This document shows, piece after piece, positions 1 through 64,000 of a stretch of DNA of 64,000 bases. The stretch covers positions 5,315 through 69,314 of the forward strand of contig MESW01000002.1 in NCBI GenBank assembly GCA_001771135.1, given 5' to 3'. The notes under the pieces are model-generated. The model was not told the origin of the DNA. It made no database searches and saw nothing but the letters and a program-made list of their open reading frames with translations. Made by a program: the position numbers and the translations under genes. This DNA is from a candidate division CPR3 bacterium GWF2_35_18. GTDB taxonomy: Bacteria; Patescibacteriota; CPR3; GWF2-35-18. Positions within the stretch are counted from its first letter, which is position 1; each line of letters begins with the position of its first letter.

Positions 1-707
1 TACTTATTTGAAATAGAGTAGATGTGTCGTGCCCACTCTAAAGAACTCCAATCGAATTGAAGCGATTGGAGAAGTTGAAATCTTTCTTCCATGGACAGGT
101 TATAATATCCCAGGTCACGAAATTCTGCATACACAATTGTTTCCCAGGCATAAGCCTGCATTTCCGCGCAGAGATCGAAATTATTCTTTGGATCATACCC
201 GTTTAGGGCATTTATGTAATGAACAGTATCATGTGCCCAGACTATAGCAATTTCTACATCGTCTGTTTTGGTTTCTAAGAATTGAAGGCCTACTTCAAGG
301 TTGATGCCATCATCTCCCTGAGTTGTTGCCATGGCTGCACCATTTATTAGTCCTTCCCAGATTCGGATATTCATTGGATTTTGATATATCCAATCACCCG
401 TTGCAACAGTTGCAATTCCACCTGATGATTGTTGCATCTGGTACATGATTCGGTCCATGCGCATTCTTTGGTCTTCGACTGAGGACGCGGGATTCATCCA
501 ATTTCCCTTGTTTTGAATCGATTGATAGTTTGGATAGATAGAGAAAAGGGGATTGTCTATGAGACTAGAACAATCAGGTTTGAAAATGGGTTTTGGTACT
601 AATGACCAGCTTCCAAATCCCAAGATTAAAACGATGAAGAGAAAAAGAAACATTCTCTTGATCATTTTATTTCTATTGCGCTGAGCTTGATATTTTTTCT
701 TACTCAT
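1..707 (-). CDS. Hypothetical secreted or membrane-anchored protein. Partial: the reading frame stays open to the window edge, so the 3' end lies outside the window.
   Basis: ATG at 707-705 preceded by AGGAG (reverse complement of 713-717). I translated it by hand with no stop through position 1. N-terminal hydrophobic segment MIKRMFLFLFIVLILGF. The ORF track omitted it because it runs off the edge. Confidence 0.55.
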   Translation of the reverse strand, partial: MSKKKYQAQRNRNKMIKRMFLFLFIVLILGFGSWSLVPKPIFKPDCSSLIDNPLFSIYPNYQSIQNKGNWMNPASSVEDQRMRMDRIMYQMQQSSGGIATVATGDWIYQNPMNIRIWEGLINGAAMATTQGDDGINLEVGLQFLETKTDDVEIAIVWAHDTVHYINALNGYDPKNNFDLCAEMQAYAWETIVYAEFRDLGYYNLSMEERFQLLQSLQFDWSSLEWARHIYSISNK

Positions 708-952
708 AGTTACTCCTTCGTAATCGGTTAATTTATAGGTTTTGAGAAGTTATACGAGTATAAAATATTTGTGAAGCCTCCTTATTCTTATTCTGTTGTT
801 AAAGTATCTGGGGAAATATGGGGAAGAGTAGATATAACATTTTTATTTTAGAATATCAAATTTAATAGGTATTTCTTATTTTTCCAAATACAACTATATT
901 CTTTAAGTAATTTAATCTACAATATAAATATATTGGGGATATTTTCATTGTT

Positions 953-1828
953 ATGCAAGAACATCATTCAAAACAAGATAATATTAAAATTGCAGTCTTA
1001 TTGAATGTTTCATTTACCATTTTAGAAGTGATTGGAGGTTTGTGGTCCAATAGTCTCACAATTCTCTCTGATGCCCTGCACGATTTTGGAGATAGTGTTA
1101 CTCTCATAAGCTCTTGGATTCTTGAAAAGAAATCCCAGAAGAAACCAGATGCAAAATACACTTTTGGTTATCAAAGACTCTCTCTTTTGTCGGCGTTACT
1201 TTCTTCTATGATTCTAATTGGAGGTTCTGTATTCATACTTCTTCAGACGATTCCACGTCTTCAAAATCCCGAACATGTCAATTCACAAGGAATGATTTTG
1301 ATGGCAGTTGTCGGTATTATTTTTAATGGAGCGGGATTTTTAAAACTGAAAAAAGGTTCTAATATGAACGAGAAAGTACTTTCCTGGCATCTTTTGGAAG
1401 ATGTTTTGGGGTGGGTAGTAGTCTTGCTGGGAGGGACTCTGATATTTTTCTGGGATAACCATGTTATTGATCCGATAATGACAATTGGGTTTACGATTTT
1501 TATTCTGTGGGGAGTAACAAAAAACCTCAAAGAGGTAATCAATATTTTCTTTCAAGCTACCCCATCAAATATCAGTGTCGATCACATCAAAGAAGGTCTT
1601 TTGGCTATCAAAGGAGTGCTCAGGGTGCACGATGTCCATGTTTGGTCTTTAGAAGGAGAGACCAATATTTTTACAGGACATATTGTTATAGAAGAGAATT
1701 TACTTGATAATTCTGATAGAATGAAGAAGGAGATCAAGGAAGAGTTGAAAAAACATCAGATTAAGCATTCAACTATTGAGTTGGAGAGTAAATATTTTTG
1801 CTCTGGAATTGAGTGTAAACAGGTATAA
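953..1828 (+). CDS. Cation diffusion facilitator (CDF) family divalent metal efflux transporter (CzcD/ZitB-like)
   Basis: 291 aa with six TM segments. TM2 carries an HDxxD metal-binding motif (LSDALHDFGDS). It has a cytoplasmic C-terminal domain with His residues (VHDVHVWSL), which is typical of CDF proteins. Confidence 0.88.
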   Translation: MQEHHSKQDNIKIAVLLNVSFTILEVIGGLWSNSLTILSDALHDFGDSVTLISSWILEKKSQKKPDAKYTFGYQRLSLLSALLSSMILIGGSVFILLQTIPRLQNPEHVNSQGMILMAVVGIIFNGAGFLKLKKGSNMNEKVLSWHLLEDVLGWVVVLLGGTLIFFWDNHVIDPIMTIGFTIFILWGVTKNLKEVINIFFQATPSNISVDHIKEGLLAIKGVLRVHDVHVWSLEGETNIFTGHIVIEENLLDNSDRMKKEIKEELKKHQIKHSTIELESKYFCSGIECKQV

Positions 1829-1886
1829 AAGTCAATGAATCCGCATTTACATAGAGCGTAAATCTTAGTTTAAAAAGGAAAGCTAT

Positions 1887-2174
1887 ATGGATATTGGATA
1901 CAAAGAGCTAATTGACGCTATCATTACGAAACAAGTTAGTATTTTAGGAGAAACTATCGCTCTCAAAAAAGCTGGTAAAGTTGAGGGTATAATCCTTAAT
2001 GATTTGGGCAAAGTCGCTTCTATTCATGGCGACGGTAAGATAGTTTTAGAAAAATTGCTCAAAGAATATGCTTCTTTGACTGGAGAAGCCACAATTCTAT
2101 TTTCCAAAGAAGCCATTGCCCCACTTATAAAAGAAAATTCTAGTCTAATTCTACCGGAGGAATTGAAATTATGA
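1887..2174 (+). CDS. Small conserved hypothetical protein (95 aa); paralog of 38526..38819
   Basis: RBS AAAGGAAAG before the ATG. About 40 % identity to the 38526 ORF (shared IAxKKAxKV...KEY..L.G...I.FSKEAI...LP.EL). Its end overlaps the downstream membrane gene in an ATGA arrangement. Confidence 0.6.
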   Translation: MDIGYKELIDAIITKQVSILGETIALKKAGKVEGIILNDLGKVASIHGDGKIVLEKLLKEYASLTGEATILFSKEAIAPLIKENSSLILPEELKL

Positions 2175-2929
2175 AAAAATTTCTATTATATTTTATCCAT
2201 ATTATTCTATTATTGATCGGATTATCAGCTTCTTACTATCGATCTCTCAGTGATACCTCAACCTCAGAATTGATTGTTTATCTGGCAATTATTGTTCTTT
2301 GTGCTTTAGGTTTTGTTTATAGCATGATGTTAATGAAGAAACTAGGGGGAAGAAAATCAATAATGGGCAAAAGTTTTCTGTATTTAGGATTAGCTTTTTT
2401 TTTTCAAGCAATTACAATTGTTTATGATTATCTCTTCTTTTCACTAGCTGATTACTCTCCTGTTTCGACGCTATTGCTGGCAATTATGAATTTATGTTGG
2501 GCAATTTCTATTTATAACTTTTTTTTGATTACCGGAGTTAGTCAAAAAATCCGACAGGCATGGAAAACTATTCTCATAATAGGAATTGTTATCTGTTGCT
2601 CTTTAGCCGCTTACGGGAATCTTCCTGTTTCATATGCCGATGAATTTTTAAGTATGGCTATCTTATTAGTTAATGTTATCTTAATCTTTGAATCGGCTCT
2701 ATTACTCTTATACAGTTCTCGTTTTCGAGGGGGAGCCTTACTTATGCCGGTATTACTCCTCTGTTTTGGGATTGTTTTTCAACTAGTTGGAGATCTTCTA
2801 AATCGAGGAGTTTTTCAGGTAGGGACAATTACATATATTGCTGATGATGCTTTTTACTGTTTTTCATGGTTTCTCTTATCTATGTCACCGACTATTCTTT
2901 TAGCTTCATCGAAAGAGAACCTGGAATAA
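2171..2929 (+). CDS. Polytopic membrane protein (252 aa); paralog of 37748..38506
   Basis: GGAGG RBS. About 7 TM segments. Shared blocks with the 37748 ORF (KKxGGxxSxxGK ; LLLCFGIVFQLVGDLL vs LLFCLGILVQLIGDLVF). No recognisable output domain. Confidence 0.62.
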   Translation: MKKFLLYFIHIILLLIGLSASYYRSLSDTSTSELIVYLAIIVLCALGFVYSMMLMKKLGGRKSIMGKSFLYLGLAFFFQAITIVYDYLFFSLADYSPVSTLLLAIMNLCWAISIYNFFLITGVSQKIRQAWKTILIIGIVICCSLAAYGNLPVSYADEFLSMAILLVNVILIFESALLLLYSSRFRGGALLMPVLLLCFGIVFQLVGDLLNRGVFQVGTITYIADDAFYCFSWFLLSMSPTILLASSKENLE

Positions 2930-3146
2930 AATCCCTTATTAATTGGATAAGTTGTTATGTTTTGACACTCTCTTATAAATCACTGAATTAAAATGTTCGG
3001 AAAATATTTAAAAAGTGCAACAGGTGACATAAGAAGATTTGATAAATAATTCATATTTTACCTTAATTAAAACGTCTTTAAGTGAAAGGGAAATGTAAAG
3101 AGATATTTATGGTTTTATAAATTAATTTTATGGAAAGGAGCTATTA

Positions 3147-3671
3147 ATGAAAATGAAAAAAGCAGCTATTATATTTTTCTCATCTATATTTTTAGGTCTT
3201 ATAATCCTTTTAGTCAGTAACTCATTAAAAAAGGTAAACGCAGAGGCAAATTCGTGGATTAACTCAGGGATAAATATGTATGCTAATATAAGCGGTAATA
3301 TTGGTATTGGTACAGCAAGCCCCCAGTTTCCATTGCATATAGCAAAAGGGACAGGTAAGGCGGCTGGGTTTTTAAATGAAGCCACCGGAACGAATAACGA
3401 TGCTTTTGTGACTTATAAAGCCGCAATAAATACAAGTGGTAGAAAGGCTTTTAATCTTAATACCGGAGCGAGCTCATTAAATAGGTTAGACTTAAGACTT
3501 CTGAATGATGGTTTAACTAGCTCTATTCGAACCATTATGACCTGGAATTACGATGGTAATGTAGGCATAGGAACCACAGCTCCTGCGCAAAAGTTGGAGG
3601 TTAATGGAAACTTTAAATTAAGTGGAAACATTGTTTCCGACGGTGATATTTGTATAGGTAACTGCCAATAA
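3147..3671 (+). CDS. Secreted protein with two copies of a GN[IV]GIGT[AT][AS]P...L.V.G repeat, which resembles a tail-fibre or collar-type repeat
   Basis: GGAAAGGAG RBS. N-terminal signal or TM segment. Internal repeat GNIGIGTASPQFPLHIAKG / GNVGIGTTAPAQKLEVNGN. C-terminal CIGNC. Confidence 0.5.
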   Translation: MKMKKAAIIFFSSIFLGLIILLVSNSLKKVNAEANSWINSGINMYANISGNIGIGTASPQFPLHIAKGTGKAAGFLNEATGTNNDAFVTYKAAINTSGRKAFNLNTGASSLNRLDLRLLNDGLTSSIRTIMTWNYDGNVGIGTTAPAQKLEVNGNFKLSGNIVSDGDICIGNCQ

Positions 3672-3674
3672 AAT

Positions 3675-4916
3675 ATGATAAATATGCCTAAAATATCAGT
3701 TACTAAAATTCTATTCTTTCTTGTTCCGACAGTATTGCTTTTTATATCTCAAAAAACTATTGCCTATTATGCTCCAACATCTTCTTATGATCCATGTAGT
3801 GTTCCTGAAACCGGAGACTGGACGATTTCATCAAGCTGCACTTTAGAAACAAGTGACACTTTAGAAGGTGATCTGACGGTGAATAATGGATGTGTTTTAG
3901 AAATTGAAAATGGTGTGACTTTGACTGTTGATCTAGAGCACAGCTACATCAGAGTAATTAGCGGCGGTGGAATCTTAATTCGGCAGGGTGGAACTATTAC
4001 TCAATCTACTCCTAGACCGACGCAAGAAAATTTCAAAGTCGCTTTTATTGGCGATTCAGACGCGGGGTTTAACTTTGAGAGCGTACTTAATTTAATTAAA
4101 AACGAAAATGCAGATATGGTATTACATCAGGGAGATTTTGATAATACGGATTCTAAGGATCCCGCTGTCTTTGAAACAATCATAAATAATATCCTGGGTG
4201 TTAATTTCCCTTATTTTGGTTCTGTAGGTAATCATGATAATAATGACGCTGGTGAGTGGAATGCATATGCCAACCAATTTCTTACCCGAATGCAGCGCTT
4301 AGGTCTTACACCTGACTTCAACGATCTCACTGACCAAAAATACTCTTTAACCTATAAGGGTTTAAAGATGGTTTTCGTAGGTGAAAACGGAAATAATACC
4401 GAGTTTGCGAATTTTATTAATTCCGAATTTGCCACAGATGATCATATTTGGAAGATTTGCAGTTGGCATCAGATGCAGAATGCTATGCAAGTAGGATCAA
4501 AGGCTGATGATATGGGATGGGATGTGTATGAAAATTGCCGAACGCACGGCGCAATTATCGTTAACGGTCATGAACACAGTTATCATCGCACCAAAACTCT
4601 GACGGATATGTCTGACCAAACAGTTGATGTTGGTTGTTCCGATCCTAATAATTTGTGTGTAGGAAACGGAAAAACTTTTTCTAATGTTTCTGGCTTAGGA
4701 GGGATAGGAATCCGAAATCAAGATCGTTGTCTTCCCATCTCATATCCTTATGGTTGTAACGGTGAATGGGCTTCAATATATACGACCGATCAATCTGCAC
4801 AATATGGAGCATTATTTATCGAATTTCGTGTTGATGGAGATACTGAAAAAGCTTCTGGTTATTTTAAAAACATCGATGGAGTTGTTGTAGACACTTTTAC
4901 GATTATCAAGCAATAA
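3675..4916 (+). CDS. Secreted calcineurin-like metallophosphoesterase with an N-terminal beta-helix-like region
   Basis: Signal peptide. Metallophosphatase motifs GDxD (FIGDSDAG), GDFDN, GNHDN and VNGHEHSYHR are all in the canonical order. Confidence 0.72.
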   Translation: MINMPKISVTKILFFLVPTVLLFISQKTIAYYAPTSSYDPCSVPETGDWTISSSCTLETSDTLEGDLTVNNGCVLEIENGVTLTVDLEHSYIRVISGGGILIRQGGTITQSTPRPTQENFKVAFIGDSDAGFNFESVLNLIKNENADMVLHQGDFDNTDSKDPAVFETIINNILGVNFPYFGSVGNHDNNDAGEWNAYANQFLTRMQRLGLTPDFNDLTDQKYSLTYKGLKMVFVGENGNNTEFANFINSEFATDDHIWKICSWHQMQNAMQVGSKADDMGWDVYENCRTHGAIIVNGHEHSYHRTKTLTDMSDQTVDVGCSDPNNLCVGNGKTFSNVSGLGGIGIRNQDRCLPISYPYGCNGEWASIYTTDQSAQYGALFIEFRVDGDTEKASGYFKNIDGVVVDTFTIIKQ

Positions 4917-5074
4917 TTGGAAGGTGGTTGGATTGCTACTTTTGCCGATCCGGATGGAAATTATTTTCAACTCATGTCTCCCTGGGAAGTAAGACTTGAT
5001 AAACTTTCAAGAGATAGACAATCCAAATTTCTTAAACAAAAACTCTAATTCAATATTTGAGTTTTTGCTATAAT

Positions 5075-5611
5075 ATGAATATGCAAATTCATATTCGATT
5101 AGCAGAAAAGACTGATCTATTCCAATATACAAATCTTCTCCAAAAAACATATGAAAAAGCTTACGTTAATGAGGCTTTGGGTTTAACTAAAGAGTGTTTT
5201 TCCAAGGCAGTTTTTAATTCCGAAAATACCCAAGATTACCTCAAATCTCGATTGAAGATTACTGAAAAACAGAAAACCTGGTTGGTCTTGATCGAAGAGA
5301 AATTAGTCGGATCTATCACTTACATTTCTACGGATAAAAATCAGGGAGAACTGGCTGGATTTTATGTTGATCCCGATTATCAGGGTCAGGGGATTGGGAA
5401 AAAGTTGTATTCATATTTTATGAAACATATTTCAATCGGAAATTTAGTTCTTGACCTTTATTGTCATAATATAAAGGCGATAGAAATATATAAGAGATGG
5501 GGCTGGAAAATTGATATTAGCCGAGGACAAAAAGGTTATTTTTACCGCCATTGGCCTGAGTGGCCAGAGAATCTTCAGGCAAAATGTATGTATATGCGAT
5601 TGGACCGGTAG
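5075..5611 (+). CDS. GNAT family N-acetyltransferase
   Basis: Acetyl-CoA binding motif VDPDYQGQGIGKKLY (Q/R-x-x-G-x-G/A). The track start at 5057 is a TTG. The ATG at 5075 lies just downstream of a TATAAT box. Confidence 0.78.
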   Translation: MNMQIHIRLAEKTDLFQYTNLLQKTYEKAYVNEALGLTKECFSKAVFNSENTQDYLKSRLKITEKQKTWLVLIEEKLVGSITYISTDKNQGELAGFYVDPDYQGQGIGKKLYSYFMKHISIGNLVLDLYCHNIKAIEIYKRWGWKIDISRGQKGYFYRHWPEWPENLQAKCMYMRLDR

Positions 5612-5615
5612 GAAG

Positions 5616-5795
5616 TTATAGCAAAGCTTCCAGAGCATGGTAGACTAAAAATGCTGGCCAAACGATAGCTTTTAAAAATCCCAACACTCCCATCCAAAAC
5701 GAACTAGCATGACCGATAAAATATACCGCCGCGCCGATAAATCCTAAACCATAAACAGCTCCTGATGTTCCAGCTTCTTGAACTCTTTGATTCAT
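5616..5795 (-). CDS. Small membrane protein (59 aa) with a Gly-zipper-like motif
   Basis: ATG preceded by GGAGG (reverse complement of cctcc at 5799-5803). Sequence MNQRVQEAGTSGAVYGLGFIGAAVYFIGHASSFWMGVLGFLKAIVWPAFLVYHALEALL. Not in the ORF track because it is under 60 aa. Confidence 0.4.
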   Translation of the reverse strand: MNQRVQEAGTSGAVYGLGFIGAAVYFIGHASSFWMGVLGFLKAIVWPAFLVYHALEALL

Positions 5796-5903
5796 AATCC
5801 TCCTTCACGAGATTAAATATGCTTAATTTCTAGGATACACTATTAAAATAGTAGAAAGCAACCGGAAATATCTGTTATAATTTTATGTAAAAGGAGAAAA
5901 ATT

Positions 5904-6206
5904 ATGCCCAAAACTCTTTTTGGTAAATTATCAGTTATTTTTATTACTGCCTTTTTTATCTTTATAGTAGTTTTTTCCTTTTTTGCAGCCTTTGGACAAA
6001 AAGGAGGAGAGGAAAGTTTTTTTGACAATTTATATTTAGCAATTCCTATCTTACTGGCCGGAGTTTCAGGTGTTACCTCTTTTATTACTGGTTTAATCTG
6101 TTTAATTAAAAACAGAGAAGATAGAGGTCCTTTGGTCGCCATATCAACAGCCATTGGATTTGTGGTTACTTTTTTTATGTTAGGAGAGATTCTTTTCCCA
6201 CATTAG
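5904..6206 (+). CDS. Hypothetical membrane protein (100 aa, 3 TM segments)
   Basis: AAAAGGAG RBS. Hydrophobic segments. Confidence 0.5.
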   Translation: MPKTLFGKLSVIFITAFFIFIVVFSFFAAFGQKGGEESFFDNLYLAIPILLAGVSGVTSFITGLICLIKNREDRGPLVAISTAIGFVVTFFMLGEILFPH

Positions 6207-6230
6207 TTTTTTATCTAAAAGGATTTAAAG

Positions 6231-6707
6231 GTGAAAACTTTAATTATTTATGATTCAGTTTTTGGAAATACGGAGAAAGTCGCCAAAGCAATTTCCAAAG
6301 CCTTTGCAAAAGAGGTAGAAATTGCAAAAGTGAGTGAAGTAAAAATCGAACAGCTTTGTGGACTTAATTTACTCATTGTTGGTTCTCCAACACGTGCTTT
6401 TCGTCCCACTAAAGAGCTAACAGCTTTTCTTCGAGAAATTCCGGAAAACAGTTTGAAAAAGGTTAGGATAGCAGCTTTTGATACCCGAGTGGATGTAAAA
6501 GAATTAAATAATAAATTACTGACGAATATGGTTAAATTTCTTGGTTATGCCGCCAAACCGATTGCCAATTTGTTATCCCAAAAAGGAGGAAAGCAGGTTA
6601 TTGATCCCGAAGGATTTATTGTTCTTGGTGAAAAAGGCCCTTTAAAGGAAGGGGAGGTAGAAAGAGTGAAAACATGGGTAGAGAATATTAAAAGTAAGTT
6701 ACTTTAA
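6231..6707 (+). CDS. Flavodoxin-like FMN-binding protein
   Basis: GTG start with an AAAGGA RBS. N-terminus MKTLIIYDSVFGNTEKVAKAI is the flavodoxin phosphate-binding loop. LLIVGSPTRAF. Confidence 0.72.
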   Translation: MKTLIIYDSVFGNTEKVAKAISKAFAKEVEIAKVSEVKIEQLCGLNLLIVGSPTRAFRPTKELTAFLREIPENSLKKVRIAAFDTRVDVKELNNKLLTNMVKFLGYAAKPIANLLSQKGGKQVIDPEGFIVLGEKGPLKEGEVERVKTWVENIKSKLL

Positions 6708-7985
6708 TTCCGCTTCACCTTTTACCTTGGGAAGATTCCTTAAAACATCACATTGTGGGAAACAGTAACCATCATCATTCATCCAATTAAAATTCGTCCA
6801 GGCTTTATGGTTAAAGATGAAAGGAATTATGGCTTTTATGCGGTCGTCTGGTCCCCAGATATTTTTAAAAGCATCATCAAAATAGGTTGCTGTGAGTGTT
6901 GAATCTTTATACTGCCATTTTGGAATATTTCCTTCTTTGTGAACCCATCCAGTTTCGGTGATAAATACTGATAATCCGGTAATATTAAAATGTTTCTGCA
7001 ACAGTTCTAGTTCCCATTCATACGATTTGATTTGATCTCGTTTTTCATACCAAGAAGGGGGATTATAATAGTCTCCAGAAAATTCTGGTTGAGGATAAGC
7101 ATGATTTGCCCATCCGTCTATCTTTTCAAAAATACCAGGGACTTTATTATTCATTCTGATCATAAAATCTTCAGCATCAAGATAGTGGGGACCACTGCGA
7201 GCTGAAGTGTTTAATCCACCATTCATCATATAGAAGTTTTTGTTTTCTTTTTTGAAGATATCAATAATCATATTTAAACCTTCAGCGTATCCTTCAGGAT
7301 CAATACCATTGGGATAGTATTCAAGAGCATTCATTTCATTAAAAACTGTAATAAGACGGCAGGAACTTGGCCAGTAAAAGCTATTTAAGAATTTAGCGGT
7401 TTTAGTAATTCGTGGTTCAAGAAAATCTTTTCCAAACTGATTAGTCTGAAGCTGTATAATGGGAATTAGGTGATACTTTTCTGTTAAATCAAAAAATTGC
7501 TGCCAAACATTTTTATTAAAGCTTGTTTCATAGTTAATCCAAAAAGGAATTAAAACATATCCCCAATCACCACCACTACCATTAACGAGATTAGAAATCT
7601 CAGAAAGCTGTTTGTCTAAAGTGAGATTGGTATGGTCTGTAACCATATACATTCCGTATCTGTTATTTAAAATATCTCTTTCGTAGACAGATTTTCCTCC
7701 TATGAAACAAGGAGTAAGAGGTGTTCTGCTTGGGAAATTTGGCCCGGCGGATTGTGAGGCGTTACGAGCTTCACTATCACTAACTACCGCTGAACTACTG
7801 GATTCATTTTGTGTTTTTGTACTTTGGATTTTTTGATAAACAAATAATCCGATAATTACTGTGAGTAAAATTAGAATAGTAATTGAGGCAACAATCACAA
7901 AGGTTTTATTTTTAGTATAAAATCGCAATAATTTCTCCCGAAGATTATTTTCTTTAGGTATTTTTATTGGTTTTATGTGCTTCAT
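6699..7985 (-). CDS. Membrane-anchored clan GH-A (TIM-barrel) glycoside hydrolase
   Basis: N-terminal TM anchor, then VFNEMN (acid/base NE motif) and FITETGW (nucleophile TE motif), the typical GH5/GH39/GH128-like pair. Confidence 0.68.
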   Translation of the reverse strand: MKHIKPIKIPKENNLREKLLRFYTKNKTFVIVASITILILLTVIIGLFVYQKIQSTKTQNESSSSAVVSDSEARNASQSAGPNFPSRTPLTPCFIGGKSVYERDILNNRYGMYMVTDHTNLTLDKQLSEISNLVNGSGGDWGYVLIPFWINYETSFNKNVWQQFFDLTEKYHLIPIIQLQTNQFGKDFLEPRITKTAKFLNSFYWPSSCRLITVFNEMNALEYYPNGIDPEGYAEGLNMIIDIFKKENKNFYMMNGGLNTSARSGPHYLDAEDFMIRMNNKVPGIFEKIDGWANHAYPQPEFSGDYYNPPSWYEKRDQIKSYEWELELLQKHFNITGLSVFITETGWVHKEGNIPKWQYKDSTLTATYFDDAFKNIWGPDDRIKAIIPFIFNHKAWTNFNWMNDDGYCFPQCDVLRNLPKVKGEAELK

Positions 7986-8118
7986 TGTAACTCAAGAAGT
8001 TTAGATTAATATATTAATACAAATTATCACATTTTAAACTAACAATCGAATTTAATACGTTTAGAATCTTTAAAGTTTAAAAGACTAACTGATTTTTGTG
8101 TGTGATATAATCTCATTT

Positions 8119-8883
8119 ATGGAAAATCCAAATATTATTTTACCATTAATCCTTTCTCTTATAGCCGGTTCATCTACGGTAGTTGGGAGCTTAATTTTTT
8201 TCTTCATTAAAGATTTTAAACATTCTATTTTGAGTTTTCTAATGGGTTTATCTGGAGGGGTGATGATTTACCTCTCCTTTATGGAGTTTTTACCTTATTC
8301 TGTCGAAACTGTAGGATTTGTAACAACCAATATCCTTTTTTTCTTCGGATTTTTAGTAATGGGATTACTGGACTTTTTAATCCCTCATGATTATATTCAA
8401 GAAAAGATTAAGGTTGTAAGTGATGATTCTTCAAAATCGCTTTTAAAGACCGGAATTTTTATTATGATTGGTTTAATGTTGCATAATTTTCCGGAAGGGA
8501 TTGCGGTTGCCATGAGCTCATATAGTAATCTCAAATTAGGTTTATTCCTTACTCTTGCAGTTGCGATGCACAACATTCCCGAAGGGATTGCCGTGGCTGT
8601 TCCCATTTATTATGCAACAAAAAATAAATGGCAGGCATTTAAATTTTCATTTCTATCCGGTATTGCAGAACCAATTGGTGCAATACTAGCACTTACTCTT
8701 TTGGGCCCTTTTTTAAACGATACGATCTTATCTTATATTTTTGCTATAGTAGCCGGGGTAATGGTTTTTATTAGCTTTGATGAACTTTTGCCTTGTTGTT
8801 TTAAAAACGGTTTCGGTCATGTTGCGATCTCCGGGATTGCGATTGGGATGGCTCTTATGGCAATTACAATCTGTTTTTTCTAG
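8119..8883 (+). CDS. zupT: ZIP family zinc/iron transporter (ZupT-like)
   Basis: HNFPEGIAVA and HNIPEGIAVAVP signature motifs in TM4/TM5. The track start at 8098 is a GTG. The ATG at 8119 follows a TATAAT box. Confidence 0.88.
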   Translation: MENPNIILPLILSLIAGSSTVVGSLIFFFIKDFKHSILSFLMGLSGGVMIYLSFMEFLPYSVETVGFVTTNILFFFGFLVMGLLDFLIPHDYIQEKIKVVSDDSSKSLLKTGIFIMIGLMLHNFPEGIAVAMSSYSNLKLGLFLTLAVAMHNIPEGIAVAVPIYYATKNKWQAFKFSFLSGIAEPIGAILALTLLGPFLNDTILSYIFAIVAGVMVFISFDELLPCCFKNGFGHVAISGIAIGMALMAITICFF

Positions 8884-8967
8884 TTAACATTCACCCTTTG
8901 ACAAGTAAATGAGTATTTATTATAATGAATACCTATTCATTAATATAATTACGGGGGGTGATAAATA

Positions 8968-9216
8968 ATGCCGAGACAAGATGGAACAGGTCCTTTTGGA
9001 ATGGGGGCCGGAACAGGAAAAGGTTTTGGTCCTTGTGGCCTTGGAATGGGTTGGAGGCGTAAGTTTGGAGGAAAAAGAGGATTAGGTCGTTACTTTAACT
9101 GGAATTGGGGTCAGAGTAAAGAGGAAGAATTAAAAGCCCTTTCCGAATACAAAGAAGCCTTACAAGAGGAGCTTGAAGATCTGAATAAAGAAGAGATGGA
9201 ATTGAAAAAGAAATGA
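8968..9216 (+). CDS. Gly-rich DUF5320-type small protein with a C-terminal coiled coil
   Basis: MPRQDGTGPFGMGAGTGKGFGPCGLGMGWRR... followed by a KE-rich helix. Characteristically paired with DUF134. Confidence 0.6.
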   Translation: MPRQDGTGPFGMGAGTGKGFGPCGLGMGWRRKFGGKRGLGRYFNWNWGQSKEEELKALSEYKEALQEELEDLNKEEMELKKK

Positions 9217-9288
9217 AAGAGGAGAGCCCAAATCCTCTTTAAGGAGGCGGGCTCTCTCGCAAATATATTTTAATACAAGAAGATCAAT

Positions 9289-9564
9289 ATGCCAAGACCA
9301 AAGATAAAAAGACATCTTCGATTTCAACCAAATTGTTATTATTATAAACCAAGAGGGATTCCTTTATCCGAGCTTGAAGAAATCGCAATACAAAAAGATG
9401 AAATAGAAGCGATTAAGCTTTATGAAGTAGATAACTTAGATCAGACTTTAGCTGCAAGTAGGATGAAAATTTCTCAACCGACATTTGCGAGGATACTTAA
9501 TAATGCTCATAAAAAAATTGCCGAAGCGATTATAAAGGGAAAGGCTATTCGTATAGAGAAATAA
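9289..9564 (+). CDS. DUF134 / UPF0251 family putative DNA-binding protein
   Basis: N-terminal MPRPKIKR...F.P....YKPRGIP, then a sigma-70 region-4-like HTH (EAIKLYEVDNLDQTLAASRMKISQPTFARILNNAHKKIAEAI). Confidence 0.7.
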   Translation: MPRPKIKRHLRFQPNCYYYKPRGIPLSELEEIAIQKDEIEAIKLYEVDNLDQTLAASRMKISQPTFARILNNAHKKIAEAIIKGKAIRIEK

Positions 9565-9606
9565 AAAAGAGTCAAAGATGTCAGTTTTTATATTAAAATT
9601 GAAACT

Positions 9607-10842
9607 ATGAAAAAGATTCAAGTCTTTATTAATTTAATTATTATTTTTGTCATTTTTATGCTTTATCCGTTTTTATTTGCACAACAAGTGAGAGCGGAAG
9701 AGTCAAAAAAGGTGAATATCTATTTATTTTGGGGAGAAGGTTGTCCACATTGTGCTTCAGAGAAAGTTTTTTTGGAGGATTTTGCTAAAGAGAATTCAAA
9801 TGTGAAATTTTATGATTATGAAGTTTGGAAGTCTGAAGAGAACCGAAACCTTCTCATAAAAGTGGGAGATAAGTTGGGAGTATCAGTTTCCGGAGTTCCA
9901 TTTTTAGTTGTAGGAGATAAATATTTTGTCGGTTTCTATTCTGAGGAAACAACAGGAAAAGCCATTAAAGAAACCGTATATTATGCTTCTGTTTATGGCT
10001 GTCGAGACATTATAGCTGAAATTTTAAATTCCGTTGATACTCAAAACGAAGATGAGCAATGTCCTTCTGAAAGCACTCAATCCGCCAATATCCCAGAGAA
10101 GATTACACTGCCTTTAATCGGAGATTTTTCCATTAAAAATCTCTCCTTGCCGGTTTTGACAATTATTCTAGGTATTTTAGATGGTTTTAATCCTTGTGCG
10201 ATGTGGGTTTTATTATTTCTAATCAGTTTACTCTTGGGTATGCAGGACAAAAAAAGAAGGTGGATTTTAGGGACAGCTTTTATCATCGCTTCAGCTTCAG
10301 TTTATTTTGTTTTTATGGCTGCCTGGTTGAATTTATTACTTTTTATTGGATTCATTGTTTGGGTGAGAATTATTATTGGGCTTATTGCATTAGCCGGAGG
10401 AGGTTATAATCTTCGGGAATTTGTTGTAAATAAGGATGGAAGTTGTAAGGTAACCGGAAGCGAAAAGCGCAAAAAGGTTTTTGAGCAGTTAAAAGAGATA
10501 ACCCATCAGAAGCAATTTATTTTAGCTTTTTTAGGAATTATTCTTTTAGCTTTTGTGGTGAATTTAGTCGAACTTGTTTGTTCTGCTGGTCTACCAGTTG
10601 TTTTTACACAGATTTTGACCCTGAGTAAAGTTTCCTCTTGGCAATATTATGCATATATGTTTTTATATATCTTTTTCTTTATGATTGATGATCTCTTTGT
10701 TTTTTTCACGGCTATGATTACTATGGAAATGACTGGTATCAGTGGTAAATATAGTCGATTTTCACATCTTATTGGAGGTTTTTTAATGATTATAATTGGT
10801 TTATTACTTATTTTTAAGCCGGAATTATTGATGTTTAGTTAG
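9607..10842 (+). CDS. Thioredoxin-fold domain fused to a CcdA/DsbD-like thiol-disulfide membrane transporter
   Basis: Signal peptide, then a CxxC thioredoxin motif (WGEGCPHCASEK), then a 6-TM domain with conserved Cys in TM segments (FNPCAMWVLL ; ELVCSAGLPVVF). Confidence 0.6.
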   Translation: MKKIQVFINLIIIFVIFMLYPFLFAQQVRAEESKKVNIYLFWGEGCPHCASEKVFLEDFAKENSNVKFYDYEVWKSEENRNLLIKVGDKLGVSVSGVPFLVVGDKYFVGFYSEETTGKAIKETVYYASVYGCRDIIAEILNSVDTQNEDEQCPSESTQSANIPEKITLPLIGDFSIKNLSLPVLTIILGILDGFNPCAMWVLLFLISLLLGMQDKKRRWILGTAFIIASASVYFVFMAAWLNLLLFIGFIVWVRIIIGLIALAGGGYNLREFVVNKDGSCKVTGSEKRKKVFEQLKEITHQKQFILAFLGIILLAFVVNLVELVCSAGLPVVFTQILTLSKVSSWQYYAYMFLYIFFFMIDDLFVFFTAMITMEMTGISGKYSRFSHLIGGFLMIIIGLLLIFKPELLMFS

Positions 10843-10867
10843 TCTAAAAACTTAGAGTTTCAAATCG

Positions 10868-11995
10868 ATGCGAAAAAAAATATTGTTTTTAATTATCATA
10901 CTTTTAACATTAATAGTTTACCCTAATCCTATTTTTGCCCAATCAGAAGTCGAAAGTAGTTCGAGTTTTCAGACCGAAACTTTAGAAGCAAAAGTTATTA
11001 AAATTTTGGAGGAAAAAGATCATTTTCAAAAATTAGAACTTCAGATAAATATAGGCTCTAGAAAAGGAGAAACTGTAATTGTCGAAAATGGCGGTGGTGA
11101 GGTTGAGTCAGTATACATTCCTATGTACAAAGAAGGGGATCAGGTTGTTTTAATGAGACAGTCTAGCGATAATAATCAAGAGATTTTTTATATCACTGAT
11201 TATGTACGCAGAAGTCCTTTATTTTGGTTAGTATTATTCTTTTTGGTAATAGTATTAGTTGTAGGAAAATGGAGAGGTTTAAGCTCTCTTTTTGGTTTAG
11301 GACTAACTTTTTTTGTTATTTTAATGTTCATCGTTCCCCAAATTGCCAGTGGAAGAGACCCGGTTTTTATTACTATTGTTGGCTCTCTTTTGATTCTTCC
11401 CCTGACTTTTTATCTTTCACATGGAATAAATAAAAAGACTCATATTGCTCTTTTGGGAACCTTTATTGCAGTTATTATGACTGGGATTTTGTCAGGATTG
11501 TTTATCTATTTTGGAAAGCTTACTGGATACTTTTCTGAAGAGGTCGGAATCTTAAGTGCGCTTAAAGCTGGTTCTATCAACATGCAAGGTTTACTTCTGT
11601 CAGGAATTATTATCGGAACTTTAGGAGTTCTTGATGACATTACCATTTCTCAGGCGGCAATTGTAATGCAGCTATATGAAATCTCCGTTGGCAAAGTGAG
11701 GTTTCAAGAGATTTTTAAACGAGCTATGGAAGTGGGGAAAGATCATATCGCGTCGATGATAAACACTTTATTCTTGGTTTATACAGGAGCATCCTTACCG
11801 TTATTACTGCTTTTTACAAATAATCCACGTCCTTTTTTAGAACTCATTAATTATGAACCTATTGCCACAGAAATTATTCGAACCCTAGTAGGAAGTATCG
11901 GCTTAATTATGGCGGTACCGATTACGACTTTAATAAGTATTTATTTTATGAAAAGGAATACTTTATATCTTGATAAAACCAAATACCGTAGTTAG
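10868..11995 (+). CDS. YibE/F-like integral membrane protein
   Basis: Signal sequence plus an extracytoplasmic N-domain, then a multi-TM C-domain with a GVLDDITISQAAIV motif that is typical of the YibE/F family. Confidence 0.5.
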   Translation: MRKKILFLIIILLTLIVYPNPIFAQSEVESSSSFQTETLEAKVIKILEEKDHFQKLELQINIGSRKGETVIVENGGGEVESVYIPMYKEGDQVVLMRQSSDNNQEIFYITDYVRRSPLFWLVLFFLVIVLVVGKWRGLSSLFGLGLTFFVILMFIVPQIASGRDPVFITIVGSLLILPLTFYLSHGINKKTHIALLGTFIAVIMTGILSGLFIYFGKLTGYFSEEVGILSALKAGSINMQGLLLSGIIIGTLGVLDDITISQAAIVMQLYEISVGKVRFQEIFKRAMEVGKDHIASMINTLFLVYTGASLPLLLLFTNNPRPFLELINYEPIATEIIRTLVGSIGLIMAVPITTLISIYFMKRNTLYLDKTKYRS

Positions 11996-13188
11996 TATCT
12001 TAGATCTACTTCATCTCCAATACGCCAATAAGTAACGCCTTTAATTCCATAATCGGCTGCCAGTTTTTTGCGCAGATCAATTGACTCCTGATTTTGAAAA
12101 ACCACAATGTGATTTTCATCATTATCGTTTGTATATTTCCCAATCGCTTCACCCCAATAATCATTAAACTCAACTTCAAAATCATAAGCAGCCGTTACTT
12201 TTTTGATTTCATCGTAGTAATAAGCAGAGGCTTCTTTAAGATTTTCACCTGTTCGCATATATAAAACCGGATAGTACTCAATTTTTGGTAAAGCGGGACG
12301 CTCCGTGAAGTCGAAAGCGTAGGTGGGAATACCAATCACTAGTTTTTCGCGTGGGACACCGACGTAAATAGCATAGCGAATGACATCTTCCACCCAAGCG
12401 ATTGGGGAGACTGGTCCATAATAAATACTGGTTCTGTTGGTATAGTCATAGGTCATGATTCTCAGTTCATCAGTAATTTTAGCAAGACGTTTATAGTCAA
12501 AGGTCTTTCGGGTTTGCGGTAAGGTGGTATAGAGAATATCCTCTTCTCCCCATTTGGAAACAGCTGTAAAGACTAGCTTTTTATTATTTTCATGTAGTAT
12601 TAAGGCGAGCGTTTCTAAAAAGTTATAAAAAAGCTCGTCGTCATCCAGATAAACTGATTCATAATCGAGATCGATGCCGTCATAATTATTTCTAGTTACA
12701 ATCTGAATAATTTCGTTAAGATGTTTTTCACGGTATTCTATGCTATTGAGCATGGAACTTAAGGTATCCGCGTTAAAAGTCGTAATCGTAGGAATAAGTT
12801 CAATATTATTATTCTTTACAAATTGGATGAATTCTTCGTTATTGGTGCTTGCATTTGGTTCTAAAGAACCATCTTCATTCAAGTCGTACCAAAAAGGACT
12901 GATACTAGAGAAGGTATCTTTTTGGGTTCGTAAAGAGTTGAAGCCATCCTGAAAGTCCCAATCGGGAATCCAACCCGTTATTTGGATCTCTTCAATCTTT
13001 TTGGCTTGCTTTTCAATATTTCGGATTTTTTCCAATTCCGATTCTGATTCTGATTGGGAAGAATTTAGATAACAAAAGTTGAGAGGACAACTTCCTTTAT
13101 TTGAAAATAACAGATATCCTTCCCCAATGATTATGGAGAAGAGAAAGATAATAAAAAATATCAGTAGTAATTTCGGTAATGTTTTCAT
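11992..13188 (-). CDS. Secreted glycoside hydrolase family 18 (chitinase-like) protein
   Basis: Signal peptide. GH18 catalytic motif DGIDLDYE (DxxDxDxE). Overlaps the upstream gene by 4 nt. Confidence 0.75.
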   Translation of the reverse strand: MKTLPKLLLIFFIIFLFSIIIGEGYLLFSNKGSCPLNFCYLNSSQSESESELEKIRNIEKQAKKIEEIQITGWIPDWDFQDGFNSLRTQKDTFSSISPFWYDLNEDGSLEPNASTNNEEFIQFVKNNNIELIPTITTFNADTLSSMLNSIEYREKHLNEIIQIVTRNNYDGIDLDYESVYLDDDELFYNFLETLALILHENNKKLVFTAVSKWGEEDILYTTLPQTRKTFDYKRLAKITDELRIMTYDYTNRTSIYYGPVSPIAWVEDVIRYAIYVGVPREKLVIGIPTYAFDFTERPALPKIEYYPVLYMRTGENLKEASAYYYDEIKKVTAAYDFEVEFNDYWGEAIGKYTNDNDENHIVVFQNQESIDLRKKLAADYGIKGVTYWRIGDEVDLRY

Positions 13189-13302
13189 TATTGGTTATCT
13201 TAACATATTAATATCTAAAACTGCATTTTTTTGCCAATACAGGAAAGTTAAGTATATAATAGTTTAGACTTATAACTTCATCCTCTCATAAAGGAGACGT
13301 AT

Positions 13303-14094
13303 ATGAAAAAAGTTCTTTTTTTTCTACTTATAATTTTTCTTTTAATTGTATTTGGAATCATATTTGTGCTTGCTTATTTGGGATATATTCCCGGATTATC
13401 AAAACTCCTTGGAGCAGAAACTCCTCGAGATCTGGGAATTACTTATACAGAGGCAGATAAAACTGCAGCGAGAGCAAAAAGTAAAATAAAATATGAAGAA
13501 TTACCAGCGACTACTTCTGTGGAGAAAAGTTATAAATTCAGCGGAACACGAAAGATAAATAATTCCTGGAGTTCCGCCGAAATGACGGCTTTAATGAATA
13601 ACCGTCCCTGGAAATATTGGCCGATAAAAGATGTGCAGATAAAGTTTAATGCTGATGGAACTGCAGAACTCTCTGGTGTTGTCATAAAAGACAAGCTAAT
13701 TGGTTACGCCCAGGCAATCGGAGTCCCTCAGGAAGTGGTGTCAACTGTTGTCAGCTTTCTTCCTCCCACTCCGACTTTCTATTTAAAAGGTAAAGCTTCC
13801 CTAGAAGAGAACAAGGTGAAAGATTTTGAGCCACAAGCAGTATATCTTGGGAAGATGCCTTTACCCGTTGATACTTTGATGGCTATTCTTGATGATAGAG
13901 GTTTTAATCCGACCTATGCGGCTGATCCAATCTCAGAGCTTTCCAAGTACCAGGGAAAGAGAGAAGCGATTATCAGTTTTATCAATGATAAACTAGCAAG
14001 TTTGACTGGATTCTATGCAAAAGAAGCTTACTTTGGAGATGGTAAACTGTATTTTGACGGTAATTTGTCGGAAAAAGAAGCAACGGTTAGATAA
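13303..14094 (+). CDS. Hypothetical membrane-anchored secreted protein
   Basis: AAGGAGA RBS. N-terminal TM helix. No recognisable motif. Confidence 0.5.
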   Translation: MKKVLFFLLIIFLLIVFGIIFVLAYLGYIPGLSKLLGAETPRDLGITYTEADKTAARAKSKIKYEELPATTSVEKSYKFSGTRKINNSWSSAEMTALMNNRPWKYWPIKDVQIKFNADGTAELSGVVIKDKLIGYAQAIGVPQEVVSTVVSFLPPTPTFYLKGKASLEENKVKDFEPQAVYLGKMPLPVDTLMAILDDRGFNPTYAADPISELSKYQGKREAIISFINDKLASLTGFYAKEAYFGDGKLYFDGNLSEKEATVR

Positions 14095-14233
14095 AGATAA
14101 TTATTCTTAATTTATTATTTCTATCTTTTTAAGGGAGAAATACTTGTAGTCCTTCATAATTTAGGCGTGATTATTTGGTTGTGAGGAATGATTACTTTTA
14201 TTTTTACTTTTGTGCTTTACCAACTTAATTAAT

Positions 14234-14947
14234 ATGAGTAGGATAAAAAAAGAGATTCAAGAATTTTATAAATTTTTACGTTTTTCTCATCATGCTTTAC
14301 TCATTTTAGTTGAGATTATCTCCGGAGCTTTGCTGAGTTTATTGATGTTGATGATTTTTGCGGAGATAACCGAAAAAGTATTATACGAACAGGTTTTATT
14401 TATTGATGTTAATTTTGCCGAATTTATTTACTCGCTTCGAACGCCCTTTTTAACGATACTCATGAATGTTATTACTTATTTCGGTTCTTCGGTTGTGATC
14501 TTCATCACAACCGTATTTATCATTTTAGTATCTTTTAGAAAGCATCGGAAGGAAGCGATCTTTTTTATCTTTACCTTATTTATGGGAATTACGATCAACT
14601 TCTTTTTAAAACTTATTTTTCAAATCCCTCGACCAAATATTGCTCCTCTAATAGTCGAAAATACCTATAGCTATCCATCTGGACATGCCATGAATTCCTT
14701 GGTTCTTTATGGGACAGTTTCTTACCTTACTTATCGTTATTTTCATAACAAAAAACTTGAAGCTATTGTAATCACAGTATCAATGGTTCTAGTTTTTTTA
14801 ATCGGATTTAGCCGGATTTATTTAGGAGTACATTATCTAAGTGACGTCGTAGCTGGATATATCGCCGGATTTTTTTGGTTACTGATGTGTATTCTTATTG
14901 AAAGATCAATCCGCTTTCTAAGATTATTTATCAAATTTGAAGAGTGA
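14234..14947 (+). CDS. PAP2 family phosphatase (undecaprenyl-diphosphatase or phosphatidate phosphatase-like)
   Basis: Three PAP2 motifs: KLIFQIPRPN (KxxxxxxRP), PSGH, and SRIYLGVHYLSDV (SRxxxxxHxxxD). The track start at 14210 is a TTG, so I moved it to the ATG at 14234. Confidence 0.85.
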   Translation: MSRIKKEIQEFYKFLRFSHHALLILVEIISGALLSLLMLMIFAEITEKVLYEQVLFIDVNFAEFIYSLRTPFLTILMNVITYFGSSVVIFITTVFIILVSFRKHRKEAIFFIFTLFMGITINFFLKLIFQIPRPNIAPLIVENTYSYPSGHAMNSLVLYGTVSYLTYRYFHNKKLEAIVITVSMVLVFLIGFSRIYLGVHYLSDVVAGYIAGFFWLLMCILIERSIRFLRLFIKFEE

Positions 14948-14954
14948 GGATTTA

Positions 14955-15461
14955 ATGATGACAAATCTGCAAAAGGTCAAAAAAATTATTAAAGAAACTA
15001 AGTACATGACGATTGCAGTTTCTGATTATTCTTATAACAACTGGATTGCTAATCTCTATTTCGCTGTTGACAAAGACTACAATTTTTACTGGTATTCTTC
15101 AAAAGACTCTCAACATTCAAAATACATCTCTGAGAACGGAAAGATATCTATTTCCATTTTCAATTCAGAGGCTATGATTAATGATGTGGATGCGGTTTAT
15201 ATTGAGGCAAAAGCACATGAAATAAAATCAAAAAAAGAACTTCTAGCAGGATGCCTATGTTATGCTAAGAAAATGTGGGAAACAAAGTTTCTCCTAAAAA
15301 GGGGAGGAATCCAAAAATTTGTAAATGCCTATCATGATTTTCAAGGAGATTCGGTCTTACGCATGTACAAAGCTGTTCCTCAGAAGTTTTGGAAGCTGGC
15401 TCCATCAAAAATTATTAATGGAAAATTTATGGATAGTCGTATCAAAGTTAATATTAGGTAA
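14955..15461 (+). CDS. Pyridoxamine-5'-phosphate-oxidase-like FMN-binding split-barrel protein (general stress protein 26-like)
   Basis: The pattern MTIAV...(aromatic)-rich...ISISIF is consistent with the PNPOx-like fold. RBS GAGTGAGGA before the ATG at 14955 (track start 14937 is a TTG). Confidence 0.42.
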   Translation: MMTNLQKVKKIIKETKYMTIAVSDYSYNNWIANLYFAVDKDYNFYWYSSKDSQHSKYISENGKISISIFNSEAMINDVDAVYIEAKAHEIKSKKELLAGCLCYAKKMWETKFLLKRGGIQKFVNAYHDFQGDSVLRMYKAVPQKFWKLAPSKIINGKFMDSRIKVNIR

Positions 15462-15468
15462 AGTTAAT

Positions 15469-15750
15469 TCATATGATTGCTGATTTTAGATTTAATAGAG
15501 TTCGGTAATAAATCATTTTTATTTTTGACTCTTTTTGTTTCATTATGAACGCAATTTCTGAAAATGTTAAATCTTCCCAAATCTTTAAACGTATAATTTC
15601 AGTTCCTTCATTTAGAATTTTTTCTGTTGTTGTTTCTTTCTCAATTTTTTCAAGAAGGTTTTTTGTAAAAGCGGCTTCTGGTTGGTATTTTGGATAGCTT
15701 TTTTCTTTTAGAATAGTTTCTTTAATTGTATGTAGATTTTTATCTTTCAT
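15469..15750 (-). CDS. Small protein carrying only a sigma-70 region-4-like HTH (stand-alone or a remnant of an ECF sigma factor)
   Basis: C-terminal IIRLKIWEDLTFSEIAFIMKQKESKIKMIYYRTLLNLK matches the sigma70_r4_2 pattern. No region 2 is present. Confidence 0.4.
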   Translation of the reverse strand: MKDKNLHTIKETILKEKSYPKYQPEAAFTKNLLEKIEKETTTEKILNEGTEIIRLKIWEDLTFSEIAFIMKQKESKIKMIYYRTLLNLKSAII

Positions 15751-15853
15751 GTTTAATCCTTATTAATATTTTACTCAACTATAATAAATAAGTCGAAAAA
15801 ATCTAAAAAGTCACAAACTTGTTCGGTTTACATGAAAATGCTACCATATTTAT

Positions 15854-16783
15854 ATGGTTACTCAAGCATTAATTGATTATATTCAGAAAATGATAAAATC
15901 TGGATTATGGTCTGAAACAGTTTTACAGCAACTTATGCAAAAAGGTTGGAAGAAAGAGGATATTGAAGTAACTTTGAAAATGATTCAATCTCATAACGAG
16001 TCGGAGGATTCTTTGCAAGGAAAAGAGCCTTTTATTTCGAAAACTTCAAACATTTCTAATGAAAAACACATTCCAATACCTTTATTCAAAAAAATAACGA
16101 TGATTCTTGTTGATCCGATTTCATTTTTTGAGGAGATTAACTTTGAGAAAAAAATATGGAGAAGTCTTGTTTACTTATTGATTTTGTTTTTATTCTCTTA
16201 TATTCTGCGGATAATTATTTGGTTGACATATACTGTTTTAGCAAATTGGGATAAAAATCCGGATCTTTTTAAGAATGATTGGACACTTTCTATCTTTAAG
16301 TCATTACTTTATTCAGTTTTCATATTTCAGACAAAGAGCTTTTTATTCTTTATTGTGACCGTCATATCTCTAATTTTAATTATCTCTCTATTGGCCTTTA
16401 TTTTAAATAAATTATTTAAAGGACAGGGGAGTTTTTTTGATCTATTAAGAATATGCATTTATGGTTTTAGTCCATTAGTCATTATTCAGATTTTTTCGTG
16501 GCTAGATTTTTTTGATAAGTTAATGATAGTGAATGTGAATATTGGGAACGCATTTGAATACCTATTGCGTCAAAATACAATTTATATCAATTTAAATATT
16601 AACTATATTTTAGTATGGAGTTTAATTCTTATCAGTATTGGTTTTCAAAAGATAACTAAGTTAAATAATTGGAAATCGATCTTCTCAATTGTTATACCTT
16701 TTTCCCTTATATTATTTTACTTTATTATTACTTTTAAAATTATTCTTATTTCAGGCTTTGTTAGTCAAGTTATTCAATTTTAA
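15854..16783 (+). CDS. Yip1-like polytopic membrane protein
   Basis: Soluble N-terminal region, then MILVDPISFFEEIN, then 5-6 TM helices. The architecture is reminiscent of Yip1/DUF1282. Confidence 0.42.
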   Translation: MVTQALIDYIQKMIKSGLWSETVLQQLMQKGWKKEDIEVTLKMIQSHNESEDSLQGKEPFISKTSNISNEKHIPIPLFKKITMILVDPISFFEEINFEKKIWRSLVYLLILFLFSYILRIIIWLTYTVLANWDKNPDLFKNDWTLSIFKSLLYSVFIFQTKSFLFFIVTVISLILIISLLAFILNKLFKGQGSFFDLLRICIYGFSPLVIIQIFSWLDFFDKLMIVNVNIGNAFEYLLRQNTIYINLNINYILVWSLILISIGFQKITKLNNWKSIFSIVIPFSLILFYFIITFKIILISGFVSQVIQF

Positions 16784-17004
16784 TCAATTCAAATTATTTT
16801 GCATAATAAAAGAGAGGGCTAGGGGAGTATGTGGGTGCGAGTGAAAAAAACATACTGCCCTAGGGGGCAAAGAGAGAAAGAAGCATATAGATACGGTTTT
16901 AAATTATAGGGTCAGATGTACGTATCTATCTGAGAAGTTTTTGTCTAAACTATTTTTATTTAGGAAACTTCTTATTAAATGCATGAAGGATAAAAGATCC
17001 ACAA

Positions 17005-17062
17005 AAAGGGGTCTGCGACATTGTGTGTCGTAGATGCGTGGTCAACAGACCCCCTTTTGCGT
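17005..17062 (-). terminator. Rho-independent terminator for the minus-strand operon 18221->17069
   Basis: Read on the minus strand: CAAAAGGGGGTCTG ...loop... CAGACCCCTTTTTG, an 11-12 bp stem followed by a T-run, immediately 3' of the stop at 17069. Confidence 0.6.
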
Positions 17063-17068
17063 GTGTGG

Positions 17069-17362
17069 CTACATTTGATCCAGGTTGAGGATCACCACGA
17101 TGATGCTCGAGAGCGTCTCGCGGAGATACTTTTCCCAGGACAAAGGATACCGATTGGTGTAACCCCAGCACTGAGCAACTTCAACTGGACCGATATATTG
17201 GTCAGCTTGAGCTATCAGTTCGCCAAGGTCTTTCCTGGGGATCCTCTTCACAAGTTGTTTAACCACTTCTTCGGGGTTACCGATTCCATGGTCTTGCGTC
17301 TTGTTGACTTCTTTTGCAACCTTCCGAAGAAGTTTGCATAGAGTCATTTTGTTTGTAGCCAT
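17069..17362 (-). CDS. Hypothetical protein (97 aa) in GC-rich island 1
   Basis: Strong RBS GGAGGTG before the ATG. About 50 % GC, versus about 33 % in the surrounding sequence. No recognisable family. Confidence 0.55.
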   Translation of the reverse strand: MATNKMTLCKLLRKVAKEVNKTQDHGIGNPEEVVKQLVKRIPRKDLGELIAQADQYIGPVEVAQCWGYTNRYPLSWEKYLRETLSSIIVVILNLDQM

Positions 17363-17627
17363 GAGCCACCTCCTTTGGAGCCACTGTTTGGCACAGTGCC
17401 AGATGAGTCCCGGGCCACCGGAAAGGACTCAGCCCTACGAAGCGATTAACAAGGTCAAAGAAATTGGTGATATATGACCTTTCGCTGTCCGGTTTAGAGG
17501 TGGTGGAGAAAAAACCTAGCTCTACGTGGTATCATGGCCGACGGAATTTTTCTACCGCCAGGCTGGTGGTCCGTTTGAGCGTACCCATACTTATCCGCAA
17601 CAGAGCTAGGGATTGGAAAAACAGGAT

Positions 17628-18221
17628 CTAGGTGTTTTCGAATGGATTCTGCCAACCAAGACCTTTGGCATTTAATGAATTTAAAATAGTATCGTAAGCC
17701 TTACGTGTAAGTCCTTGCTTTCCGTCAAGACAACCTTCAGCTTCTCCATCGGTAGCGGCCTCGAGCGTGTGGCAAATAGAAATTGCTTGATTTATGGGTA
17801 GGTGAAGAGTGATTATTTGACCGAAGAATTTTTCGATGTCAGCGGGATTTGAGTAATGCTCATCTTTCAGAGCTAGGTACAAAATCGCGGAACCCGTTTC
17901 GTCGCTCCAGAGAACAATCTCCAACCGAAAATCGTTCCGTCCAGATTCGTTTGTGAAAACCGCGATTCTAGTTGTGTATCCAGTTTTGCGAACGACATCA
18001 AATGCTTCACGTACGACTTGATTGAAAACCATCATCGTAAAATCGTGAATTCCGATGTAGTCGTCGGCGGCTGGGGTGCCGCAAAAGAGTTGGAAGACAA
18101 CCTGACCATGCTCAGTATAGACCGGCAAGAAGTTGCCTTTGATTCCACTTGTTCGCAATCCGTGCATGCCCAGAATTTCTTGGGCTTTAGTTAAAAGGAT
18201 GGTTTTAGGTTTTGTGTTCAT
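17628..18221 (-). CDS. Hypothetical protein (197 aa; 212 aa if the upstream ATG at 18266 is used) in GC-rich island 1
   Basis: GGAGGA RBS before the ATG at 18221. GC-rich codon usage. No recognisable motif. Confidence 0.55.
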   Translation of the reverse strand: MNTKPKTILLTKAQEILGMHGLRTSGIKGNFLPVYTEHGQVVFQLFCGTPAADDYIGIHDFTMMVFNQVVREAFDVVRKTGYTTRIAVFTNESGRNDFRLEIVLWSDETGSAILYLALKDEHYSNPADIEKFFGQIITLHLPINQAISICHTLEAATDGEAEGCLDGKQGLTRKAYDTILNSLNAKGLGWQNPFENT

Positions 18222-18623
18222 AGGTCCTCCTCGAACCTGTCCTGCTTCCTCGGCAGGAGTGAACATTTGAATGGTTGGTTGAATTGAATTGGTTGGTGTT
18301 AAACGAACGAATTCTCGAATTTTTCGATAGACCTTCCTTTCTTTTTCTTTGATTTTGGATAGGCGAGCTTGTGAGCTCGAATCTTTTTGGCTTTATGCCA
18401 ATGGGATTAGTGAAGGAAGAAGAGTAATTTCTTTCCTCGCTATTCCCATTGGGAAAAGCCATTTTCAAGGCAATAACCTTGATGCATTATGCTTCAGTTT
18501 TTAAAGAACAATGATGATTTTTACCACTAAAAAATAAATGGAAAAACCACAAATAATGGCGGGAAGTATATCATATATTGATGTGAATATCAAAACTATG
18601 GGATTGAAGTTGGAATTCTGAAA

Positions 18624-19499
18624 TTATTTGATTCCTTCGGTTAAAGAAACGATTTTATAGCCTTTATTCTCAATATAAGTAAAGACCTCGTCAAGGATTT
18701 CTCCGGTAATATTGTCTCCAATATGCATAAGGTAGATAGCTCCATTTTCGAGATTGTCATAAATTCTTTGTTTTACCTCATTTGCGGTTATCCCTTCACT
18801 TTCCTTCCAGTCTAGGGCGTCAACTGTCCAATAAACCGATCGGTAACCTTCAATAGACGCAATATCAAGAATATGGGCATTTCGCTCTCCGTATGGCGGG
18901 CGGAAATATGGTTTTGTAGTTTTTCCAGTTAATTCCTTTAAAATAACTTCGGTTTTGGCAAATTCGTCTTTGATCTCGGCATCAGTCTTTTCCGTTAAAT
19001 GAGGGTGATCGTAGGTATGGTTAAAGATTTCATGGCCGGCAGTATCAATTTGTTTTATTTCATCTTGATTTTGTTCTGCCCACTTTCCGGTAGTAAAAAA
19101 TGTAGCGGTAATGTTGTGTTTATTTAGAGCAGAAAGAATTTCGTCAATCGATTGGTTTCCAGATCCTCCGTCAAAGGTAAAAATAACCTGTTTTTTGTTT
19201 GTATTACCCCAGACAATTTCTTTAGGGGTTTCGGTCAATTCTTCCAGTTCATTTGGATTTTCCTCTTCTTGTAATTGTTCTGAAGGGGTTGTTTCTGGTA
19301 TTTCTATCGGATTATCCTCTTGAAAAGTATCTTCATTACTGCTTTGACTAGACTCTGTTGTTTTATTAGTTTCAAAATATCTGTTTTCAATGGGTTCAGT
19401 ATTAGTGAGAAAAACTATCAGGATTATGCTGATAATTATTGCCAAAGTAAAAAAGGCGGTTACTAAAACCACAATTTTGTGAGCGAATATATCTTTCAT
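18624..19499 (-). CDS. Secreted polysaccharide deacetylase (NodB / CE4 family)
   Basis: N-terminal TM segment, a Glu/Thr-rich linker, and NodB motifs TFDGG, HEIFNHTYDHPHL and LMH. Confidence 0.8.
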   Translation of the reverse strand: MKDIFAHKIVVLVTAFFTLAIIISIILIVFLTNTEPIENRYFETNKTTESSQSSNEDTFQEDNPIEIPETTPSEQLQEEENPNELEELTETPKEIVWGNTNKKQVIFTFDGGSGNQSIDEILSALNKHNITATFFTTGKWAEQNQDEIKQIDTAGHEIFNHTYDHPHLTEKTDAEIKDEFAKTEVILKELTGKTTKPYFRPPYGERNAHILDIASIEGYRSVYWTVDALDWKESEGITANEVKQRIYDNLENGAIYLMHIGDNITGEILDEVFTYIENKGYKIVSLTEGIK

Positions 19500-19608
19500 A
19501 TGTTCTATATTTTATCTTAAAAATAGATTAAAAGGAAATTTTTTTGTCCTATAGCTTAGTTATGTTATGCTGGAATTATCGTCTTTTATCTTTTTCTAAG
19601 GAGAAATT

Positions 19609-20835
19609 ATGGAAGTTCAAGATCCTATTCCTACAACAGAAGAAACTAAATTACCGCAGAAAGTTCACTCAAAAATTCCTTTAATTTTAATTATTGTCGG
19701 AGTCGTTGTCAGTATGATCGGCATATATCTTATTGCAGTAAATAGTAATAAAGATAATGACGATAATGCTAATTTTCAGAATAATGAATCTCAAACGGTT
19801 TCGAATATAGTGGCAATTCCGGAGAAAGTTTTGAATAATAAATTCGGTTTTCTATCAGGGGGAGAAGAAGAAAATCCTTTTGTGAGTAATACTGGAGGTG
19901 CTTGGGTTCGTCCTCATCCAGGTCCATTTCTGTGGGACGATATGCAGACAGGTAAAAACGAAGAAATTTCTTTTGTAAAGACTGATAAAATTGTGAAAGC
20001 GCAACAAAATCAGGCTTACGGAACCTTGGTTACCATTTGGCCTTTTGCGGAATGGGATCAGCTAAATAACTTAGATGCAGATAGATGTCAGGTAAATAGT
20101 GAAGACGAATTTTTACCGCAAAATGATCAAAAAGGCCACAGTGATTATCTGCCTCTTCATCGATGTAATCCACATAACTGGGAGAGCTACGAAACCTGGA
20201 TTGCCGCTGTGGTCGAGCGTTATGATGGGGATGGTAATGATGATATGCCGGGATTAACAATTCCCATTAAATACTGGGAAATTATGAATGAGCCAGATCT
20301 TTCTTATCAGAATGCCGATCCTTTCTTGGTCTTTTATAAAGAGGGTCCAGAAGAATATGCCACTTTGTTAATTAATACCGCGAGAGTAATTCGCGAGACT
20401 GATTCGGAAGCGCAGATATTAATCGCTGGTGCGGCCGGGGGTGATGAGCGTTTCTTAAATTTTTACAGATTGGTTTTTACTAATACTGCAGCTTTACAAT
20501 CTTTTGATATTGGGAATGTTCATTGTATCAGCAACGATCGAGAGACTCATGATTTCAATGTGGGAGAGTATAAGAAAATGTTATTGAGTTTCAGTCTGGA
20601 TAATCCTATTTGGGTCACAGAGGCAGAAGCATTTTATGGTCAGAACGCAGAAGAAAACTATGAATTTACCAAAAGAAGTACAGAAGGCGCTATCGCAGCA
20701 CAAGCAGAGAAGATTTTTTACACTCGGTATGACTTTGACGACTTTCGAAAAGATATGTCAGTAGCAAATGAGGTTCAGGCAGAATCAATAGAAGACAGCA
20801 CGAATAAGTATCGAACAATTATCGGTGATTTTTAG
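19609..20835 (+). CDS. Membrane-anchored putative clan GH-A glycoside hydrolase
   Basis: AAGGAGA RBS. N-terminal TM segment. YWEIMNEPD (the NEP acid/base motif of GH5-like enzymes) and IWVTEAEAF (a candidate nucleophile). Confidence 0.5.
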   Translation: MEVQDPIPTTEETKLPQKVHSKIPLILIIVGVVVSMIGIYLIAVNSNKDNDDNANFQNNESQTVSNIVAIPEKVLNNKFGFLSGGEEENPFVSNTGGAWVRPHPGPFLWDDMQTGKNEEISFVKTDKIVKAQQNQAYGTLVTIWPFAEWDQLNNLDADRCQVNSEDEFLPQNDQKGHSDYLPLHRCNPHNWESYETWIAAVVERYDGDGNDDMPGLTIPIKYWEIMNEPDLSYQNADPFLVFYKEGPEEYATLLINTARVIRETDSEAQILIAGAAGGDERFLNFYRLVFTNTAALQSFDIGNVHCISNDRETHDFNVGEYKKMLLSFSLDNPIWVTEAEAFYGQNAEENYEFTKRSTEGAIAAQAEKIFYTRYDFDDFRKDMSVANEVQAESIEDSTNKYRTIIGDF

Positions 20836-21020
20836 ATTGTAAAGATCAACAATTGTTTTTACAATAGACATTTCTAGTTCAGAGTCTTCAGTTTTTGAAG
20901 AAACAGACTTTTCCTTTTTTTAAGCATAACAAATAGAAAATTAGTAATAAAAATTAAAATTTGAAAGAAAAAAGTATTTACACTTGTAATAAAAATAGAG
21001 AGATTAAAGGAAGGAGGACG

Positions 21021-21104
21021 ATGATGGAAAATAACATCTATACCATCAAGACTCAGCTTTTAAGGAAACAGCTTATACATCACTTTAAGACTAGGCGGAC
21101 CTAA
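21021..21104 (+). CDS. Candidate small ORF (27 aa, MMENNIYTIKTQLLRKQLIHHFKTRRT)
   Basis: Strong RBS AAGGAAGGAGGA 5 nt upstream. A perfect terminator hairpin follows at 21128-21168. Confidence 0.3.
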   Translation: MMENNIYTIKTQLLRKQLIHHFKTRRT

Positions 21105-21127
21105 TAAAATATAAAACGGCTCTTTGA

Positions 21128-21168
21128 AAAAAAGAAGGAGGCTTATAGCCTCCTTCTTTTTTTCTTTG
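21128..21168 (+). terminator. Rho-independent terminator
   Basis: AGAAGGAGGC-TTAT-AGCCTCCTTCT followed by TTTTTTTC. Confidence 0.65.
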
Positions 21169-21232
21169 TTTGCATTTAAATATCAAGAAATATACAATAC
21201 TAGGTAATAGTTTATTTATTTAAGGATGCGTT

Positions 21233-21688
21233 ATGAATGACAACTCGAATCAAATAAGAATTTTAATTATTGAAGACGAAAACTTCTTTTTAAAACCGCT
21301 TTCCAATGCTTTTAAAAAAGAAGGGTTTAAAGTTTCCGAAGCCATGAATGGAGATGCCGGATTAAAGAAAGCAAAGCATGAAAAACCAGATCTGATTTTC
21401 CTGGATATTATTATGCCGGGTATGGATGGATTAGATGTGCTGATTAACATGCGCCAGAATAAAGGTTCTAAGAATACTCCAGTGGTCATTTTAACCAGTG
21501 TTGAACACAGCATGCGAGAATCAGAAATTGATGTCGACAAAGCTTGTATTCGCATTTTAAAGATTAATGCCGAGATTTCTCAATTAGTCGAATTCATGAA
21601 GCTTTTCCGTGATAAATACTCTCAAAATCAAGAAAAGAATGTCAAAAAGTTTTTAGAGGGATTAAAAAAAGAAGTGAGAATCAAGTAA
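21233..21688 (+). CDS. Stand-alone response regulator receiver domain protein (CheY-like) with a short C-terminal extension
   Basis: ILIIEDE... phospho-acceptor D in DLIFLDIIMPGMDG. Conserved T (LTS) and K. Confidence 0.75.
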   Translation: MNDNSNQIRILIIEDENFFLKPLSNAFKKEGFKVSEAMNGDAGLKKAKHEKPDLIFLDIIMPGMDGLDVLINMRQNKGSKNTPVVILTSVEHSMRESEIDVDKACIRILKINAEISQLVEFMKLFRDKYSQNQEKNVKKFLEGLKKEVRIK

Positions 21689-22487
21689 TCGATTTTTGTG
21701 GTAAAGGTATTAAAATACTCGTTGTTTTCTTATATCTTTGATATTCTAGATTATCTTTGTATATATTATTGTATCTTTTTTCTAAAGGCGGAATTCCGCT
21801 TACAAATATTAGTAAGAAAGTAATATATAGAGGACCAATTACTCCTAAATATGTTAAGCCAGATAAAAGGTTTATGGTATAAATAAAAACTCCCCACCAA
21901 ATTATGATTTCCCCAAAATAATTAGGATGTCTTGAGTATTTCCAGAGTCCAGTTTTAATCCATTTTCCTTTGTTCTTTAATTCATTTTTGAAAACATATT
22001 TTTGATAATCAGCTACTGATTCAATTATTATCCCTATCGTAAAGAGCAAGATCCCTAATAGATTATTTATATTAAGATAATAGTTTTCAGATTCCACACT
22101 TAAACTTATAAAGATACTAGTAGGAATCATAATTATCCAAATAGATAATCCTTGTAATATCCAAAATTGGAGGAATTTTTTGAAGTTTTCTCGCACACCA
22201 TCAAAACGGGTATCCTTTTTAATTTTTAAAATTCTAATAAAAAGATAACTTACTAAACGAATACCCCAAATAATAACACAGATAGCGATCAAAATTTGAG
22301 AAAGGGACGGGTTTGGATGTTTTAATAGTAGATAGATAACGAGAATTATGAATGATACTCCATAAGAAAAATCGGTGAGTTTGTCGGTTTTCATTATTGC
22401 TGCAAATATGAAAAAAAGAAATTGCAGGATTAGCGCTAATAATAGGGTAGTCATTAAATTATATGGGTCAGAAATATTTATGTTCAT
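21681..22487 (-). CDS. DUF1295 / steroid-5-alpha-reductase-like (ICMT-like) membrane protein
   Basis: Multi-TM protein with WKYSRHPNYFGEIIIWWG, the RHPNYxGE motif of the DUF1295 / 3-oxo-5-alpha-steroid 4-dehydrogenase family. Confidence 0.72.
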   Translation of the reverse strand: MNINISDPYNLMTTLLLALILQFLFFIFAAIMKTDKLTDFSYGVSFIILVIYLLLKHPNPSLSQILIAICVIIWGIRLVSYLFIRILKIKKDTRFDGVRENFKKFLQFWILQGLSIWIIMIPTSIFISLSVESENYYLNINNLLGILLFTIGIIIESVADYQKYVFKNELKNKGKWIKTGLWKYSRHPNYFGEIIIWWGVFIYTINLLSGLTYLGVIGPLYITFLLIFVSGIPPLEKRYNNIYKDNLEYQRYKKTTSILIPLPQKSIT

Positions 22488-23119
22488 AATAATCCTTTCA
22501 TGTCTTCTGGTATTTCTGATGTATATTCCACCAATTCTTTTGTCATCGGATGTACAAAAGAAATTTTATAAGAGTGTAGTGCTAACCTCCGGAATTTTAG
22601 ACTAAAATCTTTACGGAAAGCATAGACACTTTCTCCAAGAATAGGATGACTAATCTCTTTAAATTGAATTCGAAGCTGATTAGTTCTTCCAGTTATCGGC
22701 TTTGCTTTAACAACCGTAAATCCAGGTCTCCTCGTTACTACTCTATATTGTGTAATCATTAATCTTTTGTAATTGTCATACTTACTTTTGCCATAACTTT
22801 TTAATACCCCATGGTCTTGACGCAATGATCCATGAATAAAGGCAAGGTATGATTTCTTCACTAGTCTCTCTTCAAACTGTTTCATAATTTCCTGTTGATT
22901 CTTTTTCCCTTTGGCAAATATAATTAATCCCGATGTCTCCCGATCGATCCGATGACAAGGGTAAGCATTTACCTCCTCGCCACGACTATTAAGTTCATCA
23001 TTAATTAAATGAGAGAGGGTGTTTGTTTCTCCTTTGGGAGTGGGAATAACCAGCATTCCACTTGGCTTATCGATCACAATTATGGATTTATCTTCAAAAA
23101 TAATGTGGTATTGCGACAT
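22484..23119 (-). CDS. RluA-family pseudouridine synthase
   Basis: Catalytic motif HRIDRETSGLIIFAKG (HRLDxxTSG). Overlaps the downstream gene by 4 nt (ATGA). Confidence 0.85.
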   Translation of the reverse strand: MSQYHIIFEDKSIIVIDKPSGMLVIPTPKGETNTLSHLINDELNSRGEEVNAYPCHRIDRETSGLIIFAKGKKNQQEIMKQFEERLVKKSYLAFIHGSLRQDHGVLKSYGKSKYDNYKRLMITQYRVVTRRPGFTVVKAKPITGRTNQLRIQFKEISHPILGESVYAFRKDFSLKFRRLALHSYKISFVHPMTKELVEYTSEIPEDMKGLL

Positions 23120-23270
23120 TAAAAGCTCACTTTCTTTTGTTATACCAGAATTAATCTTGGTTATACCCCAACTACAGCTATTTTAGGATAGATCAAGTTG
23201 GGTATATTTTGACAGTTTTATAGTTTCTTGGCAAGCGATTCGGACATTAAGATGTGTTAGAATATGATTT

Positions 23271-24266
23271 ATGGAAGATTTACAATTAATTCTCAAAAAG
23301 GAACCAAAATACCGTTTGAAACAGGTAAAAGAAGCTGTTTATCGTGATTTGATTGGTAATTGGGATTTTGCCCTTACTTTACCTTTGTCTCTCCGAAAAC
23401 AGTTAAACGAAAAATTACCGCTAGAAATTAAAGCCGAGATTTTTGATAGTCGAGATCAAAAAACCACCAAAGCTCTAATAGAGCTTCAGGATGGAAATAA
23501 AATTGAAACCGTTTTGATGCGGTATTCCGAAAAAAGAAATACGGTTTGTGTTTCTTCTCAGGTGGGTTGTCCGCTTTCCTGTACTTTTTGTGCTACCGGT
23601 AAAATGGGACTTATCCGAAATCTAACGGCAGATGAAATTGTAAATCAAGTTCTTCTGTTTGGGAGAATTATGAAAAAAGAAGAAGATAAGGTGACAAATA
23701 TCGTTTTTATGGGTATGGGAGAGCCATTTCTAAATTACGATGAAGTAATTAAAGCCATCAAAATTCTGCATGATCCAGAGGGTATGAATCTGGGAATTCG
23801 TCATTTTTCATTGTCGACTTCAGGAATCACCGAAGGTATTGAAAAGTTCGCGTTAGAAAAAATGGAAGTTAATTTGGCTATTTCTTTACATTCGCCGACT
23901 CAAGAACTTCGGGAAAAGCTGATGCCGATTGCAAAGAAATACCATTTAACAGAGCTTTTTAAGGCCATTCAAAGTTACCAAAAAATAACTAGACGCAAGG
24001 TGATGTTTGAATATTTAATGCTTCAAGATCTCAATGATAGTATGGATCAAGCTCTACAGCTGTCAAAATTACTACGAGGTTTGTCTTGTATGGTTAATCT
24101 GATTCCTTATAATGAAACGGGTGTATATAAAGCTTCCTCAACTCAAGCGATTAACAATTTTCGCCGAATTCTAGAAGATAATTATATTGAAGTAGCTCAA
24201 CGTTATCGTTTTGGAGAAGATATTAAGGCTGCCTGTGGACAGTTGGCAATAAGAAAAAAAGGCTAG
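23271..24266 (+). CDS. rlmN: Radical-SAM 23S rRNA (A2503-C2) / tRNA methyltransferase RlmN
   Basis: CPLSCTFCATG (CxxxCxxC) radical-SAM cluster motif. Conserved C-terminal Cys (AACGQL). Length and order typical of RlmN/Cfr. Confidence 0.88.
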   Translation: MEDLQLILKKEPKYRLKQVKEAVYRDLIGNWDFALTLPLSLRKQLNEKLPLEIKAEIFDSRDQKTTKALIELQDGNKIETVLMRYSEKRNTVCVSSQVGCPLSCTFCATGKMGLIRNLTADEIVNQVLLFGRIMKKEEDKVTNIVFMGMGEPFLNYDEVIKAIKILHDPEGMNLGIRHFSLSTSGITEGIEKFALEKMEVNLAISLHSPTQELREKLMPIAKKYHLTELFKAIQSYQKITRRKVMFEYLMLQDLNDSMDQALQLSKLLRGLSCMVNLIPYNETGVYKASSTQAINNFRRILEDNYIEVAQRYRFGEDIKAACGQLAIRKKG

Positions 24267-24946
24267 CTGAGGTTTTTGTAGAAAAAATCTCCTTAGAGGT
24301 ACTATCTAGAAGATTGATTCTATCAATAATTTCGCAAGACTTGAATCCTTGGATATCATACCATTTATATGGTTCTTTGATGTCTTTATATGAAGAAGTA
24401 AAGACGTATTTATATCCTTTTTTTACAAGGTATTTTTCTTCAATGTACATGTGGATTATAAGTGGTTGACACTTCCAAAGAAATCAAACTTTAATACTCC
24501 AATAATCACTTTTTCTAGTTTTGCAACAATTACCTCTTTTTGGAGTATTTGAAATTTAAGAATTTTTGATTGTAGGTTTTTTGAGTCTGTAGTTTTTTGA
24601 TGCTATCGCAGTTTGTTACTCTTGAAAACCGTGTAATTACGCTTTCCATGAGAGTTAATTATACTATTTTTCCTTAAAGTAAAATCGCGGCAATTTAATT
24701 AGAGAAAAAACGAAAATCGATTCGAAAAATAAGCAGAAAATAAATTCTTTTCTAAAGCATAAAAAAACTTTTTCTATCCTCAGCTTTTATGCTAGAATAC
24801 GCTCATATACGCAACTTTTTCAGAATTATACCCAAGTAATTCCAGGTTACAACTCAAGATGTTATTATTTGGGTAATACGCATCTACATTTATTGCAAAT
24901 TAGAGTAAGATGAGTATATAAGTTGACCTTTAGATAGAGGAAAAAC

Positions 24947-26155
24947 ATGTTATTTTTCAGCATGCTTATCAACGCTAAAGTAATTGATAGCACAAATCAT
25001 AAAATTGGTATACTTACTGACGTTATTGTTCCTCTCAATAATCTCTATCCCAAATTATCTGCATTCAAAGTGAAGTTAAAAAATAAAGAGAATTTAATTC
25101 TTGCTATCTCTTCAGTAGAATCAATTGGTCAGGGTGTTATTACTTTGAATGTTCGTCTTCCGAAGGAGTCAAACTATAAAATTAAATCTCAAGAAGGTTT
25201 TCTTAAAGAGCATGTTTTAGATCGGCAGCTTATCGATACAGAAGGAATCAAGATCGTAAGAGCAAATGACATTGCTTTTGGAAAGATTCATAATCAAATG
25301 GTCGTTACTAGTATTGATATTAGTGCTTCAGGAATATTTAGACGTTTAGGTCTAGGAAATATTCCCTTTATCAATAGACAGCAACCTTTACTCATTCCGT
25401 GGACAGAAGTTACTTTGATTGATTCTCCCAGTTTGCAGTTACAGATAAAAAATAATGATATGTTTATTAAGAATCTTCACCCAGCAGATATTGCGAATTT
25501 GATTGAAGATTTGAATATTAAGAGGGGGGCTGATTTTATTTCCCAGTTTGACCCTGATATTGCTGCTTATATTTTTGAAGAGATGAGTGATGAGCGTATA
25601 GAGGCTTTAATTAAACATCTTGGAGTTAAAAAAACCGGTGATATCTTGGAAAAGATGTCTCCTGATCAGGTAGCAGATATTCTGGAAAATCTTTCTAAAG
25701 ATAAAGTAAAGGAGATTATGGCGGAGTTAAAACCAGAAGAAAGTCAGGAAATTATGCATTTAATCAAATATGGAGAGAGGGAAGCCGGAGGGCTTATGAC
25801 TACTGACTTTTTCATTGCTCGACCTGATTGGACTGTAAAAAAAGTAAAGAAGGAGTTACTAAAAGGAAAAGAAGAAATTAAAAGTGTGAGTTACGTTTAC
25901 ATCACTGATGAAAGAGGTTGTTACGTCGGAGTTCTATCCTTAAGAGAATTACTTCTTTCTAAAGACGATACTAAAATTAGGAGTATTATGGTTACTAATG
26001 TATTTTCAATTCCTCCGAAAGCTTCGATTAAAGAAATTGCTCACAATTTAACTAAATACAATCTTTTCTCCATTGCCGTTACGAATAAAAATGACAAACT
26101 GTTGGGAGTAGTTATGATTGATGATATTATGCGTGAACTATTTCCGGAGGCTTAA
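24947..26155 (+). CDS. Cytoplasmic MgtE-N + CBS-pair domain protein (with a PRC-barrel-like N-terminus) that lacks the MgtE membrane domain
   Basis: GAGG RBS. MgtE_N-like helical repeats (ADIANLIEDL...DIAAYIFEEM...DILEKM...ADILENL), then two CBS domains. No TM segments. Separated from the NRAMP gene by only 3 nt. Confidence 0.68.
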   Translation: MLFFSMLINAKVIDSTNHKIGILTDVIVPLNNLYPKLSAFKVKLKNKENLILAISSVESIGQGVITLNVRLPKESNYKIKSQEGFLKEHVLDRQLIDTEGIKIVRANDIAFGKIHNQMVVTSIDISASGIFRRLGLGNIPFINRQQPLLIPWTEVTLIDSPSLQLQIKNNDMFIKNLHPADIANLIEDLNIKRGADFISQFDPDIAAYIFEEMSDERIEALIKHLGVKKTGDILEKMSPDQVADILENLSKDKVKEIMAELKPEESQEIMHLIKYGEREAGGLMTTDFFIARPDWTVKKVKKELLKGKEEIKSVSYVYITDERGCYVGVLSLRELLLSKDDTKIRSIMVTNVFSIPPKASIKEIAHNLTKYNLFSIAVTNKNDKLLGVVMIDDIMRELFPEA

Positions 26156-26158
26156 AGC

Positions 26159-27406
26159 ATGGCATCTTTTCAAAAAAGCTCCTCTAATTCTTGGTTTAAA
26201 AAAATAGCTATTTTTCTCTCGGTTCTTGGACCGGGAATAATCGCTGCTAATGCGGATAATGATGCCGCGGGGATTGCTACTTATACAATTTCCGGAGCTC
26301 GTTATGGTTATGGTTTATTATTTTCTTTATTTATCATAACTTTTGTTTTAGCCGTAACTCAGGAAATGGGAACTAGAATTGGAGTTGTTACCGGTAAAGG
26401 TTTGGGAGGAGTTATTAGGGAACGTTTTGGACTCAAATTGACAATGTTAGCAATGTTTTTTATGGCAATTGCTAATGCGGGAGTCATCATTGCCGATATG
26501 GCTGGAATTGCAGAATCTATGGAATTATTCGGTATTTCTAAATATATTGCGGTGCCGATTATTGTATTTATTTTGTGGCTACTTTTATATAAAGGTTCTT
26601 TCAAAAGAGCTGAAAAAATCTTTTTAGCTCTTTCAGGAATATACATTGTATATATTGTTACTGCTTTTTATACCAAACCCGATTGGGGAGAAGCTTTAAC
26701 TGCCTTAGTAAAGCCTCATTTACAATTTGACAGGCAGTATTTACTTACTCTTATTGCTTTGATTGGAACAACCGTGACCCCTTGGGGACAGTTTTTTATA
26801 CAATCATATGTTGTTGATAAAGGAATTCGCTTAAAGCATTATGCTTATGAGCGTTTAGAGATTTTTATTGGTGCTTTTATAACTGATTTTTTCAGCTTTT
26901 TTGTTATTGTAACGGCCGCAAATACTCTATTTAAAAACAATATCTTTGTAGATACAGCTTCTCAAGCAGCTTTATCTTTAACTCCTCTAGCAGGGCATTA
27001 TGCTTCAATACTTTTTGCGGTTGGATTTTTGAATGCTGGGATTATGGGGGCAAGTATCGTTACTTTAGCGACTGCTTATGCTATCTGTGAAGCTTTTGGA
27101 TTTGAATCTGGACTTGATCGTAATCGCAAAGAAGCTCCGATTTTTTATGGGATAATTATCACTTTACTTATTGGAAGTGGATTGATTGTTTTGATCCCGG
27201 GATTACCATTATTTCGTATAATGCTTTTATCTCAAGGGCTTAATGGGATGCTTTTACCGATTATTTTAATCTATGCTTATAAGATTATCAACGACAAAAA
27301 AGTTATGGGAGAGTATAAAAACAGTAGAATCGCAAACATTATTACTTTAACCGCGCTCGGATTATTGGTTTTCGCCTCAATTCTGGTGCTAATCTCGAGC
27401 TTTTAA
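26159..27406 (+). CDS. mntH: NRAMP family Mn2+/Fe2+ transporter (MntH-like)
   Basis: GPG...ANADNDAAGIATY (the DPGN-type motif), 11 TM segments, and MPH-region equivalents. A terminator hairpin follows at 27493-27522. Confidence 0.85.
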   Translation: MASFQKSSSNSWFKKIAIFLSVLGPGIIAANADNDAAGIATYTISGARYGYGLLFSLFIITFVLAVTQEMGTRIGVVTGKGLGGVIRERFGLKLTMLAMFFMAIANAGVIIADMAGIAESMELFGISKYIAVPIIVFILWLLLYKGSFKRAEKIFLALSGIYIVYIVTAFYTKPDWGEALTALVKPHLQFDRQYLLTLIALIGTTVTPWGQFFIQSYVVDKGIRLKHYAYERLEIFIGAFITDFFSFFVIVTAANTLFKNNIFVDTASQAALSLTPLAGHYASILFAVGFLNAGIMGASIVTLATAYAICEAFGFESGLDRNRKEAPIFYGIIITLLIGSGLIVLIPGLPLFRIMLLSQGLNGMLLPIILIYAYKIINDKKVMGEYKNSRIANIITLTALGLLVFASILVLISSF

Positions 27407-27694
27407 TTTATTTTAGGATAAAAAGTTGGAAAATAGTGACAATTCCAGCGGAAATACAGGCGAAATAGAGAATGATAGAAAGGTCGGAGACTTCTTTAAG
27501 AAGTCTTTTTTCCTGTTTAAGGTGTAGGGTGTGATGATTATGATTTCTTTTTACGGTTTTGTTTTTTACTAAATAAGTCATAGATAATCTTTAAAATAAG
27601 AAAATGAAACGAAGTGAGATATTATATAAAAAATTGATTAATAAAACAAGAGGGAAAGATAGTTAAAAAGTAGAATTTTGAAGTATAAATTTAA

Positions 27695-28423
27695 TCATCT
27701 ATTAGAAGAAAATCGAATAATAAAATCTATGATATCAAGATTGCATCTTATTTTTAAATCAGTTTTGGTTTTTCCTGGAATTTCAGTACAAATACTATAA
27801 GGAGTATGTTCAAGATACATCTTGTGTTCAAAAGATCCGTCTTCATGATCCATGAAAATACCTTGTGAAGCAACTTTACCGTACATTTTTTTCATATGTC
27901 GGATTGGAAAAAACTGAGATACTTTATTCACAATTTTTCGGTAAATTGCTTCATTATTTTTATTATATGCATATAGATAAAAATATTTTTCATCACAATC
28001 ATCATGTAAAGCATGAAAAAAAAATATTTTTTCGTTATACAAACTTTTTAATAAATATTTATTTTCGGTTAGTAATTTTTGGGGATTACAAAAACATCTA
28101 TTTAAATCTTTTTTCTGATAGTTATATCTACTATTGGTGTTAAACCCATACGGATTGGCTACGGGAAAGATAATTATTTTAAGATATAAGGGAAGATCAT
28201 AACGATTCAAATTATTTATAAATTGAAGAATAGTCAAAGGCCCTGATTTTTCATGACCGTGAATTCCAGAGGAGAAACATATTGTTTTTCGTGCATTGTA
28301 TCCGTTAATTACAATTTTATATAACGGGTAATTTTTGTTAACATTGCCAATTTTAAGAAAATCCAAATTTTTTTTACTACAAGCGATTTTTAATTTAGAA
28401 ATATAATGAAGGTATTCATTCAT
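27695..28423 (-). CDS. AstE/AspA (succinylglutamate desuccinylase / aspartoacylase, M14-like) family zinc deacylase or carboxypeptidase
   Basis: Zn-binding HxxE in SSGIHGHEKSGP and a second His in FFHALHDD. Size about 240 aa. Last gene of a 4-gene minus-strand operon. Confidence 0.62.
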   Translation of the reverse strand: MNEYLHYISKLKIACSKKNLDFLKIGNVNKNYPLYKIVINGYNARKTICFSSGIHGHEKSGPLTILQFINNLNRYDLPLYLKIIIFPVANPYGFNTNSRYNYQKKDLNRCFCNPQKLLTENKYLLKSLYNEKIFFFHALHDDCDEKYFYLYAYNKNNEAIYRKIVNKVSQFFPIRHMKKMYGKVASQGIFMDHEDGSFEHKMYLEHTPYSICTEIPGKTKTDLKIRCNLDIIDFIIRFSSNR

Positions 28424-29765
28424 GAGGGTCGGTTAATACAGAGAATAATTCTTTTTCTATCATTTCAAGACGATTTAAATCTTTTGCTAAAATCATGTAT
28501 CCAATTGTACCAATTGCTAAGAAACTTACAATGCTGGGTATAACTCCTTCACCTTTTTCTTTTGAAAATAGAAGATGTGATATTTTTTCTTTAAATACTG
28601 AGTAGTTATTAATTTCTTTTTTTACTGGAAGATTATCACGTGAGAATACTGAAATTTTATTTTGAAAATTTTTCCCAAAAAGATGAGTCGCCGTTTCAAA
28701 AATATGAGTTCCCCCAGTTCTCCGTAGATTTGATTCGACCGCGTAAACATTGTGTTTTTTGTCAATTATAAGGTCAATGTCGAAATTCCCCCTATATCCC
28801 TGTTCTATAAGTGCTTCTCCAAATCTTTTACAGCTATCAACAACACGATTAATATCAAAATTAAAATAATTTTCAATTTTTTTTGAGATAATTATTCCTT
28901 CAAAATAATTATCTTCTCTCAGTCTTTGAAGGCAATTATATTGATGTTTGAGATCTCCGTTAATTTTAAATTCAATTGAAGGGCTTCTATCATAAACTGA
29001 AGTGTTAGTTTCAATAAATTCTTCAACGACAAAATTTTCTTCAAACCACATCTTATCATTATGTTTTTCTGTTAGGTATTTTTTGAATTCAATTTCATTG
29101 TTAGGAAGGTTAGAGATATTATAAGGAACTATTCCAAATCCACTTGTTCCGCGATTATATTTAAATACAAAATTAGTATTTTTTTGATAAAACCACCAGG
29201 CAGCATCCAGTGCTTCTTTAAGGTCGTTAACAATAAATCCAGGGGGAATTTTTACAAAACTATCTTTATCAGTAGCTCTTTCCCAAAGTTCTCGAAATCC
29301 TACTTTACAGTTATAGTGGTCACGAATAAAACGATTTTTTGGAGAGATGGTTTCGGGTGTAGTAAACTGTAATTTATTTTGTTTTAATATTGTCAGGAGT
29401 TCAAAAAACTCTGAAGTGGCATAGTAGGGAATGATTTCAATATCTGGATTTTCCCTAATTATCTTTTGTATTTGATTTAATAAGGTTTTGTCATCCAGAA
29501 TATCTTTACATATAGATTCTGAATATTTATGGGGATAGAGGTTTATTATTTCATAACTTAAAATTCTACGAACATCTTCTAGAAATTCATGATTTAAAGG
29601 TAGAGAGGTGATTAAAATTTTAGAATTATTAGCATAAAAAACAGCGCGATCAGATTCTAAAATATCTGATTGTATGAGTTTTTCGGCTTCTGTCGGATCT
29701 GACTTACGGTATGTTTGGTAATATGTTTCAGCTAAGTTGGAGATAATTAATGATTTATATTGCAT
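28416..29765 (-). CDS. ATP-grasp fold ligase with an N-terminal pre-ATP-grasp-like domain
   Basis: ATP-grasp elements: K...GTSGFGIV (the Gly-rich flexible loop), VVEEFIE and AVESNLRRTGG (the E-x-N Mg-binding pattern). Confidence 0.55.
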   Translation of the reverse strand: MQYKSLIISNLAETYYQTYRKSDPTEAEKLIQSDILESDRAVFYANNSKILITSLPLNHEFLEDVRRILSYEIINLYPHKYSESICKDILDDKTLLNQIQKIIRENPDIEIIPYYATSEFFELLTILKQNKLQFTTPETISPKNRFIRDHYNCKVGFRELWERATDKDSFVKIPPGFIVNDLKEALDAAWWFYQKNTNFVFKYNRGTSGFGIVPYNISNLPNNEIEFKKYLTEKHNDKMWFEENFVVEEFIETNTSVYDRSPSIEFKINGDLKHQYNCLQRLREDNYFEGIIISKKIENYFNFDINRVVDSCKRFGEALIEQGYRGNFDIDLIIDKKHNVYAVESNLRRTGGTHIFETATHLFGKNFQNKISVFSRDNLPVKKEINNYSVFKEKISHLLFSKEKGEGVIPSIVSFLAIGTIGYMILAKDLNRLEMIEKELFSVLTDPHE

Positions 29766-29775
29766 GAGAAAATAG

Positions 29776-30957
29776 TTATTTTAGTTCTAACTTTCGGAAG
29801 AGATTTTTATATTTAGAAATAAAAAACTTTACCTTATCAAGGGGAATTGCCGGTACATAATGATTATTAATTCCGGTCATATCAGTTGCCATGCATAAAG
29901 CATTCAAAATAGCTTCTTCAGTGGAATCGACAACAGCCTCATAAAGAGGATCAAGTCGTGGATCGTCTAAAGACTGAAAGGTGTTGACCATATTCCGGCT
30001 ACGGCGAGATAATTTATTAGCATTGGAAAACGCAATAATAATTTCTCCGGATCCATTTGCCGCGTATGATCCTACTCTTCCAATTCCTAAAGCAGAGCGT
30101 GTTGCCAGTTTTGAAAGTTGTCCCGGAGTTAAGGGAGCATCAGTTGAGACTACGGAGATAATACTTCCATACAATTCTTGACGTTTTTCAAGAGATTGGT
30201 ATCTTTTTTCTAAAAGTTCTCCTATGGGAATTCCTCCAAAACGAAGATCTCGAATATTTCCAAAATTACTCATCACAAGAACTCCGATTGTGTATCCACC
30301 CATTTTTTGGGGGAGTTTTCGTGAAGAAGTTCCAATTCCACCGGCAAAATCACAGGTAATCATTCCAGTCCCACCACCGACGCAGCCTTCTTCGACTATT
30401 CCACTAGATGCTTTTTCAAGTGCTTCGTAAACATGTTGACTTTTAACGTGACGGCCAGAGATATCATTCAGCCAAGAATCATCACATTCTCCAACTAAAG
30501 GAATAATAACTTCATCTTCGATTCCGATTCGGGGATATTTTCGGACGTAAGACTTGACCATAGCTTCAGAACATGTTCCGACTGAAAAAGTATTTGTGAG
30601 AAGAATTGGAGTTTCAATCGTACCCCATTCCATGACTTGAGTGAGTCCCGAGAATTCTCCAGCTCCATTTAAAATAAATCCACCTCCAAAAATTTGGTTT
30701 TGGTATACATCATCTTTAGAGGGAATAATTGCCGTTACTCCAGTACGTACTGGTCCCATTCCTGGTTTAAGTTCTCCAGATCCTTGAATTAAAGTTACAT
30801 GTCCCACTTTTACGCCTCTAACATCTGTAATCGCATTCAAATCACCAGTACGAAACCTTCCTATTGAAAGGCCAATATCTCGGACACGCATTCTTTTGGT
30901 AGGTTGTTTGGGTTTAAAAAATTCCATAGATATAGATTTAGAAACTACATTTACCAT
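29776..30957 (-). CDS. DmpA / S58 family (L-aminopeptidase D-Ala-esterase/amidase, OAT-fold) peptidase
   Basis: RDIGLSIGRFRTGDLNAITDVRGVKVGH, a self-processing Gly-Ser/Thr-type site region (GGGTGMITCDFAGGIGTSSR), and a family-typical length of about 390 aa. Confidence 0.78.
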   Translation of the reverse strand: MVNVVSKSISMEFFKPKQPTKRMRVRDIGLSIGRFRTGDLNAITDVRGVKVGHVTLIQGSGELKPGMGPVRTGVTAIIPSKDDVYQNQIFGGGFILNGAGEFSGLTQVMEWGTIETPILLTNTFSVGTCSEAMVKSYVRKYPRIGIEDEVIIPLVGECDDSWLNDISGRHVKSQHVYEALEKASSGIVEEGCVGGGTGMITCDFAGGIGTSSRKLPQKMGGYTIGVLVMSNFGNIRDLRFGGIPIGELLEKRYQSLEKRQELYGSIISVVSTDAPLTPGQLSKLATRSALGIGRVGSYAANGSGEIIIAFSNANKLSRRSRNMVNTFQSLDDPRLDPLYEAVVDSTEEAILNALCMATDMTGINNHYVPAIPLDKVKFFISKYKNLFRKLELK

Positions 30958-31003
30958 ATTTTATCATATTTTCAGAAAAACCCCTGTTTATTATGGTAAA
31001 AAC

Positions 31004-31987
31004 CTATATTCCATATCTTTTTTGCGCACTTTCTAGGATTTTCTGAATAACATCTTTAACACTCAGGCCATAAGAAGATGCAGAGATATAAATGGAAGCT
31101 CCTTCCTGAAGACAGGGGAGAGCGTTAATCTCAATGAAATAAAGCTTTCCGTCTTTTGAAAGTCGATAATCAATTCGTCCAATATCCTTGACATTCAATA
31201 TCTCGTAAGTTTTTAATGATGTTTTTTGAATTTCTTTGATAATTTCTGGAGAAAGATCTTCGGCAATATTTACTATTACCTGAGAAGAGAGGTATTGTTT
31301 GAGCTTAAAATCGTATATTTTGTAATTACCTTGTTCGTGTTGTTCAAAGGTATATAGACAAGCTGGTAAGACTCCATGTGTTTCTGGAAATGCAGCTTGT
31401 AAGTAAGGAACAGTTAAATCAACCCCATCAACGAATTCTTCAATGATTATCCCTTCTGGAAACTGTTGGAGAAATTTTTCAAGATGGTCTTTCATCTCTG
31501 TAAGATTTTCATGAATATTTTTCAGAGATATTCCACGAGAGCTCCCTTCAAAATTCGGTTTAATAATGACGGGAAATCTTAGAGGAAATTTCTCAATGTC
31601 CTTCATTTTTTGGACAAAGATCCAGTTTGGAGTTCGAATGCCATTTTTGTGAAGCATCAATTTGGTGACACTTTTATCTAGAGTGACCGTACAGGTGTAC
31701 GCATCTGATCCGGCAAAAGGAATTTCTAAATTATCAAATAATGCGGGACAGAAAGCTTCTCGGAATCTTCCATTTTGCCCTTCCGCGGTATTGAAAATAA
31801 TATCTGGAGAAAATTCTTTTAAATCTCGAATAATCTCTGTAACGTCTTTTTTAACGTCAATCAATTTGACCGTATGACCAAGACCTTGAAGCTCTTTATT
31901 AACTAATTCTATAGTTTCCGGAGTATCAAATTCGGCTTCTTCCGGAATATCATTTTTTTGAATATTATAAGTAAAAGCGACTTTCAT
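31004..31987 (-). CDS. D-alanine--D-alanine ligase-like ATP-grasp enzyme
   Basis: AGGAG RBS. Ddl-like N-domain (MKVAFTY...), PFAGSDAYTCTVTLDKSVTK, an ATP-grasp core (IIKPNFEGSSRGIS ; IIEEFVDG ; FIEINALP). Confidence 0.7.
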   Translation of the reverse strand: MKVAFTYNIQKNDIPEEAEFDTPETIELVNKELQGLGHTVKLIDVKKDVTEIIRDLKEFSPDIIFNTAEGQNGRFREAFCPALFDNLEIPFAGSDAYTCTVTLDKSVTKLMLHKNGIRTPNWIFVQKMKDIEKFPLRFPVIIKPNFEGSSRGISLKNIHENLTEMKDHLEKFLQQFPEGIIIEEFVDGVDLTVPYLQAAFPETHGVLPACLYTFEQHEQGNYKIYDFKLKQYLSSQVIVNIAEDLSPEIIKEIQKTSLKTYEILNVKDIGRIDYRLSKDGKLYFIEINALPCLQEGASIYISASSYGLSVKDVIQKILESAQKRYGI

Positions 31988-32285
31988 TTTAGCTCCTAAA
32001 TAATTTAAATATTCCCATATTTTTGGGTTTTAAAATTAAATATTTTATTTTCATTAAAGGGAGAGAGAGAATATAATCATCGCCACAAGACGATGGAGGC
32101 TTGTCTTCATTATTTTCCATGTATGTGGTATTTAGTTTGACTTTTAAACCAAATACCCCTTTGTCTGTTTATCAAAAAATGATAAAAATAATATCCCAAA
32201 TTATGCCTTTTTTTATAAAAATGTCAATAGAGTTTTCATTATGATAAAATGAAATTCTAAATAAAATATCAAAGAGAATAATTTT

Positions 32286-33506
32286 ATGTTCAAAAAGAAA
32301 CTTTCAATCTCAGAGAGGGGAGAAAAAGCTCCCGCCTCTCCGATTCGCAAACTGGTTCCTTTCTCTGATCAGGCAAAACAAAAAGGAATTAAAGTTTATC
32401 ATCTTAATATTGGTCAACCTGATTTTCATATCCCTCCAGAGATTCAAAAAGAATTATTAGGTCAAAGTGCTAACCTAAAAATTCTTTCGTATGCACATTC
32501 TCAAGGAGAAAAGACGTTAATTGAAGCTTTTGTAAAATATTATGCCGATTGTGAGATAGATATTAAAAGTGAAGATGTTCTCATTGCTTCTGGAGGAAGT
32601 GAAGCAATTATTTTGGCGATGGCGGTAGTTTTAGATCCAAAAGATAATATGATTGTTTTTGAACCTTTTTATGCCAACTATTTGGGTTTCGGATCAATGT
32701 TGGAAACCGAGATTATTCCAGTGAAGTTAGATCCAAATAAAGGTTATCATCTACCTTCAGAATCAGAGATTGCGGCGAAGATAAATAAGAGAACCAAAGC
32801 GATCTTTTTTACAAATCCCAATAATCCTACTGGAACTGTTTTTACGAAAAAAGAGATGGAGATTATTTTGAAGATTGCCCGTGAACATAATCTGTTTATT
32901 ATTTCTGACGAAACATATCGTGGTATCTGTTTTGATGGAGTAAAAAGCTATAGTATGTTAGAGATAGCACAAGAGATAGACAGAGAAAGAATTATTGTTG
33001 TGGACAGCCTTTCTAAAAGAATGAATATTACCGGAGCTAGAATTGGAGTCGTTATTTCAAAAAACAAAGAAGTTATGAGTGGGGTTTTGAAGTACGCACA
33101 GGCGAGGCTTTCTGTTGCCACTCTAGAACAACTGATGGTCGTTCCGATGTTAAAAAATTGTATACCGTATGTTGAAGATTTAGCTAAACATTACAAAAAT
33201 AGAAGAGATGTGTTTTTAAAGGAATTGGAAAAGGGTTTGGAAATAAAAATCCATTATCCGGAAGGAGCTTTTTATACGATGTTAAAGCTTCCGGTTAAAA
33301 GTTCTGAAGACTTTTGTAAATGGTTACTGACCGATTTTTCTTATAAAAATTCTACGGTAATGCTTGCTCCCGGTTCGGGGTTTTATGCTACTAAAGGAGA
33401 AGGTAGTAATGAGGCTCGAGTAGCTTTTGTTTTGAATGAAGAGGAGCTTAAGAAAGCTGCAGAGGTTTTGATTCACGGAATAAAAGAGTATCAAAAATTG
33501 GGTTAG
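32286..33506 (+). CDS. PLP-dependent class I/II aminotransferase
   Basis: SLSKRMNITGARIG (the SxSK...G.R.G lysine motif), NPNNPTG and DETY motifs. Confidence 0.85.
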   Translation: MFKKKLSISERGEKAPASPIRKLVPFSDQAKQKGIKVYHLNIGQPDFHIPPEIQKELLGQSANLKILSYAHSQGEKTLIEAFVKYYADCEIDIKSEDVLIASGGSEAIILAMAVVLDPKDNMIVFEPFYANYLGFGSMLETEIIPVKLDPNKGYHLPSESEIAAKINKRTKAIFFTNPNNPTGTVFTKKEMEIILKIAREHNLFIISDETYRGICFDGVKSYSMLEIAQEIDRERIIVVDSLSKRMNITGARIGVVISKNKEVMSGVLKYAQARLSVATLEQLMVVPMLKNCIPYVEDLAKHYKNRRDVFLKELEKGLEIKIHYPEGAFYTMLKLPVKSSEDFCKWLLTDFSYKNSTVMLAPGSGFYATKGEGSNEARVAFVLNEEELKKAAEVLIHGIKEYQKLG

Positions 33507-33509
33507 CAA

Positions 33510-34034
33510 TTATTCCCAGGTCAAGTGAAAGATTCTTTTAACCCCGATCTGTTCGATTTTAATTTGAGGTATTTTTTGAAAAGAGCGGACGCCTTCTTCT
33601 ATTAGTCCTTGAAAATAAGTTTCCGGATAAGGATCATTTCCAAAAACAAAATCAGCTTTATTTCCCTGCATATTTTCAATATCACAATTTAGTCCGGTGT
33701 AAAAAGTTTCCATGAGTTTCTTAAAGTTTTCAATAGTTTTTTCTAGGGTGGATGAAAAAAGTTTAAAGATTACTTTTCCAATTTGGGTGTCCTGCATCAG
33801 TTTATAGTCCCAGATTCCTAATTTTCTGTACGCTTCGGCGTCAGTTTTGCCATAAATAATTTCGGCTGCAGTTTTTTGGCGGATTAAAGATTCTTCTATC
33901 GGATATAGTTTTGTGGGGAAGTAATGTTTTTTCTCAATTCTTTTATCAAACTCAGCAAGTCCGACTTTTCCTTTAACCTTAGCAACTTTTTCACGGTCAT
34001 TATCAATCATGAAACCTCGTAGAAATACGGACAT
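33510..34034 (-). CDS. Hypothetical protein (174 aa)
   Basis: AAAGGAG RBS before the internal ATG at 34034 (the track ORF started at an upstream ATG at 34070). No motif recognised. Confidence 0.45.
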   Translation of the reverse strand: MSVFLRGFMIDNDREKVAKVKGKVGLAEFDKRIEKKHYFPTKLYPIEESLIRQKTAAEIIYGKTDAEAYRKLGIWDYKLMQDTQIGKVIFKLFSSTLEKTIENFKKLMETFYTGLNCDIENMQGNKADFVFGNDPYPETYFQGLIEEGVRSFQKIPQIKIEQIGVKRIFHLTWE

Positions 34035-34323
34035 GAAATCTCCTTTGGTAAAAAGTCTTAGACAAGACAAATTAATTTTCGCATGAAAAATATAAAATTA
34101 CAATTTTCTATAAAAAGTTTAATTATTTGTATTTAAGATAAAACAATGTTAAAATCACTGTGTTCTCAAGTATTGCGCATGTAAGAGTGAAAGGCTTTAC
34201 TTGGGAGATAACAATTTACGGAAGCTTTTTGAATGATTCCTACTCTTTTGGCGCATCTTTTTTGCTCCCCAAACGGTTTCTTCACAAAGAAGCTCCTTTC
34301 CCTTTAAGGAGGTGAAATAAATA

Positions 34324-34599
34324 GTGAGTACTAAACTTTATGTCGGTAATCTCGATTACGGGATGAATGACGAAGCTTTAAATACGCTTTTCGCACAAGC
34401 AGGAACCGTTACAAGTGCTATGGTTATCATGGATCGATATTCTGGTCGTTCCAAGGGTTTTGGATTTGTAGAAATGGGAACTGAAGATGAAGCGCAAAAA
34501 GCCATTGAAATGTTCAATGGTAAGGAACAAAATGGACGAGCTTTAGTTGTTAACGAAGCGAGACCAAAAAAACCACGTACCAATGATTTCCAACGCTAA
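34324..34599 (+). CDS. RRM-type RNA-binding protein
   Basis: GTG start with a GGAGGTG RBS. RNP-2 LYVGNL and RNP-1 KGFGFVEM. C-terminal basic tail. Confidence 0.85.
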   Translation: MSTKLYVGNLDYGMNDEALNTLFAQAGTVTSAMVIMDRYSGRSKGFGFVEMGTEDEAQKAIEMFNGKEQNGRALVVNEARPKKPRTNDFQR

Positions 34600-34623
34600 A
34601 TAAAATAGCTTTGGATAACAAGA

Positions 34624-34662
34624 AGCCGCCCTCTCAATTTATTGAGCGGGCGGCTTTCTTTG
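34624..34662 (+). terminator. Rho-independent terminator
   Basis: AGCCGCCCTCTCAA-TTTA-TTGAGCGGGCGGCT followed by TTCTTTG. Confidence 0.7.
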
Positions 34663-34732
34663 TGATATCTAGCAAAATTTTCTTTTTAGATTTATTATGA
34701 TAATAATAGTTTTAGATTTAAAAAGGATTTCT

Positions 34733-35167
34733 ATGAAAACAAAAATAGGTAGATACTTAATTGCTGGGATATGGTTATTAGTTGGTTTCGGGAAATTTTT
34801 TATCGTGATTGCAGAGGTAATCTCTCAAAAAGCTTTGATTAGTCCAGTGATGGGAAAATTAGCCGAAGAAACAAACTTGTCTTTTTATCGTCAAATCTGT
34901 AATAACTATTATATTCCATATGCCTTATTTTTTATTTTTATGGCAACAACAATCGAAATTATCTCCGGTTTTCTGATTCTTAAAGGAAAAGTTTTTGCGA
35001 GATTTGGGTTTCTTGGTGTTTCCTTTATATTATTAACCTATTTGCCTTTCCATCATGGGGGAGCCTTAATTGGAAATTCAATTTTGCTTCTATTGCAAAT
35101 AACTCTTGCTTTCCAAAAAAGTGAAGAAGATCTCTTGCAGGGGATTATCAAGAAATTCAAAAAATAA
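34733..35167 (+). CDS. Small 4-TM membrane protein (DoxX-like?)
   Basis: RBS AAAAAGGA before the ATG at 34733 (the track ORF started upstream). Four hydrophobic helices. Confidence 0.42.
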   Translation: MKTKIGRYLIAGIWLLVGFGKFFIVIAEVISQKALISPVMGKLAEETNLSFYRQICNNYYIPYALFFIFMATTIEIISGFLILKGKVFARFGFLGVSFILLTYLPFHHGGALIGNSILLLLQITLAFQKSEEDLLQGIIKKFKK

Positions 35168-35169
35168 TC

Positions 35170-36099
35170 CTAATGAGTGCTGTGTTTTCGTTTATTTATC
35201 ATTGCATTCATGGCTTCCATACGTTCTGATTCTGTTAGTTGCCTGTAGGCTTCTTCAATTATGGTTTTAATACTTTCATTAACGTTTCCAGTTATTATAA
35301 ACTTTTCGGCATCGATATTTCCGTTGGATAGAACATAACATGCGGCCATATTGTCTCGAGTGATATTGATGAGAACCTGTTGTTGTTCGTCTTCACTCAA
35401 ATTTAATTCTGCGGCCATTTCTTTGATTTTCAGATTAAGTAACCCCAAATCCAAAGAGAAGAAAGAATTTTGTGCATTTCCTTCAGGATTTAAAACGCTG
35501 TTAGAATTGACATTAATTAATAATCCACCGTTTTGAGCTACATGTTCACCGTTAAGAGTAATAACTCTAACTCCCAAATCTTGTTCCATTTTTTGGATGT
35601 AACCAGAAACTTTGTTGTCAGAGGATTTTAAGGAAAATCCAAAGACATCTTCCGCTTCATCCATAGCAAGTAGACCTAAATATCCGCAGCCTACTGGGTT
35701 TTCAGTGCTACCATGAACATTATCACGATGGTTAAGAAGATGTAAATTATATTGTTCCGCTGTGTTTAAAATTTTCTGTCGATAGGCAAGATTGATTTCG
35801 CCTTTCACAGCTTCTATAGCATGGATAAGTCCTGCCGCTCCGCCAGGCAAGCGGAAATATTTATCATTTTCAGTTCTTTCAACAATATCTCTTTCGTCAG
35901 TGCAGGTTCCTTTAAGTTGATCAGCAAAATTAATTTCAATAAAAAGTTCTTGATAATTCGATACCGGATCTTCAGTTCCGCGGACTTGATGTTTCCATTT
36001 ATTAACTGTTTTTAAAGTTTGTTCGGGGGTTTGATAGTTTTCCTTTGGAAAAATTACCGGAAATTTTGCTTGTTGTTCGTCGTGTATAGTTTCAGTCAT
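35170..36099 (-). CDS. Hypothetical cytoplasmic protein (309 aa)
   Basis: AAAGGA RBS. No recognisable motif. Confidence 0.5.
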   Translation of the reverse strand: MTETIHDEQQAKFPVIFPKENYQTPEQTLKTVNKWKHQVRGTEDPVSNYQELFIEINFADQLKGTCTDERDIVERTENDKYFRLPGGAAGLIHAIEAVKGEINLAYRQKILNTAEQYNLHLLNHRDNVHGSTENPVGCGYLGLLAMDEAEDVFGFSLKSSDNKVSGYIQKMEQDLGVRVITLNGEHVAQNGGLLINVNSNSVLNPEGNAQNSFFSLDLGLLNLKIKEMAAELNLSEDEQQQVLINITRDNMAACYVLSNGNIDAEKFIITGNVNESIKTIIEEAYRQLTESERMEAMNAMINKRKHSTH

Positions 36100-36322
36100 T
36101 TTTTATCCTTTCATTTAATTGAAACCAAAATATATCATAAAACAGGGGAAACAGTAAACTGTTCCTGACTGCTTGCCTTTTGGGTCGATTTTTAGTACAA
36201 TCGCGTGGTAATAGCCCCCCTTTTGAGGGGTCTTTTTGTATAGATCGCACTTTTAAATCATGAAATTATAATTTCTTCCAAAAAAGTGAATGATTGATTA
36301 GAAAAAACGGAGAAGCTCTTGC

Positions 36323-36366
36323 GGGAGCAAGATGAAAACAATTTTTATTGTTTTCATCTTGCTCCC
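36323..36366. repeat. Perfect 19-bp stem hairpin (GGGAGCAAGATGAAAACAA / TTGTTTTCATCTTGCTCCC) at the left edge of GC-rich island 2
   Basis: Read directly. A 6-nt loop. Lies between divergent genes and is followed by GC-rich sequence. Confidence 0.7.
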
Positions 36367-36522
36367 CCTCAGAGCAGCGCAAAAGCGCATTTTACCCATC
36401 CGTTTTAGTTCCGTTTTGCTAAAGCAAATTCGGAGAAGGAGTTGATCTATCAGAAAATTGAATAAACTGTTTTCAACCATCAATCAATTTAACCAATCCA
36501 ACCAATTTTATGGGAGAAAATT

Positions 36523-37086
36523 ATGAAACCTCAATCGTATCGATTTACTCAACCACGTCAAACCGTGGGTTATGCCGCATGTCAGGACGACCGCGTGCAG
36601 GCCGATGTTCAAGTGATTTTAGCTGAAATGGGCTTAGCCCTTGGACATTACTGTGCGATTAACCTGGCTGGTGGCGCTGGTGTTCCGGATCTTATTGATC
36701 GTTTGCTTCCCGAACTGGAAGTTGATCACGAGCACCACAATCCCCAGGGTTGGTTACTGATCGGCCACGAGGAATGCGCCGCCGGTGCCAATCTAGATAC
36801 TCTGTTTACCAATCTGGGACAGATTAAGCAACTCTTTCCGGATATGGTGGGTAAGCTTGTGATTGTTTGGCAGTTCAAGGTCGTTGGTTACCAGGAGAAG
36901 GAGTTTTGGGGTCATGTGTACCTCAATGTAGACGCCGAAACCTCGGTCACCTGGTACATTGTAGTTGGCGATGCGAAGGAGAGCGCGAAAGCGTTCGTAC
37001 TTACAATGACTGGAAAAGATCTTCCCGGTCCTCATATTCTCTCCCGTGACTATACTGATCATGATGTGACGGTGATCGTCGCCTAA
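36523..37086 (+). CDS. Hypothetical Cys/His-rich protein (187 aa) in GC-rich island 2
   Basis: About 52 % GC with GC-rich third positions. RBS GGGAGA. No family recognised. Confidence 0.55.
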   Translation: MKPQSYRFTQPRQTVGYAACQDDRVQADVQVILAEMGLALGHYCAINLAGGAGVPDLIDRLLPELEVDHEHHNPQGWLLIGHEECAAGANLDTLFTNLGQIKQLFPDMVGKLVIVWQFKVVGYQEKEFWGHVYLNVDAETSVTWYIVVGDAKESAKAFVLTMTGKDLPGPHILSRDYTDHDVTVIVA

Positions 37087-37174
37087 AACAATTTCTCAAT
37101 CATGTGGCGACCGTCTGTCGCAAGACCTGTCCTTCTGGACGGTCGCCACATCAATTTGTATTTTGGAGGAACCT

Positions 37175-37417
37175 ATGGAAACTGAAGTTGTTACCCTTGC
37201 CGGGTATCGGATAACCGTTACGGACAATGGTGAGAAAACCAATCGACTAACCCGCTATACTTGGAAAGTTTACGATCCAAGTGGTGAACCTATTGGTAGA
37301 TTCACTGCAAACTTACAGAGCAATAAATTGCATGAGTTCAAAGAAGTACTTTCTACACGTTTTGAAGATCAACCATCTTTGTTACAGCAGTACGTTTCAC
37401 TGGCGGCCGCTCTGTAA
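37175..37417 (+). CDS. Hypothetical protein (80 aa) in GC-rich island 2
   Basis: RBS TTGGAGGAA before the ATG at 37175 (track start 37163 is a TTG). Confidence 0.5.
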   Translation: METEVVTLAGYRITVTDNGEKTNRLTRYTWKVYDPSGEPIGRFTANLQSNKLHEFKEVLSTRFEDQPSLLQQYVSLAAAL

Positions 37418-37432
37418 ACAGGAAGGAGGATT

Positions 37433-37549
37433 ATGAACGTCGGTTGGGCAATTGGTGTCGGAGCACTAATTTGGGCTATTGCTAGTCAGATGACACAGGT
37501 TTGTTGGGCAATTGCTCAAATTCAAAAGAACAAGAACAATCGTTCGTAA
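37433..37549 (+). CDS. Candidate small hydrophobic peptide (38 aa, MNVGWAIGVGALIWAIASQMTQVCWAIAQIQKNKNNRS)
   Basis: Strong RBS AGGAAGGAGGA 4 nt upstream. Three WAI(G/A) repeats spaced 9-11 residues apart. Third gene of island 2. Confidence 0.4.
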   Translation: MNVGWAIGVGALIWAIASQMTQVCWAIAQIQKNKNNRS

Positions 37550-37747
37550 GACAACAGAAGAAAGGGAGAGAGATTCCAAGGAAGTGAAACATTGATCGTG
37601 CGCCTCTGGTGCATAACATCGCTGCTTCCCTTCCTTTCTTCTTCCTCGGAATAAAATAATTTTTTCCCGAGAAAGAAGAATTTTTTGCAGCGTTTTATAT
37701 AAGCAAGATATTTGAGCTTTGAGTTTTTTTATCATATACTAATCTAT

Positions 37748-38506
37748 ATGTTTAAAAACAAAAAAGCCTTAATCCTTTCTGTATATTTTATCGGTGTTGT
37801 TATCTTCTGGCTTTATGTTTATTTCCTCGACCGTAAAAATCTCAATTTAAATAAGATTTTTTATTTTCTAATGGAGCTGCTTTCTTTTTTTGGTGTTTTT
37901 TACGCCGGGTTAATTGTAAAAAAATGGGGTGGCCTAAACTCTCGTTTAGGAAAAGCGCTATTTTTATTAGCAATAAGTTTTGTCCTAAATTTTATAAGCT
38001 CCATGGTTCTTTTTGTTTTTCCTGAATTTTATAACTCTTATCCGATTGCCACAATCATACTTTTCTTTTTTATGTATATATCCTGGACGTTTTCTGGTTT
38101 AGAATTGCTCTATTTTAGTGGGGTGAAACCAACTTCTTTAAAAAGGTGGAGATATCTGATTATCTCTTTTACCGTTGTGGGAATTATCGCCACTTTTATC
38201 TCCTTTTTTCAGGATGCTGAGATGAGTATGATAATTCTACAATTCGTAACAATTCTTTCGGATGTGATTTTACTAGCTGAATTTTTGACTTTGATGGTTA
38301 ACTTTAGCCGAATTAAACAGGGAACATTATTTAAAGCGATTTTATTATTTTGCTTAGGGATATTAGTACAGCTTATTGGAGATTTGGTTTTTGCTATCCG
38401 CGGTTCATTTAACTTACTCTATTTTGGTGACATTTCATATCTTGTTTACGGTTTATCTTGGTTTATTTTAGGTTTGTGTCCGGCTTTTTTCCCTCACGAG
38501 AAATAG
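37748..38506 (+). CDS. Polytopic membrane protein; paralog of 2171..2929
   Basis: Shared motif blocks with 2171..2929. The track start at 37712 is a TTG, so I used the ATG at 37748. Confidence 0.6.
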   Translation: MFKNKKALILSVYFIGVVIFWLYVYFLDRKNLNLNKIFYFLMELLSFFGVFYAGLIVKKWGGLNSRLGKALFLLAISFVLNFISSMVLFVFPEFYNSYPIATIILFFFMYISWTFSGLELLYFSGVKPTSLKRWRYLIISFTVVGIIATFISFFQDAEMSMIILQFVTILSDVILLAEFLTLMVNFSRIKQGTLFKAILLFCLGILVQLIGDLVFAIRGSFNLLYFGDISYLVYGLSWFILGLCPAFFPHEK

Positions 38507-38525
38507 AAATAAACTATAAAAAATT

Positions 38526-38819
38526 ATGTCGAATCAAAAGGAAATATACAATAAAATTGCGACCGCGATCATTCAAAAACAAGCCGAAATTATCGGGAGT
38601 AAAATTGCGATCAAAAAAGCCGAAAAAGTTCCGCAACTTGTTCTGGATGATCAAGGTGAGGTTTTTAATTTGGGTCTAGATCCTATTGTTACATTGGGGA
38701 ATTTAGTTAAGGAGTATATGCAGTTATCAGGAAGTGTGGCGATAAATTTTTCCAAAGAGGCGATTTCGAATATATTGCTTAACAATCCGGGAATTGAATT
38801 ACCCACGGAATTACAGTAG
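38526..38819 (+). CDS. Small conserved hypothetical protein (97 aa); paralog of 1887..2174
   Basis: About 40 % identity to 1887..2174. Confidence 0.6.
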   Translation: MSNQKEIYNKIATAIIQKQAEIIGSKIAIKKAEKVPQLVLDDQGEVFNLGLDPIVTLGNLVKEYMQLSGSVAINFSKEAISNILLNNPGIELPTELQ

Positions 38820-38847
38820 TGGAGTTTCATAACAAGGTAATAAATGA

Positions 38848-38882
38848 AGAGAGCTCCGACAAAAGTCGGAGCTCTCTTTTTT
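38848..38882. terminator. Bidirectional rho-independent terminator
   Basis: AGAGAGCTCCGAC-AAAA-GTCGGAGCTCTCT followed by TTTTTT. Lies between convergent genes. Confidence 0.7.
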
Positions 38883-38909
38883 AAGATCCTAATAGCTTTT
38901 ATTTTTAAT

Positions 38910-40664
38910 TTACAGGGTTACCTGAATCTGATTGCTATAAGTCCCACATTTTCCAAGCAAATATTCACAAACTCGGACATAATACTTTCCATTCCCGGAA
39001 AAAGCTTCTAAAACATCTGTTGAAGTTTCAGGGTTATTGTAGTAGTGATATTTATCCCCTTGACGGTTTGGATATACTGGATTGGTATTCTTTGACCACA
39101 CGACCTTGAATCCGTATTGTGCTTCACCTGTTGCCACCCAGGAAACATTTTTCCCGGTTCCACTTAAGACAATTGAGGTTACTTGAGAAACTGGTTCCTC
39201 TTTCTCTTCTTCAACCTCTTTGATAGTTGTGATGGTAATCATATTACTATAAACCCCACAGGCGCCATTACCATCGTATTGACAGACTCTGACATTATAA
39301 GTTTTTCCGTCTTTGACACTCCAAGTATAGGTGTAGGGATTTGTTTTAGATTCTCCGGAAAGATATGAATAATCACTTCCAGGGTAGGTTGGTGTTCCGG
39401 TTTCAGACTTTACCACCTTGAATCCTTTAGTAACATCTAAATTCGTAACGGTCCAGCTTAGGTTCATTCCATATTGATTAGCCTTACCGTTTAGACTAAT
39501 TGATCCATTTTGATTCTGATTTTCATTCTCTTCCTGATTTTGTGTTTCTCCATTATTTTCTTCCTGTTCTTGTTCTTGAGCGTTGCGAATGATTTTTAAT
39601 TCTTTAGTTGCAGTATTATAGGCTTGATCTTTTACCATGATCGTAATGATATTTTCTCCTAAGGTCAGAGCAACTTCTTCTTCAAAATTACCTTCCTTAT
39701 TTTCAGTTATTTCACCATTAACTTTTATTAATGCTTCTTTCTCAGTAGTTCCTTTTATGGTGATTGTTTCTTCAGTCGTAGTATTTTCAGTAGGGGAGGT
39801 AATGATAATTTCTGGAGCGGTAATATCATCTAGAATTCCGGTGTCTTCACCATTCTCCTCATCTTTTTCTTTGTTCCAGACCAGGAAATCATCATTTTTA
39901 AGAGAATCTTTGGAGATCTCTTCAATGGCTAATTTTTCAGATTCAATCTCGAAAGTCGCTTTTTCACCTTCACTGATTTCGGTATTATTCTTGTTTAATT
40001 TAACTTTACTTTCAATAACATTAACGGTGATATTTTTTTCCTCTTTTGAAACCGTATAAGCTGTTCCTTGTGCGGTAGCTTCGAGATCTCCCGCTTTGAC
40101 AGTGTATTCGCGGCTTTCTGATTTTGCCACACGATGATACGATTCTCCCGATTCTTCGGTAATGAGTACTTCGTTGGCAGTCATTGAAGTGAGGGTAATT
40201 TCCGTTTCTTCTTGAAGTCTGATAGCTCCACCATCGTCAAGCTCGAGAATTGTTCGTGATGCAGCAGAGGTTTTGACACTATCTCCTTCAGAAAGAACGT
40301 CATCAACTTTAAGTTCTATCCACCGATCGGTTCCGGATGTCTTATAAAGAACATCACCATCAGCCAAAAGCACATTTGCTTTTAACTTGTGTGAAAAGCT
40401 ACTTTTATTTGCGGTTAGATTATAGATAGATAATCCGGCAACAAATAGGACCATAATAAGAGAAGTTGCTAAAGCAGCTGAAAACGGAGCAATTCCGATT
40501 TTTTCTTTTAAGTTCATAAAAAAACCTCCTTTAGGTTTGAGATAAACTTTGATTAATTGATCTTTAAGATCATCTTGAAATTGATCACTAAGCTGATTTT
40601 CTTTGAGATCTGAAAGTTTTGATTTTGCAAATAACCCATGGAGGGTTAAATCTTCTTTATTCAT
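38910..40664 (-). CDS. Membrane-anchored anti-sigma factor-like protein (FecR-like domain plus C-terminal Ig/FN3-like beta domains)
   Basis: Overlaps the ECF sigma gene by 4 nt. One TM helix, then a FecR-like segment (ANVLLADGDVLYKTSG...). An acidic linker and beta-rich C-terminal repeats. Confidence 0.58.
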   Translation of the reverse strand: MNKEDLTLHGLFAKSKLSDLKENQLSDQFQDDLKDQLIKVYLKPKGGFFMNLKEKIGIAPFSAALATSLIMVLFVAGLSIYNLTANKSSFSHKLKANVLLADGDVLYKTSGTDRWIELKVDDVLSEGDSVKTSAASRTILELDDGGAIRLQEETEITLTSMTANEVLITEESGESYHRVAKSESREYTVKAGDLEATAQGTAYTVSKEEKNITVNVIESKVKLNKNNTEISEGEKATFEIESEKLAIEEISKDSLKNDDFLVWNKEKDEENGEDTGILDDITAPEIIITSPTENTTTEETITIKGTTEKEALIKVNGEITENKEGNFEEEVALTLGENIITIMVKDQAYNTATKELKIIRNAQEQEQEENNGETQNQEENENQNQNGSISLNGKANQYGMNLSWTVTNLDVTKGFKVVKSETGTPTYPGSDYSYLSGESKTNPYTYTWSVKDGKTYNVRVCQYDGNGACGVYSNMITITTIKEVEEEKEEPVSQVTSIVLSGTGKNVSWVATGEAQYGFKVVWSKNTNPVYPNRQGDKYHYYNNPETSTDVLEAFSGNGKYYVRVCEYLLGKCGTYSNQIQVTL

Positions 40665-41230
40665 GATAGAATAACCTCCTTTTCTTTTGGGAAAAGGTTA
40701 ACATAGTGTTTTCTAAAAGCTTCAATACTGCGGTGTAGTTTTACATTCAAAGAATTTACGGTGATTCCTAGAATCTCGGCAATTTCGGGATTGCTAAGAT
40801 TTTCAAAAAATTTTAAAGCGAGTATCTGTTGGTAGTCTTCTTTAAGGTATTGTAATACTTGTCGTATTTGGTGATTATTATCAATTTTTTCTAAAATATC
40901 CGGATTTTTTGTTTCGGGAACATTTTTTATCTCGTCTAACGAAATTATCGCTTTATTTTTTTTGTAGTAATCACATAGTGAGTTGTGAGCAATTTTATAT
41001 AACCAGCTTCCAAAAGTGAAACCCTGGTATTTAAATTTATCTATTTTTTTCATGGCTTTCAAAAAAGTTTCCGAAGTGATATCTTCGGCTGTTTTTTTAT
41101 CTCCGACCCGGTTTAAAAGATAGCTGTAGATCTTGGGTAGGTAGTATTCGTACAGTTTAGAAAAAGCACTTAACGACTCTTTTGCCTTTTCTACCAGTAT
41201 TTTTTCTTCTGCGAGGGTAATTTTTTGCAT
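40661..41230 (-). CDS. ECF-type RNA polymerase sigma-70 factor
   Basis: Region 2 (YEYYLPKIYSYLLNRVGDKKTAEDITSETFLKAMKKIDKF) and region 4 (LSNPEIAEILGITVNSLNVKLHRSIEAF). The track start is a TTG, so I used the ATG at 41230. Confidence 0.85.
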   Translation of the reverse strand: MQKITLAEEKILVEKAKESLSAFSKLYEYYLPKIYSYLLNRVGDKKTAEDITSETFLKAMKKIDKFKYQGFTFGSWLYKIAHNSLCDYYKKNKAIISLDEIKNVPETKNPDILEKIDNNHQIRQVLQYLKEDYQQILALKFFENLSNPEIAEILGITVNSLNVKLHRSIEAFRKHYVNLFPKEKEVILS

Positions 41231-41366
41231 ATGTAAAATAATTACTATAAGTAACAACGATATCCTGGGATCTAAATTACAGTGTTTAAAGCTTAAAGTC
41301 AAAAATATAAAAATATATTTAGATACCTATCTTTACGAATGATATTTCATTTGTTAAACTGATATT

Positions 41367-43091
41367 ATGTCAAAAATTGATTTTACCTGGAAAATTGGCG
41401 GAGAAGCAGGTTTTGGAATCGCTTCCGCCGGTTTGATTTTTGCCAAAACTTTAAACCGATTAAACTATTATGTTTACGGTTACTTAGAATATCCTTCTTT
41501 AATTCGCGGTGGACATAATGTTTACGAGGTTCATGTTTCTGGTGAACCCGTTTATTCTCAAGAAAGACAGGTAGATCTTCTTGTCTGTTTAAATACCGAA
41601 ACCTTTAATCTGCATAAAAATGAGCTTAAAAAAGATGCGATTATTATATACGATCCTCTGAAAACTCAGGTAGAAGAGAGTGCTAACTACAAATTATATG
41701 CTGTAGAGGTCTCCAAAATTGTTAAAGAATTAGGCGGTCTCCCGGTTATGGAAAATAATCTTTTTGTCGGGATCTCCTTGGCTTTATTGCAAGCAGATAA
41801 AGAGGCTATTTTTGCAGTTGTTTCTGATATCTTCACTGATAAGGGAGAAGCGGTAATCTCTTTAAATGAAAAAATTATTGAAGCTGGTTACGATTTTGTT
41901 ACCGCTCATCCCTTTTCCTTTTCCCAAAAAATTGAAAAACTTGGAGAAAAGAACTCTTATGTTATGACTGGAAATGAAGCGATTTCTTTGGGAGCAATTG
42001 CTGCCGATTGCCGTTTATATGCTTCTTATCCGATGACTCCGGCTTCTTCAATTTTGCATATTCTAGCCGGTTACTCAAATACATCAAAGATGGTGGTGAA
42101 GCACGTAGGGGATGAAATAGAAGCTATCAATTTACTTGTAGGAGCTTCTTTTTCTGGAGTACGTTGTATGACTGGGACTTCCGGGGGAGGATTCGCACTT
42201 ATGAACGAAGGATTCGGACTAGCTGGAGTGACTGAAAGCGCTATGGTTTTAGTAATTTCACAACGACCTGGTCCAGCAACCGGTCTTCCTACTTGGACAG
42301 GGCAAGCCGACTTACAATTTGTGATTCATGCGGCACAAGACGAATTTCCACGTATCGTTTTAGCTCCAGGAGATGCTGAGGAAGCGTATAATCTGACTCA
42401 AGAAGCTTTTAATCTGGCAGATAAATATCAAACACCGGTTTTTGTACTTTCTGATAAATATTTGAGCGAAGGATTGTATTACTTGCAGAAGGAAAATTTA
42501 CAAAAGTTTCCGATTAATAGAGGGAAGTTGATCCCTAATGAAGAAATTAAGAACCAAACGAACTTCCTTCGTTATGCGGTTACAAAAGATGGTATTTCCC
42601 CTCGGTCTGTAGCCGGACAAGAGAATGGTGAATACCTTGCGAATTCTTATGAACATGATGAAAGAGGTTTTGCCACTGAAGATGCTATTGTTGTCAAAAA
42701 TCAAAAAGACAAACGTCAACAAAAATCTTTAAATTATTTAGATAATGATTTTGTCGGCCCATCTTTTTATGGGAATAAAGAAGCAGAATTAACCATAATT
42801 TCTTGGGGTTCAACCAAAGCTCCAGTTTTGGAGGCGATGAAAAATTTAGGCGATAAAGTTAACTTTATGCATTTTCATCATGTTTATCCTCTCAATTCAC
42901 AGCTTTTGAGTAAAATATTATCTCAAACGAAAAAATCACTGCTTCTGGAGGGAAATGGAACAGGACAATTTGGATTACTACTTCGTGAGCAAACCGGATG
43001 GCAATCCACTCATTTAATGTTGAAATATGATGGCCGACCGTTTTATCCGGAAGAAATTCAAGCTAAAATTAAAGAGATATTGGGAAATTAA
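41367..43091 (+). CDS. korA: 2-oxoacid:ferredoxin oxidoreductase alpha subunit (KorA/VorA-like)
   Basis: 574 aa. Pyruvate-flavodoxin/ferredoxin oxidoreductase domain order, with GEAGFG and conserved core blocks. Immediately followed by a TPP-binding beta subunit. Confidence 0.82.
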   Translation: MSKIDFTWKIGGEAGFGIASAGLIFAKTLNRLNYYVYGYLEYPSLIRGGHNVYEVHVSGEPVYSQERQVDLLVCLNTETFNLHKNELKKDAIIIYDPLKTQVEESANYKLYAVEVSKIVKELGGLPVMENNLFVGISLALLQADKEAIFAVVSDIFTDKGEAVISLNEKIIEAGYDFVTAHPFSFSQKIEKLGEKNSYVMTGNEAISLGAIAADCRLYASYPMTPASSILHILAGYSNTSKMVVKHVGDEIEAINLLVGASFSGVRCMTGTSGGGFALMNEGFGLAGVTESAMVLVISQRPGPATGLPTWTGQADLQFVIHAAQDEFPRIVLAPGDAEEAYNLTQEAFNLADKYQTPVFVLSDKYLSEGLYYLQKENLQKFPINRGKLIPNEEIKNQTNFLRYAVTKDGISPRSVAGQENGEYLANSYEHDERGFATEDAIVVKNQKDKRQQKSLNYLDNDFVGPSFYGNKEAELTIISWGSTKAPVLEAMKNLGDKVNFMHFHHVYPLNSQLLSKILSQTKKSLLLEGNGTGQFGLLLREQTGWQSTHLMLKYDGRPFYPEEIQAKIKEILGN

Positions 43092-43095
43092 TTTT

Positions 43096-43953
43096 ATGGT
43101 CAAACAAGCTAACGATTACAATACAACTATTCGTCCTACCTGGTGTCCAGGATGTGGTAATTTTGGCATCTGGGCGGCAATTAAAAATGTTCTTGCCTCC
43201 AAAAATTGGGAAGGACATAATTACGTGATCGTGTATGGAGTAGGTTGTTCTGGTAACATGGCTGATTTTATCGGTGGATATGGTTTACACTCATTACATG
43301 GACGTTCTCTTCCCAATGCAGAAGGAATTAAGTTGGGAAATCATAATCTCCCGGTTATTTGTGTTGCCGGAGATGGTGACACCTATGGAGAGGCTGGGAA
43401 TCATCTTATTCATGCTGCTCGTGCAAATCATGATATTACTTTAATTGTGCATGATAATCGGATTTATGGACTGACAACCGGACAGGCTTCACCTACATCC
43501 GAACATGGATTCAAAGCAAAATCAACTCCCAATGGTTTGATTGAATATCCCGTAAATGGTTTAGCGCTGGCAATCTCTGAGGGAGCTACTTTTGTGGCTC
43601 AAGGTTTTGCCGGAGAGTTACAACATTTGACCGAAGTTATCAAAAAAGCAGTTGATCATAAAGGGTTTTCGATTGTAAATGTTTTTCAGCCTTGTGTGAC
43701 CTGGAATAAATTAGATACCTTTGCATACTTCAAGGAACATACTTATAAACTTGAAGAGGATAAGCATGATCGTCATAGTAAGATTAAAGCGATTGAGTTA
43801 ACTCTAGATAGAGAGAGATTACCTCTGGGAGTTTTGTATGAAGAAGAAAGGCCTGCTTATCACGAGCAGGAAGCTTCTTTACAGGAAGGAACTCTCATTT
43901 CAAGAAAAGATTATTCAGATTCGGTTACTGAGCTTTTTAAGGATTTCCGATAA
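43096..43953 (+). CDS. korB: 2-oxoacid:ferredoxin oxidoreductase beta subunit (TPP-binding, KorB-like)
   Basis: WCPGCGNFG and a TPP-binding GDG...N motif (VAGDGDTYGEAGNHLIHAARANHDITLIVHDN). I used the ATG at 43096; the track ORF started upstream. Confidence 0.82.
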   Translation: MVKQANDYNTTIRPTWCPGCGNFGIWAAIKNVLASKNWEGHNYVIVYGVGCSGNMADFIGGYGLHSLHGRSLPNAEGIKLGNHNLPVICVAGDGDTYGEAGNHLIHAARANHDITLIVHDNRIYGLTTGQASPTSEHGFKAKSTPNGLIEYPVNGLALAISEGATFVAQGFAGELQHLTEVIKKAVDHKGFSIVNVFQPCVTWNKLDTFAYFKEHTYKLEEDKHDRHSKIKAIELTLDRERLPLGVLYEEERPAYHEQEASLQEGTLISRKDYSDSVTELFKDFR

Positions 43954-44075
43954 CATCTTTTCTTTCATTACCTGCTTTTCAATTCGATAATCAAAGCTGG
44001 ATATCCTGATTCTTCTATATATTTTGTAAGAAAATCTCCAAAAACTATTTTCGAAAGTAATGATTTGAATTTGGG

Positions 44076-45827
44076 CTATTCAAGTTTTAATTCCTTTCCT
44101 TGCTCCATGATAGTAAGAATATTTTTGACCTGTGTATCTGGATATAATTGATAAGTGATTCGGATATATTTTAAGCCTTCTGTAATCTTTCCGGTTTGAT
44201 ATAAAGAAATCGCCAAAGTATAGTTAAGTTTTAAGTTATATGGTCGATATTTGATTTGTTCTTCACAAAAGGTGATTACCTCAGAGTATTTTTTCTGACG
44301 GAAATAGAGGGAAGCAAGATTTTCAACCGCCAGATAGTAATCACCATTTTCAAGGGTCTTTTTATAGAGTTTTTCGGCTTCTTCTTCATCTCCTAATCTT
44401 TCGTAAATCACTCCGAGATTGCTATAGTTTGTAGTCCAGTTTGGAGCCAAAGCAATCGAATTTTCAAAATGGATCTTGGCTTCATCTTTTTTTCCACTAC
44501 GAAAAAGCTCTACTCCGTAGTTGTTTTGAAGATCAAAAGCCTCGGGGTTTAACTGAATATCATTAGTATATAAGGTTAAGCCGTTTTTCCAATTCTGATT
44601 TCTGATAATAGTTCGACCGGTAAGAAGAATGAGGATCGCTCCTAATATAAACGTGAGGAATAGTTTTCCGGATTCCTTTTTAACCTTCATCTTTGTAAAT
44701 ATTGTTGCTATCATTCCGAAGATTCCGATGATTGGGAAATAGAACCATCTTTCTGCTACTGTCATGTCCAGAGGAAACAGATTGAGAACTAAGGATAAAG
44801 AAAAACAGGTCCAGAGTAAAAAGAAAAGAAAAAGCTTGTCTTTTTGCAGTAATTTTATCCAGGTGTAGAGGATAACAATTGTAACGACAACTAGGATTGT
44901 TAGTATTCCCCAAAAATGCGGTTCAGTAATTTGTTTGACGACAAAATGTTGGGAAATAAATAAGTCTTTCGGAAAGAAAAAAAGACGTAGGTATGAAAAT
45001 AGTTCATAAGGTATTGTAATAATTCGTTCAAATAAAGAAGCTTGGGCAATCGGGACCACATGAGAACTTCCTAAGGACACCTTCGCGACAATAAAGCGTA
45101 AAAACAGATAAAAAAGTACGCTCGGAAAAGCCGAGAGAATCGGAAAAAGAATTTTTGGCCGAGCGAAAAGAAAGAAATAAAGAACAATAATCGGAATAAC
45201 GGTAATGGCTGACTCTTTCCCTATTAATCCCAGGAATAGAAAGAGAGAAAAGAGTAACCAATTAGATAGTTTATTATTTTCAAGATATTTTAGGGCAAAA
45301 ATAAAGGTAAGGAGACTAAAAAAAGTATAAATAACCTCTTGCGTGCTAGAAAGATAAGACACCGCTTCAGAGATTCCCGGATGTACGGTAAAAAATAGGG
45401 CAATTATAAAAGCCAGCATTTTACTATTTACTATTCTCTGAGATTCAAAAATCTTTATTAGAAGTTTAAAAAGTAGAATTGCATTAAGAAAGTGGAGGGT
45501 AATTTGAAAAAGATGGAAACCAAAGGCGTTATCACCCCAAATTGCAAAGTTGATCATAAAAGATAAGGGCATTAAAGGTTTGTAGTAGAGGCCAGATAGT
45601 GAGTCAGATCCAGCGGTATTGAACGTACTTCCACCAAAAAGATAGGGGAGATTTTCAATGTTTTGAATCAAAGTGTTATTTACAATTTGTTCTTCATCAT
45701 CCCAAACAAATCCATTTACTAGCGTATTTCCATAAGTAAGAAAACCGATGATAAAGATAATGAGAGAAAGTTTGAAAAAACTTAAGGTTTTTATTTTTGT
45801 AATGACAATTTGCAGGAATCTCGTCAT
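44076..45827 (-). CDS. TMTC/PMT-like membrane glycosyltransferase (DUF1736-type) with C-terminal TPR repeats
   Basis: N-terminal YGNTLVNGFVWDDEEQIVNN (the GNxxxNxFVxDD hallmark). More than 10 TM segments. C-terminal TPR repeats. Confidence 0.68.
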   Translation of the reverse strand: MTRFLQIVITKIKTLSFFKLSLIIFIIGFLTYGNTLVNGFVWDDEEQIVNNTLIQNIENLPYLFGGSTFNTAGSDSLSGLYYKPLMPLSFMINFAIWGDNAFGFHLFQITLHFLNAILLFKLLIKIFESQRIVNSKMLAFIIALFFTVHPGISEAVSYLSSTQEVIYTFFSLLTFIFALKYLENNKLSNWLLFSLFLFLGLIGKESAITVIPIIVLYFFLFARPKILFPILSAFPSVLFYLFLRFIVAKVSLGSSHVVPIAQASLFERIITIPYELFSYLRLFFFPKDLFISQHFVVKQITEPHFWGILTILVVVTIVILYTWIKLLQKDKLFLFFLLWTCFSLSLVLNLFPLDMTVAERWFYFPIIGIFGMIATIFTKMKVKKESGKLFLTFILGAILILLTGRTIIRNQNWKNGLTLYTNDIQLNPEAFDLQNNYGVELFRSGKKDEAKIHFENSIALAPNWTTNYSNLGVIYERLGDEEEAEKLYKKTLENGDYYLAVENLASLYFRQKKYSEVITFCEEQIKYRPYNLKLNYTLAISLYQTGKITEGLKYIRITYQLYPDTQVKNILTIMEQGKELKLE

Positions 45828-45984
45828 GTAAGTTATTATATCCGAACTACTTTGATTTGTAACTGAAGATATTGTTATTTTGGAAAACAGTTATATATAC
45901 GTTATTTATTGACTTCTGAAAAAATAGTTGATACTTTTAATATGGTTTGAAATTTAATATTCTTTTTTCAAAAGGAGCCCCATT

Positions 45985-48900
45985 ATGAAGCTGCCTTCTT
46001 TTTCCAGAATCTCTCTTCGGAGATTATTTTCAGTTATCAGTATTTCATCATTAATAATTGGGACTCTATATTTTGGTAGTGGTCAAAGTAAAGCAGCTTC
46101 CACAATTTCTATTGTTTCTTCTTCAGCGACTAAAGGGGCAACAGTTAATTATGAAATTACGTTAACCTCATCGGTTACTATTCCACAGTTCTCGTATTTG
46201 AATATCTCACTGCGTGGTAATGGTCCTATGGAAGAAGGTTACGCCGCAGATTTCAGCTCTGCAATAATGACCTCTTTTTCTCCAAACGGAAAAGGTGAAT
46301 TTGATGATCAAAATTCACAAAGTGGAAATGTTGGAATAATTATTACTCAAGAGATTACTGCAAACACCGAAATTACCATTAATCTTTCTAATGTGAAAAA
46401 TCCAACTCAATCAGGACTCTATACTCCGGTTTTTGATGTGAACAATCAAGAGAATAAACTTCTTGAAGTTATGGGGCAACCACTTGTAATCGGTAATCTA
46501 AAAGTCCAAGGAAAAATCGAAGATCCTCTTGGTAATCCGGCTGCATATACAGGTTTAGGGTTAACAAATGAAACAAGTAATTACCAGGGAAATACAGGAG
46601 AAGATGGTTCTTTTGGATTTTTTGATATTCCAGCGGGAAATTATCAGCTACAGATTTATCTAGGGCCAGGAAGTCAATATATCTCTCCAGATCCTCAAGA
46701 AATTACGGTGGGTAACGGAGTAACTAATGTCGGAATTATTGCACTTGTTTCTCCTAGTAAACTTGTAACAGGTAAAGTTACTTATCCAGATGGTTCTCCA
46801 GTGACAACTGCTTCTGTAAATGCAAACCGACGTGGTGCTCCAGGGTGGTATGGATCAAATACTAATGCACAAGGTAATTTTAGCCTAGGTCTTCCTGGAG
46901 GCGAATTTGAAATAATGCTTAATCCTCAGTGGGGTCCAGAAGGACAACTTTCTGTTGATTGGGCTTATATGGGTAGACCAGTTACAATAGCTTTTGCCAA
47001 TGATACTATTTCTGAAACAAAATCAGGGGTAAATTTTCAAGTAGTAAATGCTTCTTCGGTTGTAAAGGGAAAAGTGGTTGATCCTGATGGAGTAGCTGTA
47101 TCTCAAGGTGGGGTAGATGTTCGTAATAAAGAAGGTCAAGGTAGCTCCGGTGGCTTTAACAATCAAGGTGTTTTTAGTATCAACGTTCCTGCAGGTAAAT
47201 ATAATATAAATGTTTTTGCAAATGATCAAAGCTTAGCTGTGCCTCCGATGGAATCATTTACAGTTGCTGAAGATCAAACCAAAGATTTAGGAACAATTAC
47301 TCTGGTTAGAAAAACTGCACATATAAAAGGAAAAGTCGTAGATGAAGATAATCAGGGAATTGCTGAAGTACAAATTAATGCTTGGCAATCGAGCACTGGT
47401 GGTGGATGGGGAAATACTCAGACAAATGGACAAGGAACATTTGATCTTTTAGTCTCGAGTGGTACGTGGGAAATAAATGCCATGCCTACTCCTGATCAGG
47501 ATTATGCTATGGCAGGTGGTCCTCCTACTAGAATAACTTTAGGAACAACAGATACCGTTACCGGTGTCAACTTCCATTTAATAACGGCTGACGCTACCAT
47601 TATTGGACAAGTTGTCGATAGTAATAATCAATTATTGGGGAATATCTATGGTTACGCTGAAGCAAGAAGTGCCTCTAAAGAAGAGATGCCAATGCCTGGG
47701 ATGGGAAGTTCTATTCAAAATGGTCAATTTACTCTCAAAGTTCCGGCTGGTACATATGAAGTGAGTGCGATGTTTGAACCGGGATCTCCATATACTTCCT
47801 TAAGTAGTGAAATGGTTACTGTTGCTTCCCAAGAAACTGAAAACGTTTTAGTCGTAGTACGAGAAGACGATGCTACTATTTCCGGATTTGTTTATGACGA
47901 AGAAGGAAATAAAATCACTGGTCAAAGAATAGATGTTTTTGGTTTTAATGATGAGAACTCTCAAAAGATGACGATGGTTGATGAAGAAACAGGGGGATAC
48001 ACTTTGGGTGTTCTTGGTGGATCAACTTGGTTTTTAGGTGTATATATTGATTCACAATCTGGATATGTAATGGTTCCACCAGATAATAATAAAATTACGC
48101 TTGAAGTTGGTGATACCGCAACTAAAGATTTTACTTTACTCACTGCCAATGCAACTCTTTCTGGAACTGTTTTGGATCCTGACGGAAATCCACTTCCAAA
48201 TGTATATGTTTTTATTGATTCAAAAGCAATTGATGATGGGACTGTATTAGGAGCGAGTAGTGTTCGGAGTGGAGAACCAGTTGGCGGTCCAGGTGATGTT
48301 TTAGGAGTTAATGACCATGTTGGAGGACCTGGAGATAATGGTGATGAGGGACCGGGAGTTCATTTTGGAGATCTTACTCGTTCAGACGGGACTTTTATAA
48401 TCTCTATTCCAGCGGGTACTTATGGTCTTGGATCTGGTGCTCCTTCCTCACTAGGATTTATCTCTCCAGGAATTCAAAAAGTCACAATTGAAAAAGATGA
48501 GGAAATTACTGATTTGGTTTTACAATACAAGGAATCGGATGCTCAAATTACAGGTTCAGTTTATTTAAATGGAGAAAAATCTTCCGCTTTTGTTTGGGCC
48601 TGGTCAGAATCAGGTGGTTTCTCTGGTAACTTTACATCAAGCGGGGATTTTACTTTAAATGTTACTCAAGGTGATATATGGCATATTGGTGCTGATTTTG
48701 ATACCAGCGAGCATTTTTACCGTTCAGATGAATATATTGTAGAGGTTGACTCAGAAATAGAAACTCAGGATCTTGTGTTACAAGAAGCTTCGTATACTAT
48801 GCCAGCATCAATTTCTCAGACCTTTGATGCTTCTACTCCCAAGGTTCTTACTTTGGATAATGGAATGACGATCACTATTCCAGCAGGAGCGTTGGCAACT

Positions 48901-49638
48901 GAAGGAAATGTAACTGTAACTGTAACTCCAACAGCAAGATTAGCAAAACAAAAATCTGCTAAACCCCTTGCCTTTGGATATGAACTTAAAGCTTATAATT
49001 CTTCCGGTCAAGAAATAACAACTGCTTTTAACTCAAGCGTTAATATTGTGATGCCTTATACTGAAGAGATGTTGGCAGAGATGGGTATTACCGAAGATGA
49101 TCTATCCGGTGCTTATTGGGATGATACTTCAACCTTATGGCAAGGAATTGAAAGCTATGTTGTTGATCAAGATAATAACAGAATTACTTTAACTGTTGAT
49201 CACTTCACAAGTTTTGCTTTGGTGACTGGAGCCTCTGATACTATCCCAGCAGCAGCGCCAACATCTGTTACAGTAACTGATCCTGAAACTGGTGGAGTGT
49301 TAAACATCGCTTGGGTTAATCCCATAGACACTGACTTTGAGGATATTAGAGTTTATCGCTCTACGGTTTTAGGAACGATTGGTGATTTGGTTACCAACAT
49401 TACCGATAGCAATACAAGTTATTCTGATACAAGTTTAACCAACGGAACAACATACTATTACACTGTTCGTTCTGTTGATGCTGCAGGAAACGAATCGTAT
49501 AACACGGATCAGTATTCAGGTGTTCCAACTCAAGCGCTAACAGAACTTCCAGAAACTGGATTAAGTATGCTAGTTCTAAAAGATTTGATCACAAAGTTAG
49601 TAAATATTATCTGGAATTTAGTTGGATTTGTCTTTTAA
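45985..49638 (+). CDS. Giant (1217 aa) cell-surface protein with repeated CarboxypepD_reg-like beta-sandwich domains, an FN3-like domain and a C-terminal LPXTG sortase sorting signal
   Basis: AAAGGAG RBS. Signal peptide. Repeats of GKV.DPDG...VPAG.Y.. motifs. The C-terminus is LPETG followed by a hydrophobic tail. Confidence 0.75.
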   Translation: MKLPSFSRISLRRLFSVISISSLIIGTLYFGSGQSKAASTISIVSSSATKGATVNYEITLTSSVTIPQFSYLNISLRGNGPMEEGYAADFSSAIMTSFSPNGKGEFDDQNSQSGNVGIIITQEITANTEITINLSNVKNPTQSGLYTPVFDVNNQENKLLEVMGQPLVIGNLKVQGKIEDPLGNPAAYTGLGLTNETSNYQGNTGEDGSFGFFDIPAGNYQLQIYLGPGSQYISPDPQEITVGNGVTNVGIIALVSPSKLVTGKVTYPDGSPVTTASVNANRRGAPGWYGSNTNAQGNFSLGLPGGEFEIMLNPQWGPEGQLSVDWAYMGRPVTIAFANDTISETKSGVNFQVVNASSVVKGKVVDPDGVAVSQGGVDVRNKEGQGSSGGFNNQGVFSINVPAGKYNINVFANDQSLAVPPMESFTVAEDQTKDLGTITLVRKTAHIKGKVVDEDNQGIAEVQINAWQSSTGGGWGNTQTNGQGTFDLLVSSGTWEINAMPTPDQDYAMAGGPPTRITLGTTDTVTGVNFHLITADATIIGQVVDSNNQLLGNIYGYAEARSASKEEMPMPGMGSSIQNGQFTLKVPAGTYEVSAMFEPGSPYTSLSSEMVTVASQETENVLVVVREDDATISGFVYDEEGNKITGQRIDVFGFNDENSQKMTMVDEETGGYTLGVLGGSTWFLGVYIDSQSGYVMVPPDNNKITLEVGDTATKDFTLLTANATLSGTVLDPDGNPLPNVYVFIDSKAIDDGTVLGASSVRSGEPVGGPGDVLGVNDHVGGPGDNGDEGPGVHFGDLTRSDGTFIISIPAGTYGLGSGAPSSLGFISPGIQKVTIEKDEEITDLVLQYKESDAQITGSVYLNGEKSSAFVWAWSESGGFSGNFTSSGDFTLNVTQGDIWHIGADFDTSEHFYRSDEYIVEVDSEIETQDLVLQEASYTMPASISQTFDASTPKVLTLDNGMTITIPAGALATEGNVTVTVTPTARLAKQKSAKPLAFGYELKAYNSSGQEITTAFNSSVNIVMPYTEEMLAEMGITEDDLSGAYWDDTSTLWQGIESYVVDQDNNRITLTVDHFTSFALVTGASDTIPAAAPTSVTVTDPETGGVLNIAWVNPIDTDFEDIRVYRSTVLGTIGDLVTNITDSNTSYSDTSLTNGTTYYYTVRSVDAAGNESYNTDQYSGVPTQALTELPETGLSMLVLKDLITKLVNIIWNLVGFVF

Positions 49639-49670
49639 TTATAAGGGTTAAGAAAATGTTTTTAATTAAA

Positions 49671-49698
49671 GTTCAGACCCCTAAAAAGGGGTCTGAAC
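49671..49698 (+). terminator. Terminator hairpin
   Basis: GTTCAGACCCC-TAAAAA-GGGGTCTGAAC, a perfect 11-bp stem, 30 nt after the stop. The T-run is weak. Confidence 0.5.
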
Positions 49699-49720
49699 TT
49701 GTTCTACCATATAAATCATA

Positions 49721-50362
49721 ATGAAAAGATTGTTTTTTAAGAAGAAAATCATTATTTTAGTATTTCTTATAGCAGTAATCTTGATTACTATCTTTATTGT
49801 TGGAGTTAGTTATCTTTTTATTAAAAATCCTGCTAAATACTACAGCATAAAATCACAGATTTTCCCAATAGAAGATAAAATTCCTGAAAATGTAGACCCG
49901 GTTTCCAAAGATTTTGGTCTGGTAATTCCGAAGATTGGGGTAAATGTTCCAATTATTGCTGATGTAAATGGTTTGAATCCCAATGAATTTTTATGGAAGG
50001 TGACCGAAGGAGTTGCGCATTTTAAACACGTAGAGGCGTATGACGTAATTGTTGATGGAGCTTTTCCAGGGCAAGCGGGAAATATTTTCCTTTTTGGTCA
50101 CAGTCAAATTCCTGGAGGAGATACTTCCAAATATCAAGCGGTTTTTAATGAACTTCCAGTTTTGACCTACGAAGATAAGCTTATCGTATATTATAAAGGA
50201 GAAAAGTATGAATATCGTGTTATTGAGGGAAAAGTGATTGAAAAAACTGAAGTTTACTATTTAGAAAGAACTCCGGAGGAGACTTTACATTTAATGACCT
50301 GTTGGCCTTTAGGTTTTAATAATCAGCGTTATCTAGTTACAGCTTTAAAATCACAGCTTTAA
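49721..50362 (+). CDS. Sortase family transpeptidase
   Basis: N-terminal TM anchor. Catalytic His (LFGHS), the TLxTC-type Cys motif (LHLMTCWP) and a downstream Arg. Sits directly downstream of the LPETG protein. Confidence 0.8.
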   Translation: MKRLFFKKKIIILVFLIAVILITIFIVGVSYLFIKNPAKYYSIKSQIFPIEDKIPENVDPVSKDFGLVIPKIGVNVPIIADVNGLNPNEFLWKVTEGVAHFKHVEAYDVIVDGAFPGQAGNIFLFGHSQIPGGDTSKYQAVFNELPVLTYEDKLIVYYKGEKYEYRVIEGKVIEKTEVYYLERTPEETLHLMTCWPLGFNNQRYLVTALKSQL

Positions 50363-50513
50363 TTCCTTTTTTCTCTTACTATACTCAACCTCCCTTGAAT
50401 TTGAAACAAATATAGTTGAATATAACCCGTATAACAACATATTAATCATTTACAAATTGAAGTTATATGGATATAGTACAATAGGTTTTCAATATAAATT
50501 AAAAAGGATATAT

Positions 50514-50747
50514 ATGAATAATAAAACTGACGAACAAAAATTGAAAGAGATTATCGACTCCGTTCGCACTGGATTACAAATGGATGGAGGAGATATGGAG
50601 CTCATATCTTTCTCAGAGGGAATTGTAAAACTAAAATTTGCTGGCGCTTGTGTTGGTTGTCCTATGTCGATAATAACTTTTCAAGAATATATCGAAAAAG
50701 AAATTAAAACCCACCTTCCTAATGTAAAAAAGGTCGAAATATCATAA
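50514..50747 (+). CDS. NifU-like (Nfu-type) Fe-S cluster scaffold domain protein
   Basis: GACVGCPMS (CxxC) in a roughly 75-aa Nfu domain. AAGGA RBS before the ATG at 50514 (track start is a TTG). Confidence 0.72.
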   Translation: MNNKTDEQKLKEIIDSVRTGLQMDGGDMELISFSEGIVKLKFAGACVGCPMSIITFQEYIEKEIKTHLPNVKKVEIS

Positions 50748-50821
50748 TTTGTTGTTGAATTAATGTTTTTACGTTAATAGGGTAATATTGTTATTCAATA
50801 ATCTTATTTTCTAGGAGAAAT

Positions 50822-52234
50822 ATGAAGAAAACCAAAATAGTTGCAACTTTGGGGCCTGCATCTGAAAGCGCAACTAAGATAAAATCTCTAATAAAAGCCG
50901 GTGTTAACGTTTTTCGATTTAATCTTAAACACAATGATAAACAGTGGCACAGTGACAAGATTGAATTAGTGCAAAAATGTGCTAATGAAATGGGGAAGCC
51001 TATTGCTATTTTACTTGATTTAGTTGGACGTGATTTACGTTTGGGCAAAATTCCGAATAAAGGGATGCTTCTTAAAAGAGGACAAGAAGTTATTTTTGCT
51101 GATGAGAATAATTTTAAAGAAGGCGAGATTCCAGTTCGTAACTTTATTGCCTACAAAAATTTAAAAGAAGGTGTTCGTTTCTCGGCGGACTCGGGATCTT
51201 TATTTTTTAAGGTTTTTGAGGTAAAAGAACGTTTTTTCAAAGCTAATGCTTTGAAGGGAGGGTTTTTAAAAGAGAATAAAGGAGTAAATATTCCTCATTT
51301 AAAAGTAAACCTTCCGGCTTTAGTTGAGAGTGATCTAGATCGGTTATCACTAGCTGCAAAGCATGATGTTGATTATGTAGCTCTTTCCTTTGTGCAAACA
51401 AGAGATGATATTAGGATTTTGAAGCGCGAAATGGAAAAATTAAAAGTCAAAGCAAAAACGATGGCAAAAATTGAAGATACATTAGGAATTCAGAACTTTG
51501 ATGAAATATTGGAAGAGGTTGATAGTATTATGGTAGCCCGGGGAGATTTGGGGATAGAAGTTCCAATCGAAAAGGTTCCCATTTTACAGAAAGAGATGAT
51601 TGAAAAGTGTCGTTTAGCGGGAAAACCAGTAATTACGGCGACTCAGATGATGGAATCAATGTTAGATAATCCAATACCTTCAAGAGCTGATGTATCAGAT
51701 GTGGCTAATTCTGTTTATGATTATACTGATGCCGTAATGCTTTCTGGAGAAAGTGCTGCGGGTAATTATCCGGTAGAGACTGTGAGACAGATGAGTAAAA
51801 TACTTTTTCAAGCAGAGCGAAAATACTTACCGCCAAGCTCTCCACATGCTTCGATTAATACTACTGATGCTATGGTGCAATCAGCGCTGGAGCTTACTTA
51901 CTTTAAACCAAAAGAAGGTGCAAAACCTTCTGCAATAGTAGTTTTGACCGAAACAGGAAGATCGGTAAGGTTATTATCACGTTTACGACCGATTTTGCCT
52001 ATTATTGCATTAACCCAAAGTGAAAAAGTTCGTGATGAACTTTGTCTTACTTGGGGAGTAACTCCTTATTATTTAAACTTAGGACACGAAAGGCTTGAAT
52101 TATCAAAGGTTTTTAGGTTTTTAAAAGAGAATCAAATTGTAGGAAAAGGGCAATTACTTATTATTCTTTCTGGAGAAATTACCGGAGAGCCGGGTCGTAC
52201 CAATATGGTAACGCTTAAAGAAGTTTGGGAATAG
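50822..52234 (+). CDS. pyk: Pyruvate kinase
   Basis: IVATLGPAS N-terminal signature and MVARGDLGIEVP. 470 aa. AGGAG RBS. Confidence 0.9.
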   Translation: MKKTKIVATLGPASESATKIKSLIKAGVNVFRFNLKHNDKQWHSDKIELVQKCANEMGKPIAILLDLVGRDLRLGKIPNKGMLLKRGQEVIFADENNFKEGEIPVRNFIAYKNLKEGVRFSADSGSLFFKVFEVKERFFKANALKGGFLKENKGVNIPHLKVNLPALVESDLDRLSLAAKHDVDYVALSFVQTRDDIRILKREMEKLKVKAKTMAKIEDTLGIQNFDEILEEVDSIMVARGDLGIEVPIEKVPILQKEMIEKCRLAGKPVITATQMMESMLDNPIPSRADVSDVANSVYDYTDAVMLSGESAAGNYPVETVRQMSKILFQAERKYLPPSSPHASINTTDAMVQSALELTYFKPKEGAKPSAIVVLTETGRSVRLLSRLRPILPIIALTQSEKVRDELCLTWGVTPYYLNLGHERLELSKVFRFLKENQIVGKGQLLIILSGEITGEPGRTNMVTLKEVWE

Positions 52235-52246
52235 TTTCTCGAAGTA

Positions 52247-52963
52247 TTATTCATTGACTAGATTTTGATTATTTTTCCATCGTTTTTCAAACTCTTCTAA
52301 GATTAAGGCTTTTTCAAGTTGATAATTCCCAATTTTTGTTCGCGTGAGCTTGGAAACATAAGCTCCGCAATTCAGTTTTTGGCCGAGATCATGAATCAAG
52401 GATCGGATGTAAGTTCCCTTTGAACAAAAAACTCGAATTTTAGCTTTTGGTTCGTTTTTCTGTGTTTTTTCTCTAAATTCCAGTAATTCTATCTCAAATA
52501 TATTTATTGTACGTTTTGGAAGGGTTTTGAGGTCTATTTTTTCTTCCCGAGCTTTTTTGTATAATCTTTGTCCATTTACTTTGATAGCGGAAAATGGGGG
52601 AACTGTTTGTTCTTGTTGACCGACAAAATCGACAAGTACTTTTAGGAGTTTGGTCTTATTTAGGGTTTCTATTTTTTCTTGTTCACATCTATGAACAGTC
52701 TTTCCTTCTTTGTCGTACGTATCTGTTTCGGTTCCAAATGTTGCTTCAACAATGTATTCCTTGTTTAGTCCCATGAATTCATCTTGTTTTTTGCATGCTT
52801 TTCCGATTAGAACGATAAGTAATCCTTCTGCAATAGGGTCTAGTGTCCCAGTGTGACCTATCTTTTTTATTCCCGTGATTTTTCTTAATTCCGCAACAAT
52901 ACGGAATGAAGTTGGTCCTACGGGTTTGTGTATAAGTATAGGAGGATATTCTTCTTGATTCAT
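52247..52963 (-). CDS. truB: tRNA pseudouridine(55) synthase TruB
   Basis: GHTGTLDPIAEGLL (the GHxGTLDPxAxGxL catalytic Asp motif). Confidence 0.88.
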   Translation of the reverse strand: MNQEEYPPILIHKPVGPTSFRIVAELRKITGIKKIGHTGTLDPIAEGLLIVLIGKACKKQDEFMGLNKEYIVEATFGTETDTYDKEGKTVHRCEQEKIETLNKTKLLKVLVDFVGQQEQTVPPFSAIKVNGQRLYKKAREEKIDLKTLPKRTINIFEIELLEFREKTQKNEPKAKIRVFCSKGTYIRSLIHDLGQKLNCGAYVSKLTRTKIGNYQLEKALILEEFEKRWKNNQNLVNE

Positions 52964-53548
52964 GTTCGAATTGTAGGAGATTAGATCATAAAAGTCAAAA
53001 AAGTGGAGACAATTTGATTTTTGGGTGATATCAAACTATGGGTTACTATGTGGTTATTGTCACAGCAGTAACATTAATATGTTTAATATAGGACATAAAT
53101 ATAATAAAAATATGGATATTGATTGTTATATAAGGGTAAAACTGTATTTATTGGTAATTATTGCACTTCGTTTGTACTATTATGGGTCTTGACAAATATA
53201 TTTGAATGTGGTAAGGTAATATTGTCCTTTCTAAAAAGGCAATCGTTCATCTCCTAAATTGGGGGGCTGACAAGGTTAATTGGGACGCCGTATGTAGCAA
53301 CAAATGGTGCCGCGATTAGCCCTGATAGCCCCTCAATTGCGTTTCTATAGTAATTTTTCAAAAACTAGAATCCCCCGGAATAGAATATTCTAGAAGTATC
53401 TATCAGCTTTATAGTGTAATTAGTAGGCCTATAAATATTCTGTGTAATTAATTAGGGTATTTTATATTTCCCTTATATATAAATGTATGATTTAAATATA
53501 CTAAAATTTATAGTAAAGTTATGGTATTAAATGTATATCCTATAGTGC

Positions 53549-53577
53549 TTGACAAATACTTAAAAACATGATATACT
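53549..53577 (+). promoter_or_regulatory. Consensus sigma70 promoter P2 (TTGACA-17 nt-TATACT)
   Basis: -35 at 53549-53554, a 17-nt spacer, -10 at 53572-53577. Confidence 0.65.
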
Positions 53578-53583
53578 ATTTTT

Positions 53584-53660
53584 GTTAAGTTGGAGAGAGA
53601 AGAATATATTCCATTTTTTTAAAAGCTCTCTGAATCGATAAGAAGAAGGAGTTTTTTTTG
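53584..53660 (+). ncRNA. Candidate small RNA 1 (about 77 nt): the 5' end reads GUUAAGUUGGAGAGAG, followed by a hairpin and a terminator
   Basis: Starts about 7 nt after the -10 of P2 and ends at the T8 run at 53652-53659. No ATG or RBS-coupled ORF. Paralogous to candidate sRNA 2. Confidence 0.45.
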
Positions 53661-53779
53661 CACTTAAAATATTAGAAAAAATACATTTAAAGATTAGTAG
53701 GTAATCCGAAGTGGAGGAGAGACTCTCCAACAAACAAACTATTTCTCCTCTGCTTCATATTATCTATTAACCCATAGTA

Positions 53780-53808
53780 TTGACATTTATTAAAAATTAT
53801 GCTATACT
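53780..53808 (+). promoter_or_regulatory. Consensus sigma70 promoter P3 (TTGACA-17 nt-TATACT)
   Basis: -35 at 53780-53785 and -10 at 53803-53808. Confidence 0.65.
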
Positions 53809-53814
53809 ATTTAT

Positions 53815-53890
53815 AGTTTGTTGGAGAGAGCAGTAAAAGCAGGAATCTTACTGTATAAAAGAGAGCTCGCCAACGCGCGAGCTTTTTTTG
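53815..53890 (+). ncRNA. Candidate small RNA 2 (about 76 nt): 5' GUUUGUUGGAGAGAG, an internal CAGUAA/UUACUG hairpin, and a terminator GAGCUCGC-CAAC-GCGCGAGCU + U7
   Basis: Promoter-to-terminator unit. No ORF. Shares its 5' motif with sRNA 1. The reverse complement of that motif also occurs at about 53712-53726. Confidence 0.45.
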
Positions 53891-53950
53891 TCGCACCTTA
53901 TAACAAATTACTGAAGTCATGGTTAAAGAATTTATGAGAGGCTTATAACT

Positions 53951-53979
53951 TTGACAAATTATATTATTTGGAGTATATA
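53951..53979 (+). promoter_or_regulatory. Consensus sigma70 promoter P4 (TTGACA-17 nt-TATATA)
   Basis: -35 at 53951-53956 and -10 at 53974-53979. A structured region follows (TTGGGGCT...AGCCCCAA hairpin). Confidence 0.55.
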
Positions 53980-54113
53980 GAAATGTATTTCCCCAAAATA
54001 CTGGAAATATATATGTTGGGGCTTAAAAATTATATAGCCCCAAGCAATGAGAGAGGTGGAATAGCTATCTAAGTAGCTTATTTATAGCTTCTCATATCCA
54101 AAAGCGGTTTTTT

Positions 54114-54171
54114 GTTATTCTGAGCGGTATGTGAAAGATCATTAGAAATTTCTCACTGCGTTCAGAATGAC
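54114..54171. repeat. Palindromic repeat family, copy A (GTTATTCTGAGCG ... CGTTCAGAATGAC)
   Basis: Arms pair with G-U wobbles if transcribed from the + strand. Sits just upstream of the GC-rich block that starts at about 54.4 kb. Confidence 0.6.
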
Positions 54172-54958
54172 AGAAAATAAAAGAATCGGAACTACGAAAA
54201 AGAATTGAAACGACAGAAATAGATGTGGAAGAAGAGGTACGTGTTTAGAACTTTAAAAAAAGAATATTTCGTTAATCTCCGGAAATAATCCGGAAAATTT
54301 TAAATTCTTCTTAATGAAGGAAGATTGCAGTTACTGCAAGGAAGTAAACTGGAAGCTATTGATTTAGTATCTAGTTCGCTTTCTTGCAGGAAGTTGAGGT
54401 CTGTTAGGAAAATCTTTCCGCTTTCATAAGTCGCAAGCGCAGAAAGGATCTGCAGATTTTCAAACCAGAATACTCAGACGGTTGGGTAATAGTCAGGTTG
54501 ACCCTGTGAATCCAAACGAAGTACTGCAAAAAGTGTCGTTCCCGGTTTTTCGGGCCTGAAGGGTTGTACCCCGTAGGCGCCTGGGTAGGACCCAATTATA
54601 GGTCCGCCTAACCGGAAAAAGACCTCTTCCTTTGGAAGGGGCATATCGTGCCTGTCAGGTAATAGGCCTTGCAGTTTTTGTAGAATTTATCCGAAGCTGC
54701 TTTCAGAGCAGTCTTAGATAAGCGGATAGAGGAAGCAAAAATAAAGAGGCTGAAAAACTTGAAGGGCGAAATTGGACAATTTCTTTCAACTCCCCAAACC
54801 GAAAGGGTTAGTAACTTGAGAGGGAACGGTCTCCATTTGTTTTTCTGGTTCCAGTCCAGCTGCCGAATACAGTAGGCAAAAGATGAAAGGACTCAGACTG
54901 AACTTTCAAGAGTGAAACACTCTCTTAGGCAAGGGGTAGTATTCAAGGAGAATGATAT

Positions 54959-56341
54959 ATGGAGACTAAAACCTCCACCCAGAGCCGCAAGGGGCTCTAT
55001 AATATCTTTGCGTCCGTTATCGTAGCCCTGATGCTCGTTGCCGTTTTCTTCGGCTTCGTTGGCACTGCGGCCGCTCAGGAGTCCGTTCCTGACTACCAGC
55101 CCGTGGTTGACCCTTATCCGGTCACCGTGGGCGTTACCACCGCGATCAGCCTCAGCCCGGCACCGACCGCGACGGCCGACATCCACTGGACGATCAACGC
55201 CTCTGATGGTAGTCTCGTGCTGGATACCACCGAGTTCACGGTGACGCATGTGTTCACCAATGCCGGCGATTACACCGTTGGTGTGACGATCAGCGACACG
55301 AATGGCGTGTATGTGAATGCCTGGTTGCTGAACGTGGAAGAGCCGGTTTTGACACCTGCTGCTGCCTTGACCAACCTGTTGACCGCTGTGATGGCGCCTG
55401 CAAGCCCTGATAAAGCCGCTGATGTAGCTGAAGCTGTTGCCGATGTTCAGCGCGCTCTGGGCGTGGTTGTTCGCGGCGCCGTCCAGTCCAATGAAGGCGG
55501 TTCGATCGAACTTCGCCCTGTCCAGCCGATTGCGGCAATGAGTGAAGAAGCTCGCGCTTTGGCTATGGACACTGCTGCTGGCACCGATCTGCACTTCGCA
55601 TGGGGTGCTGGATGGCACAATCATCAGGCCGATTTGGGCGCTGGGACTCAACTGTTGAGCGGCGTCTTCTTCGACTCTGACGATCCGGCCTATTTCGGCA
55701 CCACCGAACCGATCTCTGGCGGCCTCTGGGTGTCTTCGATGTACACCCCCAACGTTAGCCTGGAAACGGCCGAATATACCACGACCTTCACTTCTACCCA
55801 GTGGGTAGACAGCGATGGCAACGGTATGTTTGACCTTCTGGCGGTTGGTAGCCCCTGGGATGGTTCTGTCGTCACCATGAGCCTCGATTACGAAGGCGTA
55901 TACACCGAGACCTGGAGCGTCCAGATCGGTATGGAACCGAAACTGATTAGCACCGAAGGCACCAGCCCTGCACCGGCGACCGCCGATGCTTTCCGCACCA
56001 GCGCTGCTGCTGATACATACCCATTCGTACCCGGTCAGGGTTGGGATGTAGCTGCCAATACGGCTTACACGGACACCGTCTTCTACGGCGCTTACTTCGG
56101 TGGCGCTGATTTTGGCGGCGTCTGCAATGACCACTGCGTGGTTAGCTATGCTGGGCGGAGCTATGAATCGACCGATGCTGATGGCAACGGGACGTACGAT
56201 TTCTTCCTGCCCGGCGCTGGTTCTGCCGAAATCGAAGGCCCTGGGGCTTGGGAATTCACCGTCACCGATGACGATGGCAATACCGAGACCTGGATCTTCA
56301 TCCTGGGCGCCACTCCTCAGATCGTCCCCGCTGGCGAGTAA
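54959..56341 (+). CDS. GC-rich (about 58 % GC) secreted protein with Ig/PKD-like and DxDGNG calcium-binding-like repeats
   Basis: AAGGAGA RBS. Signal anchor with an AAAQE cleavage-like site. DSDGNGMFD and DADGNGTYD motifs. Third codon positions are GC-rich, unlike neighbouring genes. Confidence 0.65.
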   Translation: METKTSTQSRKGLYNIFASVIVALMLVAVFFGFVGTAAAQESVPDYQPVVDPYPVTVGVTTAISLSPAPTATADIHWTINASDGSLVLDTTEFTVTHVFTNAGDYTVGVTISDTNGVYVNAWLLNVEEPVLTPAAALTNLLTAVMAPASPDKAADVAEAVADVQRALGVVVRGAVQSNEGGSIELRPVQPIAAMSEEARALAMDTAAGTDLHFAWGAGWHNHQADLGAGTQLLSGVFFDSDDPAYFGTTEPISGGLWVSSMYTPNVSLETAEYTTTFTSTQWVDSDGNGMFDLLAVGSPWDGSVVTMSLDYEGVYTETWSVQIGMEPKLISTEGTSPAPATADAFRTSAAADTYPFVPGQGWDVAANTAYTDTVFYGAYFGGADFGGVCNDHCVVSYAGRSYESTDADGNGTYDFFLPGAGSAEIEGPGAWEFTVTDDDGNTETWIFILGATPQIVPAGE

Positions 56342-56407
56342 CAATCAAAACTATGCTTCAACCCTGAGGCTGTCTGCAGAAATGCGGATAATAAATAACT
56401 AATGGGT

Positions 56408-56480
56408 GGAAACCTGCCGGCCTCCTGGCCTGCGCGTTTGTACGTCCTGATCTGCGCTCTTTGTGCGCCGGCAGGTTTCC
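56408..56480 (+). terminator. Long GC-rich hairpin downstream of the 460-aa gene (putative terminator)
   Basis: GGAAACCTGCCGGC ... GCCGGCAGGTTTCC, a perfect 14-bp inverted repeat with a 45-nt loop, followed by TTGTCTTTTC. Confidence 0.5.
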
Positions 56481-56890
56481 TTGTCTTTTCATCTTAGTCT
56501 GGTTTTATCTTGACCAGTCCCAAAGCCTATCATTAAGTTGATAGATCCTCAGGAAAACAAGATAAGTGAAGGATTTTTCCTTCCTGGAGTTATAGAGAAA
56601 ATAAAGAATCTATAGCAAGACTCCAAGATGAGGCAATTCCTCATCGAGCTAGTTTGCATGAAAATGCAGTTAAAATTGGTTTGGTCATTGTGAAGGTCTG
56701 TTGTTTTTGTATTGAAGATACATTTATTGTCACCCTAAAAGTGACCTGTCCTTATCATCTTCAAAACACCAACCAACAAAACAACACAATCATCAACCCA
56801 ATCTAGCTTCCCTCTTGTGCTTAGCACCTGATGAAGGCTTGGGAAGATCAAGCCGAAAGAGGAAAGTTAAATTATATATATTAAATCAAA

Positions 56891-56918
56891 AGCCACCCTG
56901 AAAATGGGTGGTTTTTTT
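56891..56918 (+). terminator. Rho-independent terminator that ends an ORF-less transcribed region (about 56540-56918)
   Basis: GCCACCC-TGAAAAT-GGGTGGT followed by TTTTTTT. Confidence 0.65.
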
Positions 56919-56934
56919 GTGCCTTTTTGTATTT

Positions 56935-57038
56935 TGTCATGCTGAACGAAGTGAAGCATCTAGGTCTAAAGACCGCAGTATTGGTAACTGTGCGTTCTGC
57001 CTTTGGCAGAACTAGATCCTTCGTTAAACTCAGGATGA
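56935..57038. repeat. Palindromic repeat family, copy B (GTCATGCTGAACGAAG ... CTTCGTTAAACTCAGGATGAC) with two internal small hairpins
   Basis: Read directly. Sits just downstream of the GC-rich block. Its right arm abuts or overlaps the 3' end of the GIY-YIG gene. Confidence 0.6.
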
Positions 57039-57341
57039 CATAAATAAATTATTAAAATTAGGATTGATAGTCTTTATAAGGCTAATCTTTTTCTCCCTTT
57101 TCCAACCTTTGATTTTCTTTTCTACTTCTATTGCTTCTGTAGGAGAATTAAATTCTTCCATCCAAATTAATTTATATAGTTTGTATTTCTTAGAGAAGGA
57201 ACTTTTTATTATACCTTTTGTATGTTCTTCAATTCTTCTTTCTAAATCATTGGTTATTCCGGTATATAACACAGAATTTGTATGATTAGTAATAATATAA
57301 ACATACCAACTGAAGTTATTCATATTATTTAAGAATATCAT
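57030..57341 (-). CDS. Stand-alone GIY-YIG nuclease domain protein
   Basis: WYVYIITNHTNSVLYTGITNDLERRIEEH (GIY...YIG...R...E motifs). The true start may be the internal ATG at 57323 (MNNFSWYVYII). Confidence 0.72.
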   Translation of the reverse strand: MIFLNNMNNFSWYVYIITNHTNSVLYTGITNDLERRIEEHTKGIIKSSFSKKYKLYKLIWMEEFNSPTEAIEVEKKIKGWKREKKISLIKTINPNFNNLFMSS

Positions 57342-57385
57342 ATATATCGAACAGAAGAATATGATCGTGATATACTTAAAAAAGT

Positions 57386-58867
57386 ATGAAAGTCCTACAG
57401 ATTTGGGGAGCGATTTCCCTGATTATTATTTTTGCTTTCTTATTATCATGGCAACCAATTTTTGCTCTGGCTTTTCTGCTTGGAGTTATTTTTGTAGCTA
57501 TTTCATTTATTAATCCATATTTAGCTACTTACTTGATTGCTATTTTGATTCCTTTTGTTGATCTTATGTCTTCCAAGTGGATGCCTGAAGAATATACAGC
57601 GATAATAAAGTTTGCTTCAGAAATTTCGGTGGGAATTTTACTCCTTACCATTTTTATCAGAAAAGCAGTTCAGAAGGAGAAGTTTTTATTTAACCATGCT
57701 TATCTATATTTTTCTCTCTTTCTTTTATTGTCGGTTTTATCAATTATTGCGAATCAGGTAGACATAGAACACTTTACTTTTGGATTGACTGTGATTATTC
57801 GTTATATCTTTCTTTTTTTTACTGTTTCTCAATTAAAATGGGATAAGAAAAAGTTAAAAACATTCTACGGAGTGATGATTGGAATTGGACTCTTTCAAAT
57901 ACTGATTTCCTTGGGACAGGTAATAATAGGGGATTCCTTCAAGAGTATCTTTGCGGTTGAGGTAAAGAGAGCTATATCTTCAACTACGGTTTATTCGATA
58001 GAAAGACAATCTCTTGATTTGGCTTGGGTTTTTGGAACTTTCTCAAGATATAACTTATTGGGTGGGTTCTTAATGCTTTGGCTAGATTTAGTCTTTGCAG
58101 GACTTTTTATTGTAAGAAGTAAATTCCATAAATTTGGACTTTCTGTTGCTTTGATTTCAGGAATTGTTGTTTTAATTCTTTCCAATTCTCGTAATTCTTG
58201 GATTGGAACATTCTTCGGTTTTATGTCGATTCTGATTCTTCTTAATAAACGTAAAGTGGTAGCTATCGCATCTATTGTCGTTGTTTCTTTGGCTATGCTT
58301 TTGGTTTCTGTGTATGAGCCTGTTTCTTTGTCAATCACGGAAAGCTCTGGGGCTACTCCTGTAGAGCGTTTTTTGGGAGTATTTTCCGGCGAATACATCC
58401 AAAAATCATTACAAAACGATCGGTTATTTCTGATCAGCAAAGCTTCTCAGCAGGTGATTGCATATAAGCCACTACTTGGAGTAGGAATGGGATCAGCTTG
58501 GTCATCTCAAGAAGCAGCCTTTGGAGATTTTAAATATGGAGTCCTTTTAGGTTTGCCTGTTGATGCTTGGTATTACTTAGGAGATGTGGGATGGATTGCC
58601 ATTATGACACAGGTAGGACTTTTGGGTTTAGTGGCATTCTTGGGATTTATCATTAGTCTCTATTCTCAAGCCTCAAAATTGTTAAAAAGATATTTCGGAA
58701 TTGAAAAAGTATTAATCGTGAGTTTCTTGGCCATGATTGTAGCGATGATTATTACCAATATTTGGTCTTTTAACTTTACCTATCGTTCAGTTAGTTTCTA
58801 TTTCTGGCTTGTTGGAGGAGTGGTTTTTAGCTTTTTTGGGAGGTCGAAAAAGGAGCAAATATCATGA
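57386..58867 (+). CDS. O-antigen ligase / Wzy_C domain family polytopic membrane protein
   Basis: About 12 TM segments. Periplasmic loop with LSNSRNSWIG (similar to the O-antigen ligase SRxxxxG motif). Confidence 0.6.
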   Translation: MKVLQIWGAISLIIIFAFLLSWQPIFALAFLLGVIFVAISFINPYLATYLIAILIPFVDLMSSKWMPEEYTAIIKFASEISVGILLLTIFIRKAVQKEKFLFNHAYLYFSLFLLLSVLSIIANQVDIEHFTFGLTVIIRYIFLFFTVSQLKWDKKKLKTFYGVMIGIGLFQILISLGQVIIGDSFKSIFAVEVKRAISSTTVYSIERQSLDLAWVFGTFSRYNLLGGFLMLWLDLVFAGLFIVRSKFHKFGLSVALISGIVVLILSNSRNSWIGTFFGFMSILILLNKRKVVAIASIVVVSLAMLLVSVYEPVSLSITESSGATPVERFLGVFSGEYIQKSLQNDRLFLISKASQQVIAYKPLLGVGMGSAWSSQEAAFGDFKYGVLLGLPVDAWYYLGDVGWIAIMTQVGLLGLVAFLGFIISLYSQASKLLKRYFGIEKVLIVSFLAMIVAMIITNIWSFNFTYRSVSFYFWLVGGVVFSFFGRSKKEQIS

Positions 58868-59919
58868 AAATCTTGATGCTCGTAAATTGGAAAATAAACT
58901 ACTTAGATTCTGAGGATGAACTTATCCAGTCTCCAGACAAAGTAGTGAAAGGGGAACCATACTGGTTTTTTAAATACTTCAAAGAAAAACATGAAGTGGA
59001 TGTCGTGGGAATAAAAACTACTCCCGACTGGATTTATGATTTTGAGAAAAACAAGCTTCATTTTTATCTTCGTCAACCTTTTTCGATGTGGGGAAAAAGC
59101 GAAAAATACGATTTAATTATTTCGCATGGATCACAGTCAAGTCTCTTTCTGTCAATATTAAGAAGAATAAAGAGTAATAAAAATACTCGACATTTACTTA
59201 TCGATGTAGGTTGTATGAATGGAGGAAGAGAAAGTGGTTTAAGTTTAAAACTAGTCAAACTTGCAGGTCATAAACTGGATGGAATTATCTATCATGCTTC
59301 TATTCAAAAAGGATATTACGAAAGATATTTATCTTGGTTAAAGGAGAAATCTTTTTTCATCCCGTTTGGAACGGAAACAGGGTATTATTTTCCTAACTCA
59401 AAAATTAAAGAAGAACCTTTTGTTCTCGCTTATGGAGCTATAAAAAGAGATTATGAGACCTTAATAAAAGCGGCAAAAAGTTTACCACAGATTCAATTTA
59501 AAATTATAGGACTAATTGATTTACCTTTTGAAGTACCGCCCAATGTGGAGTTGATACCTTTTATGGCGGTTGATAAACTGCGTGATTATATTTGGCGTTC
59601 CAGACTGGTAGTGATTCCTTTGCCGGTATTTAATTACGCCTATGGGCAAATGACACTTTTGCAGTCGATGGCCTGTAAAAAGGCGGTTGTGGTGACAAAA
59701 ACACCGAGTACGATTGATTATATTGAAGATAATAAAACCGGGATTTTTGTGAAACCTTATGATGTATCTGATATGAAAGAAAAGATTGAAAGGGTTTGGA
59801 ACGATGAAAAGTTAAGGAAGATGTTAGCGTTGAGTGGAAGTGAATCAGTAAAAGCTCAATTTAATGAAGAATTGATGGGATTGAAAGTAGAAGAGGTGAT
59901 AGAAAAGATTATGAAATAG
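58864..59919 (+). CDS. Glycosyltransferase family 1 (GT4-like, retaining GT-B)
   Basis: C-terminal GT-B nucleotide-sugar binding region (FMAVDKLRDYIWRSRLVVIPL...YGQMTLLQSMACKKAVVVT...). Overlaps the upstream gene by 4 nt (ATGA). Confidence 0.72.
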   Translation: MKILMLVNWKINYLDSEDELIQSPDKVVKGEPYWFFKYFKEKHEVDVVGIKTTPDWIYDFEKNKLHFYLRQPFSMWGKSEKYDLIISHGSQSSLFLSILRRIKSNKNTRHLLIDVGCMNGGRESGLSLKLVKLAGHKLDGIIYHASIQKGYYERYLSWLKEKSFFIPFGTETGYYFPNSKIKEEPFVLAYGAIKRDYETLIKAAKSLPQIQFKIIGLIDLPFEVPPNVELIPFMAVDKLRDYIWRSRLVVIPLPVFNYAYGQMTLLQSMACKKAVVVTKTPSTIDYIEDNKTGIFVKPYDVSDMKEKIERVWNDEKLRKMLALSGSESVKAQFNEELMGLKVEEVIEKIMK

Positions 59920-59948
59920 AGAACTAGATAATAAGTAGATAACAAAAA

Positions 59949-59985
59949 AGCCCCTGGTTTTGATATCAAAACCAGGGGCTTTTTC
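59949..59985. terminator. Bidirectional rho-independent terminator
   Basis: AGCCCCTGGTTTT-GATATC-AAAACCAGGGGCT, flanked by an A-run and a T-run. Confidence 0.75.
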
Positions 59986-60373
59986 TATTTATATTCCTTA
60001 TTCGGCTTGAACTTCCCAAGCCAGCGGTTCAATTACTTGAACGACTTTGTTTAGATGAGTCTAAACAATCTTCAGGTGCTACTTTGCCCCGCCAAAGGCG
60101 GGGGCACATAAGGAAAGGTAGGGAGAGGAGATAGAGTTTGTGAGGTTGGTGTGTGAAGATGTGAAGAAAAGACCAAGATTTGGTCTCACAAATTGTTCTA
60201 TCTCTCTCCCTAGCGGGTTCTTTAATCGCCAAAAGGCGACTTTCGGTGCCCACGGGGTTTATTCCGTGTTACATTGTTCGGGTTTAGACCCGTGGGCACT
60301 TTTTAGCGGGGAACCAAGTCATGCGGTTCAAGGCATGTCTTTTTTAACACTATGCCCGCTTTCGAGCGACTTT

Positions 60374-61687
60374 TTATGGCGCGAGATTAACGTGCCAGCG
60401 CTCGATGATATTTCCGACTTTGATCTCTACCGTCCAGGGGGCGGTGCTTGAGCAACCGGCATCAAAGATGCCGTTGCCATCATCGTCGGTTGCCGTAAGG
60501 CTTTCATCATTGCAAGTGATTTGCATATCGGCGTTATCCACGCTGATTGACAGAAATTCGACATTCAGCGCGAACAAGCCAAAGAGGAAGTCTTCCTGTT
60601 CTGGATTGCTCCAGCCCTGACCGGTGGTGAGAGTGATCGTCCCGCGATCGATGACCGTGGGAGGAGTGTAGTCTTTGTATGCCAGGGGGATAAATATCTG
60701 GTACGTTGTGGGCGCTGGTGAGATGACCGTGACGGTCATGGTGTCACTGACAACATTTCCTGCGACGTTGGTGGCAGCAACCTCAATAACTTTTTCACCC
60801 GGAGTTTCCCAGACGAGGGCTTGTTGTACGCCTAACGACAGTCCGTAAAACTCAATCTCTCCGAGGTCAGTGGCCGTGAAGTGGTAGGTGACGTTGTTAG
60901 TTGCGGTGACGTTCGTCATCGCTGTTAACGTGATTTCTTCACCAATATATCCATTGAGAGGGCCTGCAATTTGCACCCATGTGACGGGCACTATCTGGTC
61001 TGAAATGATTATTTGATTGTAATCCTGGAGACGATACTCAGCCCAAGCAATCATTCCGACGATTTCGGTTTGGCCAGTTTCAGTGAGCACCATAGTGTCT
61101 GTCAGAGTGAAAACTTCATTCGGGATCAGAATTCGATCTCCGCATTGTCCCCACGGAGCCCGTAAGGATACTGTTGCCGTCATGTTGCCGATGTTAGTGA
61201 TGCTGAACTCAACATCGAAGGGTTGATTCACCTGGACTTCTGCAGGGGAATTCACGTACACAGTGAAGAAGGCGTCGTTGCGAACGATTTTAGCCGGAGT
61301 TTCGTTAGTGACGGTGAATGTCCATGTTTCGGTGATGATTCCGTCAGTAATGATGTAGAGATCGTTGATAGGACTCAAGAAAGCCTGGTCGTTATCCATG
61401 CTGAGTGTCCAGGTATAGCCATCAGAGCGGGTTACGATTCCTTCACCATAGGCGTGGATTCCGTCTTGATTGTCCGCATAGAGATGGTTAATTGGGCTGC
61501 CGGCTTCAAAACCTTCGTTTAAAAGATCCATCTCAGGGTTCAGGATGGCTTCTACGGTGATAGTATTTACAGTTTGTGCAGCAGTCGCATTCTGCGTATC
61601 GGCAAAGCTCAATAGAGCAATGACAGCTACGAGCGCGATAAGGATAGAAATTGCCGGGGTTAAGCGGCGGATAGCATAAGCGTTCAC
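60374..61687 (-). CDS. GC-rich secreted protein (437 aa) with a C-terminal DDDGNG Ca-binding-like module; paralogous in part to 54959..56341
   Basis: GTG start with an AAGGAGA RBS 7 nt upstream. Signal peptide ending ATAAQT. The C-terminus (TATDDDGNGIFD...WTVEIKVG...ERWHVNL) resembles TDADGNGTYDFF...WEFTVTDDDGNTETWIFIL of the 460-aa protein. Confidence 0.62.
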   Translation of the reverse strand: MNAYAIRRLTPAISILIALVAVIALLSFADTQNATAAQTVNTITVEAILNPEMDLLNEGFEAGSPINHLYADNQDGIHAYGEGIVTRSDGYTWTLSMDNDQAFLSPINDLYIITDGIITETWTFTVTNETPAKIVRNDAFFTVYVNSPAEVQVNQPFDVEFSITNIGNMTATVSLRAPWGQCGDRILIPNEVFTLTDTMVLTETGQTEIVGMIAWAEYRLQDYNQIIISDQIVPVTWVQIAGPLNGYIGEEITLTAMTNVTATNNVTYHFTATDLGEIEFYGLSLGVQQALVWETPGEKVIEVAATNVAGNVVSDTMTVTVISPAPTTYQIFIPLAYKDYTPPTVIDRGTITLTTGQGWSNPEQEDFLFGLFALNVEFLSISVDNADMQITCNDESLTATDDDGNGIFDAGCSSTAPWTVEIKVGNIIERWHVNLAP

Positions 61688-61999
61688 AGTTTTTCTCCTT
61701 CAGAAAAATTGTATCGGAATTTTTCCGCGAACCAATGGTTGGCGGATTGACTAATAGAGGAAAATAGTTGATTTTTAGCCTGAAGAGAAATAGTTCCTCT
61801 TACTTTACAAGGCTTTTTAGGTTGACTGCTTTTAAGCAGATTGATATTTGAACGCTTCGTGCAATACTCCACTAGGGCTTTCTTTGCGCTAGTGTTGCTC
61901 TTTGATTTAATTCCTAAATCCCAGGTTTCCAATCTGAGAGAGGATCAAAGAGGATTATTTCTTGCAGGAAGAAGTCTTGGGGACAAGGCATTTTCATAT

Positions 62000-62097
62000 G
62001 TCATCCTGAACGAATATTAAGGATCTAGAAACTATTAGTTTCGTAAGAATTCGCTTTGCTAGATTCTTCATTAACATTCAGAATGACAAAAGGGAAA
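62000..62097. repeat. Palindromic repeat family, copy C (GTCATCCTGAACGAATATTAAGGATCTAG ... CTAGATTCTTCATTAACATTCAGAATGAC)
   Basis: Read directly. Has a central AAACTATTAGTTT mini-hairpin. Lies 300 bp beyond the 5' end of the GC-rich minus-strand gene. Confidence 0.6.
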
Positions 62098-62976
62098 ACT
62101 ATTTATTCCCATGATTTCTCCCTGCAAGTATTTGTCTCAATCCTTTTTAAAGTACAAAATCTAAATGTCTTCTTCCGTTTCTTTATTTTCTTACTTTGTT
62201 TTTCTGTAGTTTCGATGGTTTTTAGCTAGAAGAAGGGGAGAGATTTTGTCTGGAGAGATTTTGATCTCTCCACTTCTTTTTAACCAAAAAACCGCCTCTG
62301 GATGGGAGACGGTCAGTGTACCAAAATACTACTTTAAAGCAGTATTTTAAGTCAATTGTCTCTCTCCAGACATATTCAGTTTGTTATTATGTATAATAGC
62401 ACAAATTAAGGGAAAAGTCAATACTATAGGATTAAATATGTGTTTTCTTTAAATTTGGAGAAAGATTAAGAAAAGGGGAAGAGGAGAGGGAAGAGCGAAA
62501 GAAATAAAAGTGGAAACAAGGATAGTTTCAAAAGAGCCAAGGCTCTCCTTTCTATGCCGGACCGTGGTGGTCTTTTGGCTTTTGAAAGTAGCTCCTTGAG
62601 TCTACACTTTTTATCTTTCAGTCTTCCCGTCCACCAAATTGGTGAACTACCGTTTGTATATATTTTAGTTGGATACGGTGGTCCAACCTCCAGAGGGGGG
62701 AGGGAATGGCAAGCTGATCAGGCACACATGGATTTTGTCCACGTTCGCGCGACTGTCATTCTCCTCCCCACTTGGAGTCAAAAATTGTGAGGTGTTTGTG
62801 CCACCAGAATTATCTACAGTCTCCTCAGGCTGTAAAGTTCAAAAGTGACACGAATCCCTATTCGTCCAACAATTTCTTAGACGAATTCGTCTTTCTCTTT
62901 TATCTTCTTTTTCTACCGAGCGGTCCGAGCAGGGTAAATCAATCAGAGAGAAAGGTCTCCCAATCACCTCAAAGCT

Positions 62977-63390
62977 TTACGGCCTTGGCCCGATAGTGGG
63001 CAGAGCAGGTGTTTGGGTGGGGGTGGGGGTCGGTGCGCCAATCAGGGTGTTGCCTGCAGCAGCAACTGTAGCTTTAGCGTTTGTGACGCCATTTGCTGCT
63101 TGTGTTGCCGTCGCCTGAGCGTTGACCAGATTATTGGCCGCTTGTGTAGCAGCATTCTGCTTGTTCTGCAGATTCTGGATAGCGCTTGCCTGATTAGCTT
63201 CAGCGTCTTTGAGTGCGTCAACTGCACCATAAACGCCAGCCGAATCATCTGTCGCGGGGGTCGCGGTCTCTTTGACGGTTATTTCTACTGGAATCCAGTC
63301 CCATGTTTCTGTGGGAAGGTAGTAGTATAACGCCGTCACGAGGACGACTAACCCGAGCAATGCCAATGCATAAAGCCCAAGTTTCTTCAC
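62977..63390 (-). CDS. GC-rich small membrane-anchored Ala/Thr/Gln/Asn-rich protein (137 aa)
   Basis: GTG start with an AAAGGAGA RBS. N-terminal TM helix. Low-complexity AANNLVNAQATATQAANG repeats. Pro/Thr-rich C-terminus. Confidence 0.5.
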   Translation of the reverse strand: MKKLGLYALALLGLVVLVTALYYYLPTETWDWIPVEITVKETATPATDDSAGVYGAVDALKDAEANQASAIQNLQNKQNAATQAANNLVNAQATATQAANGVTNAKATVAAAGNTLIGAPTPTPTQTPALPTIGPRP

Positions 63391-63825
63391 GTTATTCTCC
63401 TTTCTCCATTGTGACGCCTTTAATGCGCGTCAGAATTTGAATTTACTTCCTCTCGGACCAGAGGAAGACGGGGGTTTTCCCCTTGATTTTCCGGTAAGGG
63501 AGAAAGGTTGTAAAAGCAACCCTTTTTCCTTACCAGAAAGAGAAAGGAGGAGGAATTTTTCCATCTTTTGATGGTAAATAATAAGGAACTTCTCCATAAA
63601 GTCGAAGTATAGTGTTGTTATTCTTCGAGCGAAGTCGAGAAGTACCATGATAATAGGTGCTAGATTGTTTTTCCTTTTCAGGCTTAAAGGAGAGGAGAAT
63701 CTGTGATTCGTTGGAGTGAATTTTAAACTCTCCTCACCTTGAGTCAAAAAAGGAATATTTTACTATTATAAATATGGGGAAAAGACTTTAAGACAAGCTT
63801 ATTATCTCTCTCCATATACAAAAAA

Positions 63826-63860
63826 AGCTCTCATTCGTCAGAGAGCTCCATCAAGCTTTT
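63826..63860 (-). terminator. Rho-independent terminator on the minus strand
   Basis: Reverse complement reads AGCTCTC-TGACGAAT-GAGAGCT followed by TTTTTTTTG. Confidence 0.55.
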
Positions 63861-64000
63861 ATATATATTTCTCCAACGAACAGGGCAGTATAGCATAAAA
63901 TGAAAGGAATGTCAATACTATAGGGTAAATGATTATCCCACTCTTGTGGTGACAAAAGAATCAGTTAAAATTGACACTAAATTACGTCATCAAGGAATTC

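Follow-up and report, generated by a model that had tools for sequence, protein, structure and literature searches.

Background

SLH, CWB2 and GW are C-terminal modules through which monoderm bacteria retain proteins at the cell surface, and the Borrelia vls locus is a GC-rich surface-antigen locus in an AT-rich genome. Deviant GC content is usually taken to indicate recent transfer. A life spent attached to other cells is assumed for members of the CPR (Patescibacteria); to our knowledge, only a handful of their surface proteins are understood. Calcium sites of the Dx[DN]xDG type, which occur in many folds, bind Ca2+ in a near-identical manner and have a further acidic ligand downstream in the sequence, and the 9-residue linear motif is known to have arisen by convergence in no fewer than 16 folds (PMC3123361).

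Here we describe two GC-rich genes of a CPR3 bacterium, encoding proteins A and B. We favour, with some reserve, the reading that these are lineage-specific, Sec-exported, acidic multi-domain beta proteins that share a calcium-loop module, are inherited vertically and have a role in the cell envelope. Our survey of the literature on this genome, and on GC-rich genes for secreted proteins in the CPR, found nothing relevant.

Gene content and layout of the locus

The window analysed is a stretch of 64,000 nt from candidate division CPR3 bacterium GWF2_35_18 (contig MESW01000002.1, positions 5,315-69,314). A (plus strand) and B (minus strand) converge on a Wzy_C and GT1 gene pair that sits between them, as follows (window coordinates):

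54959..56341, plus strand: protein A (460 aa; A2X44_04900), an ORF matching the NCBI record; signal peptide/anchor (aa 1-40), followed by a PKD domain, a helical segment, and module copies 1 and 2
55130..55309, plus strand: PKD domain of A (aa 58-117), Pfam PF00801
55583..55939, plus strand: module copy 1 of A (aa 209-327; HMM domain 203-329, iE 6e-35)
55808-55834, plus strand: loop DSDGNGMFD in copy 1 (aa 284-292)
55964..56338, plus strand: module copy 2 of A (aa 336-460; HMM domain 336-455, iE 9e-42)
56174-56200, plus strand: loop DADGNGTYD in copy 2 (aa 406-414)
56267-56293, plus strand: DDDGNTETW (aa 437-445), terminal hairpin of copy 2
57386..59919, plus strand: Wzy_C protein (O-antigen ligase/polymerase-like, 493 aa) and GT1 glycosyltransferase (351 aa), by Pfam
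60374..61687, minus strand: protein B (437 aa; A2X44_04920), an ORF with a GTG start and orthologs P0004 and P0006; signal peptide/anchor (aa 1-36), followed by an N-terminal beta domain, an Ig-like middle region, and the C-terminal module
60377..60721, minus strand: C-terminal module of B (aa 323-437; HMM domain 323-436, iE 3e-40)
60461-60487, minus strand: loop DDDGNGIFD in B (aa 401-409)

Both ORFs lie exactly where a first-pass annotation of this DNA had placed them, and all of its motif strings (DSDGNGMFD, DADGNGTYD, DDDGNTETW, DDDGNGIFD, and WTVEIKVG...ERWHVNL) were recovered. A and B are real genes under purifying selection, A having dN 0.27, dS 1.45, and dN/dS about 0.19 against its ortholog in relative L001. 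The PKD match in A is above the gathering threshold but marginal (23.9 bits vs. a cut-off of 23.5, E 4e-5, aa 64-116), and the UniRef label of A is likewise "PKD domain-containing". A hit to the CPR pilus protein PamR (NCBIfam) inside this domain, at 16.6 bits against a cut-off of 300, was dismissed. The N-terminal beta domain of B is possibly a degenerate module.

Two further ORFs were considered and rejected. A 483-aa antisense ORF (54893..56344, minus strand) is codon-aligned with A and is treated as a by-product; the absence of TTA, CTA, and TCA codons from A is expected from its depletion of third-position A (A3 0.08). A 137-aa GC-rich ORF does not belong to the family, and has no detectable similarity to its positional counterpart in L002.

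The conserved loop and its putative calcium site

A and B share one homologous module of about 110 aa, predicted to be all-beta and previously undescribed, which is present as two tandem copies in A and as a single copy at the extreme C-terminus of B. Its hallmarks are, in order, G-x-G-W, L-x-G-x-[YF], D-x-[DN]-x-[ND]-G-x-[FYL]-D, P-W, and E-x-W. Each module has a single loop, located in its C-terminal third (the two loops of A are about 120 residues apart), with the spacing of EF-hand/Dx[DN]xDG calcium ligands, namely side chains at positions 1, 3, and 5, Gly at 6, a hydrophobic residue at 8, and an acid at 9. In 9 of the 10 copies aligned, positions 1, 3, 5, 6, 8, and 9 are kept while 2, 4, and 7 vary; variation consists of D/N swaps, as in DANGDG, and of G, N, K, or T at position 4. 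The strict Dx[DN]xDG pattern is exact in P0002 copy 2 only (DANGDG), eight other copies read DxDxNG, and one, P0005 copy 2, is degenerate. Position 5 is mostly Asn, vs. Asp in the strict pattern, as in some EF-hands, and Asp at position 9, invariant in all ten copies, would correspond to the additional later acidic ligand of the Dx[DN]xDG class. The second loop of A, DADGNGTYDF, is almost identical to DADGNGTIDF, the loop of calmodulin EF-hand 2.

As judged from the alignment, conservation at positions 1, 3, 5, 6, 8, and 9 is the exact pattern of a metal-ligand loop, and the loop most likely binds one Ca2+, which would rigidify the module. Outside matches of the module profile are all weak and fall on SdrD_B, FG-GAP, EF-hand, and dockerin proteins, which are known carriers of calcium loops. 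DDDGNTETW, initially counted as a third loop of A, falls in the 10-copy alignment on the last hairpin of the module, before the invariant E-x-W strand, and is therefore no calcium-type loop.

Export, expression and envelope context

Every family member has a single hydrophobic segment at its N-terminus, after which come small residues (A-x-A), and in mature form the proteins are strongly acidic, with a pI of 4.0-4.3. Secretion of A and B is thus plausible. The proposed signal-peptide ends AAAQE and ATAAQT are present (N-termini ...GTAAAQE and ...NATAAQT). Neither protein carries a cell-wall anchor such as LPXTG or SLH, so that surface retention is conjectural; a native LPETG protein and sortase at 45985-50362 represent the normal anchoring of surface proteins in this genome. 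The order A-like, Wzy_C, GT1, B-like is kept in four of five contig groups with informative flanks; the Wzy_C and GT1 neighbours are conserved in relatives L001, L003, and L004, and in the L001/L002 genome this synteny breaks down on one side. A and B are most likely cell-envelope proteins, their surface location and link to the glycan genes being our interpretation, and their common module may hold them to the surface glycan of the cell itself or bind the surface of a partner in a calcium-dependent manner.

Putative transcription signals of the two genes are the following:

53549-53577: weaker second copy of the promoter-like element of A
53772..53808, plus strand: promoter-like element of A (CCATAGTATTGACA-N17-TATACT), lying about 1.15 kb upstream
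56400..56911, plus strand: long 3' UTR of A
56836-56864: hairpin GGCTTGGGAAGATCAAGCC in the 3' UTR of A, shared with B
56893-56911, plus strand: terminator of A
59945..60373, minus strand: 3' UTR of B
59945-59984: bidirectional terminator in the 3' UTR of B
59994-60022: copy of the 3' hairpin of A in the 3' UTR of B
62314-62290: terminator-like hairpin after the promoter-like element of B
62393..62429, minus strand: promoter-like element of B, the same as that of A, lying about 0.7 kb upstream

The motif ATAGTATTGACWTT occurs three times in 64 kb vs. 0.09 expected, always on the coding strand and upstream of GC-rich secreted-protein genes, which argues that A and B share regulation. The 3' UTR of A is 87-88% identical to that of L001 at the nucleotide level over 56400-56800. 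A candidate hammerhead ribozyme at about 56827-56860 (CUGAUGA...GAAA) was rejected, as it has an extra base before stem II, is not conserved in the 3' region of B or L001, and has no Rfam match even at E <= 5. A 5' leader element (about 54540-54640) gave a covariation term of only -0.98 kcal/mol in RNAalifold on 3 sequences.

The same context can be read in another way, in which the module is real but its loop has a structural role other than calcium binding, and A and B are O-glycosylation substrates or lectin-like binders of the Wzy_C/GT1 glycan, or S-layer-type lattice proteins. Synteny with a Wzy_C-family protein (a family that includes O-oligosaccharyltransferases) and GT1, the Ser/Ala/Pro-rich linkers that directly precede each module, and the strong tandem promoters and long UTRs of both genes would fit. 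We nevertheless regard this as unlikely, though deserving of attention, given that the conserved loop positions are those of a metal-ligand loop, and that roles in a glycan or lattice are compatible with calcium binding. Under the preferred calcium-loop reading, the module is a newly defined extracellular domain with a probable calcium site; restricted as it is to a single CPR lineage and linked to a locus for envelope glycan, it is a concrete candidate for a part in envelope assembly or partner attachment.

Inheritance and base composition

About nine relatives of A and B were found among 1.84 billion representative proteins, and those on contigs long enough to judge are all in the same AT-rich context. 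Orthologs occupy the same syntenic positions in at least four diverged relatives, in which the flanking proteins share 47-74% identity and synonymous sites have reached saturation (dS >= 1.45). No homologue outside this context was detected among the 1.84 billion representatives, phage records (tblastn), or GTDB species representatives. Scans of the GTDB representatives did not find the locus, and scans of JGI metagenomes returned only the population to which the window itself belongs and the P0016 contig.

That the genes are compositional outliers, as first reported, is confirmed: A has a GC content of 0.584 (GC3 0.649) and B of 50% (GC3 0.555), vs. about 34% (GC3 about 0.27) for neighbouring genes. 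The deviation reaches codon position 3 and the UTR shoulders. The whole family is GC-rich (GC3 0.55-0.86 vs. 0.24-0.47 in neighbours), orthologs being equally so or more (GC3 0.58-0.86). The first-pass annotation had taken the genes for imported blocks, perhaps from a single donor, and recent transfer from one GC-rich donor, with sequences not yet ameliorated, would account for the strength of the deviation. Beside A, moreover, either a GIY-YIG gene or toxin-antitoxin genes occur, varying between relatives, so that the region is insertion-prone. While compositional deviation of the kind seen in genomic islands is evident (GC3 0.65 and 0.56 vs. about 0.27), absence from the site together with a donor homologue is not, as the genes are present in L001, L003, and L004 and no homologue was found elsewhere. 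The conserved context, the GC-richness that persists in AT-rich relatives, and the saturated synonymous sites do not support import from a single donor; codon bias also differs between the three secreted-protein genes (A3 0.08, 0.19, and 0.25), and the shared promoter motif lies upstream of a fourth GC-rich ORF (17628-18266) as well. Recent import is accordingly improbable, and the sequence comparisons point to A and B as vertically inherited within the lineage, old residents of a conserved envelope locus. Signatures of a nearby diversity-generating retroelement (DGR) or other diversification system, a further suggestion, were not seen: no TR/VR-like repeat of at least 40 nt involves A or B in the 64-kb window, and population (cluster) variants differ by single residues.

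Vertical inheritance of a calcium-loop module does not cover why A and B are GC-rich. We tentatively entertain the possibility that their composition is not a scar of transfer but a stable, locus-specific state, in which a small co-regulated set of CPR3 envelope genes, with a common promoter motif and with long 5' and 3' UTRs that are conserved, is held at GC3 0.55-0.86 in genomes of 32-41% GC. GC3 would then have been held over more than one substitution per synonymous site, whether by selection on mRNA (stability, or strong avoidance of third-position A), by GC-biased gene conversion at a recombination hotspot, or by something new, and A and B could be major surface (S-layer-like) proteins of the cells. 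Genes that are GC-rich in AT-rich genomes across deep divergence, and for which no donor was found, contradict the rule equating deviant GC with recent transfer; they pose an evolutionary puzzle that existing groundwater metagenomes and metatranscriptomes can address directly, and could reveal a force that acts on the base composition of particular genes.

Homology of the shared module

Outside the module, the two proteins differ, A having a PKD domain and helical segment, and B an N-terminal domain unlike that of A, with Ig-like domains in its middle. Full-length BLASTP of A vs. B aligned 91 C-terminal residues only (30% identity, pairwise E 7e-5), and full-length profile comparison aligned the signal peptides alone, for which reason domain-level tests were needed. 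In Smith-Waterman comparisons against 300 composition-preserving shuffles each, z was 8.4 for A 331-460 vs. B 323-437, 5.6 for A 226-330 vs. B 323-437, and 5.0 between the two A copies, while all other domain pairs gave z < 3. Comparison of separate subfamily profiles by hhalign gave a probability of 93% over 86 columns for A-type copy 2 vs. the B-type module, and 84% and 79% for the others; two of the three comparisons span 86-94 columns, far past the loop, and that of copy 1 with the B-type module spans 39. Outside the loop, G-x-G-W, Gly, Trp, and E-x-W are invariant in 10 of 10 copies.

The claim of a paralogous family therefore stands for the shared module but not for the full-length proteins, and the calcium-type loop followed by Trp-containing beta strands is borne out by alignment, shuffles, and profile comparison alike. 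That there is no real family, and that D/G/T-rich low complexity plus a convergent 9-residue motif creates the similarity, is very improbable: although subfamily HMM scores are modest (26 bits at best), full-length profiles pair only signal peptides, and the motif is known to evolve convergently, z values of 5-8 are restricted to the three motif-bearing domains, the profile alignments and invariant residues extend beyond the loop, and module order is identical among A-type relatives.

Comparison with known families and systems

The first-pass annotation had likened the loops to dockerin and thrombospondin type 3 (TSP3) repeats, a likeness that holds for the 9-residue linear motif alone. Sequence-profile searches of Pfam, NCBIfam, PHROG, and PDB gave no match to the module, which is therefore neither a dockerin nor a TSP3 repeat; a GEVED match (E 0.0035) covers just 12 profile positions and was rejected. 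Dockerin, TSP_3, and EF-hand models had no match in A or B at E <= 1, and dockerin type I (PF00404) none in the modules at E <= 10. Dockerin type I consists of two tandem calcium segments of about 22 residues, each with a helix, whereas the A/B module has one loop per 110 aa in a predicted all-beta domain (low-confidence model). TSP3 (PF02412, no match in A, B, or the modules) has contiguous DxDxDGxxDxxD repeats and paired cysteines, whereas the loops of A are in separate modules. The canonical 12-residue EF-hand loop has its ligands at positions 1, 3, 5, 7, and 9 and a bidentate Glu at 12; here position 12 is L, A, C, or L, and Glu in no case. The SdrD B-like domain (PF17210) matched no module, the reverse search giving loop-level matches only, and its calcium loop is near the N-terminus of a prealbumin-like domain and not in the C-terminal third.

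AlphaFold2 models (pLDDT 48 for a 6-copy module alignment and 45.6 for full-length A with 8 rows) are too poor to use. They place strands on either side of the loop, where an EF-hand would need helices, at pLDDT below 50-70. Foldseek of the poor module model against PDB was non-significant (best E 0.33, SiiE), with SiiE at ranks 1, 2, 4, and 10 and an MpIBP-type calcium-stabilised adhesin at rank 32.

The module thus shares with the Dx[DN]xDG/EF-hand-like loops of calmodulin, dockerin type I, TSP3, integrin/FG-GAP blades, and SdrD B the spacing D1, D/N3, N/D5, G6, hydrophobic 8, D9, but differs in having one loop per ~110 aa, no predicted flanking helices (low-confidence model), no Glu12, and no tandem repeats. 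Since the motif is convergent across folds (PMC3123361), this likeness is one of analogy and does not make the module a member of those families. Calcium-stabilised Ig-like adhesins gave no significant sequence or fold match (PDB profile searches; Foldseek on the poor model), and A and B, at 46-48 kDa, are small proteins built of 3-4 different domains and not of giant repeats; like SiiE BIg domains, the MpIBP "Ca tandemer", and PKD-domain surface proteins, however, they are predicted to be secreted, very acidic strings of beta-sandwiches, A including a PKD domain. The module has no sequence relationship to SLH, CWB2, or GW, and wall-polymer binding would be purely a matter of analogy in function; as with those modules, it is common to otherwise different exported proteins, is always C-terminal, and adjoins envelope-glycan genes. 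Finally, while the locus is without the silent cassettes, repeats, and population hypervariation of Borrelia vls, it resembles vls in that putative surface-protein genes are far GC-richer than their AT-rich genome across related lineages.

Domain comparison of proteins A and B

Proteins A (460 aa, 54959..56341, + strand) and B (437 aa, 60374..61687, - strand), which match hypothetical proteins A2X44_04900 and A2X44_04920 of CPR3 bacterium GWF2_35_18 with 100% identity, had been described in a first-pass annotation as a paralogous family on the strength of motif strings, all of which are present in the two sequences. Full-length BLASTP aligned the C-terminal 91 residues alone (30% identity, pairwise E 7e-5), while full-length profile comparison found only the signal peptides. 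Given these near-empty results, A and B were cut into domains and all pairs were compared, each being scored against 300 composition-preserving shuffles. Only segments bearing the DxDGNG-type loop stood out, namely A 331-460 against B 323-437 (z = 8.4), A 226-330 against B 323-437 (z = 5.6), and A 226-330 against A 331-460 (z = 5.0); all 25 remaining pairs gave z < 3. Separate profiles of A-type copy 2, A-type copy 1, and the B-type module recognised one another in hhalign (93% over 86 columns, 84% over 39 columns, and 79% over 94 columns), and the A-copy-2 HMM scored the B module at 26.4 bits. The shuffle and profile tests therefore rule against similarity of composition alone, and the module is a genuine homologous, undescribed domain of approximately 110 residues. 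Relatedness of A and B holds for this module only, the other domains being different:

A: signal peptide, PKD (Pfam 23.9 bits, cut-off 23.5), helical segment, module, module
B: signal peptide, a different beta domain, Ig-like middle region, module

Alignment of ten module copies (window and relatives) revealed an invariant G-x-G-W near the start and a Gly in L-x-G-x-[YF], followed by the loop, a Trp (mostly P-W), and a terminal E-x-W strand. The fold is predicted to be all-beta, the alignment depth being too low for more. The N-terminal domain of B may be a degenerate module copy, a hint being that residues 71-159 of its ortholog P0004 align with module HMM positions 17-109 (iE 0.009).

Calcium-like loop

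The pattern D-x-[DN]-x-[ND]-G-x-[FYL]-D occurs in nine of the ten copies and has the ligand spacing of EF-hand-type sites. Variation is free at positions 2, 4, and 7 (G, N, K, or T at position 4, with DANGDG in one copy), and every copy has Asp at position 9. Rigden and colleagues (PMC3123361) showed near-identical Ca2+ binding by Dx[DN]xDG in at least 16 unrelated folds, a recurrence that they attribute to convergence, with a later acidic residue always completing the site. Only at the level of the motif, then, does the loop resemble known calcium sites, and calcium binding is a well-founded inference rather than a demonstration. The dockerin/thrombospondin-type-3 relationship proposed earlier is rejected: Dockerin, TSP_3, EF-hand, and SdrD_B models gave no match to A, B, or the modules, no copy has Glu at loop position 12, and each beta module carries a single loop. 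One string previously read as a calcium loop, DDDGNTETW, aligns instead with the last hairpin of the module. Weak outside matches of the module profile (E ~1e-4 to 1e-12, summed across many short stretches) were confined to proteins rich in repeats of the SdrD_B, FG-GAP, EF-hand, and dockerin types.

Export

Every family member has exactly one hydrophobic segment, which is N-terminal and lies between basic residues and an A-x-A motif (AAA|QE for A, ATA|AQ for B), as expected of either a cleaved signal peptide or a signal anchor. Mature parts are acidic (pI 4.0-4.3; A has 55 Asp+Glu and 8 Lys+Arg), and LPXTG or other anchors are absent. The window also encodes a native sortase system (45985-50362, +), in which a 1217-aa surface protein (CarboxypepD_reg repeats, FN3, C-terminal LPETG) with normal, AT-rich codon usage precedes the sortase.

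Family distribution and gene order

The module-profile HMM, searched exhaustively against 1.84 billion representative proteins, returned 14 proteins at E <= 1e-3, of which only approximately eight are true members, including:

P0002: ortholog of A, 67% identity
P0003: B itself
P0004 and P0006: relatives of B, 43-45% identity
P0005: 326 aa, two modules and nothing else
P0008, P0009, and P0022 (full-length form, from cluster look-up): different N-terminal domains and one C-terminal module

Module homologues were found in none of the phage records, GTDB species representatives, or PHROGs searched, and scans of JGI metagenomes gave matches from this lineage only. On informative contigs, all members lie in an AT-rich context (32-41% GC).

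Of five contig groups whose flanks are informative, four keep the arrangement seen in the window: an A-like gene, a variable slot, the envelope-glycan genes Wzy_C and GT1 (57386..59919, +, in the window), and a B-like gene on the opposite strand. In contig L002 the B-like gene sits away from GT1; L008 is AT-rich with neither Wzy_C nor GT1 visible, and L009 is too short for a context call. The slot contains GIY-YIG in the window and HicAB or further toxin-antitoxin pairs in relatives; it is prone to insertions and adjoins a conserved locus. Different small genes fill it in each relative (GIY-YIG, HicA/DUF7387, BrnT/CopG, and DUF2283 occur here and upstream of A-type genes):

Window, 56341-57386
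L001, 3440-4630
L003, 5355-7600
L005, 1-1460

Identity of the flanking proteins Wzy_C and GT1 across these genomes is 47-74%, synonymous sites have reached saturation (dS 1.45 to infinity), and dN/dS is ~0.19 for A. The window shows no sign of DGR or cassette-based variation: no repeats of 40 nt or longer involve either gene, tandem repeats are trivial, and sequence variants inside 90% clusters differ by single residues.

Base composition and the question of import

Gene A has 58% GC and gene B 50%, against a window mean of ~34%, and their GC3 (0.65 and 0.56) deviates from that of neighbouring genes (~0.27), such that amino-acid composition alone does not explain their GC-richness. In contrast, the equally Gly/Thr/Ser/Asp-rich 1217-aa protein (45985..49638) has a GC3 of 0.21. 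All family members are GC-rich (53-66% GC, GC3 0.55-0.86; same-contig neighbours, GC3 0.24-0.47). Third codon positions of A-type genes are depleted in A (6-8%) and enriched in C (42-47%). GC3 of these genes follows the host background at a roughly constant offset (0.65 on 0.27 in the window; 0.78-0.79 on ~0.41-0.47 in L001 and L004), consistent with AT pressure across the genome being balanced by a gene-specific force that favours GC.

Several further GC-rich or overlapping reading frames were observed:

54893-56344 (-): 483-aa antisense ORF, codon-aligned with protein A
62977-63390 (-): third GC-rich gene, lacking the module; 137 aa, N-terminal membrane helix, Ala/Gln/Asn/Thr-rich stretch, Pro/Thr tail
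17628-18266 (-) and 36523-37086 (+): ORFs of 45% and 50% GC

The antisense ORF is a by-product and no gene, because the A3-depleted gene A has zero TTA, TCA, and CTA codons; these are likewise absent from the orthologs P0002 and P0022. Positional counterparts of the 137-aa gene, similar in style, occur at L002 1070-1489 and 1-273, with no detectable similarity. The last two ORFs lack a signal peptide, match nothing in Pfam or PHROG, and lie outside the module family.

The simplest reading is vertical inheritance together with some force that holds A/B-type genes GC-rich. The earlier proposal of import from a single donor is not supported: GC3 of 0.65-0.86 is kept despite saturated synonymous sites, a transfer recent enough to account for it cannot pre-date that divergence, and no donor homologue was found among the 1.84 billion representative proteins, phage records, and GTDB species representatives searched. 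Independent transfers of so rare a family into one site in four lineages are far-fetched, and would need a donor absent from 15 billion proteins. Under vertical inheritance, the nature of the GC-holding force is the most interesting point of the case.

Promoter-like elements, leaders, and untranslated regions

Against an expectation of 0.09, the 64 kb contain three copies of the 14-mer ATAGTATTGACWTT, one on the coding strand 0.5-1.2 kb ahead of each of three GC-rich secreted-protein genes: A, B, and the 137-aa ORF (62977..63390). These copies are the best sigma-70-like promoters in the region (10-11 of 12, extended -10). Relaxing the pattern brings in a further copy, ahead of the GC-rich 212-aa ORF (17628..18266), and in L008 the element precedes P0022. 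Copies of the element (CYATAGTATTGACA-N17-TATACT; shared motif, CYATAGTWTTGAYW) are as follows:

Window, 53772-53808 (+)
Window, 53549-53577 (+)
Window, 62429-62393 (-)
Window, 63923-63887 (-)
Window, 18601-18588 (-)
L008, 1831-1840

Within approximately 60-100 nt past each promoter lies a terminator-like hairpin with a T-run, suggesting an attenuator or small RNA, followed by a long leader. The 5' leader of A-type genes contains a conserved GC-rich segment (CCCGG...CCGG around several hairpins; window 54500-54640 (+), L001 1610-1740, L008 2560-2680), for which covariation support is weak (n = 3 sequences). Two tandem promoter copies and the leader fall within ~2 kb (52963-54959) lacking ORFs much beyond 60 aa (longest, 63 aa), a nearly ORF-free stretch that is unusual for a compact CPR genome.

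Downstream, the 3' UTRs of A and its ortholog share 87-88% identity across 400 nt (window 56400-56830, +; L001 3540-3950), whereas the coding regions are 58-84% identical per 100 nt. This conservation despite saturated synonymous sites, with no credible ORF and no Rfam match (the promoter, leader, and hairpin elements likewise have none), points to a probable functional RNA or regulatory element. A and B also have a 3' hairpin, GGCTTGGGAAGWTCAAGCC, in common. UTRs of this length and conservation are unusual in a small, dense genome, and argue that these genes are a regulated unit native to the lineage.

Proposed role and comparison with known systems

In the best-supported picture, A and B would be exported, calcium-stabilised, multi-domain beta proteins, with the common C-terminal module as a putative functional handle. 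Alternatives compatible with this picture are an S-layer-like lattice role and modification, as substrates, by a Wzy_C-type O-oligosaccharyltransferase. By analogy, a C-terminal module common to otherwise different exported proteins and encoded beside glycan-assembly genes would resemble the SLH, CWB2, and GW retention modules of monoderm surface proteins, and may likewise recall calcium-dependent glycan-binding domains.
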